Shown: one piece after another, positions 1 through 34,759 of the stretch
How the letters are laid out: each line of letters opens with the position of its first letter
How positions within the stretch are numbered: position 1 is the first letter of the stretch
Assembly (NCBI GenBank): GCA_031268525.1
Contig: JAIRXA010000085.1
Coordinates: forward strand, 1 to 34,759
Direction of reading: 5' to 3'
DNA length: 34,759 bases
Source: Coriobacteriales bacterium
GTDB taxonomy: Bacteria > Actinomycetota > Coriobacteriia > Coriobacteriales > UBA8131
The notes under the pieces: model-generated
Databases searched by the model: none
What the model was told of the DNA's origin: nothing
The model's input: only the letters and a program-made list of their open reading frames with translations
Program-made: the position numbers and the translations under genes

Positions 1-78
1 GTCGGTGCGGCCTTTGGTGTCGGTGCGACCTTTGGTGTCGGCGCGGCTCCGGCTGTCGGCGCTGTTCCGGGTGTCGGT
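1..78. repeat. Degenerate 18-bp tandem repeat inside feoB
   Basis: GTCGGTGCGGCCTTTGGT / GTCGGTGCGACCTTTGGT / GTCGGCGCGGCTCCGGCT / GTCGGCGCTGTTCCGGGT. It encodes TKGRTD-like 6-aa units in frame. Confidence 0.85.
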
Positions 79-273
79 GTCGGCGGGCTGGACGCCTCTC
101 TTGACCCGTCCCTCTTTCTTTTCGACCGTGACTCCGGGCCAGTTGCCAACACGCTGATTGGCGCCCGTAAGCTCGTTGAACAGGGTGGTCTTGCCACTGT
201 TGGGGTTTCCGGCAAGTGCGATGACGGCAGTCTTTTGAGCCGCTATGGCTTTTGGGATGAGTTTCGCGGCCAT
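1..273 (-). CDS. feoB: Ferrous iron transporter FeoB, N-terminal GTPase region (runs off the window edge)
   Basis: My translation from ATG at 273 gives [55 protein letters not shown], containing the FeoB G1 (GNPNSGKT) and G2 (NWPGVTVE) motifs. It starts 2 bp after the feoA stop. Not in the ORF track. Confidence 0.95.
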
Positions 274-275
274 CC

Positions 276-506
276 CTACGCCTCCTCTTCCAGCTCGATT
301 AACTGAGCATCTGTCTTGCGAATAGAGACCTCCGTGCCACGCACGCGCACCTCGACCGGATCGCCGAGCGGCGCGACCTTGCGCACATAAACCTCTGCCC
401 CTCGCGTAATGCCCATATCCATGATGCGGCGTTTTACCGCGCCCTCCCCATGCAGGCGCGCCACCGTTACAGTATCGCCCGTAGACGCATCTCTCAGCGT
501 TCTCAT
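276..506 (-). CDS. feoA: Ferrous iron transport protein FeoA
   Basis: [11 protein letters not shown]...[16 protein letters not shown] signature, GGAGA RBS, and position directly upstream of feoB. Confidence 0.95.
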
Positions 507-549
507 TTGATTCTCCCTATTCGTCGGGTATGCTCACTTTCATGTCCCA

Positions 550-571
550 TTAGTTAGGCATTGCTAACTAA
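550..571. promoter_or_regulatory. Palindromic operator upstream of feoAB, DtxR/IdeR/MntR-family-like metal box
   Basis: TTAGTTAG-gcattg-CTAACTAA has perfect 8-bp arms and lies about 45 bp upstream of the feoA start. TTAG..CTAA arms resemble DtxR-family boxes; the regulator identity is inferred. Confidence 0.65.
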
Positions 572-597
572 GGTTAAGTTTTTTTACCTTACCAGAA

Positions 598-628
598 GGC
601 AGTTAGAAGTCAATGACGTCTAACTGCC
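598..628. terminator. Stem-loop between the GRE gene end and the feoA promoter
   Basis: GGCAGTTAGA...TCTAACTGCC forms a 10-bp inverted repeat with only a weak U-tract. It also has GTTAG/CTAAC arms, so it could instead be a second operator. Confidence 0.45.
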
Positions 629-669
629 AACGGAAGTGTTGCTTGAGTGCCAACGGAGGAGTCAGGCGA

Positions 670-737
670 CTACGTTACCGGTTCGTCGCCTTTCCGGTGC
701 CTACGTTACCGGTTCGTCGTTTTCCCGGTTCGTCGCC
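670..737. repeat. Short intergenic direct repeats
   Basis: CTACGTTACCGGTTCGTCG at 670-688 and 701-719, with the core CCGGTTCGTCG again at 725-735. Confidence 0.75.
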
Positions 738-741
738 TCGT

Positions 742-3456
742 TCAGTATGCGTTGTGGCTTTCGCGCGCGATGATCTCGTCTTGCAGCTCCTTGCCAACAC
801 TCGTGAAGTAGGCATTGTAGCCAGTGACGCGTACAAGCAGGTTGCGGTAGTCCTCAGGGTGCGCCTGAGCGTCGCGCAGCATGTCCGCATCGAGGATGTT
901 GATCTGAAGCGCGGTGCCACCATTTTGCACATAGCCGCGCAAGAAGGACTTGAGTTTTGCCTTGTGTTCCTCGTCGCGCATGAGCGCTGGCGAGAGCGTA
1001 ATGGTGTGCGAAGCGCCGTTGGGCAGATAGTTGATCCAATGGCCGTAATCGCCAACGCCCACAGGTAAGCTCAGGCCCGCCGTGTCTAGGCCTGCTTCGT
1101 CTCGGCCCGCTTCGTTTCGGTTCGCCCCGCCCGCACCTACCGCGTCCGCGCCTACCTCATCCGCTGCGCCCCCCTCCGCAGCAAAGCCGCCCAAGGCTCT
1201 GCCCACCGAGTTGGCATTGGCGGTTGGCCCCTGCGTATCTGCGCCATTTACCGGGCAGATCGCGTTGGAGAGAAACTGCCCTTGTGTGCGTCCATCGGGC
1301 GAAGCTGGCAGAATGTAGCCCGAACCGATCCAGTAGTTCCATGACAGCATCCCGGGGCGGAACTGCGCACCGATTGTCGTCTGGTAGCGCCAACATTCCT
1401 CAGCGAACAACTCCATGACGCGTCGCGCCAGCTCATCGGCCACCTCGTCATCGCGCCCATACTTGGGCGCGCGCATCTTCGCGAACGCCTGTAGACGCTC
1501 AAAGCCCACCCAGTTGGCCTGCAGTGCGGTGATCAGCTCATCCATCAAGCACAGGTGCTCATCAAAGACCAGATAGCGCACCGCAAGCAGCGAGTCGACG
1601 GTGGTCGCAAAGGTCACGCCCTCAATCGTAATGAAATTGAGCTCCGCACCTCCGGCAGTGATGTCGCGTGCCTTTTGGACACAGCCCTCCACCAGGCAGC
1701 TCAGATAGGGTGTTGGGTTAAACAACGAACGCGTTACGCTGGAGCGATCGTACAGATCGACCATCTTACGCAGGCAGTACCGCAGTTGCTCGGCAAAGGC
1801 TGCAAAGAACTCCTCAAAGTCCGTAAAGCTCCGGGGATCGCCCGTCTTGGGGGCCTCGCTTTCTGGTGGGTAGGGCTTGTCCCAGAGTGCGTCGGTGTAG
1901 GCGATCAGGTCGCTTCCTCCGCCGAGGGCCAACTCCACGGCTTTCAGCAGATTGAGATTGCAGTCCACGGTGGCGGAACGGTCGTTGCCACACATGGTGT
2001 TTTCCAGACAGCCAACACTCGCGTAATCAAAGACGGTGTCCTCGTTGATCAGACGCTCCACACCTGCCTTGCGCGCCTCGCGCAGCAGCCCGGCCATCGA
2101 GCGCTCGTCAAAGTTCAGCAGAAACGGCGCGCCCTGCGAGACCGAGATCATCTCCACCACCACGTCAAGCAGCTTTTCGGGCGTGTTGGTGTGGAGACGG
2201 ACGTTGGGTTTGGGCTCCAGAATGGGACCCATCTCGTCGAGGACCTCAAGCATGACATAGGTGAGCTCGTTGGTCATGTCGCGCCCATCGGGGCCCATGC
2301 CGCTGAGATTGAAGAGCTGGCCATAGCCCGCCGTGATCCCCTGATCGCCAGTCTTGATCATCGCGTCATAGGCGTAGTTGCAGTGCATCCAGAAGCATTT
2401 GAGCAGCTCCTTGCCAAAGTCGCTCGTCATACCGCCTTCGATGGAGCGCTGCCAGAAGGGGTAGAGATACTGATCAAGCCGCCCAAAGCTGACGCCGGCA
2501 CCTGGGTAGTTCTCGTCGGAGAGGATGAGCATATGCGTAAGCCAGAGCGCCTGCAGGGCCTCCCAGAACGTCTCGGCGGGTTGCTGTGGGACGCGGTCGA
2601 GATTGGCGGCCATCTGGAGAAGCTCGGCCCGACGCGTAGCATCCATTTCCTCCGATGATGCTAGCTTTCTAGCAAGTTGCGCATACCGTGCTGCCAATTC
2701 TCCGGGGACGGTCGCGGCACTACGCATAGCCCGCAACTCATCACCCGCCGCCCCCGCGCGCGCGTCCTCCGTCAGTGCCGCCAGAGCTTCGTCGAGATCG
2801 GCCAAAACGCCCGCGAAGCCGCGGGTGAGGATCTTCGGATAGTTTGAGATCAGATGTCCCGAAGTCGCACCGCAGTTGCCAAAACCCCTGTCCTTGAAGG
2901 CGAAAACCTCGCCACGGATGCCGCTTTTACCGTCGCGTCCCCAGAGACGTTCGGCGCGGGCTTTGGTCTCTTCTGGTTTCAGGCACAGGCTCGTCTGGAT
3001 GTTGAAGCGCCCACCAGCCAGCAGATCGCCAGGCAGCAGTTCCTGCGGCAGATAATCGAGCAGCACCAGACGGTTAAAGGTCGCACGCCGCTCCGGCAGA
3101 GAAAGCTCCCAGAAACCCTGTGGCAGCTCAACAGTATAGGCCGCTTGGTTGAAAGTGCGCTTGAAGGTGTCCATGAAGCAGTAGACCTCGGGTACGATGT
3201 AGAAGGGCTGTTCGTCGAACAACTCATCACTCGGCTCGCCGGTCGTAAAGGCTGTCCACTCATTGTTCCATGCGCGCGCGGTGCCCTGATAGTAGTAGTC
3301 GCGCAACCACTGAACACGCGGCGAAAGCCCGTAGGGCGTCTTGACTCCCTTGGCGTCGGTCTTTGCGGGAGTCTTGATCGTTGCTGTCGAGGCCGAGCCC
3401 GAAACTGGGCTCGCGCCTGGACTCACAGTTGGGCTTGCGGTCGTGTTCGCGGTCAT
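742..3456 (-). CDS. Glycyl radical enzyme (PFL2-like superfamily), substrate unknown
   Basis: Cys loop SVGCLE and C-terminal glycyl-radical loop LLVRVTGYNAYF, plus SFGRLDQYLYPF. Start moved to ATG 3456, which has a GGAGG RBS. Confidence 0.93.
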   Translation of the reverse strand: MTANTTASPTVSPGASPVSGSASTATIKTPAKTDAKGVKTPYGLSPRVQWLRDYYYQGTARAWNNEWTAFTTGEPSDELFDEQPFYIVPEVYCFMDTFKRTFNQAAYTVELPQGFWELSLPERRATFNRLVLLDYLPQELLPGDLLAGGRFNIQTSLCLKPEETKARAERLWGRDGKSGIRGEVFAFKDRGFGNCGATSGHLISNYPKILTRGFAGVLADLDEALAALTEDARAGAAGDELRAMRSAATVPGELAARYAQLARKLASSEEMDATRRAELLQMAANLDRVPQQPAETFWEALQALWLTHMLILSDENYPGAGVSFGRLDQYLYPFWQRSIEGGMTSDFGKELLKCFWMHCNYAYDAMIKTGDQGITAGYGQLFNLSGMGPDGRDMTNELTYVMLEVLDEMGPILEPKPNVRLHTNTPEKLLDVVVEMISVSQGAPFLLNFDERSMAGLLREARKAGVERLINEDTVFDYASVGCLENTMCGNDRSATVDCNLNLLKAVELALGGGSDLIAYTDALWDKPYPPESEAPKTGDPRSFTDFEEFFAAFAEQLRYCLRKMVDLYDRSSVTRSLFNPTPYLSCLVEGCVQKARDITAGGAELNFITIEGVTFATTVDSLLAVRYLVFDEHLCLMDELITALQANWVGFERLQAFAKMRAPKYGRDDEVADELARRVMELFAEECWRYQTTIGAQFRPGMLSWNYWIGSGYILPASPDGRTQGQFLSNAICPVNGADTQGPTANANSVGRALGGFAAEGGAADEVGADAVGAGGANRNEAGRDEAGLDTAGLSLPVGVGDYGHWINYLPNGASHTITLSPALMRDEEHKAKLKSFLRGYVQNGGTALQINILDADMLRDAQAHPEDYRNLLVRVTGYNAYFTSVGKELQDEIIARESHNAY

Positions 3457-3580
3457 GTTCGCCTCCGATATCCGCACAAATATCCTCTGCACAAGCAGTA
3501 TAGGGCTCCCCTACGGTATACTTAGCCGTCAAAACAACAAATCATGTCAACAGGGACGGAAAAGGAGACATACAGACAAC

Positions 3581-3871
3581 ATGGATTTCAGCGGTATCAT
3601 CCTCGGAGCAGCCACTTTTCTCATTATCGGCGTCATGCATCCTGTAGTCATCAAAAGCTATTATTACCTCGGATTGAAGGTCTGGTATGCCTTCCTTGTC
3701 ATCGGTATCGCCTGCGCCATAGCCTCGGTGTTCATCCCCAACCTGCTCGTCTCGATCATCGTCTCGATCGTCGGCTTTTCTTTTCTCTGGGGCATTCACG
3801 AGCTCTTCTCCGAGCGAAAGCGGGTACGCAAGGGCTGGCACCCCGCCAACCCGAAGCGAGAAACCCGGTAG
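3581..3871 (+). CDS. Small membrane protein, DUF4491 family
   Basis: MDFSGIILGAATFLIIGVMHPVVIKSYYY...WGIHELFSERKRVRKGWHPANPKR matches the family pattern as I recall it. Three hydrophobic segments; AAGGAG upstream. Confidence 0.85.
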   Translation: MDFSGIILGAATFLIIGVMHPVVIKSYYYLGLKVWYAFLVIGIACAIASVFIPNLLVSIIVSIVGFSFLWGIHELFSERKRVRKGWHPANPKRETR

Positions 3872-3909
3872 ACCGTTCTGTAAATAACTGCACTATACAG
3901 ACGGTCTAC
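3868..3909. terminator. Hairpin between convergent genes
   Basis: GTAGACCGT(t)CTGTA...TACAGACGGTCTAC inverted repeat between the DUF4491 and DUF47 stop codons. Confidence 0.55.
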
Positions 3910-3921
3910 GAGCCCCTGCAC

Positions 3922-4551
3922 TCAGCTGTTCTTGAGAACAATCGTGGACATCATGTCTGCAACGTTTTCGCAGGCATCGACGACTCGTTCCATGCGCGCA
4001 AACATATTGGACCAGATCATGATGAACACCGGATCGTCGGTGTGGTTTCTATACAGGTCGCGCATCGACAGCAAAAAGAGCGAGTCGGCCTCCTCTTCGA
4101 TGTCGTTGACCTCGATAATGAGCTCGCCGAGCGTCCCCTTTGCCTTGAAATTGCGGAACTCCTTGAGGGCGCTGTGTAGTGTTTCGGTTGTAAGCACGAT
4201 CAGTTCGACCATCTTCAGCATGTTGGGGTGCAGCGTACGAACATCGTACATATAGAGCTGCTGCGACACGTCTTCGATGTAGTCGACGATATCATCAAGC
4301 CGATGCGTCATTTCGATGATATCTTCACGATCGATCGGCGTGATGAACTCCCGCGCAAGATGCAGGAAGAGCTCATGGGTCTGCATGTCGGCGGCGTTTT
4401 CGATCTCATGCATCGCCCAGGAGTTCTGTTTGGCATCTGCCGGATTAAATTCCTGAACAAACTCCAGTAGCATCCGCGCTTCCTGGCACGAGTACTCGCC
4501 CTGCTGAGCCAAGGCGTCAAAGTAGTCGAATCGTGCTTTCGGCATCCTCAT
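3922..4551 (-). CDS. DUF47 / PhoU-like phosphate transport regulator
   Basis: EFITPIDREDI...LDDIVDYIED and EEEAD motifs; ATGA overlap with gatB. Confidence 0.9.
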   Translation of the reverse strand: MRMPKARFDYFDALAQQGEYSCQEARMLLEFVQEFNPADAKQNSWAMHEIENAADMQTHELFLHLAREFITPIDREDIIEMTHRLDDIVDYIEDVSQQLYMYDVRTLHPNMLKMVELIVLTTETLHSALKEFRNFKAKGTLGELIIEVNDIEEEADSLFLLSMRDLYRNHTDDPVFIMIWSNMFARMERVVDACENVADMMSTIVLKNS

Positions 4552-6083
4552 CCCTCCAGTTTCTTGGTAATGATCTCGTTGATCAGTTGAGGGTTACCCT
4601 GACCCTGTGTTGCTTTCATTGCCTGCCCGACAAAGAATCCGCGCAGCCCCGTCTTGCCGCTACGGTACTCCTCGACCTTCTGCGGGTTGGCGGCAAGTAT
4701 GTCGCTGACAATCTGTTCGATGGCTCCCGCATCGCTGACTTGCTTCATGCCGCGCTCTTCAACGATGCGTGCCGGGGTGTCGCCGGTGGCAGCCATCAGG
4801 GCAAAGACCTCCTTGCCCTGATGGGAGGATATCGTGCCGTCGGCGGTGAGCTTGGCAAGCTCGGCAAGAGCAGCTGGGGTGACTTTGCCGCTCACAAGCG
4901 TCAGACCCTCAACGCTATGGGCGTTGAGCCAGGCGCTGACCTCGTTTAACAGCAGGTTCGCGATGGGTTTGGCAAGCGCAGGCTGCGCCGTCAGAGCTTC
5001 GTCGAAGAAGCGGCTCAGCTCCACATCGCCAGCCAAGGCAGCGGCATCGGAGGTGGGCAGCCCACACGTCGACACATAGCGTCGCTTCTTGGCGTCGGGT
5101 AACTCGGGCAGACGAGCTCTCACAGCCTCGATGAATTCGTCGCTCAGGTCATAGGGCGCCAGATCGGGCTCGGGGAAGAGTCGGTAGTCGTCGGCGGTTT
5201 CTTTAACACGCATCGTGATGGTGCGCTTGGCCGCGGGCTCCCAGTGACGCGTCTCCTGCCGTACGGCATCGCCCTCTTCAAGCACCTCGGCCTGACGGCA
5301 GATCTCAAAGGTAAGGCCGTCGTGCAGGTTCTTAAAGCTGTTCATGTTCTTCAGCTCGGTCTTGGTGCCAAATTGCGCAGCGCCATAGCGACGCAGCGAG
5401 ACGTTGCCGTCGCACCTGAGCGAGCCCTGCTCCATCGAGCAATCGCTGATACCCAAGGTCAGGAAAACCTGTCGGAGCTTTTGCAGGAAAAGACGAGCTT
5501 CCTCGGGGGTTCGCAGGTCAGGCTCGGTAACCAGCTCAATCAAGGGGGTGCCACAACGGTTGTAGTCGAGCAGGGAGTAGGTCGCCCCGGAGATGCGTCC
5601 ATCCGTGCCACCGACATGAACCGTCTTGCCAGCGTCCTCCTCCAGGTGGATGCGCGTGATACCGATGTGGGCGGTGTAGGCGTCGCGCTCAGGCATACCG
5701 GCTCTGGGCACTGTGGCGGCCGTATGCGGGATTTCCAAATCGATTGCACCATGCATGCAAAATGCAATCGGTCCTTGCGTGGTCTGGAAGTTCTTGCTCA
5801 TGTCGGGATAGAAGTAGTTTTTGCGATAGAACATCGAACGTTTCTGGATTGAGCAGCCAGTGGCCAAGCCAGCCAAAACGATGGATTCAATGGCTGCCCT
5901 GTTGGGGACAGGTAAGGCGCCTGGCATCCCCAGACAAACCGGGCAGGTATGCGTATTCGGATCGTCACCATAGGAAATCGGGCAGGCACAGAACATCTTG
6001 GTGTTCAGAGTGGTCAGCTCAACATGCACCTCAAGACCGATGACTGCCTCCCAATCCTGCAAAACCGTCTTGAGGCCCTTCAT
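4548..6083 (-). CDS. gatB: Asp/Glu-tRNA amidotransferase subunit B
   Basis: IGLEVHVEL, RKNYFYPD, HLEEDAGK, LRCDGNVS and DYRLFPEPDL motifs. Confidence 0.98.
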   Translation of the reverse strand: MKGLKTVLQDWEAVIGLEVHVELTTLNTKMFCACPISYGDDPNTHTCPVCLGMPGALPVPNRAAIESIVLAGLATGCSIQKRSMFYRKNYFYPDMSKNFQTTQGPIAFCMHGAIDLEIPHTAATVPRAGMPERDAYTAHIGITRIHLEEDAGKTVHVGGTDGRISGATYSLLDYNRCGTPLIELVTEPDLRTPEEARLFLQKLRQVFLTLGISDCSMEQGSLRCDGNVSLRRYGAAQFGTKTELKNMNSFKNLHDGLTFEICRQAEVLEEGDAVRQETRHWEPAAKRTITMRVKETADDYRLFPEPDLAPYDLSDEFIEAVRARLPELPDAKKRRYVSTCGLPTSDAAALAGDVELSRFFDEALTAQPALAKPIANLLLNEVSAWLNAHSVEGLTLVSGKVTPAALAELAKLTADGTISSHQGKEVFALMAATGDTPARIVEERGMKQVSDAGAIEQIVSDILAANPQKVEEYRSGKTGLRGFFVGQAMKATQGQGNPQLINEIITKKLEG

Positions 6084-7690
6084 TGCCGACCTCCTTCCGC
6101 AGACGCTTGGGTAGGCGCTTTGAGGGGCGTGCCCAGACGATCTTCTATGGACGCGTGGATACCCGCCTCCAGAGGTGCACGTCTCCGGATGTCATAGGTC
6201 GCCTCCAGAGCAGCAGCAACCTGAATGATGTTCTCATCAGAGAACTGCGGCCCGATGATCTGCACACCGACAGGCAGACCGCTTGTCTCCCCCAGACCAA
6301 CGGGCAGCGACAGGCCGCCGTTGCCTGCAATATTGATGGGGATGGTGAAGATGTCGGAAAGATACATCGAGGTGGGGTCGGCGATCTCTCCAAAGCGAAA
6401 GGCCGTACGCGGGCTGACGGGCGTGATAAGCGCATCGACCTGCTCAAACGCACGCTGGTAGTCCTGAGTGATGAGCGTACGCACCTGCTGTGCGGGATAG
6501 TAATACGTATCGTAAACACCGGAGGAAAGCAGGTAGGAACCCAGCATGATACGGCGGATAGTCTCGGGACCAAAGCCGTGAGCACGTGATTGTTCGTACT
6601 GCTCGCCAAGATCGGCGGCATCAGGTTCGCGGTAGCCATAACGCACCGAATCAAAACGACTGAGGTTGCTGAAAGCCTCACAGGGCCCGATGACGTAGTA
6701 GGCCGCGAGCGCGGCGGCGGCGTTGGGTAGCTCGACCTCCACGATATGGGCACCGAGGCTCTCCAGGCGTTTCACGGCCTGATGCGTGGCCGTCACAATC
6801 TCCAACTCAATGCCAGGCGCATCGGTCAGGGCAGAAACGATGCCGATACGCATCCCAGCAACTCCACGCTCCAGATAATCGGTGAAGCAGGTGGTGACCT
6901 CCTGCGACGTGCAATCGCGCAGGTCACGACCGCTGATAGCGTCAAGAGTAGCGGCTATGTCTGCCACCGTTCGGCCGAAAGGACCCACCTGGTCAAGCGA
7001 GGAGCCAAAGGCCACGACTCCGTAGCGGCTGACTACGCCGTAGGTAGGCTTCATGCCAACGACGCCACAGAAGCTGGCGGGTTGGCGGATGGAGCCGCCG
7101 GTGTCGGAACCGAGCGCAACGGTTACCATCCCGGCAGCAACCGAGGCGGCGCTGCCTCCCGAGGAGCCGCCGGGCACACGCTCAAGGTCCCAGGGATTGT
7201 AGGTGCGCCCAAAGGCTGAGGTTTCGGTAGAAGAACCGAAGGCAAACTCGTCCATATTCAGCTTGCCAAGCGGCAGCCCACCTCCCGCGATGGCGCGCTC
7301 CACACAGGTAGCGGAGAAAGGAGCCGTATAGTCCTTGAGCATGAGTGAGGCACAGGTGGTATGGGTGCCCAGCTGATTCATGTTGTCCTTGAAGGCGATA
7401 GGCACGCCGGCGAGGGGGCCGAGTGAATCGAGGGCTGTGTTGTGCGTGGCTGCTGCGCTCGCGTCTGCCGCGTTGTGCGCATCTGTGCCCGCCAGCGCCG
7501 CGTCAATGCGCTCGGCTGCTGCCAGAGCAAGCTCGGGGGTCGGCTCCAGGAAAGCATGCACCTGGGGGTCGAGAGCATCGACGCGCGCGATCGCTGCCTG
7601 CGCCACCTCACGAGCAGAGAAATCATGGGCGGCCAAGCCCGCGCGAATAGCAGCAACCGAAAGGTCGGGATACTCGAATCCCACAGCCAT
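6080..7690 (-). CDS. gatA: Asp/Glu-tRNA amidotransferase subunit A
   Basis: Amidase signature GGSSGGSAA...LGSDTGGSIRQPA and KLNMDEFAFGSSTE; lies between gatC and gatB. Confidence 0.98.
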   Translation of the reverse strand: MAVGFEYPDLSVAAIRAGLAAHDFSAREVAQAAIARVDALDPQVHAFLEPTPELALAAAERIDAALAGTDAHNAADASAAATHNTALDSLGPLAGVPIAFKDNMNQLGTHTTCASLMLKDYTAPFSATCVERAIAGGGLPLGKLNMDEFAFGSSTETSAFGRTYNPWDLERVPGGSSGGSAASVAAGMVTVALGSDTGGSIRQPASFCGVVGMKPTYGVVSRYGVVAFGSSLDQVGPFGRTVADIAATLDAISGRDLRDCTSQEVTTCFTDYLERGVAGMRIGIVSALTDAPGIELEIVTATHQAVKRLESLGAHIVEVELPNAAAALAAYYVIGPCEAFSNLSRFDSVRYGYREPDAADLGEQYEQSRAHGFGPETIRRIMLGSYLLSSGVYDTYYYPAQQVRTLITQDYQRAFEQVDALITPVSPRTAFRFGEIADPTSMYLSDIFTIPINIAGNGGLSLPVGLGETSGLPVGVQIIGPQFSDENIIQVAAALEATYDIRRRAPLEAGIHASIEDRLGTPLKAPTQASAEGGRQ

Positions 7691-7998
7691 CAGCGGTCGC
7701 CTCCTGCGTCACCCAGAATGGACGGCACCAAAAACTGCCCATCCTGCTCAGCGGGAGCGTTCGCCAGCGCCTCATCATGCGTGAAACCAGAACGCACACG
7801 GTCCTCGCGCATCACGTTTGACAGCCCGGCAATGGGGTGAAAAGTCGGCTCAACGCCTCTCAGATCGTATTCGGTAATCGGCTTGAGATTTTCAATGATG
7901 CTGTTGAGATCGACGGTCATCGCCGCCACCTCGGCATCGGACAGGCCGATGCGCGCATAGGTCGCGATGCCACGCACATCCTTCTCGGTCAGATACAT
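7690..7998 (-). CDS. gatC: Asp/Glu-tRNA amidotransferase subunit C
   Basis: VEPTFHP...NVMRED...ALANAP...FLVPSIL; AAGGAG RBS. Confidence 0.96.
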   Translation of the reverse strand: MYLTEKDVRGIATYARIGLSDAEVAAMTVDLNSIIENLKPITEYDLRGVEPTFHPIAGLSNVMREDRVRSGFTHDEALANAPAEQDGQFLVPSILGDAGGDR

Positions 7999-8184
7999 GC
8001 TGCTCCTTTGTTCCTCAGGTGGCCGTCGACAATTGTAACGTAAGCCCGGAGCAGCCGCAGATCGCGCTCAAGAGCACGTTTCCTTATGCAATGTTCGTCA
8101 GGTAGACGGAACATGTGGTATGTGGGGCATGGGGACGTTTTCTCTTGCCTCACATACCCCCGGAAGTGTCGACAGGCAGAGAGT

Positions 8185-9099
8185 CTAATCACTATAGAAA
8201 TGGTCGAAATCCACCCGCTGCCGCTCAGTCCCGTCGGTACGGATCTTGTAAAGGCTCCCGAGATCATCCCAGTTTGTGTAATATACCCAGTCGCCAACTA
8301 CGTTGATGAAGTCGCTATTGTCATCATTGAGCTTTATGCGCTCGGTCCCGTCGGTACGGATCTTGTAAAGGCCGTCATCTTCCTCGTTTCTGTAATATAC
8401 CCAGTCGCCAACTACGTTGATGAAGTTGCTACCCTCATCGTTGAGCTTTGTGCGCTCGGTACCATCGGTACGGATCTTGTAAAGGCTGCTATCATCATCC
8501 TCGTTTCTGTAATACACCCAGTCGCCAACTACGTTGATGCTGCTACTATCGTCACTGTTGAGCTTTGTGCGCTCGGTCCCGTCGGTACGGATCTTGTAAA
8601 GGCTCCAGCCATCACCAAAGTTTCTGTAATACACCCAGTCGCCAACTACGTTGATGTACGCGCTACCCCCATCGCTCAGCTTTGTGCGCTCGGTCCCATC
8701 GGTACGGATCTTGTAAAGGCTGCTATCATCATCCTCGTTTCTGTAATATACCCAGTCGTCGCTTTGGGCGACCATGCCAAGGTTTGTGAGATTTCCCACG
8801 GTGTTGCCTGCCTTGACGGCACCATCCAAAACACTGAAAAAGACAGTAAGGGCGATTGCCCCCATCAACAAGACAGCAGCGACTGCAGCACCGATGATGA
8901 TCGGTGTGCGTCGAGACTTTTTTGCCGGAGGTCCCTGCGCACGAGCGGACACCACAGGTTGCGGCATAACGGGAGGGAGCAACGTCTGTGTCGGTACCTG
9001 CCCTGACGGTGCAGGTACCGCAGGCCCAACCGGCGTTCCGCATCCGGCGCAGAAGCGCGCGCCGTTCTCAAGCGGTAAAGCACACCTGGTGCAGTACAT
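8185..9099 (-). CDS. Zinc-ribbon, single-TM, DUF5050-like beta-propeller surface protein
   Basis: N-terminal CTRC..FCAGCG ribbon, Pro-rich linker, hydrophobic TM segment, then repeats of INVVGDWVYY..SLYKIRTDGTER. Confidence 0.85.
   Translation of the reverse strand: MYCTRCALPLENGARFCAGCGTPVGPAVPAPSGQVPTQTLLPPVMPQPVVSARAQGPPAKKSRRTPIIIGAAVAAVLLMGAIALTVFFSVLDGAVKAGNTVGNLTNLGMVAQSDDWVYYRNEDDDSSLYKIRTDGTERTKLSDGGSAYINVVGDWVYYRNFGDGWSLYKIRTDGTERTKLNSDDSSSINVVGDWVYYRNEDDDSSLYKIRTDGTERTKLNDEGSNFINVVGDWVYYRNEEDDGLYKIRTDGTERIKLNDDNSDFINVVGDWVYYTNWDDLGSLYKIRTDGTERQRVDFDHFYSD
8225..8760. repeat. About 5 near-identical 114-117 bp coding tandem repeats
   Basis: Anchor CCCAGTCG at 8286, 8400, 8517, 8634 and 8751, giving spacings of 114/117/117/117. 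Confidence 0.92.
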
Positions 9100-9265
9100 C
9101 GCTATCCCCTCTCTTCGGCAGTCGTAGGCTCGTTGGAACCTGTAGCTATCTCCGGACTCGGACTATGCGAACTGCCGCCCGATAATCATACAGCTTTACT
9201 CATGTTAGCAAACCTCGGCTGCGTATGCATTTCATAGTCTTCTGATGAAATAGGCCATTAAAAGT

Positions 9266-9958
9266 ATGGGACATTGCGAACACGGATTGTCCGGCAGATG
9301 TGCTACGGCGGGTACAGACTGCTATCAGAGCGGTGCTGTGCTTTCAAAAGCGAATATGACACTCGCCGATTTTAACCGCATAGCCGAACAATGCGTAGGA
9401 CGGGTAAACCAGTTCGCCCTCGGCGGCAGAGGCGACCCCGATTTGCACGAGAACTTTGAGCAGGTATTGAAGATGTGCCGCGACAACAACATCGTCCCGA
9501 ACTACACCACATCCGGTTACAGGCTTTCTGATTCGGCGATAGCGGCAAGCAAGAAATACTGCGGAGCTGTGGCGGTCAGTTGGTATCGCACCGAATACAC
9601 CATCAACGCGATAGAACGGTTTTTGTCCGCCGACGTGAAGACCAACATCAGCTGCTACATAGATTCCGAGATGAGCATGTCGCCGTGCAGTTTCGACCGA
9701 AGCGGAAAGTATGCTGTTTCATTGAAAGACACGACTATAGCCGAAGTGTGGCAATCACCGCAGTTTGAGTGTTTCCGTGAGCATTTGCGAAACGCCTGCC
9801 CCCAATGCGAAAGCCGAAGTCTGTGTATGGGCGGCTGCCCGATTGTGCCGGAGATAGTATTGTGTGCAAATCATCCCCACCAGAACAAGCTGGCGATGCA
9901 CTGTGGGCAAGGTAGAAGTGGCGAGGTAGACGTGGCGTCTGAACCTGCCAAATTTTAG
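9266..9958 (+). pseudogene. Radical SAM/SPASM protein, apparently N-truncated and internally deleted
   Basis: CX7CX6C motif, ALGGRGDP motif and SPASM-like CPQC..C..GGC. The ORF begins only 3 residues before the first Cys, and KTNI joins SCYI directly where the rest of the barrel would be expected. Confidence 0.6.
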
Positions 9959-10000
9959 TGCTCATCGTCTCGTTCATCGTACGGCTCATCGACGTTGGCA

Positions 10001-11164
10001 TCACAAGGCCCTCCCCTGAGATGCAACTATCAGTCCATCAGCACTGTGGCCAGGGAATTCGAGGCCCTCATTGCTCATCAATCCGATCAGTTTTTCCAAT
10101 CGCGAGAAGATGCGGTGACTGGCCCTCAGGCGCTTGTCAACAAACTCTTGCCTGAGTGCTCGCTGCCCCGCGCGGGAAGGATTCATTACTTGAAGCAGCA
10201 TGGCCTCAACGTCAGCTTTCTCCAAAAGTATGATCTCCATGCTTTCCCTAACGCTGTTGAGGATTGAAACGCTACTCTGCGAGTCGCTCAACATCCTCAT
10301 TTGCCTCGACAGATACAGGCAGCGTCTTGTCAGCTCATTAAGGTCGACCATCGCTTTTGTGGACCATCGGGAAAAGTAATCCCGCTCATCGTACGGCTCA
10401 CTCAGCAGACTACAGTGCATGAGCTGAAGGGCTCTCTCAATCCATTTGTGATGCGAAGCCAAAAGAGCTGAGATGAGCTGCGTTTCTTTCACAACATCAA
10501 GCGAGTTCATCGCAACATGAAGCTGATAGTATTCAGCGAACTCTCCGGTAATGGCCGCTCTCCCAGAGGACTCCTCAAACACCCCGCCAGGCAGGAAATA
10601 CCATTTCTCCCAGTATGGCGGTATCCAGAAGCAGGTGCATTTTGACTGCTCGCTACAAAAGTGCAGCAGGTGACGGGATTGTTCCACAGAGGGTTGCAGA
10701 GCCTCGACAATCTCATCCGTCAGTCTCTCAATGCGCTCAAGCCTTATCTCCCTGACCTCGGCTTTCCTCGATCTACGCGTTTCTGCGTAGCGACAATATC
10801 TGGAAAAGGAACGCGTCCACGGAGCAACTGGCAAGCCAAGTGCGTGCAGGGATTCTCTTCTGACCAGTTCCGCTTCGGCCTCATCTGGGATACGTTGATA
10901 CGAGTTGGCATGAAGCTGCGAATGAGCGTATTCGTGTATCAGAATACCCAGAAGCTCCAGTGAGCAGCGCCTGTAACGCAGAAGGATCAAGGGCACGTCC
11001 TCTCTTGGACGAAAGCAACCCAGAGTCGACGAGCCAGTCTTCTTGTCCTTCGGAGCCTCTCCATTGAAATACGCCTTGATGCCGAAGTGCTCCTCCAGCG
11101 GTGCGATGTACAGCCGCCGGAATTCAGCGCGGGGCATGCTCCCGGTGGCAGGATATTCTTTCAT
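10001..11164 (-). CDS. HExxH zinc metallopeptidase-domain protein (ImmA/IrrE-like) with an unknown helical C-terminus
   Basis: ILIHEYAHSQLH followed by DEAEAE; ATGA overlap with the upstream gene. Confidence 0.65.
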   Translation of the reverse strand: MKEYPATGSMPRAEFRRLYIAPLEEHFGIKAYFNGEAPKDKKTGSSTLGCFRPREDVPLILLRYRRCSLELLGILIHEYAHSQLHANSYQRIPDEAEAELVRRESLHALGLPVAPWTRSFSRYCRYAETRRSRKAEVREIRLERIERLTDEIVEALQPSVEQSRHLLHFCSEQSKCTCFWIPPYWEKWYFLPGGVFEESSGRAAITGEFAEYYQLHVAMNSLDVVKETQLISALLASHHKWIERALQLMHCSLLSEPYDERDYFSRWSTKAMVDLNELTRRCLYLSRQMRMLSDSQSSVSILNSVRESMEIILLEKADVEAMLLQVMNPSRAGQRALRQEFVDKRLRASHRIFSRLEKLIGLMSNEGLEFPGHSADGLIVASQGRAL

Positions 11165-11811
11165 AGCACCATCCCCTGTGTGATCTTGTCAACCGTGCCG
11201 TCGAGCGAGTACCTCAGTTCATACTTTTCGGCTTCAGAGATACTGAGGAGGAATAGCTTATCGGTAGTCGGCTCGCAGCCTGCAACTCCATATTCAGCGT
11301 TACCGTCATTTACGAAGGTTGAGGAGGCAATGATTGATTTCTCGTTAAAAGCAAAGCTTCCATCTATAAAGTCAGTGTTGAGCCATCTTCGCAGACTGCA
11401 GTCACTCCATGAGGCGTCTTCGATAGTATCATTATACTGACGGCTGCTGACATAATCTTGGGTAATAATGAGAGCTTTGCCTTCCCTGATGTCTAAAACT
11501 AACCAGTTATGTCCACCAAATCCAGATACAACTTCGCCTATAGATAGACCAGTAGGTATCCCAAGCACTTCTGAGTTTGTTGTTGATACGAGTGATGTTC
11601 CAGAAAAAGAACCTACTACATTCTCTTCCTGCTGTTCTGTGCCCAACGCGCTCCTCAGTAAAGCAACAGTGATTGCTACGGCTGCAAAAATCCCTATAAA
11701 AACGAGGATACGCCTGGCGTGAGAGTGTGCGGGTTTTGTCCTTGAGTGATTGCCACTGGCGGTTCTTTTGGTTCTGCTCTGTATGTCTGGTTTTACTTTG
11801 CCGTAAGCCAT
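11161..11811 (-). CDS. Membrane-anchored DUF6273-domain protein, C-terminally shortened
   Basis: TM helix, then FGGHNWLVLD..KALII..SWSDCSLRRWLN..F..TDKLFLLSISEAEKY. Confidence 0.75.
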   Translation of the reverse strand: MAYGKVKPDIQSRTKRTASGNHSRTKPAHSHARRILVFIGIFAAVAITVALLRSALGTEQQEENVVGSFSGTSLVSTTNSEVLGIPTGLSIGEVVSGFGGHNWLVLDIREGKALIITQDYVSSRQYNDTIEDASWSDCSLRRWLNTDFIDGSFAFNEKSIIASSTFVNDGNAEYGVAGCEPTTDKLFLLSISEAEKYELRYSLDGTVDKITQGMVL

Positions 11812-11895
11812 TGCCGTCCATTATCCTCTCGTCACGTTGGCATTGAGTCTTTACATAACTAGAGCCACAGCGTTGTCCATAGGTGCCACATGAGA

Positions 11896-11941
11896 GAGCT
11901 GCGAGGGACACCCTTATTGAGCAGGATGTCCCTCTCAGCTC
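11896..11941 (-). terminator. Long hairpin just downstream of the micro-ORF cluster
   Basis: GAGCTGcGAGGGACAcCCT-tattgagc-AGGaTGTCCCTCtCAGCTC, 8 bp after the stop of the 30-aa ORF. Confidence 0.6.
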
Positions 11942-11949
11942 ATTCCCGC

Positions 11950-12042
11950 CTATACTGCTTCTCCGCAGCTCGGACATTCCTCGACACAACCCGCCTTGTC
12001 ATCGAACGTATAGCCGCAATGCGGGCATCTTACCTTTGCCAT
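11950..12042 (-). CDS. 30-aa zinc-ribbon microprotein (CPHC...CPSC)
   Basis: My translation: MAKVRCPHCGYTFDDKAGCVEECPSCGEAV*. Strong RBS GGGAGGTGA just upstream. Not in the ORF track. Confidence 0.8.
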   Translation of the reverse strand: MAKVRCPHCGYTFDDKAGCVEECPSCGEAV

Positions 12043-12086
12043 GAACTCACCTCCCTCGTAATCATCACCTTTCCAATGCCTGCCGC

Positions 12087-12236
12087 CTATCGCTCGCGGC
12101 CGGTTCCCTTGCATCGCGGGCACTTACCGCTACCACTACAACCGCCGCACGGGCTGTTGAGATGAGTCCGCCCTGATCCCTTGCAACCCTGGCACTTACC
12201 TGACCCGCCGCATACCCAGCACTTCTCCTTAGACAT
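12087..12236 (-). CDS. 49-aa stand-alone DnaJ-type (CxxCxGxG)x4 zinc-finger microprotein
   Basis: My translation: MSKEKCWVCGGSGKCQGCKGSGRTHLNSPCGGCSGSGKCPRCKGTGRER*. RBS GGGAGGTG. Not in the ORF track. Confidence 0.88.
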   Translation of the reverse strand: MSKEKCWVCGGSGKCQGCKGSGRTHLNSPCGGCSGSGKCPRCKGTGRER

Positions 12237-12396
12237 AACACACCTCCCTTCTTCTGGTCGTAGCCGTCAGAATGTCAAGCATGTGGTCGTACCAATAGTC
12301 TCCAGGCACCTTCTCAGTTTCCTGTATAGGCTCCTGCAGGAGAAACGCTTGATGGTTACGCCTGGGGATGTCGTACCTGTTGCTGTGTTCAGTCAT
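12229..12396 (-). CDS. 55-aa hypothetical microprotein
   Basis: AAGGAG RBS before ATG 12396 (MTEHSNRYDIP...); its stop overlaps the start of the 49-aa zinc-finger ORF. Confidence 0.45.
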   Translation of the reverse strand: MTEHSNRYDIPRRNHQAFLLQEPIQETEKVPGDYWYDHMLDILTATTRRREVCYV

Positions 12397-12496
12397 AGCT
12401 CCTTCTTTCTTCTGGGTGTATCTGACATCAATCATTAAACACGGCTGTAGCGAGGGGCCGGAATTCGTAATTACCGCATCCGAGAGCGCCGGGGCA

Positions 12497-13066
12497 TCAA
12501 TACAAGCTCCCGAGCACAAGAACAGAGACAGCTACAGAGACAGAGATCTTCAACAGCTTGCCAAGAAAGCACAGCGTAATAAAGCGCCAGAAACTCACCT
12601 TTAAGTAGCCCGAGGCAAACCCCACGATGTCGAAGAGAGGCAGAGGAATAGCTGCCATGGTAAAGATCACCCGTTGTCTCCCGCCCTTTAGCAGGTCGAT
12701 GAGCTTGCATAACACCTTGTTCTTGGGGGTCTCGATTTGCTTTACGTTTCTGCCAGCCATCCCCGCTAGGTAGCCCATCGTTTCGCCAAGCGTGCTTCCG
12801 GCTGCGCCCATCAGGGCTACGGCAACCGGGTTGAGGAAGGTTGCTGCGCTCATAACGACAGCAAGGCTGGGCGCAGGGGCAAATACTGTGGCATTACACA
12901 GAAAGCAAAGGGTTAATACACCGAAATAGCCCAAGCCTTCGAAGTAGGTCAGCCTATCTTGAAAGACATACGCGAGCACGGACCCAGCGACAATCAATAC
13001 GATGAACGCAATGTTGGCCGCAAGGAGCCATGGGTTTTTCCTGGGATTACCGGTAGCAACATCCAT
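12497..13066 (-). CDS. DedA/VTT (SNARE-associated) family membrane protein
   Basis: GSTLGETMGYLAG and AIPLPLFDIVGFASG...F...FLGKLLK motifs; multiple TM segments; 1 bp after the kinase stop. Confidence 0.85.
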   Translation of the reverse strand: MDVATGNPRKNPWLLAANIAFIVLIVAGSVLAYVFQDRLTYFEGLGYFGVLTLCFLCNATVFAPAPSLAVVMSAATFLNPVAVALMGAAGSTLGETMGYLAGMAGRNVKQIETPKNKVLCKLIDLLKGGRQRVIFTMAAIPLPLFDIVGFASGYLKVSFWRFITLCFLGKLLKISVSVAVSVLVLGSLY

Positions 13067-13067
13067 G

Positions 13068-14708
13068 TCAGCCGCCGGACAGCACGCCGATAAGAATCGC
13101 CAAGATGACGACTATGCCGGCTATCATCACGGCGGCCGAGATAACCAACGCAAGCAGCAGCACTACAACCGCAGATGCAAAGGGGGCAACTACCGTCAGG
13201 AGCCCTGAGAGCCCGTAGTCCCTTAGCGCAGGCGGTCTTTGAGCGTATGCCAGTCCATATACAACTGGCAGGAGAAAGCAGGCAACGACCGACAGTATGG
13301 CGTAAACCGTTGTTGCCACAGGATCGGCAATACTCTTTCCCATAATGCCAATGAAAAGTTGGCGGACTACTGGCACAAAGTACAACGATGACAACACCGC
13401 CACTAAAAGGGAGCCGCCCATGGTGATACCCCAATATGCCTCCGGCCTTTCCCACCAGTCGGTTATCAGTGCTGGATTTTCCGCTTGCATGTTCTGTCTG
13501 GCAACCCGCCACAGCGAGCGTGGAGACTTAAGCAAAGATGGCCTGGCAACAACACCGCTGAAAGCGGTAGGGGTTGCAACCGTCGTCTTGTTTGTGGCTT
13601 GGTTTGCCGCAGGGTTTGGGGCGTGCAGGTTAATAGGTGGCTTGGGGATGAAGCTGCTAGCCTTGCTCTTGTGTCTCTTAAGCGCCGCGCAATGAGGGCA
13701 GCTGTTCAGGCCGTTGAAATAGTAATGATGCTTGTCTTTGCTGCACTGAACCCGGCAGGACTTCATGCTTCGTCCGAGCGCTTCGTGCCAGTCCGTGGCA
13801 TTAGGGCGCAGGGAGGGACTGCCGTAGCCTTTATCGAACGCAAGCGTGAACAACCTTGCTATGTCCGGATGAGTTTCACTCAGGCTGGGGGTGCGGGCAG
13901 CGAGTGGTTTGTATCCCGCTTTGAAACAGTATTCGTTGCGCTCGACGGAGTCGTTTGCCTTGCCAGGAGCGACTGATGATAGGCGCTTGCCTACCTGTAG
14001 GCCATTAAAGGGTGGTGTTCCGTTCATGGTGAGCAGGAAAATGTGCTCTGCCAGCGCAAATACATCGGTCTCTTTGGTGAAGGAGCTACCGGTTTTCCGG
14101 AACAGCTCCCCATACCCTCCTTTAAGCCCTTTGACCCTTGCCAGCAGTTCAGGCGCTACGAATCCGTCGTAGGCGACGGGGCAGGGGTAGGTGTGCCCTG
14201 TGGCATGGTCGGTGAACTGGAAAGAGTTGGTGTCCAGTATCGCCACCTCGCAGGTCTTGGGATTGACCCTGATATTATTGGGATTAAAGTCTCCAATCAC
14301 ATATTCGCTCGCATGCAGTCCAGCCACAGTGATGGCGATGTTGCGGCAGATTGTCAACCTGTAACGTAGGTCCAACGCCGCATACTTGTTGGGCGGATAG
14401 GGATGCAGCTCATTTATATCCACCCCTGATGCGAACTCCTTCATGGAAAAGCCTGCAAAGGAGCCGTTCTGGTGGTAAAACAGCTCCTGTGGCCAGGCCA
14501 AATGCTTAAGTATGCTTCCCGACGGCGGGCGTGTGATCATGTACCGAATCTTAGATTCGAGATCCGGTGCGAGGCTCTGTGGCTTGAATACTTTGGCAAG
14601 TACACCGCTCTGGCCCTTGATGCGGTGTATACAGGCCTCGCCTTCGCTGGCTATAGGTGGCTCAACAAGTTCGCATCTGCCTGAGCCGTTCTGGCTGAAC
14701 ACATGCAT
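13068..14708 (-). CDS. TerY-P-type Ser/Thr kinase with Zn-finger and C-terminal membrane domain
   Basis: EGEACIH, LAKVF, LAWP, VIGDFNPNNI, ILDTNSF, APEL, TDVFALA; then C..HHYY..CPHC; then about 4 TM helices. Confidence 0.88.
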   Translation of the reverse strand: MHVFSQNGSGRCELVEPPIASEGEACIHRIKGQSGVLAKVFKPQSLAPDLESKIRYMITRPPSGSILKHLAWPQELFYHQNGSFAGFSMKEFASGVDINELHPYPPNKYAALDLRYRLTICRNIAITVAGLHASEYVIGDFNPNNIRVNPKTCEVAILDTNSFQFTDHATGHTYPCPVAYDGFVAPELLARVKGLKGGYGELFRKTGSSFTKETDVFALAEHIFLLTMNGTPPFNGLQVGKRLSSVAPGKANDSVERNEYCFKAGYKPLAARTPSLSETHPDIARLFTLAFDKGYGSPSLRPNATDWHEALGRSMKSCRVQCSKDKHHYYFNGLNSCPHCAALKRHKSKASSFIPKPPINLHAPNPAANQATNKTTVATPTAFSGVVARPSLLKSPRSLWRVARQNMQAENPALITDWWERPEAYWGITMGGSLLVAVLSSLYFVPVVRQLFIGIMGKSIADPVATTVYAILSVVACFLLPVVYGLAYAQRPPALRDYGLSGLLTVVAPFASAVVVLLLALVISAAVMIAGIVVILAILIGVLSGG

Positions 14709-14726
14709 CTCGTACCTCCCGGGCCG

Positions 14727-15680
14727 TTACTCATGCGACTCAGGGTCTTCCAAGACCTGTGCCGCATCTTTGTTTTCATTGGGTAAGCTTGTTGGATGTG
14801 ATCCTGAATCGGTGCCTGTGACATCAGCATCATTCCAGCTCGGATACAGCTCGCAATCGTGCTTACGGTGCCACTCGCTCACCAGCCTCTTCCAGTCGGG
14901 TTCCCTGTAGTACGCATCCTCAAGACAGGTTGCCCTCGCGTCACCTACGATAACCACTACGGTTACGTCATCGTTGTTGGTTGCCTCGTCGGGCACCTGC
15001 TCGATAGAGCGTTTCACCCGGATGTTTCCCTCTTTGTTGGTGATGTTCAGCTTGTCAGCGGGGTAGTCTAAGAGGAAGCGTAGCGGTGGGATGTAAAGTC
15101 CGTCGCTGAAATCTTCAAGCAGCGGATTACAGACAAAGCCCAGAAAACCGTCGCTGGTCAGGAGAACCGATGACACCGGCTTTGGGTGTTTGCCAAAGAC
15201 CCACCAATCCTCGCCAAAGCTCAATGGGTATACACGCCCGTACTCGTCGTTTTGCTCTTCGGTGACCTTGGCATAGTGACCGTCTGCTTGCAGGGCGATG
15301 ATGCCACTGTCGCCAGACTGGCCGAAGTACAGGTCTTTGCCGATAAGCACGGCAGTGGCGAGGGTCGTGTCGCAGTCGCGTAGGTCGTATCCGCGCACTC
15401 TGGCAAGAAGTTCCACGGCTTCCCTGGCGCAACAATAGGCATCCTTGAGGGACTTGAACATCATCTCGATACTCGGCGTAGAGCCTTTGAGGTGCTCTGC
15501 CAGGAACACCATCGTTACAAATGAAGCCAGCTTCGACGCTTCGTCGGAGTGCGCCGCACTTCCCAGACCGTCGGCAACCACCCCAATGGCGATCCCATCA
15601 TCTGTAACGAACTCAGCGAGGCTGTCCTGGCATACGGGGTGGGAAGGACCGCCTTTGATCGCCTTGAATATGCGTGGCAT
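14727..15680 (-). CDS. PP2C-family phosphatase of the TerY-P triad
   Basis: GPSH..CQDS, VADGLGSA, SGDSG, LLTSDG and DDVT motifs. Start set to ATG 15680 (AGGAGG RBS). Confidence 0.9.
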   Translation of the reverse strand: MPRIFKAIKGGPSHPVCQDSLAEFVTDDGIAIGVVADGLGSAAHSDEASKLASFVTMVFLAEHLKGSTPSIEMMFKSLKDAYCCAREAVELLARVRGYDLRDCDTTLATAVLIGKDLYFGQSGDSGIIALQADGHYAKVTEEQNDEYGRVYPLSFGEDWWVFGKHPKPVSSVLLTSDGFLGFVCNPLLEDFSDGLYIPPLRFLLDYPADKLNITNKEGNIRVKRSIEQVPDEATNNDDVTVVVIVGDARATCLEDAYYREPDWKRLVSEWHRKHDCELYPSWNDADVTGTDSGSHPTSLPNENKDAAQVLEDPESHE

Positions 15681-15690
15681 AGGAGCCCTC

Positions 15691-16422
15691 CTAATCGTTA
15701 AGCCAGTCGCAGGTGTCCTGCTCAAAGTTGTCCGGCTGTACTGCGGTCTTTACCTTGTCGCCAGGGCTAGACTCGGATACAGCGCGCATCGACTTATGTA
15801 CCCAATCGAATAATTTGGTAAAGTCATAGTCAGTCAGCCGCGTCACTTTCTCCCCAGCCAGCTTGTGAAGCGTCTCAGAACTGTAGCTGCCGCAGCCAAA
15901 TGCCAGCAGCTTCAGCTTGCCGTCCGCCTCCATCTGCCTCACAACCTCGGCGGCTTCGTCTACAGGCGTGTTGGGATAGCCGTCCGTAATGAGCAACACC
16001 CAAGGCTTATAGGGTCGGATGCCCTGACTGAGGTAACGGCGGTACTGGTTATCCACTTCGGTGAGGGCCGCCTTGACAGCCTTGTTCATTTCGGTGCTAC
16101 CCTCTGGTCGCAAGGTGTGATCAGCCATGGCAGTCACCGGCGCAAACGGCTGGATGTACTTGTTGGCATCGCTGAAGGTGATAATACCAACATCAAGCAC
16201 ACTGGCAGTCTTCGGGTCCTTGAGCATGTCGCGTTTGAATCGAGCAATTCCCTTGTTCAGCTCGTCGATCGGGGTACCAGACATAGACCCCGACACGTCC
16301 ACAAGTAGCATCAAGGCCTCGCGGTTCAGTGTCGACATCTCGATTGCCGTGCTTGGCCCGTCCCGAAAAAACCCGTCGTCGTGACTGTCGGAGCCTTGAT
16401 TTTTCCTGCCGAAAATAGACAT
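15691..16422 (-). CDS. terY: TerY-type vWA domain protein
   Basis: MIDAS motif LLVDVSGSMSG, then PIDELNKG, YKPWVLLITDGYP, FTKLFDWVHKSM; adjacent to PP2C and kinase genes. Confidence 0.9.
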   Translation of the reverse strand: MSIFGRKNQGSDSHDDGFFRDGPSTAIEMSTLNREALMLLVDVSGSMSGTPIDELNKGIARFKRDMLKDPKTASVLDVGIITFSDANKYIQPFAPVTAMADHTLRPEGSTEMNKAVKAALTEVDNQYRRYLSQGIRPYKPWVLLITDGYPNTPVDEAAEVVRQMEADGKLKLLAFGCGSYSSETLHKLAGEKVTRLTDYDFTKLFDWVHKSMRAVSESSPGDKVKTAVQPDNFEQDTCDWLND

Positions 16423-16748
16423 AGTGATACCTCTTTCTGTCTTGGTTGGTGGCGTCCCGTCACCTTGTCATTTCTCATACTGAAGCCTTCAGTGTATGTG
16501 TCGGAATTTTCAACTTGAGTATTCATGGCTCCACGAATTCGTTTCGGGCGAAACCGTAGGCCTATAAAGGACAGAGGAGTTCGATAGGGATTTCCATCAT
16601 CCGTTCGTGCATGCTCTGAGTGAGCTTGATTGAGTGTAACGTGCGTCGCCGACGACTATCGAGAATTCCGTTCACTCGTCCCGGGCAGATAAGCTTTTCT
16701 CATTTATTGATGGGCGTACTGCGCCCTGATTCGAGAAAGGTGAACGCA

Positions 16749-19700
16749 ATGGCAATCACTGAGATCGAACTGATACCACTTGACGACCGGTCTTCGGGGG
16801 GTGCAGCAGTTAATGCTGCCTTACTTGGTCCCAGACAAGCTCTGACCTTATCGGTGCGAAACCTGGGCAAGGTAGATCCTGAGTATATCGCCCGGCTCTG
16901 TGGTGTTTCCACCGAGGATGCCATCGACAGGCTCAGTGGCCATATCTATCAAAACCCTGAAACCTGGCAAGGCGATGCAATGCAGGGCTGGGAGCTTGCC
17001 GGGGGATACCTCTCGGGCAACGTCTACCTCAAACTGGACGCCGCTTTGAGAGCCCGCAGCAACTCGAACGCCCACGGACGTTTTGAGGCCAACATTCAGG
17101 CGCTCAAGGAGGTGCTGCCAGCCGCTATACCGTTTGCCAACATCTACTACGGCCTCGGCACGCCGTGGATCAAAGAGAGCATCTACAACGCCTTTGTAAA
17201 GGAGGTGCTGTTCGGTATCAGCGGTGGGGGTCGACTAGATCTGGTCACATACGACAAGGCCAAGAACAAGTGGTGTATCCGCTCCAAGCGCAAGTTGTCC
17301 AAGTCAACACGCGGCGATTTTGGCACCACCTATCAGGGTTGCGGTACTCTTGAGCTTTTAGAGGATCGCATGAATCTCAAGTCCACAGTTGTTAAGCATG
17401 AGATCAGCGATCCTGCCGCCAAGGGCGGGACTCGCAGGGTCACAGACGAGAAGGCCACCGCTTTTACTCAACGCCAGCAGGAACGCCTTGGAGAAGCATT
17501 CGTCACATGGGTAGGTAATAACGAGGCTGTTCAGTGCAGCATCGCATCCAGTTTTAACGCTCGTTTCGGCTACATGCTCCGCAAGAGGTTCAGCGGCAGT
17601 TATCTTGATTTCCCAGGTCTTGCAGAGGGTATCGAGCTGTTCCAGTGTCAAAGGGATGCGATCGCCCGCATCCTGCTCACCCCCAACACTCTGCTTGCCC
17701 ATGAGGTAGGTGTCGGCAAGACTTACACCATGATCGTCTCTGGCATGCTGATGCGTCAGATGGGAATCTCCAGCAAAAATCTCTATGCCGTACCAAACGA
17801 TATTGTGGGGCAGTGGGAAGACTTCTTCCGTACCCTCTACCCAGAGGCAGCCATACTCGTCATCACTCCTGACGTGATGGTGCCCACACTTAGGAACGAG
17901 ACACTTAAGGAGGCCTGCACCGGCGACTACGATGCCATCATAATGTCGCACAGCGTATTTGAGCGCATCCCCCTGCGCCGCCCGCCAAAGCCTGTCGAGC
18001 GACGTGGCAGTAGCAAGAAGGCGGAGTCCTGCAAGCCCTACAAGCATGTCTTGTACTGGTTTGAAGACTTGGGCGTAAACACGCTGTTCATTGATGAGGT
18101 GCATAAGTATAAGAACATTCCGCTGCACAGCCGCATCAACAACGTATATGGCCTCAACATAACCGGCGCCGACACGTCTGCTGACGTTTTGGCCAAGGTG
18201 CGCTGTGTACAGAAAATGAACGGTGGCGGAGGCGTGGTGCTCGCCACTGGCACCCCCATCACCAATTCTCTCGCAGACGTGTTCGCCTGGCAGTCGATGT
18301 GTCAGCCCTCACTGCTCAAAATGCTCAACATAGACACCTTTGACAAGTGGGTGTCCACCTTCGCTGAGCGCACTGAGGAATACGAGATAACCCTCGCTGG
18401 CAAGCCGCGTCTGACCACACGCTTCCGGTGCTTTTGCAACCTCCCTGAGCTAGCGTCTCTCATGAGCCAGTTCACCGACTTTCACCGGCTCGACATGCGG
18501 GATGACCTGCCAAAACTTGACAAGTATAGCGAGCATGTTGTGGCTATGAATGAATATCAGGAGTGGGTATTCGAGGATTTCTCGGGCCGCATCGAGAAGA
18601 TCAGGTGCAGGCAGGTGCATCCCAAGGACGACAACATGCTGATGGTCTACACTGATGCCCGCAAGACCTCTCTGGATGTGCGTCTGTTCGACACCGCTTT
18701 CGTGAGCAAAATGGAGTGCAAGGTGCAACGCTGCGCTCGACAGATCTACGAGATCTACCTCGCGGGTGCGGATGGGCTACTCACACAACTCGTATTCTGT
18801 GACACGTCCACACCCAAGAATAGTTTTAACATATTCGACGAGTTGACCAACGAGTTGCTTGCGCTGGGAATCCCGCGCAGCGAGATCGCTTTTGTGCAAG
18901 ACAACACCACCACCGAGCAGTATAAAAAGGCATTGGTCGCCGAGATGAACTCGGGACGGGTGCGCATCTTGGTAGGCTCGACCGCCAAGGGCGGCACAGG
19001 CTTCAACGTCCAGGAGCGGCTGGTTGCCATACATCATCTCGACACACCCTGGCGCCCCGCAGACATGATCCAGCGCGAGGGGCGTGGCCTGCGCCCAGGC
19101 AACACCAATAAGCAGCTCTTTATTTACCGCTACCTCACAGAAAAGAGCTTTGATGCCTACCAGTATCAGATATTGGAGACCAAACAGGAGCTGATAGCCC
19201 AGTTCATGTCAGGGTCCTTCCCTTTCCGCGAAGTGGAGGATTTGGGAGCGGCAGTGCTGGACTACGGCCAGGTAAAAGCGCTTTTGGAGGATAACCCCCG
19301 CATCAAGGAGCGCCTGGACATCGCGAACGACATAACGCGGCTGCGTCTCCTGCTCAAGGGCGACGAGGAGAACCGTTTGGCGCTCAGAAGTGAACTGGCG
19401 GCCATACCAGCCAAGATCGCCGAGATGGACGCGCATCTGGCCGCGGCAAGTGCCGATAGTCTAACCGCCGCAGCCGCGCCCGCTCCGCTTGCAACACAAG
19501 AGGACAGGAAGCGGCACGGGGCGTACATCCTCTGGGCGGCAGAGGATATCGCTTGCGGCGAGCGCCGGGAGCTGGGTTCCTACCGAGGATTCGGCCTAAG
19601 CATTGCCAAGGAAGCCGAGGGCGAAGACCTCGCAGTGTACGCCGTACTCGACGGGCAAGGGCAGTACAGGGTCAAGCTGGGTGAGAGTGCCGCAGGCGCT

Positions 19701-19895
19701 ATAACCCGTCTGGATAACCGTCTCTCCCGCCTCGCCAAGGACATTGAGGACATGAAAGTCGACAGGGAGGCGCTCATCAATCGTCGCGACGACATCGCCA
19801 ATTCGCTGGGTACCCCCGAGAGCTACAGCTCTCAGATAAAGGCCAAACAGCTCAAGCTGGACGAGCTGGATACACAGATACAGGAAGGTGCGTGA
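16749..19895 (+). CDS. SNF2-like SF2 helicase (helicase part of DarB-like methylase-helicase proteins) with C-terminal coiled coil
   Basis: LLAHEVGVGKT, FIDEVHKYKN, LATGTP, HHLDTPWRPADMIQREGRGLRPGN. Start set to ATG 16749 (GAAAGGTGA RBS). Confidence 0.88.
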   Translation: MAITEIELIPLDDRSSGGAAVNAALLGPRQALTLSVRNLGKVDPEYIARLCGVSTEDAIDRLSGHIYQNPETWQGDAMQGWELAGGYLSGNVYLKLDAALRARSNSNAHGRFEANIQALKEVLPAAIPFANIYYGLGTPWIKESIYNAFVKEVLFGISGGGRLDLVTYDKAKNKWCIRSKRKLSKSTRGDFGTTYQGCGTLELLEDRMNLKSTVVKHEISDPAAKGGTRRVTDEKATAFTQRQQERLGEAFVTWVGNNEAVQCSIASSFNARFGYMLRKRFSGSYLDFPGLAEGIELFQCQRDAIARILLTPNTLLAHEVGVGKTYTMIVSGMLMRQMGISSKNLYAVPNDIVGQWEDFFRTLYPEAAILVITPDVMVPTLRNETLKEACTGDYDAIIMSHSVFERIPLRRPPKPVERRGSSKKAESCKPYKHVLYWFEDLGVNTLFIDEVHKYKNIPLHSRINNVYGLNITGADTSADVLAKVRCVQKMNGGGGVVLATGTPITNSLADVFAWQSMCQPSLLKMLNIDTFDKWVSTFAERTEEYEITLAGKPRLTTRFRCFCNLPELASLMSQFTDFHRLDMRDDLPKLDKYSEHVVAMNEYQEWVFEDFSGRIEKIRCRQVHPKDDNMLMVYTDARKTSLDVRLFDTAFVSKMECKVQRCARQIYEIYLAGADGLLTQLVFCDTSTPKNSFNIFDELTNELLALGIPRSEIAFVQDNTTTEQYKKALVAEMNSGRVRILVGSTAKGGTGFNVQERLVAIHHLDTPWRPADMIQREGRGLRPGNTNKQLFIYRYLTEKSFDAYQYQILETKQELIAQFMSGSFPFREVEDLGAAVLDYGQVKALLEDNPRIKERLDIANDITRLRLLLKGDEENRLALRSELAAIPAKIAEMDAHLAAASADSLTAAAAPAPLATQEDRKRHGAYILWAAEDIACGERRELGSYRGFGLSIAKEAEGEDLAVYAVLDGQGQYRVKLGESAAGAITRLDNRLSRLAKDIEDMKVDREALINRRDDIANSLGTPESYSSQIKAKQLKLDELDTQIQEGA

Positions 19896-21004
19896 TCCAG
19901 ATGAAGAAGGATGCCAATACAGGCGTTGCCCTGCAGGCAGCCATCAGTTCGGTCGCTGACCTCTATGTTGGCGCTCTCAATCAGGGGCTCTCGCCATCCA
20001 ACTTACCTCCGTTCATGCTTTGGGGGCCGCCGGGGGTCGGCAAGTCGCAGGGCGTGAGGCAGATCGCGCTCGACGTTGGGAAGCGCACTGGCAGGAAGGC
20101 CGTAGTCACCGACGTGCGTCTGATGCTCTTCAATCCCGTAGACCTGCGTGGCATACCGGTGGCCAATGCCGAGCGTACGCTAGCGGTTTGGCTCAAGCCG
20201 GAGGTTTTTGATATGGACGCCGACGACGGCATCGTCAACGTCCTGTTTTTGGACGAGATCAGTGCCGCACCACCGTCCGTGCAGGCCACGGCCTACCAGA
20301 TCACCTTGGATCGCCGCATCGGCGAACATAGGCTGCCAGATAACTGCATCGTCATAGCAGCAGGCAACCGTGTGACCGACCGCTCGGTGGCCTACAAAAT
20401 GCCCAAGGCACTCGCGAACCGGCTTTGCCACATCGACGTGCGTGCGGACCACAGGACGTGGAAGGCTTGGGCTGTGCGATCTGGCATAGACCCCCGCATC
20501 CTGGGCTTCTTGGAGTTTCAGCCAGACCGGCTCATGCGTTTTGACACTGCGACAGACGACCATGCCTTCGCCACGCCACGCTCTTGGGAGATGCTCAGCC
20601 GCGTGCTCGACTGCCTCACTGGCGATGACAGCGGGCTATTTCTACTGACGTCGGGCTGTGTTGGCGAGGGGGTGGCTACGGAGTTCCTCACCTGGATTGA
20701 TGTTTATGATAGTCTGCCCGACATTGCTGCCATCTTTGACGGCAAGGATGTTGAGGTGCCCAAATCGACTGACGCCTTATATGCGCTCGTTTCCTCGATG
20801 GTTGCCTACGCCAGGGACAACCTGGATGATGAATGGCGCATCGAACGCTCAATAGCCTACGGGACACGCCTGCCAGTGGATTATACGGTTGTACTCTTCC
20901 GCGATTACCAATCTATCAGTGAGCAGTCTAAGCGTTTGCTCATGCGCTCAGAAGCTCTCAACGACTGGAGCATAGCACACGGGAGATTCTTTAATGATAT
21001 CTGA
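19892..21004 (+). CDS. MoxR-like AAA+ ATPase
   Basis: Walker A WGPPGVGKS, Walker B LFLDE, AAGNR, ALANR and TPRSW; GTGA overlap with the helicase stop. Confidence 0.92.
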   Translation: MIQMKKDANTGVALQAAISSVADLYVGALNQGLSPSNLPPFMLWGPPGVGKSQGVRQIALDVGKRTGRKAVVTDVRLMLFNPVDLRGIPVANAERTLAVWLKPEVFDMDADDGIVNVLFLDEISAAPPSVQATAYQITLDRRIGEHRLPDNCIVIAAGNRVTDRSVAYKMPKALANRLCHIDVRADHRTWKAWAVRSGIDPRILGFLEFQPDRLMRFDTATDDHAFATPRSWEMLSRVLDCLTGDDSGLFLLTSGCVGEGVATEFLTWIDVYDSLPDIAAIFDGKDVEVPKSTDALYALVSSMVAYARDNLDDEWRIERSIAYGTRLPVDYTVVLFRDYQSISEQSKRLLMRSEALNDWSIAHGRFFNDI

Positions 21005-22280
21005 TGACGGATACGCGCGCAGAGCTGCGGATCGGCTCCTGCGCTCGCGCACGCGCCTGCTGCTCGACCATGGTTTCTTTGGACTACTGCTGATGCACAT
21101 GCACTTCGCCCTGGACGATACATTCGGCATGGCGGCGACAGACGGCGACTTCATCTACTTCTCCCCAGAGTTTCTGGCAAACATCAGCGACGAGGAGTTG
21201 GACTTCATCATGATGCACGAGGTGATGCATACAGCGCTTGCCCACACCTCGCGTGTCAGCGAGCGGGACAGTTTCGCCTTCAACGTGGCCTGCGACATCG
21301 TGGTTAACTCTATCATCATCAAGGAGATGGGAAGGGGGTCGTTCTCGCTCGAGAAGTATGGCCCAGCCATGCACCTGGCGCCCAGTGGCAGGGAGGGTTA
21401 TCTCTACTCCGCTGAGGAGGTCTACGAGATGCTTGGTAAATACAAATTACAGTGCGACCAGGCCTCTGATGGAGCAGGAGGAGGCACAGCGAAAGGCAAA
21501 GGTGCGGCCAGTGGCAGGCGTGAAGCGAACGGCAGAGGTACGGCCAGTGGCAGGCGTGAAACGAACGACAGAGGCGAGATACTTGATGACCACTCGCGCT
21601 GGGGCAAGCATGCTGGTGACGACAGGCATCAGGCGACTTGGCGGCAGCGCATCCTGGCTGCTGCAAAGGCTATGGAGCGCAGGGAACGGGATTGCGGCAG
21701 GCTCCCGCTGTTCGCTGAGAGGCTTGTCAGGGAGCTTGCGGAGTCAAAGGTGGACTGGCGCTCCGTACTTCAGAATTTCATTCAGGAGGAGGTCTTCGAC
21801 TACGGCTTCCAGCCACCGGACAAGCGCTACCAGGATGGCGACTTCCTGCTGCCAGACTTCAACGATAAGCGCAACGTGCTACACAACGTCATGTTCTACG
21901 TCGATGCTTCCGGGTCGGTATCCAACCAGGAACTTGTCGAAGCCATGAGCGAGGTCGTCGGGGCGGTCGAGCAGTTCGGCGGCTGCCTGACTGGCTACGT
22001 CTCCTTCTTTGACGCGAAGGTTGGCAAGCCCCTGCCATTCGATGATGTGTCCGACCTTAACAGAGCTGCCGTGTGCGGCGGTGGCGGCACCAGCTTCCAG
22101 ACCGTGTTCGATAGCCTCCAAGGTTTTGCCAAAGACAACCCCGTCTCCTGCGCCATAGTACTCACAGATGGCTATGCGCCCTACCCTGCAGAGAGTGCAG
22201 CGGCAGATATACCGATACTCTGGCTCATCAACAACGAGAAGAAGACCCCTCCTTGGGGACTGGTAGTGAGGATGGATTAA
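20994..22280 (+). CDS. DUF2201-type metallopeptidase plus vWA-like domain protein
   Basis: AATDG, MHEVMH, NVACD, DDHSRW, VDASGSV, GGGGTSF and LTDGY motifs; typical partner of this AAA family. Confidence 0.9.
   Translation: MISDDGYARRAADRLLRSRTRLLLDHGFFGLLLMHMHFALDDTFGMAATDGDFIYFSPEFLANISDEELDFIMMHEVMHTALAHTSRVSERDSFAFNVACDIVVNSIIIKEMGRGSFSLEKYGPAMHLAPSGREGYLYSAEEVYEMLGKYKLQCDQASDGAGGGTAKGKGAASGRREANGRGTASGRRETNDRGEILDDHSRWGKHAGDDRHQATWRQRILAAAKAMERRERDCGRLPLFAERLVRELAESKVDWRSVLQNFIQEEVFDYGFQPPDKRYQDGDFLLPDFNDKRNVLHNVMFYVDASGSVSNQELVEAMSEVVGAVEQFGGCLTGYVSFFDAKVGKPLPFDDVSDLNRAAVCGGGGTSFQTVFDSLQGFAKDNPVSCAIVLTDGYAPYPAESAAADIPILWLINNEKKTPPWGLVVRMD
21501..21572. repeat. 36-bp tandem duplication in the DUF2201 linker
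   Basis: GGTGCGGCCAGTGGCAGGCGTGAAGCGAACGGCAGA / GGTACGGCCAGTGGCAGGCGTGAAACGAACGACAGA. Confidence 0.9.
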
Positions 22281-22302
22281 GCAGACAGATGAAGAACTCG
22301 GA

Positions 22303-22791
22303 TTACTCTACTGTTTTGCTGGGCTTCGCCAGCACATCATTGAGGCCAATGTAGCCTCTGGAGAAAGCCAAGAGCTTGAGACTGTATGTATCCATCAGCT
22401 TGTTTGAGTAGGAGACGATCTCATCAATTATCTCAGCTGTAACTACCATGTCCTTATAGCGTGAACTGTTGCGATAGATAATCTCACGCATCTCCGTCAC
22501 CACCGAAAACGAGCCACTGAGCAAAGTCGTGTTGATGAGACAGCACGCCCACATGGCTTCTTCCAGTTTTTCTGTCGGGAGGCTGAATGGCAGGAAGCTA
22601 GCGACGGTGATCCGCTCGCCTTTTCCGTTTGTTTCTATAAAGAAGCAGGCGTCCAGGTCTTTACCTCTGATGTTGTAGTGGATGGTGAGCTCTTTGTCGT
22701 CGGCCTCATAATGCCAGCCGCGTTTGTCAAAATAACTCTTAATCGTCGCGTACGTTGCTGTTGCGTTTGATGTCTTGGTCTTGTCTCCCAT
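22303..22791 (-). CDS. YbjN / T3SS-chaperone-fold protein
   Basis: YFDKRGWHY...CLINTTLLSGSFSV...EIIYR pattern. Start set to ATG 22791 (GGAGG RBS). Confidence 0.7.
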   Translation of the reverse strand: MGDKTKTSNATATYATIKSYFDKRGWHYEADDKELTIHYNIRGKDLDACFFIETNGKGERITVASFLPFSLPTEKLEEAMWACCLINTTLLSGSFSVVTEMREIIYRNSSRYKDMVVTAEIIDEIVSYSNKLMDTYSLKLLAFSRGYIGLNDVLAKPSKTVE

Positions 22792-22793
22792 GG

Positions 22794-23777
22794 TTAATCC
22801 TCCCGAGTATTCATCCAAAGGCCGATCAGTCCTTTGGTGTCTATTTCGCCTTTGTTCAACGCTTCGAAGTGAGGGTAGAGATCATCCACTGTGCGAAGCG
22901 TGCTGTAGAGCATCACACCAAACAGCTTGTTCCCTGGTAGGCTGCTACGGTAGTAGGCGGAGGAAACATAGTCCAGCCTGTCACGCTCTGGGTCAAAAAT
23001 AAAGCATCCGACCGACAGATACTGGTTTATTTCGTTTATGCATCTTAGGAATTCGCTGCCTTGGGCTGCGTCGATAGCAAGTATTACCTTTGCGACTATT
23101 CGCAGACATCCAGACTGAGGAATTACCCTGAAACAAACAGGCACTCTCGTGCTCCTGAACTTGATAGCTGTGGTAATGGTGCGTTTTTCATCATCGCTGG
23201 AGTACAGCAATTCCTCATTGTCAAGAAAAGCGCAGAGTTTGCCAAAAATCAATTCAGCCTGCCCCAACTCATCCAAGCCGTCCATGTCAGCTCGCTCCAA
23301 GAGTTTGCGCCGCGCGGCATCTTCTGAAGCAATCTTCTCAAGTATTGCGGCACTGCGCTCCGTCAACTCCTTCTTAATCTCGCCGAAGACAGCAGCTACC
23401 ACCATGCGATAGTCCGGGCAATTTCTCGCAAGCCACATCATTGCGCCGAACTCGCTCATTATGGCCTCCGAATCCAAGCTCTGGCCATGCGAGGCTCTGT
23501 TCTCGTAGAAGCGCTCGAGCGTCTGACGGTTCTCGGGTATGTCGAGAGGGAAGTTACGACTCAGCCATCCGCGCATTATCTCGGTGTCTTTGTCTACAAA
23601 CGCCCCAAACTCATCGATTATCTCATCGCTCAGGCCTTCGGTTATCTTTTTTCCAACGCGCATCTCCAAATCGGCATATAGGTCCGAAATGAACCGAGTC
23701 TTCCGTTTTTCCGGCATCGAGCCAAGCCCTATCTCTTCGAGAAAGTCGTTGTCTAGTTTGAGCTTATCCATTATCAT
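22794..23777 (-). CDS. DUF5663-like N-terminal domain fused to a YbjN-like domain
   Basis: N-terminus KLDNDFLEEIGLG..LEMRVG..EGLSD..DEFGAFVD..SEFGAMMWL..PDYR.VV..EIKKE. C-terminus FLDNEELLY..INEINQYLSVGCFIFD. Confidence 0.72.
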   Translation of the reverse strand: MIMDKLKLDNDFLEEIGLGSMPEKRKTRFISDLYADLEMRVGKKITEGLSDEIIDEFGAFVDKDTEIMRGWLSRNFPLDIPENRQTLERFYENRASHGQSLDSEAIMSEFGAMMWLARNCPDYRMVVAAVFGEIKKELTERSAAILEKIASEDAARRKLLERADMDGLDELGQAELIFGKLCAFLDNEELLYSSDDEKRTITTAIKFRSTRVPVCFRVIPQSGCLRIVAKVILAIDAAQGSEFLRCINEINQYLSVGCFIFDPERDRLDYVSSAYYRSSLPGNKLFGVMLYSTLRTVDDLYPHFEALNKGEIDTKGLIGLWMNTRED

Positions 23778-25582
23778 GCCTTCTTTCTGCTCTTACCCTT
23801 GCGGCCAGTTTTTCCGTCAGTTTTGTCTCCGGGCTGGTTGGGCTGGTCGCCTCCCGGCTTCTCAGTTTGCGCAGCGCTGGTCTTCTGCGTTTTCTTATGC
23901 CTCACATCCTGCCGCTTCGCTTCTAAAAACGACAAGTCGTCCCATGAGATCGAGGTGGTGCTGTCAGCCTGTTGAGACTTTGGCTCCACCTTGGCTTCTT
24001 TGTCTTGAGCAGGCGGGGTTTTACTCTCTGGTGCAGTCATGCTGGCAAGCATGTCTGCAAGTTCTTGGACGGTGCCCGTATCAGTACCACTGCCCTCGAT
24101 TTGTGCGCGGACGGTCTCTATTTTCTTCTTTTGGCTCTGCTTGGGCTTGGCACTTTTTGTATCGACCTCTTTGCCATCCCTCCGCCGCCAGATGCCCTCT
24201 TCTACCATGCGTTTGCGTATCTGTGTCGCCGTGGTGTCATCTTGCGCTTTTGGCGCAAGTGGTACAGAGACGACAACGGGCTTAAGCTCCCTGTTGTCGA
24301 ACAAGAGCCTGACCATCGCTTTGTAGCGCCCGATGTGGCGCACAGAGTCGATGTCGATGTCAAACTGGTCGGCAATCACTCGTGCATCATTGGCTCCCAC
24401 CCTGAAGCAGGCGATGGTGCCAACGTTGCCGAGGACGGCCTCCAGGAGAGAATGGTCCTGGCTTCCGGTGTGTAGATTAAAACGGATCAGCTGGCGGATG
24501 TTCTGGTTTGCGAGGATAAAGCCGCAGCCGAACTTGCGTGCCTCAGCCAACAACACAGCGAAGTCTGGGGTTGCGAAACGCTGGAACTCGTCGATGTACA
24601 CGTAGTGCTTACGCAATGGTTCGTCGCCTTTGAGGCACCGCTTCATGATGGCGTTCTTGATAAGCGCTACAAAATACGAGCCTATGAAGTCCGCTACACT
24701 GGTGCCAACGAGAGCCTCGGGTATCTTAACGATGAGTATCTTGCCGTTCTCGATAATCTCCTCAATGTCGATAGTTGTCTTGCCGCCGCCGAGAAAGAAG
24801 CGCAGCGTGGGGTCGGACACCCACTCGTGTATTTTAGAGAGGAACCAATGGATGGTGGAATCCCAATCGCTGTCACGACGGGAGCGTTTCTCCAGGTTCC
24901 ACTGTTCAACCAGACGCGTGCTCTTGATGGACTTCAGCGCATCGCCCAGATGGGCATCGTTGATGCTCAGAGCTTCAACCTCGGTAATGCTGCGCTCGAA
25001 TGGATAGCCGGGGTCCATGATGGTCTCCAGGCGCAAGCGCATAAGCTCTTCGCCACGAGGGCCGTAGTAACCTTCTGGCATCCTGCTGGATATCAGGGCG
25101 TTGAGGGTTTGCACAACAAGTGTCTTTTTTGCTTCATCGTTACAGTCAGCGTTCAAGAGATTGATTATCGGAAGGTACTCAGTGTTGGAGAAGTCCGCCA
25201 ACACTACGTCATTGAGGCGGTTTGGTGGAATTTTGGCCAATATCCTGTCGGCGGTCTTGCCGTGGGGGTCAATGAACGTAATCCCGTTGCCTTGGTTGAT
25301 ATCCTGCATTCCTGCATACTCAAACAAGTTGCTTTTGCCAGTTCCGGTCTTCCCAAAAAACCATGTTTGCTGCAATCTGTCTTCGGGAAACTGCCTGCAT
25401 TCCAGAATCTCTCCATGACTGAGGTAGTGCCCCAGGCTGACTCCCAAATCCAGGGTGTCCAACTCGTTTTTGAGATTGGAGTCCAGATTATAGCTGTCGC
25501 TTGTTTCTTTGCGATTCACTCTCTTGCCGCCTCTCCTGCTGATCTCTGAGTCGTTGATGAGTATTGTTTCAAAATCCCTCAT
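23774..25582 (-). CDS. Soluble VirD4/TrwB/HerA-like P-loop ATPase (DUF87-like)
   Basis: GKTGTGKS, FIDPHG, YIDEFQRF, AEARKFG, ILANQ and GNVGTIACFRVGANDA. No N-terminal TM; Lys-rich disordered tail. Confidence 0.88.
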   Translation of the reverse strand: MRDFETILINDSEISRRGGKRVNRKETSDSYNLDSNLKNELDTLDLGVSLGHYLSHGEILECRQFPEDRLQQTWFFGKTGTGKSNLFEYAGMQDINQGNGITFIDPHGKTADRILAKIPPNRLNDVVLADFSNTEYLPIINLLNADCNDEAKKTLVVQTLNALISSRMPEGYYGPRGEELMRLRLETIMDPGYPFERSITEVEALSINDAHLGDALKSIKSTRLVEQWNLEKRSRRDSDWDSTIHWFLSKIHEWVSDPTLRFFLGGGKTTIDIEEIIENGKILIVKIPEALVGTSVADFIGSYFVALIKNAIMKRCLKGDEPLRKHYVYIDEFQRFATPDFAVLLAEARKFGCGFILANQNIRQLIRFNLHTGSQDHSLLEAVLGNVGTIACFRVGANDARVIADQFDIDIDSVRHIGRYKAMVRLLFDNRELKPVVVSVPLAPKAQDDTTATQIRKRMVEEGIWRRRDGKEVDTKSAKPKQSQKKKIETVRAQIEGSGTDTGTVQELADMLASMTAPESKTPPAQDKEAKVEPKSQQADSTTSISWDDLSFLEAKRQDVRHKKTQKTSAAQTEKPGGDQPNQPGDKTDGKTGRKGKSRKKA

Positions 25583-25768
25583 TGCGACGGAATTTCTGAT
25601 GCTTTTCTGCCATGTACCTGCTTATCTCGATAATTCGGCTATACTATTCCATTGAAGGCAAGCACACGGTCATGCATGTAGCATTTTCATGTTTTCACGT
25701 CTGGTGCTTTCGGAATGTAGATGAGTTAAACGAATTGAAGAAGGCGTACCAATCGGAGGGCCGGGGAA

Positions 25769-27862
25769 ATGCCGAACGAAGAACGTGCAGAATCATTACA
25801 GAACCCGAATGACAACAATCCTGAAGCCAACGCGCTTGAATTCGAAGAAGCCGATCTGCCGGGAGCGCCAGGCGGAGAGGCGTATTTCAGAAAGTCCTTT
25901 GATAGGATGGGGAATCCGACGCAGGCAGCCATGCGTAGCCAGTATGAAGAAGCTTTCACAACCCCCGAAGAAACCCTCGAGTGGTTAGAGGGACTACCTA
26001 CCAGGGGGCACAATGCTTCAGAGAAGATGAAAGAGCTCGTTAATGAGAAACACTCAACTCTCTTTACTGCCATAGAACTCGCGTGCAAAAACGATAACGC
26101 CGCCTATGTTGAGACTCTCGTCGCATTGATCAGGGCTACAGCAGGGAATGACACGGCGGACGCAATGCGAGCAAACATTAGGAACTGGATTGCCGGAGAG
26201 AGTTGTCCCACCATAGAAACTCAGGCTTTCATACTCTGCTTCGCATTGCAGCTGGACGCCCTTGAGGCACAGGACTTCCTACAAAAAGCCTGCTATATGA
26301 ATGTCTATAACTTCAGGAAGACGAAGCACATTTTTTACAGCCTTGGCCTTCAGTTTGGGCTAACATACGATGGCACGGAATCAATCCTCATCAGATACCT
26401 GCATAAAACCATTTCGGCAGAGCAGAAAGAGGCGCTCCAAAACGGCGAAGCGTTGAAGTATATATTCTCCACCACACAGGGCGATGCGAAGATAAAAAAG
26501 TTCTGGGAATTTCTTATCCACAACAAAGATCTATTATCCGATACGTCGCCAGGTGCACATTTTTTGGCGTTATTGCAAGCATTACTGGCGAGTACTCCTC
26601 TGGCAAAAGAATGCCTAAAGCAGGTAGATCTCAACGCCGTTGTCGGCAATTCGTCTGAATGGATTGCAGGTTCTGACTTCGATGCGGTTTTCTCCGTAAT
26701 TGAAGACCAGAAGAGACGGGGCTCGCTCATCCGTTACCTCGACGAGCACTTTCTGCAAGGCCTCTCTCAGTATTGTGGCACACTACCACCGGAGACCGTT
26801 GCTGCAGTTTACGAGACTGCCTTTTCAAGAGTGTGGAATAACGCCGACTACATGATAAGAGTATATTACGACCTTGTAGCGCGCGATAACGCGCACAGAT
26901 ACGCGCCGAGAGGCGGGGGTACAACGCGAGCGCACGAGGCTGTCATGGATGTTGTGTTGAGAGGCGAGTATAGAGACCCGGATCTCTACGAAACGATAGA
27001 CACCATTCGTTACAAGCTGGTAGATTTACGCAACGAGCAGGATGACGTCGCAAGCCTACAAAATGAAATAGATGGCGCCCTGGATGAGATGGCCACACTT
27101 ATTGGTGGCTTATTGAGGGTGAGTTCGAAGAGCTTCATTGGCTACAGCAAAACTGCATACCAAAGGTACCTCTGGTATAGGATCAGGTTAACAAAGCAGA
27201 TAATCAGGGAATCCTCGGAAACAACAATGCCCCCGTCACCCGCAGGCGAGAGCATCGACGAGAACACCGTGGACTTGAAAGTCTTAGAAAGCTACGCCGA
27301 AGCTCTGCAAGAGCACGGCAAGGTTTCCGACCCCGAATTCGTCTTCAACCTGTATGGTAAATACGCCAACCTCACTCTACGGGCAAATGGCGAGCGACGA
27401 GACCGAAGTGAAAAAGAGATTGACATCAAGCTATTGGCACAAGCGGGCATCGAAGAGATGCCTGCAATAAATTATTTCTCGCGGGTACGAAAGAACCCGG
27501 CAACGCTTACAACAAGTGAGTGGGGCAGAAGCATTCTCTTTCTTTTCTATTTCTATGGTTTTGTCTCAGATAGCTACATCAGAGAGCTGGCAATAGAAAA
27601 GTTTTATGATGAGCACCCAGGGCTGGCAGGAGCAGAGGGCATTAGTCACGAGAATTATCTTTCATTTTATTATGGACTCTGCAAACTTGCCTATGATTGT
27701 GGCCTTGCGATACCGTATCCGAGAAGGCGATTTGACGCACTGCTACTGAGGGCAGCTGCAGAGCTGGATAACCGGAACAATGGCGATGACCAGCCGCTGG
27801 TGTACTTTGGTGAGCTTATTGAGTACGTTTACGATACTGATTCGGAGCGATATGATGCCTGA
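25769..27862 (+). CDS. Large hypothetical protein with a possible XRE-like HTH region
   Basis: 697-aa ORF with GGAGG upstream. RANIRNWIAG..P..FILCFALQLDALEAQDFL resembles an XRE-type HTH plus following helices. Confidence 0.6.
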   Translation: MPNEERAESLQNPNDNNPEANALEFEEADLPGAPGGEAYFRKSFDRMGNPTQAAMRSQYEEAFTTPEETLEWLEGLPTRGHNASEKMKELVNEKHSTLFTAIELACKNDNAAYVETLVALIRATAGNDTADAMRANIRNWIAGESCPTIETQAFILCFALQLDALEAQDFLQKACYMNVYNFRKTKHIFYSLGLQFGLTYDGTESILIRYLHKTISAEQKEALQNGEALKYIFSTTQGDAKIKKFWEFLIHNKDLLSDTSPGAHFLALLQALLASTPLAKECLKQVDLNAVVGNSSEWIAGSDFDAVFSVIEDQKRRGSLIRYLDEHFLQGLSQYCGTLPPETVAAVYETAFSRVWNNADYMIRVYYDLVARDNAHRYAPRGGGTTRAHEAVMDVVLRGEYRDPDLYETIDTIRYKLVDLRNEQDDVASLQNEIDGALDEMATLIGGLLRVSSKSFIGYSKTAYQRYLWYRIRLTKQIIRESSETTMPPSPAGESIDENTVDLKVLESYAEALQEHGKVSDPEFVFNLYGKYANLTLRANGERRDRSEKEIDIKLLAQAGIEEMPAINYFSRVRKNPATLTTSEWGRSILFLFYFYGFVSDSYIRELAIEKFYDEHPGLAGAEGISHENYLSFYYGLCKLAYDCGLAIPYPRRRFDALLLRAAAELDNRNNGDDQPLVYFGELIEYVYDTDSERYDA

Positions 27863-29300
27863 AAATCGTCATGAGACAGCACAGGCACTGGGCGAAGTGG
27901 CCGTAGACAGCTACGAAGCGAACCCCTCTCTGCGCTTCGACAGCATAAAACAAGACTACTGGAAACGGGAGAGCCTGTTTTCGTTTGCGCGGGAAAAGTA
28001 TCCAGATACAGACCTCTATAACTACTCTGTCGATGTTGAACGGAACATCAGAATTGATCCCATCAGGGCAGCAAGTAGTCTACGCTTGGCGCTTGAAACA
28101 TTTGTCGCGATTATTCTTAAGGACAATAACATCTCCGTATCAATAAACTATTCATTTAACAATCTGTTTGAGAAGTTAAAGGACGCACTGCACTTAGATG
28201 TGAGAGCGCAGGGTTTCTTGCATAGGATGAAAGAGGGGCAAAAGAAAACGATAAATTGGCCAGATGAGTATAACAGCAATTTTAAGCGCCTGAGAGCATT
28301 GACGAACGCAGCACATCATATTGAGGACACCAAAAAAGACACCGATGCGAAATTGATGACCGAGCAGAATGTGGCGTATGCTGCGCGCGTATATTACTTG
28401 GAATTATGCAAATACGCACAACTTTATCCTGTGAACGCTATCTCATGGCCAATCGGTGACTTCTACGAACTCAAGAAACTTGCCAAGAATGCAGCGCCTT
28501 TAAACAGAATAGAAGTCCTGTCTGCCAAAAGGAGTATTTCTGCGCCTGGTTTAGATTCTCATGCGATTCTTTACGTGTATTCCCATAGAGGAGAGGGGCT
28601 GAGCGACGGCATCATCAACCGCCAGGGAATTGTCAAGGATATTGAGCGGAGCTCCGGGCTTAACCCCATTGTACCAAACGTAGAGGTTGTGGCCGACACA
28701 TACGATAGCAAGATACTGGCATATACCTTCGCCACGGAACCAATTGTGCTCTTGCCCGACAGCTTTGACTTGGAGCTTTCAGACGCCGAATACTGTGAGT
28801 TATTCACGAGAATTGCTGCAGGACTCGCGGCTCTGCAGGATTCGTCGCCCCCGGTTTTTCATCGAGCGATATCTCGATATGCTGTGGTTTTTGAAAAGAC
28901 TTCAGCCGGACGCTATCTGCCAAAGTTGATCAATTTCAACCTTGCGAAAGTCGAGGGGTTGGCAGGAACTGTAGGGCCAGATCTGAAGGGAGTTCTTATT
29001 TCTAACGCATATAAACCACCTGAACTGCACCTTGATACTTCTTGCACGGATGAGATGGGCCAAAGTAAGCTAAATGTCGATTGGGGCAAATACGATGTTT
29101 ACGCCTTAGGAGTTCTCTTTCTTGACGTTCTTAACAGGCTTACGGGTACCGTTACCTTGGCTCAGGCAAAGAAGCTCCATCCTCCTGCAGCGGATGGATT
29201 ATCAGAGGACTTCTATTACTTACTTGAGAAGATGGTTGATCCTGCACCGGAGAATCGGCCAAATATGACGATGGTAGCCAAGCAATTGGCTCAGCCCTGA
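27852..29300 (+). CDS. DUF4145/HEPN-like domain fused to a kinase-fold domain lacking catalytic Asp residues
   Basis: SSLRLALE...LRALTNAAHH, then FHRAIS, LINFNLA, YKPPE, DVYALG and PENRP. The start overlaps the upstream stop; GGAG RBS. Confidence 0.7.
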   Translation: MMPENRHETAQALGEVAVDSYEANPSLRFDSIKQDYWKRESLFSFAREKYPDTDLYNYSVDVERNIRIDPIRAASSLRLALETFVAIILKDNNISVSINYSFNNLFEKLKDALHLDVRAQGFLHRMKEGQKKTINWPDEYNSNFKRLRALTNAAHHIEDTKKDTDAKLMTEQNVAYAARVYYLELCKYAQLYPVNAISWPIGDFYELKKLAKNAAPLNRIEVLSAKRSISAPGLDSHAILYVYSHRGEGLSDGIINRQGIVKDIERSSGLNPIVPNVEVVADTYDSKILAYTFATEPIVLLPDSFDLELSDAEYCELFTRIAAGLAALQDSSPPVFHRAISRYAVVFEKTSAGRYLPKLINFNLAKVEGLAGTVGPDLKGVLISNAYKPPELHLDTSCTDEMGQSKLNVDWGKYDVYALGVLFLDVLNRLTGTVTLAQAKKLHPPAADGLSEDFYYLLEKMVDPAPENRPNMTMVAKQLAQP

Positions 29301-29306
29301 AAGCCT

Positions 29307-30938
29307 GTGATTATTGTGAGCCATTCGACATCCTCATACTTCATTGTCGGCGACTCCCGCCAAGGCCAAGAACTGAGCTCCAAAACGCCGCCCCTCAATC
29401 TTGACGGTACTGAGGTGCAGATAGGTGGGCTGATCGGCGTTGGCACAAGCTGCCTGGCATACGACGGTAAGACCGTTGGTTTGAGCGAGCGCGTGGTGGT
29501 CAAGGAGTGGTTTCCCCGTGATCTCGCCGCCTGCAAAGCCCTGAAGCGCGATACGTCTTCTTCCTGCCTTATCGCCGACGCAGAAGTGATGAAGGACATC
29601 GAAGGCGATGAGCTCCGGAAAGGATTCGAAAAGAGCTTCATCAAGTGGCTTGAATACCAGAGAGAAGCCCCCCGTTTTACCCTCTGGCCGGAGCTGCACC
29701 CCCTTGGTGATACGGTCTACCTCCTGACAAAGCTCGGAGGGGAGGGTATGTCGCTGTCACAGTCCCGCGCGGACCTCCTGAAAAAGGATTGTTCGCGCGA
29801 ATCCCTGTGCTCGGTGCTCGAAGTTACGATTTCCCTCCTCAACAGGCTGCAGCCCTTGCACACGGCCGGACTCCTGTACATCGACGTCAAACCCGAAAAC
29901 ATCCTGCTGTTCAGCACAGACAAGACGCCTGGCGAGAGCAGGGCGGTGGCCCTGTTCGACTTTGACTCCACGGCGAGCCTCACCGATATACAGAATGGGT
30001 CTGTCATCCTCCGTCCCACGGCAGGGTGGGCACCCCACGAAGCTTGGGAGCCGACCCAGCCCGAGAGCGTGAACTTCTGCACAGACCTATACGGCGTGGG
30101 GCGCGTCCTGCTGTGGTTATTGGGTGTGGAGCCGTCAGCAGACGGAGCGGACTGCCTTGGCGAGAACTTTATACGGACGAACATCGGGGCTTACCTCGGT
30201 CGGTTTGCCAGCACCGAGTTTTCTACGAGTGCCTGCAACACCATAATTGTGGCCTTGGCGAAGGTGTTGGCAAATGCGCTACGGCACGACACCAAAAAGC
30301 GCTATCAGAGCATCGCTGAGATGCGTGCGGCCCTGATAGCCGTCCGTGAAGGCTTGGGAACGTACCATGCCGAACCTGAGCCCAACGATGATGAGCTGCA
30401 TGAGTTTAAAAGGCGCTTTGACAACATGGAGGAATTAATCCGCACTGCATTCGATAATGTCAGTCGGCAGCTCCAAAAGAGCACGACAGAGATTATTCAA
30501 GAAGTACAAAAGACGCCGGAACAGGCGTATCAGGGGGCATATCAGGGGGCAATCGATGCGGGGAAAGCAACTTCTGGCCATGGCGATCTCGACACGCAAG
30601 CCCCCGATAAAAAGAGCTCGTTGCGGGTGGAAGCATCTGGCAACGGACTTGCTATACAGATTGAGGTAACAGATTCCGGCAATGACAGCACCCCCGGAAA
30701 GCCCGAAGAAAATACTGACCCGCCCAAAGCGGACCTCCCAACTGCTCTTCCAGAAAGGCCTTATCCCGCCTTGGACGAAAAAACTAATGAGCGCATATCG
30801 TCACTGATTAACAGCTTGGGTCAACACAGTGACGATTCGGATCCTGCTGCATCGTTGACAATTGAACTGCTTGACCAGAGAGTTGCGAACGACGAATCGA
30901 CTACGGCTCTTCAGGAATGGGTAGCTATCTATCTGTAG
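29307..30938 (+). CDS. Hanks-type Ser/Thr protein kinase with coiled-coil/disordered C-terminus
   Basis: IGVGTSCLAY, VVVKE, YIDVKPENI, LFDFD, WAPHE, TDLYGVG and KRYQS motifs; exact start uncertain. Confidence 0.9.
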   Translation: MIIVSHSTSSYFIVGDSRQGQELSSKTPPLNLDGTEVQIGGLIGVGTSCLAYDGKTVGLSERVVVKEWFPRDLAACKALKRDTSSSCLIADAEVMKDIEGDELRKGFEKSFIKWLEYQREAPRFTLWPELHPLGDTVYLLTKLGGEGMSLSQSRADLLKKDCSRESLCSVLEVTISLLNRLQPLHTAGLLYIDVKPENILLFSTDKTPGESRAVALFDFDSTASLTDIQNGSVILRPTAGWAPHEAWEPTQPESVNFCTDLYGVGRVLLWLLGVEPSADGADCLGENFIRTNIGAYLGRFASTEFSTSACNTIIVALAKVLANALRHDTKKRYQSIAEMRAALIAVREGLGTYHAEPEPNDDELHEFKRRFDNMEELIRTAFDNVSRQLQKSTTEIIQEVQKTPEQAYQGAYQGAIDAGKATSGHGDLDTQAPDKKSSLRVEASGNGLAIQIEVTDSGNDSTPGKPEENTDPPKADLPTALPERPYPALDEKTNERISSLINSLGQHSDDSDPAASLTIELLDQRVANDESTTALQEWVAIYL

Positions 30939-31429
30939 CCAAGCAGTATTGCTGAAATAATCGGATGTTCAAGGCTAAGAAGGTTGGCGATTTCCACCCT
31001 TGCCTCCAGCACGTCTCCAACCCACAGGCTTTTTAGCCCAAAGCCTGTTGCTGCAAGAAGCGCATTTTCAATCGCGGCGCCAATTGAAAGCAGGTCTGCT
31101 GGATGCGAGTCCTTGCCCACTCCTGTGGTTTGAGAGTCGCATGCTATCAACACAACAGGGGCCTGTACTATTGCATCTGCACTTTTCTCTACCCCATCGC
31201 GAATAGAACTCGCATTCGTAGGTGTCCGTGCTGCTTCATAGAGAATATGTGCGATTGCAACCTTAATCGACTGATCAGTTATTACCACAAACGACCAGGG
31301 CTTCCTGTCTTTGGCAGATGGTGCCTTGTCGGCAAACTCGATAATGCTTTTGATACTACGATTATCTAGACTCCTTGAGTTAAATCTACGTGTGCTTTTG
31401 CGAGTGGCAATGGCGTCAAAAACGCTCAT
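30929..31429 (-). CDS. Nitroreductase family protein
   Basis: IATRKSTRRF, APSAKDRKPW and AAIENALLAATGFGLKSLW. Start is ATG 31429 or the TTG at 31480. Confidence 0.92.
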   Translation of the reverse strand: MSVFDAIATRKSTRRFNSRSLDNRSIKSIIEFADKAPSAKDRKPWSFVVITDQSIKVAIAHILYEAARTPTNASSIRDGVEKSADAIVQAPVVLIACDSQTTGVGKDSHPADLLSIGAAIENALLAATGFGLKSLWVGDVLEARVEIANLLSLEHPIISAILLGYR

Positions 31430-31476
31430 GTCAGAAGATTGGTCTCGCTCGCTATCATTTTTGTCGCATGATGTCT

Positions 31477-34470
31477 TCAAGAGTTCCTCGCAGGAGTCTG
31501 CTCACGTCGTTCCAACTCGTCTTTTGCTGCTGTGCTTCGATAATCCACCTTGAGATCGATATCGCGTAATTGCGGCAACTCGTCAATGTGCAACCCGGGT
31601 CTCTCGTTGTTGTTTCTTGCTGGGTTCTGGTCTGTTTCATTCAACATTTGGACTTTAAAGTCCTCTTGCGGAGAAACTGAAGTAAGGCCGTGAACGAGAC
31701 AGAACGCGAACTCAACAAAACCTTTTAGCTTGTCCCCAAACCAAGGATTAATGAGTTTAGAACTATCGATATGAACAGCAAAGGCATCTTCGCCACAACC
31801 GTGCGCATTATTGTGAGCGCCTATTCCAACGGGTCTGGATACCGTCAAGCCTCGTATTGCACATTCAAAAATGTAAAGCGAGAGGGTGTTTTGCTCTACA
31901 AAATCCACTGATGAGCCAGCCACAAAAGCCATGGCCAGAGAGTGTGGGTTTTTGGTAGCGGACCCTGCATCTGAAGCCATGAATTTGCAATCTCGTATCA
32001 TCAGAGATGAAACACGCCCACCGAGAAGAAGCATCCCTCCCGTTTGGCTGCGAACAGTTCCAGCATTAGGATCGATTTGTTGTGAGGGAATGGCTGCAAC
32101 TCCTGATGTCAAGGAATAGAGGAGCATGGATGCCGCACTGTCCTTGTGAATCCCGCGATAATAATAAAGTGGCTCCATAGTCTTCTCGTCTGCTGGAACA
32201 TAAAAGGATGGCAGGCCGTTTTCGCGCATGTCCTGGATGCCTTCCTCGGAGAAACTGCCTGTCACATCATCTGTGTCGACCTCGCCGAGGATCGTACAAT
32301 GATCAAATACAGCGCCATCCAAGAGACAATTGACAAAGACCACTCCTTCAAAACAACAATCATGGAACTTTGACGAGCTGAAATCACAGTTTGTGAATAT
32401 TGTGTTGCGGAAAACAGCGCCTACAAATTCCGATAAGCGCCACCTCAGGTTAACCAGATGTGTCGTCTTGCCGTTATCTGAGCAAAACACATCAAACGTC
32501 TTGCTGAGGTCGCCTTGATTGAAACGCCCCCATACTCTACGTTCACCAAGCATTGCAGTAAATGAAGCAATATCAATGCTTGGGTCAACGTCTGGATTAT
32601 TGTTTCTGCTCCAAGCTGTTAAGGCTCGCCCTAACCCATCATGCGCAAAACGGACCGTTGGACTCTCTTTGCCGGTGACAAGGCAGATTTTGGTCTCTTT
32701 AAGCCATAGTGCAGCAAACACAAAGCCTTTAATTTGCTCAATTAATACAGAGCGTGGGTCACAGGCAAACATTGCTCCTGACGAAACATCATAGGGGTCC
32801 TCGAGCCAAGGCACACGATCTATGCCTGTGAGTTGTGCCGCTTCTTTTGGTAAGGCTTCTCCCATCGCGCCCAAAACAGTCTCTTGACCAGCGCTGAGCA
32901 GGAGGGAGCTTGCTCTTTGTTTTGCGCTAGGGGCATCAACATCTTCCATCTCTCTAAGGGCGTCGTCCCATATGGTTTTGAGTATGTCTTGCCACTTTTG
33001 GACAGCCTCATCGGAGCCGTCTGGCGTTCTTGAAAGTAGAGCGATTTCCTTGCCATAAGAGTCCCTGAACAATTTGTTAAGCTCAACGGATCGCTTATAG
33101 TCATCACTCTTGAGGGGTTGCGTTATTCTCCTCAAATGCTCGCGAACCATTGGTTCAACGGTACCAACGCTGATATCGGGGATATCCTTCGCGGCAAGCG
33201 CACAGTGTTGTAACTTCTGATCTATGGTGGCAGAGAATCCTGCACCCGAAATGTGTTCAGCAAATGATGTCAGCTTGGTAGCCATCTCATCAAAACTGTC
33301 TTGCGAATCTATGACCATATCGAAGAAGCCATCAATATCATGTGCGATTGATTCTCGAAGACCGTCGCGCTCATCGCGTACTGTTTTTACCTGCAAAGCG
33401 TTTGGGCTTTTTTCGATGGCCTGACGCACCGACGACAAACTGAGCCACCAGGAGAAGTCTTCAAACTCATCAAGACTGCCCTGAGAATTGATGGCCCTGT
33501 CGAAAAAGTCATCAAAACAATAAAGTGCTAAATGGAGCAGATGTTCTCTTGTTATTATTGTTCGCGTATTTTCAAAACGTTTATTGGCAGTCCAATAGAG
33601 AGCGTACAGTACTGCCTGTAGGCTGAGCAGCCAAGAAGAGTCCATCAGCTTTTCTGAGTTGTAAAATGTTTTAAAAAGCACATTCGCAACATCCCCTTCT
33701 GTTGCAAGCTCACCAGCACTATCCCTATCCTGCCCTACTTTATCAGGAGTCCCCAATGCGCCACTATTATTAATAATCCTCTCGATTGCATTTTTATCGG
33801 TAATGGGAAAGAGCCGAAACGTATCGAAGCTGCAGGCCCTCAGTTTTGCCATGATGTCCTTCAGCTTATAGTCGTATTCAGAGCGTAGAGACACAACGAT
33901 CTTCAAGCTGAAATTTCGATTGATATACGACAGCCAGTCAGAAAACAGATCTACCTCTCTTATGGTAGAGTGTCTGATGAACTCCTCAAATTGATCGAGA
34001 ATCAATACGGGTATCCCCTCAAAATCGCAAAGCGTTCTGGCAAGCCCGTACTTTGGGTCCTTGCCCATCTCGTCTGTCAGCCATCTTCTATTTTCCTCAT
34101 TAAACTGCCCAAGAAAAATGCTCTCGATATAGTGCTCAAACCCTTCGCTCCTTATTTTCTGTATCTCTTCGCGCCCTCCCCAATTGGAACAGAAAAATGG
34201 GACAAACTGGTATTTTTCCATCACAGTGCGCAAACCAACTTGAAGAAACGACGATTTTCCGACGCCTGATTCGCCATGAAGTACAACAAGACTGTTGTCA
34301 TCCAGAGAATACATAAATTTATCGAGGTCGTTACCGCGGCCCTCAAACGGCTTACCTTCCTCGTAATCCTTCAGGTCCAAGGGTCTTGGACCTGGCCATG
34401 GACACTCAGATTCAATGCAGTTAACAGCGTCGCGCCACAGCTGCAGTGGGCTGCTTGTGCAATCAGACAT
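31477..34470 (-). CDS. nSTAND1-type NTPase with C-terminal pentapeptide repeats
   Basis: CPWPGPRP..FEGR, Walker A LHGESGVGKSS, Walker B LILDQFEE, SLRSEY and FAHDGL; then FRNTIFTNCDFSSSKFHDCCFEGVVFVNCLLDGAVFDHC. Start set to ATG 34470 (AAGGAG RBS). Confidence 0.85.
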   Translation of the reverse strand: MSDCTSSPLQLWRDAVNCIESECPWPGPRPLDLKDYEEGKPFEGRGNDLDKFMYSLDDNSLVVLHGESGVGKSSFLQVGLRTVMEKYQFVPFFCSNWGGREEIQKIRSEGFEHYIESIFLGQFNEENRRWLTDEMGKDPKYGLARTLCDFEGIPVLILDQFEEFIRHSTIREVDLFSDWLSYINRNFSLKIVVSLRSEYDYKLKDIMAKLRACSFDTFRLFPITDKNAIERIINNSGALGTPDKVGQDRDSAGELATEGDVANVLFKTFYNSEKLMDSSWLLSLQAVLYALYWTANKRFENTRTIITREHLLHLALYCFDDFFDRAINSQGSLDEFEDFSWWLSLSSVRQAIEKSPNALQVKTVRDERDGLRESIAHDIDGFFDMVIDSQDSFDEMATKLTSFAEHISGAGFSATIDQKLQHCALAAKDIPDISVGTVEPMVREHLRRITQPLKSDDYKRSVELNKLFRDSYGKEIALLSRTPDGSDEAVQKWQDILKTIWDDALREMEDVDAPSAKQRASSLLLSAGQETVLGAMGEALPKEAAQLTGIDRVPWLEDPYDVSSGAMFACDPRSVLIEQIKGFVFAALWLKETKICLVTGKESPTVRFAHDGLGRALTAWSRNNNPDVDPSIDIASFTAMLGERRVWGRFNQGDLSKTFDVFCSDNGKTTHLVNLRWRLSEFVGAVFRNTIFTNCDFSSSKFHDCCFEGVVFVNCLLDGAVFDHCTILGEVDTDDVTGSFSEEGIQDMRENGLPSFYVPADEKTMEPLYYYRGIHKDSAASMLLYSLTSGVAAIPSQQIDPNAGTVRSQTGGMLLLGGRVSSLMIRDCKFMASDAGSATKNPHSLAMAFVAGSSVDFVEQNTLSLYIFECAIRGLTVSRPVGIGAHNNAHGCGEDAFAVHIDSSKLINPWFGDKLKGFVEFAFCLVHGLTSVSPQEDFKVQMLNETDQNPARNNNERPGLHIDELPQLRDIDLKVDYRSTAAKDELERREQTPARNS

Positions 34471-34471
34471 T

Positions 34472-34759
34472 TTAGCGCTCCTTACTCGAACAGCTGGCAA
34501 AGGGACTATAGTTCACAATAGTCCAATTGCCCTCGTCGGCATCAGAAACAGCCGCCTCCAGGTGCTCAATATAGTGTTCTATTGCTGGCGTAAACTCGTT
34601 AGTATTGCTTTCAACGGTGTCGAGCTCCGACCAGCGTAGTAATTCGGTAGCTCGAGGTGAGAGATCGCTATTGTTGATCACCACCCCGATTTTTGTCGGC
34701 CCGAGGTAGTTATTCTTCCTCAGCATTGGAGTAATCAGTTGGGAGATGAAGATCGGAAG
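34472..34759 (-). CDS. C-terminal end of a gene co-transcribed with the STAND NTPase (partial)
   Basis: The frame is open to the window edge (LPIFISQLITPMLRK...) and its stop lies 1 bp before the STAND start. Confidence 0.6.
   Translation of the reverse strand, partial: LPIFISQLITPMLRKNNYLGPTKIGVVINNSDLSPRATELLRWSELDTVESNTNEFTPAIEHYIEHLEAAVSDADEGNWTIVNYSPFASCSSKER

Follow-up and report, generated by a model that had tools for sequence, protein, structure and literature searches.

On balance, we favour the reading that the apparent gap behind the TerY-P/DedA genes of a Coriobacteriales bacterium holds a small cassette of unannotated microproteins, which would be an accessory, patchily distributed part of a mobile or defence island rather than a conserved component of the TerY-P system. 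The window, that is, the whole stretch of DNA that was analysed, comprises positions 1-34,759 (34,759 nucleotides) of contig JAIRXA010000085.1 from assembly GCA_031268525.1 (lineage UBA8131).

As the first-pass annotation had claimed, the apparent gap contains three small ORFs of 55, 49 and 30 aa on the same strand, named here ORF A, ORF B and ORF C. All three were present on the minus strand, a ribosome-binding site was located before each ATG (AAGGAG, GGGAGGTG and GGGAGGTGA, respectively), and a hairpin ends the cluster. The features are as follows, with coordinates given in the window.

9266-9958, convergent to the cluster: radical-SAM/SPASM gene, about 2 kb away
10001-11164, minus strand: HExxH protein, 387 aa, ImmA/IrrE-like as a lead only
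11161-11811, minus strand: membrane-anchored DUF6273 protein, 216 aa (PF19789, 1.2e-16), the downstream neighbour
11896-11941, minus strand: strong hairpin of 18 pairs with one bulge, beginning 8 nt past the ORF C stop
11950-12042, minus strand: ORF C, 30 aa, CPHCG...CPSCG plus Cys19, a putative minimal zinc ribbon or rubredoxin-like knuckle pair
12047-12055, minus strand: SD of ORF C, GGGAGGTGA, 4 nt before the ATG
12087-12236, minus strand: ORF B, 49 aa, four CxxCxGxG motifs, 8 Cys and no Asp, a putative stand-alone DnaJ-type zinc finger
12229-12396, minus strand: ORF A, 55 aa, no known domain, with a predicted disordered N-terminal half and a predicted helix at 31-51
12241-12248, minus strand: SD of ORF B, GGGAGGTG, 4 nt before the ATG and within the 3' end of ORF A
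12399-12404, minus strand: SD-like AAGGAG of ORF A, 2 nt before the ATG, an unusually short spacer
12497-13066, minus strand: DedA/VTT membrane protein, 189 aa (PF09335, 3.8e-14), the upstream neighbour
13068-14708, minus strand: TerY-P-type Ser/Thr kinase, 546 aa, with a zinc ribbon at aa 318-340 and a C-terminal hydrophobic region at aa 427-546
14727-15725, minus strand: PP2C phosphatase of the triad (PF13672, 4.3e-23)
15691-16422, minus strand: vWA (TerY-like) protein of the triad (PF00092, 3.3e-11)

The motif content of ORF B far exceeds chance. Its eight cysteines (6, 9, 15, 18, 30, 33, 39 and 42) form four perfect CxxCxGxG motifs (pairs 6/9, 15/18, 30/33 and 39/42). When the whole 1.98-Mb genome was translated in six frames (3.96 M residues), CxxCxGxG was found in 37 stop-to-stop segments, and only two of them, DnaJ and ORF B, contained more than one, with four each. 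For the CPxCG...CPxCG pair of ORF C, the real genome gave 2 segments and the reversed genome none. These counts agree with the earlier statement that the motifs of ORF B and ORF C are unlikely to have arisen by chance. The SD signal preceding ORF B and ORF C truly marks gene starts in this genome: GGAGGTG followed by ATG after 3-8 nt occurred at 61 sites, 31 of which open ORFs of at least 100 aa, versus 21 sites and no such ORF in the reversed genome. RNA folds around the two SD sites did not differ from those of shuffles. Neither ORF B nor ORF C was supported by codon-usage likelihood, and low scores were also obtained for two neighbours, the kinase and DUF6273 genes. This test is uninformative for the two ORFs, because their Cys/Gly-rich composition and the atypical composition of the whole island confound it.

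Judged by sequence comparison, ORF B is certainly a real, conserved coding gene. A metagenomic homologue (P0001) has 49 aa and 80% identity, and a genome of the same family, G143, encodes a homologue of 51 aa with 70% amino acid and 62% nucleotide identity (G143:C58:2061-2216). In the comparison with G143, identity at codon positions 1, 2 and 3 was 72, 77 and 36%. The low third-position value relative to the first two shows that ORF B is under purifying selection. The linker GSGR-x-x-LN-x-PCGGC is common to three close members of the family. P0001 has lost one Cys from motif 1 and one from motif 4. In the V-shaped hairpin fold of the DnaJ finger, motifs 1 and 4 form one zinc site and motifs 2 and 3 the other, and the losses fit this topology as a single case; they could equally reflect relaxed constraint or sequencing error. 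ORF B is patchily distributed; relatives were encoded by 2 of 34 genomes in the family and by 1 of 401 in the phylum. At the DNA level, the region matched nothing in 40 relatives and was present in one of 41 genomes, the window's own, in which DnaJ was the only paralogue of the cluster. In viral contigs, a single 14-residue partial match to ORF B was seen inside a 216-aa ORF without a Pfam family.

ORF B was then compared with known cysteine-rich fingers. Its only Pfam match was DUF7895 (PF25433), at 17.8 bits below the gathering cut-off of 27; the G143 homologue scored 18.2 bits, and a more distant stand-alone relative (L005) passed with 31.9 bits. PF00684, whose gathering score is 32.7 bits, was not among the matches of ORF B at E <= 0.01, and the best PDB sequence match was 1exk with an E value of 0.39. 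One of five AF2 models was confident (pLDDT 79.9 versus 42-47 for the others) and contained no helix. Foldseek returned BSD2, the DnaJ cysteine-rich domain and anti-TRAP for this model, all as weak matches (E 3e-3 to 0.16, none <= 0.001). The DnaJ domain (PF00684; 1exk), at rank 2 (E 5.7e-3, TM 0.41), likewise has four CxxCxGxG motifs. In contrast to DnaJ, ORF B stands alone with 49 aa and has neither a J domain nor the C-terminal domains, and DnaJ has longer beta-hairpin spacers where ORF B has a single Lys between motifs 1 and 2 and between motifs 3 and 4. An origin of ORF B as a dnaJ fragment was rejected, as the motif spacing is unlike that of this genome's DnaJ and the two align with gaps at 32% identity.

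Anti-TRAP has two motifs, one Zn and a helix for trimerisation. It (PF15777; 2bx9, 3lcz) gave a local structural match to ORF B over 24 residues (rmsd 0.8), but ORF B differs in having four motifs, no helix in the model, no PF15777 match and no trp-operon context. The top Foldseek match was BSD2 (6ekb; E 3.2e-3, TM 0.46), which, like ORF B, is small, built on four CxxCxGxG motifs and without a J domain. In contrast, the chaperones of the BSD2/ZnJ2 family are DnaJ-like zinc-finger proteins of chloroplasts, eukaryotic and longer, with the known client RbcL, and no family match with ORF B was found at the sequence level. Zn binding and holdase activity are described for the CxxCxGxG domains of ZnJ2 (PMC5818400) and for those of anti-TRAP and DnaJ (bioRxiv 10.1101/2024.10.02.616296). 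With about 53 aa and DnaJ-type CxxCxGxG zinc knuckles, the bacterial microprotein anti-TRAP is described as working solely through binding to another protein, which it blocks (PMC2896485).

Among the larger genes, only that of the HExxH protein was found again in the vicinity of an ORF B homologue. This protein matched L072:7407-8084 of G143 with 30% identity over 122 aa (E 2e-11), and among 34 genomes of the family and 301 of the order, its N-domain was present in 2 and 2, respectively, exactly those that hold ORF B. The two genes share a strand in both genomes, at a distance of 0.9 kb in the window and 5.2 kb in G143. Apart from this pair the two loci are not related, and synonymous sites have reached saturation. 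This recurrence speaks for a partnership between ORF B, possibly joined by ORF A or ORF C, and a metallopeptidase of a mobile or defence element, which would be regulated, inhibited or supplied with substrates. We consider such a partnership rather unlikely. The pairing comes from two loci of one bacterial family and may be a remnant of an ancestral shared island. Several genes intervene in G143, where the ORF B homologue adjoins JAB-ThiF and AAA+ genes. Moreover, the peptidase assignment is a language-model lead (Peptidase_M78 in the Atlas, scores 0.86-0.89), and Pfam and PDB profile searches with the HExxH protein gave nothing significant. The HExxH domain was not found in viral contigs.

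ORF A is probably a real gene, as far as its sequence can tell. The gene caller's product on this contig is a 68-aa form of ORF A from an upstream ATG (P0002), and the protein collection contains this window's ORF A product and not its ORF B product. The ORF A frame had the highest codon score among the six frames. Among 1.84 billion representatives, a single homologue was found (P0004), with 55 aa, 42% identity, a gapless alignment and an E value of 8e-7, sharing the MT start and the EVCYV end. The AF2 model of ORF A was of low confidence (pLDDT 61). No match to ORF A was obtained in 400 class genomes, plasmids, phages and viral contigs; a profile scan of genome contigs with alignment A1 gave two 13-residue chance matches only, both in Betaproteobacteria, and the ESM Atlas gave no usable match.

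ORF A and ORF B overlap by 8 nt in ATGTCTAA, which contains the TAA of ORF A (12229-12231) and the ATG of ORF B (12234-12236). The last codons of ORF A carry the SD and the start codon of ORF B. The records of P0004 and P0001 are alike (JGI, one contig, longest contig 1411 bp), and P0001 starts with MSS, which is what a ATGTCTAG overlap with an upstream gene ending in ...CYV-stop would yield. From these two observations, the homologues of ORF A and ORF B are very likely adjacent in a second organism. No homologue of ORF A or ORF C was found in G143, which among genomes encoding an ORF B homologue was the only one read at the DNA level. The A-B-C trio is thus not a fixed unit.

The case for ORF C as a gene consists only of its motif rarity and its ribosome-binding site. 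It had sub-threshold matches to zinc-ribbon families in Pfam and NCBIfam, and did not align with a 28-aa Cys-rich ORF of G143. Its origin as a split-off of the zinc ribbon of the TerY-P kinase was rejected, since the kinase keeps its own ribbon. With 30 aa, CPHCG and CPSCG, ORF C fits the definition of the C(P)XCG micro-proteins of Haloferax volcanii and other prokaryotes, which are described as shorter than 70 aa with two C(P)XCG motifs (PMC11241148); ORF C is bacterial and only 30 aa long, and the likeness is one of class, with no sequence relationship shown. Metal binding by ORF C cannot be assumed, because 5 of 14 such proteins were zinc-free after purification, as described in the same source.

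The 91-nt stretch with the closing hairpin folds at -41 kcal/mol (z = -4.83), and none of 200 shuffles folded as well. The hairpin is unique in the genome. It is not a canonical intrinsic terminator, because no U-tract follows, and a terminator scan did not list it. Rfam gave only a chance-level miRNA match on 11700-12600 (E 0.97). The hairpin may be a stabiliser, a processing site or a non-canonical terminator.

These data also bear on whether ORF B is the sole gene here, with ORF A and ORF C being chance ORFs or an untranslated leader and trailer. The missing homologues in G143, the 2-nt SD spacer of ORF A, and the number of 25-49 aa ORFs behind GGAGGTG, 5 in the real versus 4 in the reversed genome, are in line with this idea. 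We regard it as unlikely, as ORF A has a gapless homologue of the same length with conserved ends, and ORF C has a very rare CPxCG pair behind an ideal SD.

The microproteins had been proposed to serve the TerY-P system. The genes named in that proposal are indeed upstream: vWA, PP2C and a zinc-ribbon kinase, followed by DedA. This arrangement fits the triad defined as vWA, PP2C and a Ser/Thr kinase with a zinc ribbon, and the system has been proposed as a metal-sensing phospho-switch with the ribbon on the kinase (PMC11090510). The kinase of the window also carries a membrane region at its C terminus, DedA comes next, and the micro-ORFs fall outside the triad as described there. As accessory parts of TerY-P/DedA, the microproteins would be kinase substrates, metal or redox sensors, or adaptors, transcribed together with that system. 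The cluster lies on the same strand, 100 nt behind the DedA gene, with no convincing promoter or terminator between, and co-transcription with DedA is possible; the proposed metal sensing and the zinc ribbon of the window's kinase would suit such a role.

The comparative data, however, did not support this link. Micro-ORFs with CxxCxGxG or CPxCG motifs were found within about 5 kb of the kinase relatives at none of 10 loci in the order, although these kinases are only 29-35% identical to that of the window; vWA and/or PP2C stood beside the kinase in 7 of the 10. A search of genome contigs with exact peptide words yielded no kinase relatives, and no close relative of the exact operon was found. 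No TerY-P genes (vWA, PP2C, kinase) were present within the 14 kb examined around the G143 homologue of ORF B, and the more distant stand-alone homologues L003, L005, L017 and L023 lie in unrelated contexts with no vWA, PP2C or kinase nearby. An accessory role in TerY-P thus appears improbable. The earlier description stands in part: judged by their sequences, ORF B and ORF C have the look of metal-binding microproteins, while their tie to TerY-P as substrates, sensors or adaptors is not supported.

That the Cys-rich peptides are RiPP precursors (cysimiditide-, SCIFF/ranthipeptide- or lanthipeptide-like) is highly improbable: CxxCxGxG peptides do serve as cysimiditide precursors, described as having two such motifs flanking a modified Asp and a PIMT-type methyltransferase gene (bioRxiv 10.1101/2024.10.02.616296), a radical-SAM/SPASM gene is in the window and the kinase has faint similarity to LanL/LanKC kinase domains (E 2e-4 to 5e-4), but ORF B has no Asp, Pfam scans of 28 window proteins found no methyltransferase family, NCBIfam precursor models (SCIFF and others) matched neither ORF A nor ORF B and gave only sub-threshold zinc-ribbon-type hits for ORF C, the rSAM gene does not adjoin, as a SCIFF/ranthipeptide maturase would, but is convergent at a distance of about 2 kb, and four perfect zinc-knuckle motifs together with a G143 locus without such enzymes point to a folded zinc protein.

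In the favoured microprotein cassette, ORF B would be a minimal stand-alone DnaJ-type cysteine-rich finger, binding two Zn by analogy with DnaJ through motifs 1 and 4 and motifs 2 and 3. ORF A would be its fast-evolving partner of 55 aa, translated in coupling with ORF B via the overlap, and ORF C, at 30 aa, a C(P)XCG zinc ribbon served by a strong ribosome-binding site of its own. By analogy with the stand-alone DnaJ-type fingers anti-TRAP and BSD2/ZnJ2, we infer that the cassette most likely acts by protein binding, the zinc-stabilised mini-domains holding, inhibiting or recruiting another protein.

The cluster is a clean case of real genes overlooked by annotation. Since microproteins of this class (stand-alone DnaJ-type and C(P)XCG zinc fingers) have been known before, the finding would cause specialists little surprise. 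The analysis corrects an attractive but unsupported guilt-by-association tie to TerY-P, and the evidence points instead to the A-B gene pair and its recurring HExxH neighbour. ORF B is essentially only a DnaJ-type double zinc knuckle in 49 aa, which may approach the smallest natural form of this domain and would be a handy model for zinc-finger folding and bacterial microprotein function. In a bolder and doubtful extension, ORF A and ORF B would form a conserved, translationally coupled two-microprotein module, accompanied in mobile or defence islands by an ImmA/IrrE-like HExxH protease. The DnaJ-type finger would then be a zinc-dependent switch or a decoy restraining the protease or a phage or host client. 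If true, the A-B-HExxH module would be an undescribed microprotein-level regulator of a conflict system.

The first-pass annotation had described three small ORFs with ribosome-binding sites, closed by a long hairpin. All of these were found as described, next to an operon-like run of four genes:

Genes and signals in and around the micro-ORF cluster
15691-16422, minus strand, vWA protein, operon-like run
14727-15725, minus strand, PP2C, operon-like run
13068-14708, minus strand, kinase of 546 aa, operon-like run
12497-13066, minus strand, DedA/VTT membrane protein, operon-like run
12399-12404, ribosome-binding site of ORF A, AAGGAG, merely 2 nt from the ATG
12229-12396, minus strand, ORF A, 55 aa
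12241-12248, ribosome-binding site of ORF B, GGGAGGTG, 4 nt from the ATG
12087-12236, minus strand, ORF B, 49 aa
12047-12055, ribosome-binding site of ORF C, GGGAGGTGA, 4 nt from the ATG
11950-12042, minus strand, ORF C, 30 aa
11896-11941, minus strand, hairpin after ORF C
11161-11811, minus strand, membrane-anchored DUF6273 protein, beyond the hairpin
10001-11164, minus strand, HExxH protein of 387 aa, beyond the DUF6273 gene

The DedA/VTT gene and ORF A are separated by a 100-nt gap, and the stop of ORF A overlaps the start of ORF B within ATGTCTAA. The hairpin folds with -41 kcal/mol (z -4.83; 0 of 200 shuffles were as stable), has no U-tract and is present as a single copy in the genome.

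For motif counts, the entire 1.98-Mb assembly (77.8% complete) was translated in six frames. CxxCxGxG was found in 37 stop-to-stop segments, and more than one motif occurred only in DnaJ and ORF B, with four each. The CPxCG...CPxCG pair was present in 2 segments (ORF C and a 182-aa frame) versus 0 in the reversed genome. GGAGGTG followed by ATG after 3-8 nt occurred at 61 genomic sites, 31 of them opening ORFs of at least 100 aa, versus 21 sites and 0 such ORFs in the reversed-genome control. In the 25-49 aa size class, this SD did not by itself discriminate (5 real versus 4 null). A codon-usage test ranked the ORF A frame first of its six. It was uninformative for the Cys/Gly-rich ORFs, and low scores were also obtained for the kinase and DUF6273 genes nearby. 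The genome-wide counts of both motifs and of SD sites bear out the earlier statement that a chance origin is unlikely, and the observation of a micro-ORF cluster is confirmed.

A word-indexed search of 5.8 billion proteins with ORF B returned one match, the metagenome protein P0001 (49 aa, 80% identical), a JGI sequence seen on a single 1411-bp contig. When 301 genomes of the order were searched with the ORF B profile, one close match of 51 aa was detected in G143, a genome of the same family (C58:2061-2216, E 4.5e-15), and a second small, more distant match in G095, from another family of the order. The G095 locus (L073, G095:C2) encodes at 6304-6534 a small stand-alone CxxCxGxG protein (frame up to 76 aa, DUF7895 24.6 bits) adjoining a UDP-GlcNAc 2-epimerase gene. 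ORF B and its G143 homologue share 70% amino-acid and 62% nucleotide identity. Their codon positions 1, 2 and 3 are 72%, 77% and 36% identical, with a dN of 0.28; hence synonymous sites are saturated, with the protein retained. Relatives were found in 2 of 34 family genomes at E <= 1e-7 and, among 401 sampled genomes of the phylum, only in the window's own at E <= 1e-6. These results indicate that ORF B is a real gene with a patchy distribution.

For ORF A, nothing beyond the window itself was found in 401 class genomes, plasmids, phages and viral contigs. Five proteins reached E <= 0.001 when 1.84 billion representatives were searched exhaustively with phmmer: P0002, which is the window's own 68-aa call of ORF A, P0004, and three long proteins (284-2282 aa). 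The long ones were discounted, each with 4-5 short matched stretches, and the two whose sequences were read (P0003 and P0005) are visibly repetitive. P0004 has 55 aa, is 42% identical to ORF A without gaps, and has the MT start and the EVCYV end in common with it. Its record is also from JGI, on one contig (longest 1411 bp), and matches that of P0001 in type and in this length. ORF B takes its SD and ATG from the conserved C-terminal codons of ORF A, and P0001 begins with MSS, as ATG-TCT-AG(Y) yields if the upstream frame ends in ...TAT-GTC-TAG. From the matching records, the MSS start and the conserved ORF A end, we infer that the overlapping A-B pair is probably conserved on that contig. The AF2 model of ORF A was poor (pLDDT 61), with one helix (residues 31-51) spanning the conserved block.

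ORF C gave only sub-threshold matches of zinc-ribbon type in Pfam, NCBIfam and PHROGs, and weak matches to zinc-finger, RNA polymerase subunit P and rubredoxin chains in a sequence search of the PDB. Its homologue was not found in G143, and no ORF C-like neighbour was seen at the small metagenome ORF B loci examined. Motif rarity and the SD are what support this putative gene, and we consider it unlikely that ORF A and ORF C are spurious. Zinc is reported to be bound by 9 of 14 C(P)XCG micro-proteins (PMC11241148). A detached kinase zinc ribbon was rejected as the origin of ORF C because the kinase retains its own.

ORF B consists of four CxxCxGxG motifs and little else, with a single Lys between motifs 1 and 2 and between motifs 3 and 4. 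It reached no curated family threshold (DUF7895 17.8 bits versus 27; PF00684 unlisted). One of five AF2 models was confident. With this model, none of the Foldseek matches was at E <= 0.001; the best were BSD2 (6ekb, E 3.2e-3), the DnaJ cysteine-rich domain (1exk, E 5.7e-3), the fingers of DNAJA2/A3 and anti-TRAP (rmsd 0.8 over 24 residues). In P0001, motif 1 is missing its second Cys and motif 4 its first, with motifs 2 and 3 intact. Because motifs 1 and 4 share one zinc site in the DnaJ topology, these losses, seen in a single sequence, fit that topology; the alternatives are a dispensable zinc site and a copy that is in decay or wrongly sequenced. CxxCxGxG motifs are described as binding Zn in DnaJ and anti-TRAP (bioRxiv 10.1101/2024.10.02.616296). 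ZnJ2, which like ORF B has four such motifs, is reported to bind Zn and to have holdase activity (PMC5818400). The reading of ORF B as a dnaJ fragment was rejected after comparison with the genome's own sequences. It is very improbable that ORF B is a RiPP precursor: it has no Asp, no methyltransferase was found among the 28 window proteins scanned, the SCIFF model gave no match, and the SPASM gene, 2 kb away from the cluster, runs convergently. This radical-SAM/SPASM protein (9266-9958), whose gene converges with the HExxH gene, is short for its family at only 230 aa and may be a truncated or unusually compact form.

The micro-ORFs had also been tied functionally to the TerY-P system. The TerY-P triad is described as vWA, PP2C and a kinase with a zinc ribbon (PMC11090510), and the genes upstream of the cluster fit this description. 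The kinase carries its zinc ribbon at aa 318-340 and a hydrophobic C-terminus at aa 427-546; with the DedA/VTT gene directly after it, this would be a membrane-anchored TerY-P variant. Kinase relatives at E <= 1e-10 (29-35% identical) were present in 11 of 301 order genomes including the window's own, and the ten foreign loci were examined over 12 kb around each. Pfam was run on the 53 of 88 same-strand ORFs nearest to the kinases; in 7 of 10 loci the kinase had vWA and/or PP2C as a neighbour, and a VTT/DedA domain was absent from these 53 ORFs. Three ORFs of at most 120 aa with at least two CxxC were found (in L041, L045 and L046), all in frames overlapping larger ORFs, the two longer ones being Arg/Pro-rich; none of the three has a CxxCxGxG or CPxCG motif. 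ORF B matched at 25 metagenome loci, 19 times in frames of 189-764 aa, which are DnaJ and large CxxCxGxG-repeat proteins, and 6 times in frames of 70-112 aa. Around four small loci (L003, L005, L017 and L023) the neighbours were topoisomerase I/DprA, restriction-modification genes and Hsp20/Cdc48/AAA, with no vWA, PP2C or kinase. TerY-P was likewise absent from the 14 kb examined around the G143 homologue. With CxxCxGxG or CPxCG micro-ORFs at 0 of the 10 kinase loci and no triad beside the ORF B relatives in G143 or at the four small loci, the proposed functional tie and the linkage to terY loci were not supported, with the caveat that the sequences searched contained no close relative of the exact window operon.

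The metagenome locus L023 encodes, at 9926-12215, a 111-aa and a 125-aa DnaJ-type zinc-finger protein that both pass PF00684 and the anti-TRAP model; their neighbours are AAA_5, Hsp20 and Cdc48-like genes. This gene order places J-domain-less zinc-finger proteins beside chaperone-type ATPases there.

The G143 homologue lies in a micro-ORF cluster of its own (L072, G143:C58, 1750-2730). Two micro-ORFs with strong SDs precede the 51-aa homologue, one of 23 aa and a Cys-rich one of 28 aa with CxxCG...CxxCxG, and a 151-aa protein with tandem PGTFRGGVQSQRLT-like repeats follows it. Beyond are a JAB-ThiF fusion and an AAA_2 ATPase, with a SpoVK-like AAA and a J-domain protein at a greater distance. 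When 18 window proteins were compared with this locus by tblastn, the only match was the 387-aa HExxH protein, which resembles a 225-aa HExxH protein (L072 7407-8084; 30% over 122 aa, E 2e-11) whose gene shares the strand of the ORF B homologue and lies 5.2 kb downstream from it. The HExxH N-domain was found in 2 of 34 family and 2 of 301 order genomes, exactly the two carrying ORF B. Better supported than the TerY-P link, this association nevertheless counts as a lead rather than a finding, with two loci from kin that are not independent. The HExxH protein had no significant match in profile searches of Pfam and the PDB; ESM Atlas rows (scores 0.86-0.89) offer Peptidase_M78 (ImmA/IrrE) as a lead only, and those for the N-domain also include proteins of conjugative elements.

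The right half of the window (16620-34500), rich in defence-type genes, looks like a defence or conflict island:

Genes of the right half of the window
16620-19895, SNF2 helicase, DrmD/BrxH-like matches
19892-21004, MoxR-type AAA
20994-22280, DUF2201 VWA-like metallopeptidase
22303-23777, two YbjN-domain proteins
23774-25582, mad8-like / TrwB-like ATPase
27780-29300 and 29307-30938, two kinases, PD-T4-6 / MkoA-like matches
31477-34500, nSTAND1-pentapeptide protein

Another small zinc module near the cluster is an N-terminal zinc-ribbon segment (aa 2-24) in the DUF5050 protein at 8185-9099, with PF13240 at 23.5 bits, just below the cut-off of 25.

The earlier observation is useful because the cluster genes are unannotated. 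In conclusion, the micro-ORF cluster sits in an accessory island and, judged by its motifs, belongs to known kinds, the predicted stand-alone DnaJ-type and C(P)XCG zinc-finger microproteins.

Follow-up and report, generated by a model that had tools for sequence, protein, structure and literature searches.

Genes 2 and 3 of a three-gene operon in a Coriobacteriales bacterium are read here as a divergent copy of a conserved module that pairs a HEPN-pseudokinase fusion with a separate kinase. Since the module heads a Mokosh type I-like operon in the relatives, and since the window (the whole 34,759-nt stretch of DNA that was analyzed) lacks the helicase and the fourth gene of those operons and has the orphan gene 1 coupled upstream instead, the locus would be a derived variant of three genes without a helicase, which most likely still works as a defense or abortive-infection module. 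We put the probability of this reading at about 0.5. An anti-phage role of the operon is inferred as probable.

Organization of the operon and its surroundings

The ORF listing gives three co-directional genes with long, intact reading frames between 25769 and 30938 (Table 1). The ATG of gene 2 at 27852 lies upstream of the stop codon of gene 1, so that the two genes overlap by 11 bp, and 6 bp separate gene 2 from the GTG of gene 3 at 29307. These values bear out the coupled operon described in an earlier note on this DNA, which was made from the sequence alone. The second gap may be 15 bp, since no clear SD was seen before the GTG at 29307 and the database call of gene 3 (540 aa) begins at the GTG at 29316. 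The longest ORF of gene 2 spans 27780-29300; its ATG at 27852, with GGAG 5 nt upstream, yields 482 aa, which is also the length in the database's own gene call. Gene 1 has a GGAGG 8 nt upstream of its ATG. Together, the 11-bp overlap and the GGAG before gene 2 look like selected translational coupling.

Table 1. Features of the operon, in coordinates of the window
Feature	Position (nt)	Strand	Basis
Gene 1, 697 aa, ATG start, unknown fold	25769..27862	+	ORF; apparent translational coupling to gene 2
Gene 2, HEPN(DUF4145)-pseudokinase fusion, 482 aa	27852..29300	+	AlphaFold model, pLDDT 79.4, pTM 0.80
Gene 2, HEPN-like (DUF4145-type) helical domain, residues about 40-190	27969..28421	+	Family Pfam matches, structure
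Gene 2, candidate HEPN active-site motif R148-A-L-T-N152-A-A-H155-H156	28293..28319	+	Conservation among 73 relatives
Gene 2, pseudokinase domain, residues about 200-482	28449..29297	+	Foldseek, Pfam, family alignment
Gene 2, HRA replacing HRD (FHRA; H337, R338, A339)	28860-28868	+	Gene 2 sequence
Gene 2, NFN replacing DFG (residues 361-363)	28932-28940	+	Gene 2 sequence
Gene 3, predicted Ser/Thr kinase, non-RD type, 543 aa, GTG start	29307..30938	+	Pfam, PADLOC, PHROGs, PknB alignment
Gene 3, catalytic loop D193-V-K-P-E-N198	29883-29900	+	Alignment to PknB
Gene 3, DFD (residues 218-220)	29958-29966	+	Alignment to PknB
Gene 3, long, charged, low-complexity C-terminal tail	residues about 350-543	+	Sequence

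The operon lies in an accessory region of low GC: between 22 and 34 kb the GC content is 0.45-0.54, down from about 0.58-0.61. A mad8-like ATPase (E 1.2e-14, PADLOC) and an NTPase of the nSTAND1 type carrying pentapeptide repeats are among its neighbors, and the setting resembles a conflict or defense island, as had been suggested. Against the main reading, no complete canonical defense system was identified adjoining the operon; the PADLOC search that the earlier note had called for, run on 14 window proteins, gave partial matches only.

Gene 1 found no family in Pfam, NCBIfam, PHROGs or PDB sequence searches and drew a single weak row from PADLOC (HamB, E 9.6e-4). A word-index search of 5.8 billion proteins returned solely gene 1 itself, and neither 300 further genomes from its phylum nor 4 Bacillota genomes with a member of the gene 2 family contained a match. 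Comparison by hhalign gave probabilities of 0.4 against the helicase N-terminus and 0.1 against the fourth-gene family of the relatives' operons. The nearest ESM Atlas clusters consist of unnamed Bacillota proteins, with HTH_26 carried by 16-60% of members, and the structure rows for residues 26-212 had TM values by query of 0.14-0.17. An N-terminal HTH at about residues 81-212 is thus a weak lead, and the HTH-like character once assigned to gene 1 was not confirmed. Also against the main reading, a second copy of the trio was absent from everything searched, genes 1 and 3 being near-orphans. Because joint conservation of the trio was the earlier note's own yardstick for a three-gene system, that claim stays unproven.

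Domains of genes 2 and 3

The family of gene 2 is rare, with about 80 clusters at 50% identity. A HMMER search of 1.84 billion representatives yielded 80 proteins at E <= 1e-3, most of them 410-480 aa long and aligned over both domains, an N-domain of DUF4145/HEPN fold with a conserved R-x3-N-x3-H and a kinase fold. The distribution is also patchy: the family was absent from the 60 relatives' genomes searched, and 7 of 401 Bacillota genomes scored, two of which were judged to hold members. No member diverges more than gene 2, which sits on a long branch and shares 27-32% identity with its closest relative; this counts against the main reading. Its own clade has seven members, the six others being intact proteins.

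The N-terminal region of gene 2 is predicted to be a HEPN domain of the DUF4145 type and probably cuts RNA. The LRLALE (R78, E82) and LRALTNAAHH (R148, N152, H155, H156) motifs picked out earlier are present, and their key residues recur among 73 relatives: R78 in 69, E82 in 66, R148 in 61 (with Lys in 6 more), N152 in 70 and H156 in 67, a degree of conservation that, judged from the alignment, is more than chance. Against Pfam DUF4145 (PF13643), the N-domain of gene 2 itself scored below the cut-off (E 0.074; 13.6 vs. 23.1 bits), a point against the main reading, and 14 of 35 aligned full-length family members match (best E 5.6e-9); its membership therefore rests on transitive homology. Modeled residues 38-197 (pLDDT 70.9) form a four-helix up-and-down HEPN bundle. 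By structural alignment of the isolated domain (VIA), the top rows were almost all HEPN proteins at Z 7-10.5, although the tool cautions that Z below about 13 may reflect helical bundles in general. The best match was 4nqf_B (Z 10.5, rmsd 3.3, 116 aligned), followed by 2hsb (9.9), 1ufb (9.3), Csm6 8jbc (9.1), the sacsin HEPN domain 3o10 (8.6) and HepT (8.4). With Foldseek, as the earlier note had proposed, nothing scored better than E 0.8 for the N-domain model, so that HEPN matches were absent at that level; this result and the range of the VIA Z values both count against the main reading.

The textbook HEPN catalytic motif is Rx4-6H. In gene 2, R148 and the conserved H156 are spaced by 7 residues, outside this range; H155 gives a spacing of 6 but occurs in just 7 of the 73 relatives. 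Moreover, the HEPN Arg is found in three of the seven members of gene 2's own clade, and RNase competence of gene 2 is therefore not assured. The spacing and the clade count both weigh against the main reading. For DUF4145 in general, the available portion of the HEPN survey calls the motif "mostly conserved (80%)" (PMC3710099), so that inactive members exist.

The model of gene 2 also contains a bilobal kinase fold, with RIPK2 as the best Foldseek match (5ng2, E 2.5e-10, 305 columns) and the kinase domains of PKR and IRE1 among the others. Pfam Pkinase matched gene 2 under its cut-off (E 4.3e-4) and 24 of 35 relatives. The HRA and NFN noted earlier are present, along with Ser and Ala at the catalytic-loop Lys and Asn positions and Tyr at the beta3 Lys position. 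Simple decay in this genome, which would have been indicated by homologues that keep the catalytic Asp, does not apply: of 73 relatives, three have Asp at the HRD position, two the catalytic-loop Lys and one the Asn. Since these residues are missing family-wide, gene 2 is a true pseudokinase and not a product of local decay. Other parts of the fold are retained, H337 in 70 and R338 in all 73 relatives, and the structural residues D415 and R469 in 73 and 67, respectively. The DFG-Asp position is more variable (Asp in 32, Glu in 18, Asn in 14), and the beta3 Lys position is Arg in 54 and Lys in 4. Gene 2 has lost both the Asp/Glu at the former and the Arg at the latter, which most relatives keep and which tells against the main reading. 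Overall, family membership, fold and conserved motif support the proposed combination of HEPN/DUF4145 and pseudokinase.

Gene 3, by contrast, looks like an active kinase, as had been claimed. In a phmmer alignment to PknB, its YIDVKPEN falls on HRDVKPAN and its DFD on DFG, which identifies D193, K195, N198 and D218 as the predicted catalytic residues. The Gly loop (G44-x-G46) and K66, which the earlier note had also listed, were read from the sequence, the alignments not reaching the N-lobe. Gene 3 scored 31.3 bits against Pfam Pkinase (E 1.7e-7; cut-off 31.7) and matched the Ser/Thr kinase phrog_2361 at E 1.4e-14; its relatives are remote, the best having 23% identity (E 6.6e-6).

Mokosh-like operons of the relatives

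The order of the pair, first the pseudokinase gene and then the active kinase gene, is conserved. The Ser/Thr kinase gene lies directly downstream of the pseudokinase gene in 15 of 15 loci with downstream DNA (14/14 plus the G520 locus). Where enough DNA was available, a helicase gene (12/12 loci) and a fourth gene (10/10) were also present, giving a four-gene operon in which the HEPN-pseudokinase and kinase genes are followed by one for an MkoA-like helicase of the Upf1 type and one whose product is similar to the N-terminus of MkoB. The helicase matched PADLOC MkoA at E 1e-105 and the fourth gene matched the N-terminal part of MkoB at E 7e-10. None of nine fourth genes has an HKD motif, which leaves HEPN as the sole nuclease-type domain found in these operons. 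In FastTree trees, loci with this context occur in clades that flank gene 2's clade on both sides; all of them come from clades other than its own, which counts against the main reading. Of the synteny anticipated in the earlier note, the pair of genes 2 and 3 was thus recovered and the trio with gene 1 was not. The Mokosh-like four-gene context of the relatives had not been recognized there.

In the window, no ORF encodes an MkoA-type COG1112/Upf1-like helicase, and MkoB was found neither by PADLOC (14 proteins) nor, as a PLD family, by Pfam (18 ORFs). The genome's only match to the relatives' helicase is a different protein on another contig, with AAA_11/12, REase_MTES_1575 and DUF3320. The genome is 78% complete, and a helicase may act in trans in it, which would speak against the main reading.

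Mokosh type I comprises MkoA, a fusion of a Ser/Thr kinase to a COG1112/Upf1-like RNA helicase (10.1101/2022.05.11.491447), and MkoB, a PLD nuclease. The kinase folds of both genes align with the kinase part of the MkoA profile PDLC03920, gene 2 over positions 122-275 (E 6.5e-15) and gene 3 over positions 110-326 (E 8.4e-10). Unlike Mokosh type I, the window lacks both a helicase and an MkoB-like gene, and the relatives' operons have a separate kinase gene, an additional HEPN-pseudokinase gene and a fourth gene without HKD. A HEPN domain is not mentioned in the accessible text of the Mokosh description (10.1101/2022.05.11.491447). Likewise, among the full texts that a literature search reached, none was found to describe a fusion of DUF4145 to a kinase, and the 2013 HEPN census, in its available portion, lists many DUF4145 fusions with no kinase among them (PMC3710099).

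Proposed switch and rival explanations

The RNase activity, the phosphorylation gating and any role of gene 1 in the following scheme are what we infer. The effector would be the HEPN domain of gene 2, an RNase that would work only when two HEPN domains face each other; their pairing would be controlled by the pseudokinase as a scaffold, in the manner of RNase L and Ire1; the gene 3 kinase would switch gene 2 by phosphorylation; and gene 1 would supply the input, as a sensor or regulator, a role that the helicase may fill in the relatives. In RNase L and Ire1, dimerization of the kinase fold brings the HEPN-type RNase domains together. Both fuse a (pseudo)kinase to a KEN domain, which the available portion of the HEPN survey places among the HEPN-superfamily RNases (PMC3710099). 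Gene 2 likewise combines a (pseudo)kinase fold and a HEPN-fold domain on one polypeptide, IRE1 and PKR are among its Foldseek matches, and the expected logic, in which pairing of the kinase folds would bring two HEPN domains together, is the same. However, gene 2 has the reverse domain order, its HEPN domain being N-terminal and nothing coming after the kinase fold, which runs to the end of the protein at residue 482; its HEPN is of the DUF4145 type and not KEN; it has no ankyrin or lumenal sensor domains; and the active kinase is encoded by a separate gene. The resemblance is an analogy and not membership.

Kinase-controlled HEPN-class RNases such as RNase L and Ire1 are central to antiviral and stress responses of eukaryotes, and to our knowledge their bacterial counterparts have barely been explored. 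The present analysis delimits a compact family of bacterial proteins, linked to Mokosh, that permanently join HEPN to a dead kinase and always have a live kinase as partner. If the pair is an effector switch, it would explain the purpose of the kinase domain of Mokosh type I, and PLD would be replaceable by HEPN. The window copy amounts to a natural experiment, since here the pair occurs with an orphan protein and with no helicase, and for that reason offers a small, testable system for the pair's own action. A bolder proposal, which we regard as speculative and rather unlikely, is that the locus encodes a helicase-independent, phosphorylation-switched HEPN RNase, an independently evolved bacterial counterpart of RNase L/Ire1 in which a dead kinase fold would dimerize HEPN under the partner kinase and gene 1 would stand in for the Mokosh helicase as a novel kind of sensor of infection. 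In the wider form of this proposal, Mokosh would have an undescribed branch that lacks PLD and whose true effector nuclease would be the HEPN-pseudokinase.

Pseudokinases can also activate partner kinases allosterically, and it is conceivable, if rather doubtful, that gene 3 encodes the effector, while the HEPN-pseudokinase, without catalysis of its own, would sense or regulate: it would bind a trigger (RNA or a phage protein) through the HEPN-like domain and activate gene 3 in this manner. PD-T4-6 and Stk2 are single-gene kinase defenses that act after infection by phosphorylating numerous proteins of host or phage, as gene 3 would do under this reading. Of the 25 PADLOC rows listed, 24 are matches of gene 3 to PD-T4-6 profiles (best E 2.9e-13), and gene 3 also matches phrog_2361. 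The PD-T4-6 matches are partial, extending over positions 98-287 of the 311 in the profile, the half with the C-lobe, with no curated cut-off, and unlike PD-T4-6 and Stk2, gene 3 does not stand alone but is preceded by the pseudokinase-HEPN gene and has an unrelated tail. The HEPN Arg count in gene 2's clade and the existence of inactive DUF4145 members would agree with a non-catalytic HEPN. On the other hand, the conservation of R148, N152 and H156 across the family is typical of a catalytic site and not of a mere binding surface, and the lack of HKD in the relatives' fourth genes leaves HEPN as their only nuclease-type domain, both of which favor the HEPN effector.

We consider it unlikely that the locus is a non-working, decaying remnant of a Mokosh-like operon that lost its helicase and fourth gene, with gene 1 as an unrelated overlapping neighbor. 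The Mokosh-like context on both sides of gene 2's clade, the absence of both genes from the window, the different nature of the genome's only helicase match, and the divergence of gene 2 with its further lost residues would all suit such a history. Decay is, however, at odds with three long intact frames, with the retention of the R/N/H triad and the kinase-fold structural residues in gene 2 and of all catalytic residues in gene 3, with an overlap that resembles selected coupling, and with the intactness of the six other proteins of the clade. Bacterial Ser/Thr kinases often regulate growth, and a housekeeping or regulatory kinase/pseudokinase pair apart from conflict, with gene 1 as a transcription factor, would fit the weak HTH lead, but this is very improbable given the rare and patchy family, the low-GC accessory region and the Mokosh-like operons that hold the relatives' copies.

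For a defense module switched by phosphorylation, HepT-MntA is a precedent in that a HEPN RNase is restrained by covalent modification, namely AMPylation. The HepT structures 5yep, 7ae2 and 8xdj share the HEPN fold and match the N-domain of gene 2 at Z 7-8.4. Unlike HEPN-MNT pairs, the operon has no nucleotidyltransferase partner, its HEPN is fused to a pseudokinase, and the proposed modification would be phosphorylation by a protein kinase. The window is without the methyltransferase or other genes of MADS, but the MAD6 profile NF047741 weakly matches the kinase domains of gene 2 (38.6 bits) and gene 3 (20.5 bits; cut-off 460), and the ATPase adjoining the operon is mad8-like.

Fold, family and catalytic status of gene 2

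Gene 2 joins a HEPN-fold domain that bears a conserved R/N/H site to a dead kinase fold, and it is translationally coupled to the orphan gene 1. With its start set at the internal ATG, gene 2 overlaps gene 1 by 11 bp, and its length matches the entry in a public protein collection; gene 3 appears there with 540 aa, implying a start at GTG 29316. All of the motifs quoted in the earlier note were found, namely LRLALE, LRALTNAAHH, HRA and NFN in gene 2 and DVKPEN and DFD in gene 3. Scans of the locus for consensus promoters and terminators did no better than shuffled sequence.

Features of the three-gene locus and its surroundings
Feature	Position	Strand	Remarks
Zinc-ribbon and DUF5050 repeat protein	8185-9099	-	
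Opposite frame, equally long	8086-9006	+	probably a by-product of repeats
VWA protein, PP2C phosphatase, 546-aa protein	13068-16422	-	triad; 243, 332 and 546 aa
SNF2-family helicase	within 16620-22280	+	1091 aa; weak DrmD, BrxH and DpdE rows
MoxR-like AAA ATPase; DUF2201 metallopeptidase and VWA-like protein	within 16620-22280	+	370 and 428 aa; after the SNF2 helicase
TraD/VirD4-like P-loop ATPase	within 22303-25582	-	602 aa; PADLOC mad8 E 1.2e-14, phrog_5156 E 1e-23
Two YbjN-domain proteins	within 22303-25582	-	one with DUF5663; downstream of the 602-aa ATPase
Gene 1	25769-27862	+	697 aa; GGAGG 8 nt upstream
Gene 2	longest ORF from 27780; ATG at 27852	+	482 aa; GGAG 5 nt before the ATG
Gene 3	29307-30938	+	543 aa; GTG start, 6 bp past the gene 2 stop
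Nitroreductase	within 30929-34500	-	converges on gene 3, 10-bp overlap with its end
nSTAND1 NTPase, pentapeptide repeats	within 30929-34500	-	1007 aa; upstream of the nitroreductase

A word-index homologue search recovered gene 2 itself alone, and the gene was absent from the 60 relatives' genomes searched and, by tblastn, from plasmids. When 1.84 billion cluster representatives were searched exhaustively with HMMER, a family of 80 proteins emerged at E <= 1e-3, 14 of them at <= 1e-10; its members are mostly 410-480 aa long and align from residue ~40 to 480; the closest relative, P0003, is 32% identical. Within an alignment of 35 sequences, E63, R78, H156, R338 and D415 (window gene 2 numbering) are invariant, and the two halves of the protein show the consensus sequences R-x-x-G-N-x-x-x-H (N-terminal) and Y-H-R-x-L-S ... 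K-F-D-x-A-K (C-terminal). Pfam detects DUF4145 in 14 of the 35 relatives (best E 5.6e-9) and Pkinase in 24; window gene 2 falls under both thresholds (DUF4145 E 0.074, Pkinase E 4.3e-4) because its sequence is too divergent.

Residues were counted in 73 of the 80 hits (380-660 aa; seven were left out for length). Asp occupies the HRD position in 3/73 (Met in 24, Asn in 11, Ala in 8, Leu in 8), the catalytic-loop Lys and Asn are kept in 2/73 and 1/73, respectively, and the DFG Asp position carries D in 32, E in 18 and N in 14. At the beta3 Lys position, Arg is found in 54 and Lys in 4 of the 73, with Tyr in the window, and the fold-stabilising residues D415 and R469 are retained in 73 and 67. 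This family-wide loss of catalytic positions argues for a long-standing pseudokinase and not a kinase that decayed locally, and the objection that homologues might keep the catalytic Asp, which the earlier note had set against its own proposal, is inapplicable. The candidate HEPN site is conserved across the same proteins, with R148 present as Arg in 61 and as Lys in 6, N152 in 70 and H156 in 67, as are R78 (69) and E82 (66). The conserved His stands 7 residues after the Arg, vs. 4-6 in the textbook HEPN motif.

An AlphaFold2 model of gene 2 built from the 35-sequence alignment (pLDDT 79.4, pTM 0.80) matched only protein kinases when the whole model was compared with the PDB by Foldseek, including RIPK2 (E 2.5e-10) and the kinase domains of PKR and IRE1. 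The N-domain was also modelled alone (residues 38-197, alignment with 13 relatives from the fetched loci, pLDDT 70.9); Foldseek returned no row below E 0.8 for it, with HEPN entries among the weak rows, and the profile of its alignment gave chance rows only against PDB sequences. With an exhaustive structure aligner, HEPN-superfamily structures filled nearly all of the top places for the isolated N-domain, including the HEPN domain protein 4nqf (Z 10.5), the HEPN structure 2hsb (9.9), TT1696 (1ufb, 9.3), Roquin (4txa, 9.2), Csm6 (8jbc and 6tug, 9.1 and 8.9), AbiA (8oz7, 9.0), sacsin HEPN (3o10, 8.6), the HepT toxins 5yep, 8xdj and 7ae2 (8.4, 8.2 and 7.0), AbiV (9bj5, 7.0) and LsoA (5hy3, 6.5). 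Helical bundles in general can reach Z values below ~13, so this predicted fold match is suggestive when taken alone. Once the conserved R/N/H residues and the Pfam hits among relatives are added, we consider the HEPN/DUF4145 assignment of the N-domain, which the earlier note had proposed, to be sound, at a probability of about 0.85.

The partner kinase and the operon of the relatives

Gene 3 scores 31.3 bits with Pfam Pkinase (cut-off 31.7). In PADLOC it hits the kinase part of MkoA at E 8.4e-10 and numerous PD-T4-6 kinase profiles, the strongest at E 2.9e-13, and in PHROGs it matches a Ser/Thr kinase family (E 1.4e-14). Alignment with PknB places D193, K195, N198 and D218 as the catalytic Asp, Lys, Asn and DFG Asp; the kinase is of the non-RD type (Y-I-D) and carries DFD. 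In the N-lobe, G44-x-G46 and K66 were identified by direct reading of the sequence. Its homologues by word-index search were remote kinases only, the best at 23% identity (E 6.6e-6). Residues ~350-543 form a low-complexity charged tail, and tails of similar character, long, charged and C-terminal, occur in four of the seven members of the gene 2 clade to which the window belongs (P0005, P0013, P0020 and P0069, 578-644 aa in total).

Eight members of the family's core clade were aligned and used to seed pattern scans for loci of gene 2 relatives. These yielded four from species-representative genomes (Anaerovoracaceae, Tissierella, Tissierellia, Khoudiadiopia) and 13 from metagenomes, and searching 400 Bacillota genomes with a profile gave one more, G520. 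The core-clade seed had no match in viral contigs, nor did an alignment of the window's subfamily match any viral or metagenome contig. Neighbouring genes were counted by tblastn and blastp with the proteins of one of these loci, L002. A Ser/Thr kinase of 273-309 aa lies immediately downstream of the pseudokinase gene in 15/15 loci with downstream DNA, the three others ending inside or at the pseudokinase gene. The HEPN-pseudokinase gene thus always adjoins an active kinase gene, and this pairing is the part of the proposed three-gene system that stood. The three genes together occur in one instance only, no relative of gene 1 having been found in the databases and genomes searched. In relatives the pair heads a four-gene operon, with a ~1030-aa helicase in all 12 and a fourth gene of 421-733 aa in all 10 loci of sufficient length.

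This operon, found in Bacillota and metagenomes (L002:7998-14714, L004:7941-14678, L030:3007-10641 and 15 further loci), runs in the order HEPN-pseudokinase, Ser/Thr kinase, MkoA-like Upf1-type helicase and MkoB-N-terminus-like protein. For the helicase, PADLOC gives MkoA at E 1e-105 and Pfam gives AAA_11/AAA_12. MkoB profiles align with the fourth gene's product over their N-terminal 130-200 positions only (E 7e-10); this protein drew no Pfam match and contains the H-x-K-x4-D motif in 0/9 copies. In the passages describing Mokosh type I, MkoA is a Ser/Thr kinase-helicase fusion and MkoB a PLD nuclease (10.1101/2022.05.11.491447). In contrast, the relatives' operon encodes the kinase on its own and opens with an additional gene, that of the HEPN-pseudokinase. 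The separate kinase gene, the MkoA-like helicase and a fourth gene without HKD point to a split, PLD-less Mokosh-type-I-like system, apparently a branch of Mokosh type I that has yet to be described. HEPN is the sole nuclease-type domain found in it and may be the nuclease of the branch. The pseudokinase-kinase pair and its link to Mokosh are solid.

In trees made with FastTree only and rooted at the midpoint, the window protein sits on a long branch within a 7-member clade (P0001, P0003, P0005, P0013, P0020, P0023 and P0069; SH-like support 99-100). This clade is sister to one of 59 rows in which the core context loci lie, and the G520 locus falls in a third clade, across the midpoint root; the context loci read belong to the core and G520 clades and none to the window's own. 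The Mokosh-like context brackets the window's clade and is therefore probably ancestral to it, as judged from FastTree only and with a long window branch. The seven members of the window's clade keep the HRD Asp in 0/7, the HEPN Asn and His in 6/7 and the HEPN Arg in 3/7. Neither the helicase nor the fourth gene is present in the window, which is contig C66 of a 1.98-Mb metagenome-assembled genome. The sole match to the Mokosh-like helicase in this genome, which is 78% complete, is weak (contig C129:310-4065, locus L020, E 6e-10) and was rejected as an unrelated protein of at least 1083 aa with AAA_11/12, REase_MTES_1575 and DUF3320, unlinked to the operon.

Proposed mechanism and likeness to known systems

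HEPN RNases work as dimers with a composite site, a (pseudo)kinase domain controls HEPN pairing in RNase L and Ire1, and a covalent modification close to the site keeps HepT toxins silent. By analogy with these systems, the HEPN-pseudokinase would be turned on or off by its partner kinase, either through phosphorylation or through kinase-pseudokinase pairing, in response to an upstream signal that the helicase would provide in relatives and gene 1 perhaps in the window. The main rival reverses these roles, with the kinase as the effector and the HEPN-pseudokinase as the sensor. Lesser rivals read the locus as a decaying remnant or as non-defence signalling.

The locus does not qualify as a member of Mokosh type I, MADS, Ire1/RNase L or HEPN-MNT. 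The proposed kinase-switched HEPN-pseudokinase shares its design logic with RNase L/Ire1, in which a KEN domain is linked to a kinase according to the 2013 HEPN census (PMC3710099); domain order and HEPN type differ in the window. Compared with Mokosh type I, the window lacks both the helicase and PLD but has the kinase type in common, as it does with PD-T4-6, and unlike HEPN-MNT it has no nucleotidyltransferase. Membership of MADS, prompted by matches to mad6 and mad8, was rejected, as the score was far under the cut-off and the other MADS genes were absent. Full-text literature searches turned up no account of bacterial proteins in which DUF4145 is fused to a kinase or HEPN to a pseudokinase, and the passages of the 2013 census on DUF4145 record fusions to REase, helicases, TIR and others, with no kinase (PMC3710099).

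Gene 1 and the surroundings of the operon

Gene 1 had been described as HTH-like. Searches of Pfam, NCBIfam and PHROGs matched it to no family, the PDB yielded no relative, and its residues 95-189 gave no HTH against PDB sequences; PADLOC returned only a weak HamB row (E 9.6e-4). A word-index search of 5.8 billion clusters recovered the protein itself only, and it was unmatched in 300 other genomes of the phylum and in four family-bearing Bacillota genomes. Its model in the ESM Atlas is poor (pLDDT 0.47), and the clusters closest to it consist of unnamed Bacillota proteins, 360-600 aa long; a few of these clusters carry HTH_26 in 16-60% of their members, and an HTH in gene 1 is a lead only. 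Gene 1 is not a disguised part of Mokosh, since hhalign gave probabilities of 0.4 with the helicase N-terminus and 0.1 with the fourth-gene family, and BLASTP aligned it with the fourth gene at E 10 only.

The GC content is ~0.58-0.61 in the housekeeping part of the window, where we take a large pyruvate formate-lyase-like gene and GatA/GatB to be present from their translations, and 0.45-0.54 across 22-34 kb; the low-GC stretch (22000-34759) is consistent with acquired DNA. In composition the region is that of a conflict-system island, in line with the earlier placement in a defence island, but no complete canonical defence system was recognised around the operon. The TraD/VirD4-like ATPase gene is transcribed divergently from gene 1, and the stops and starts of the SNF2 helicase, MoxR-like ATPase and DUF2201 genes overlap. 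In the 546-aa protein, the N-terminal region weakly resembles a kinase (rows for lanthionine-synthetase kinase and MkoA), and the C-terminal tail, from its translation, is presumably hydrophobic and membrane-like. With the VWA protein and PP2C phosphatase, it appears to make up another conflict module of the phospho-signalling type, distinct from the operon.
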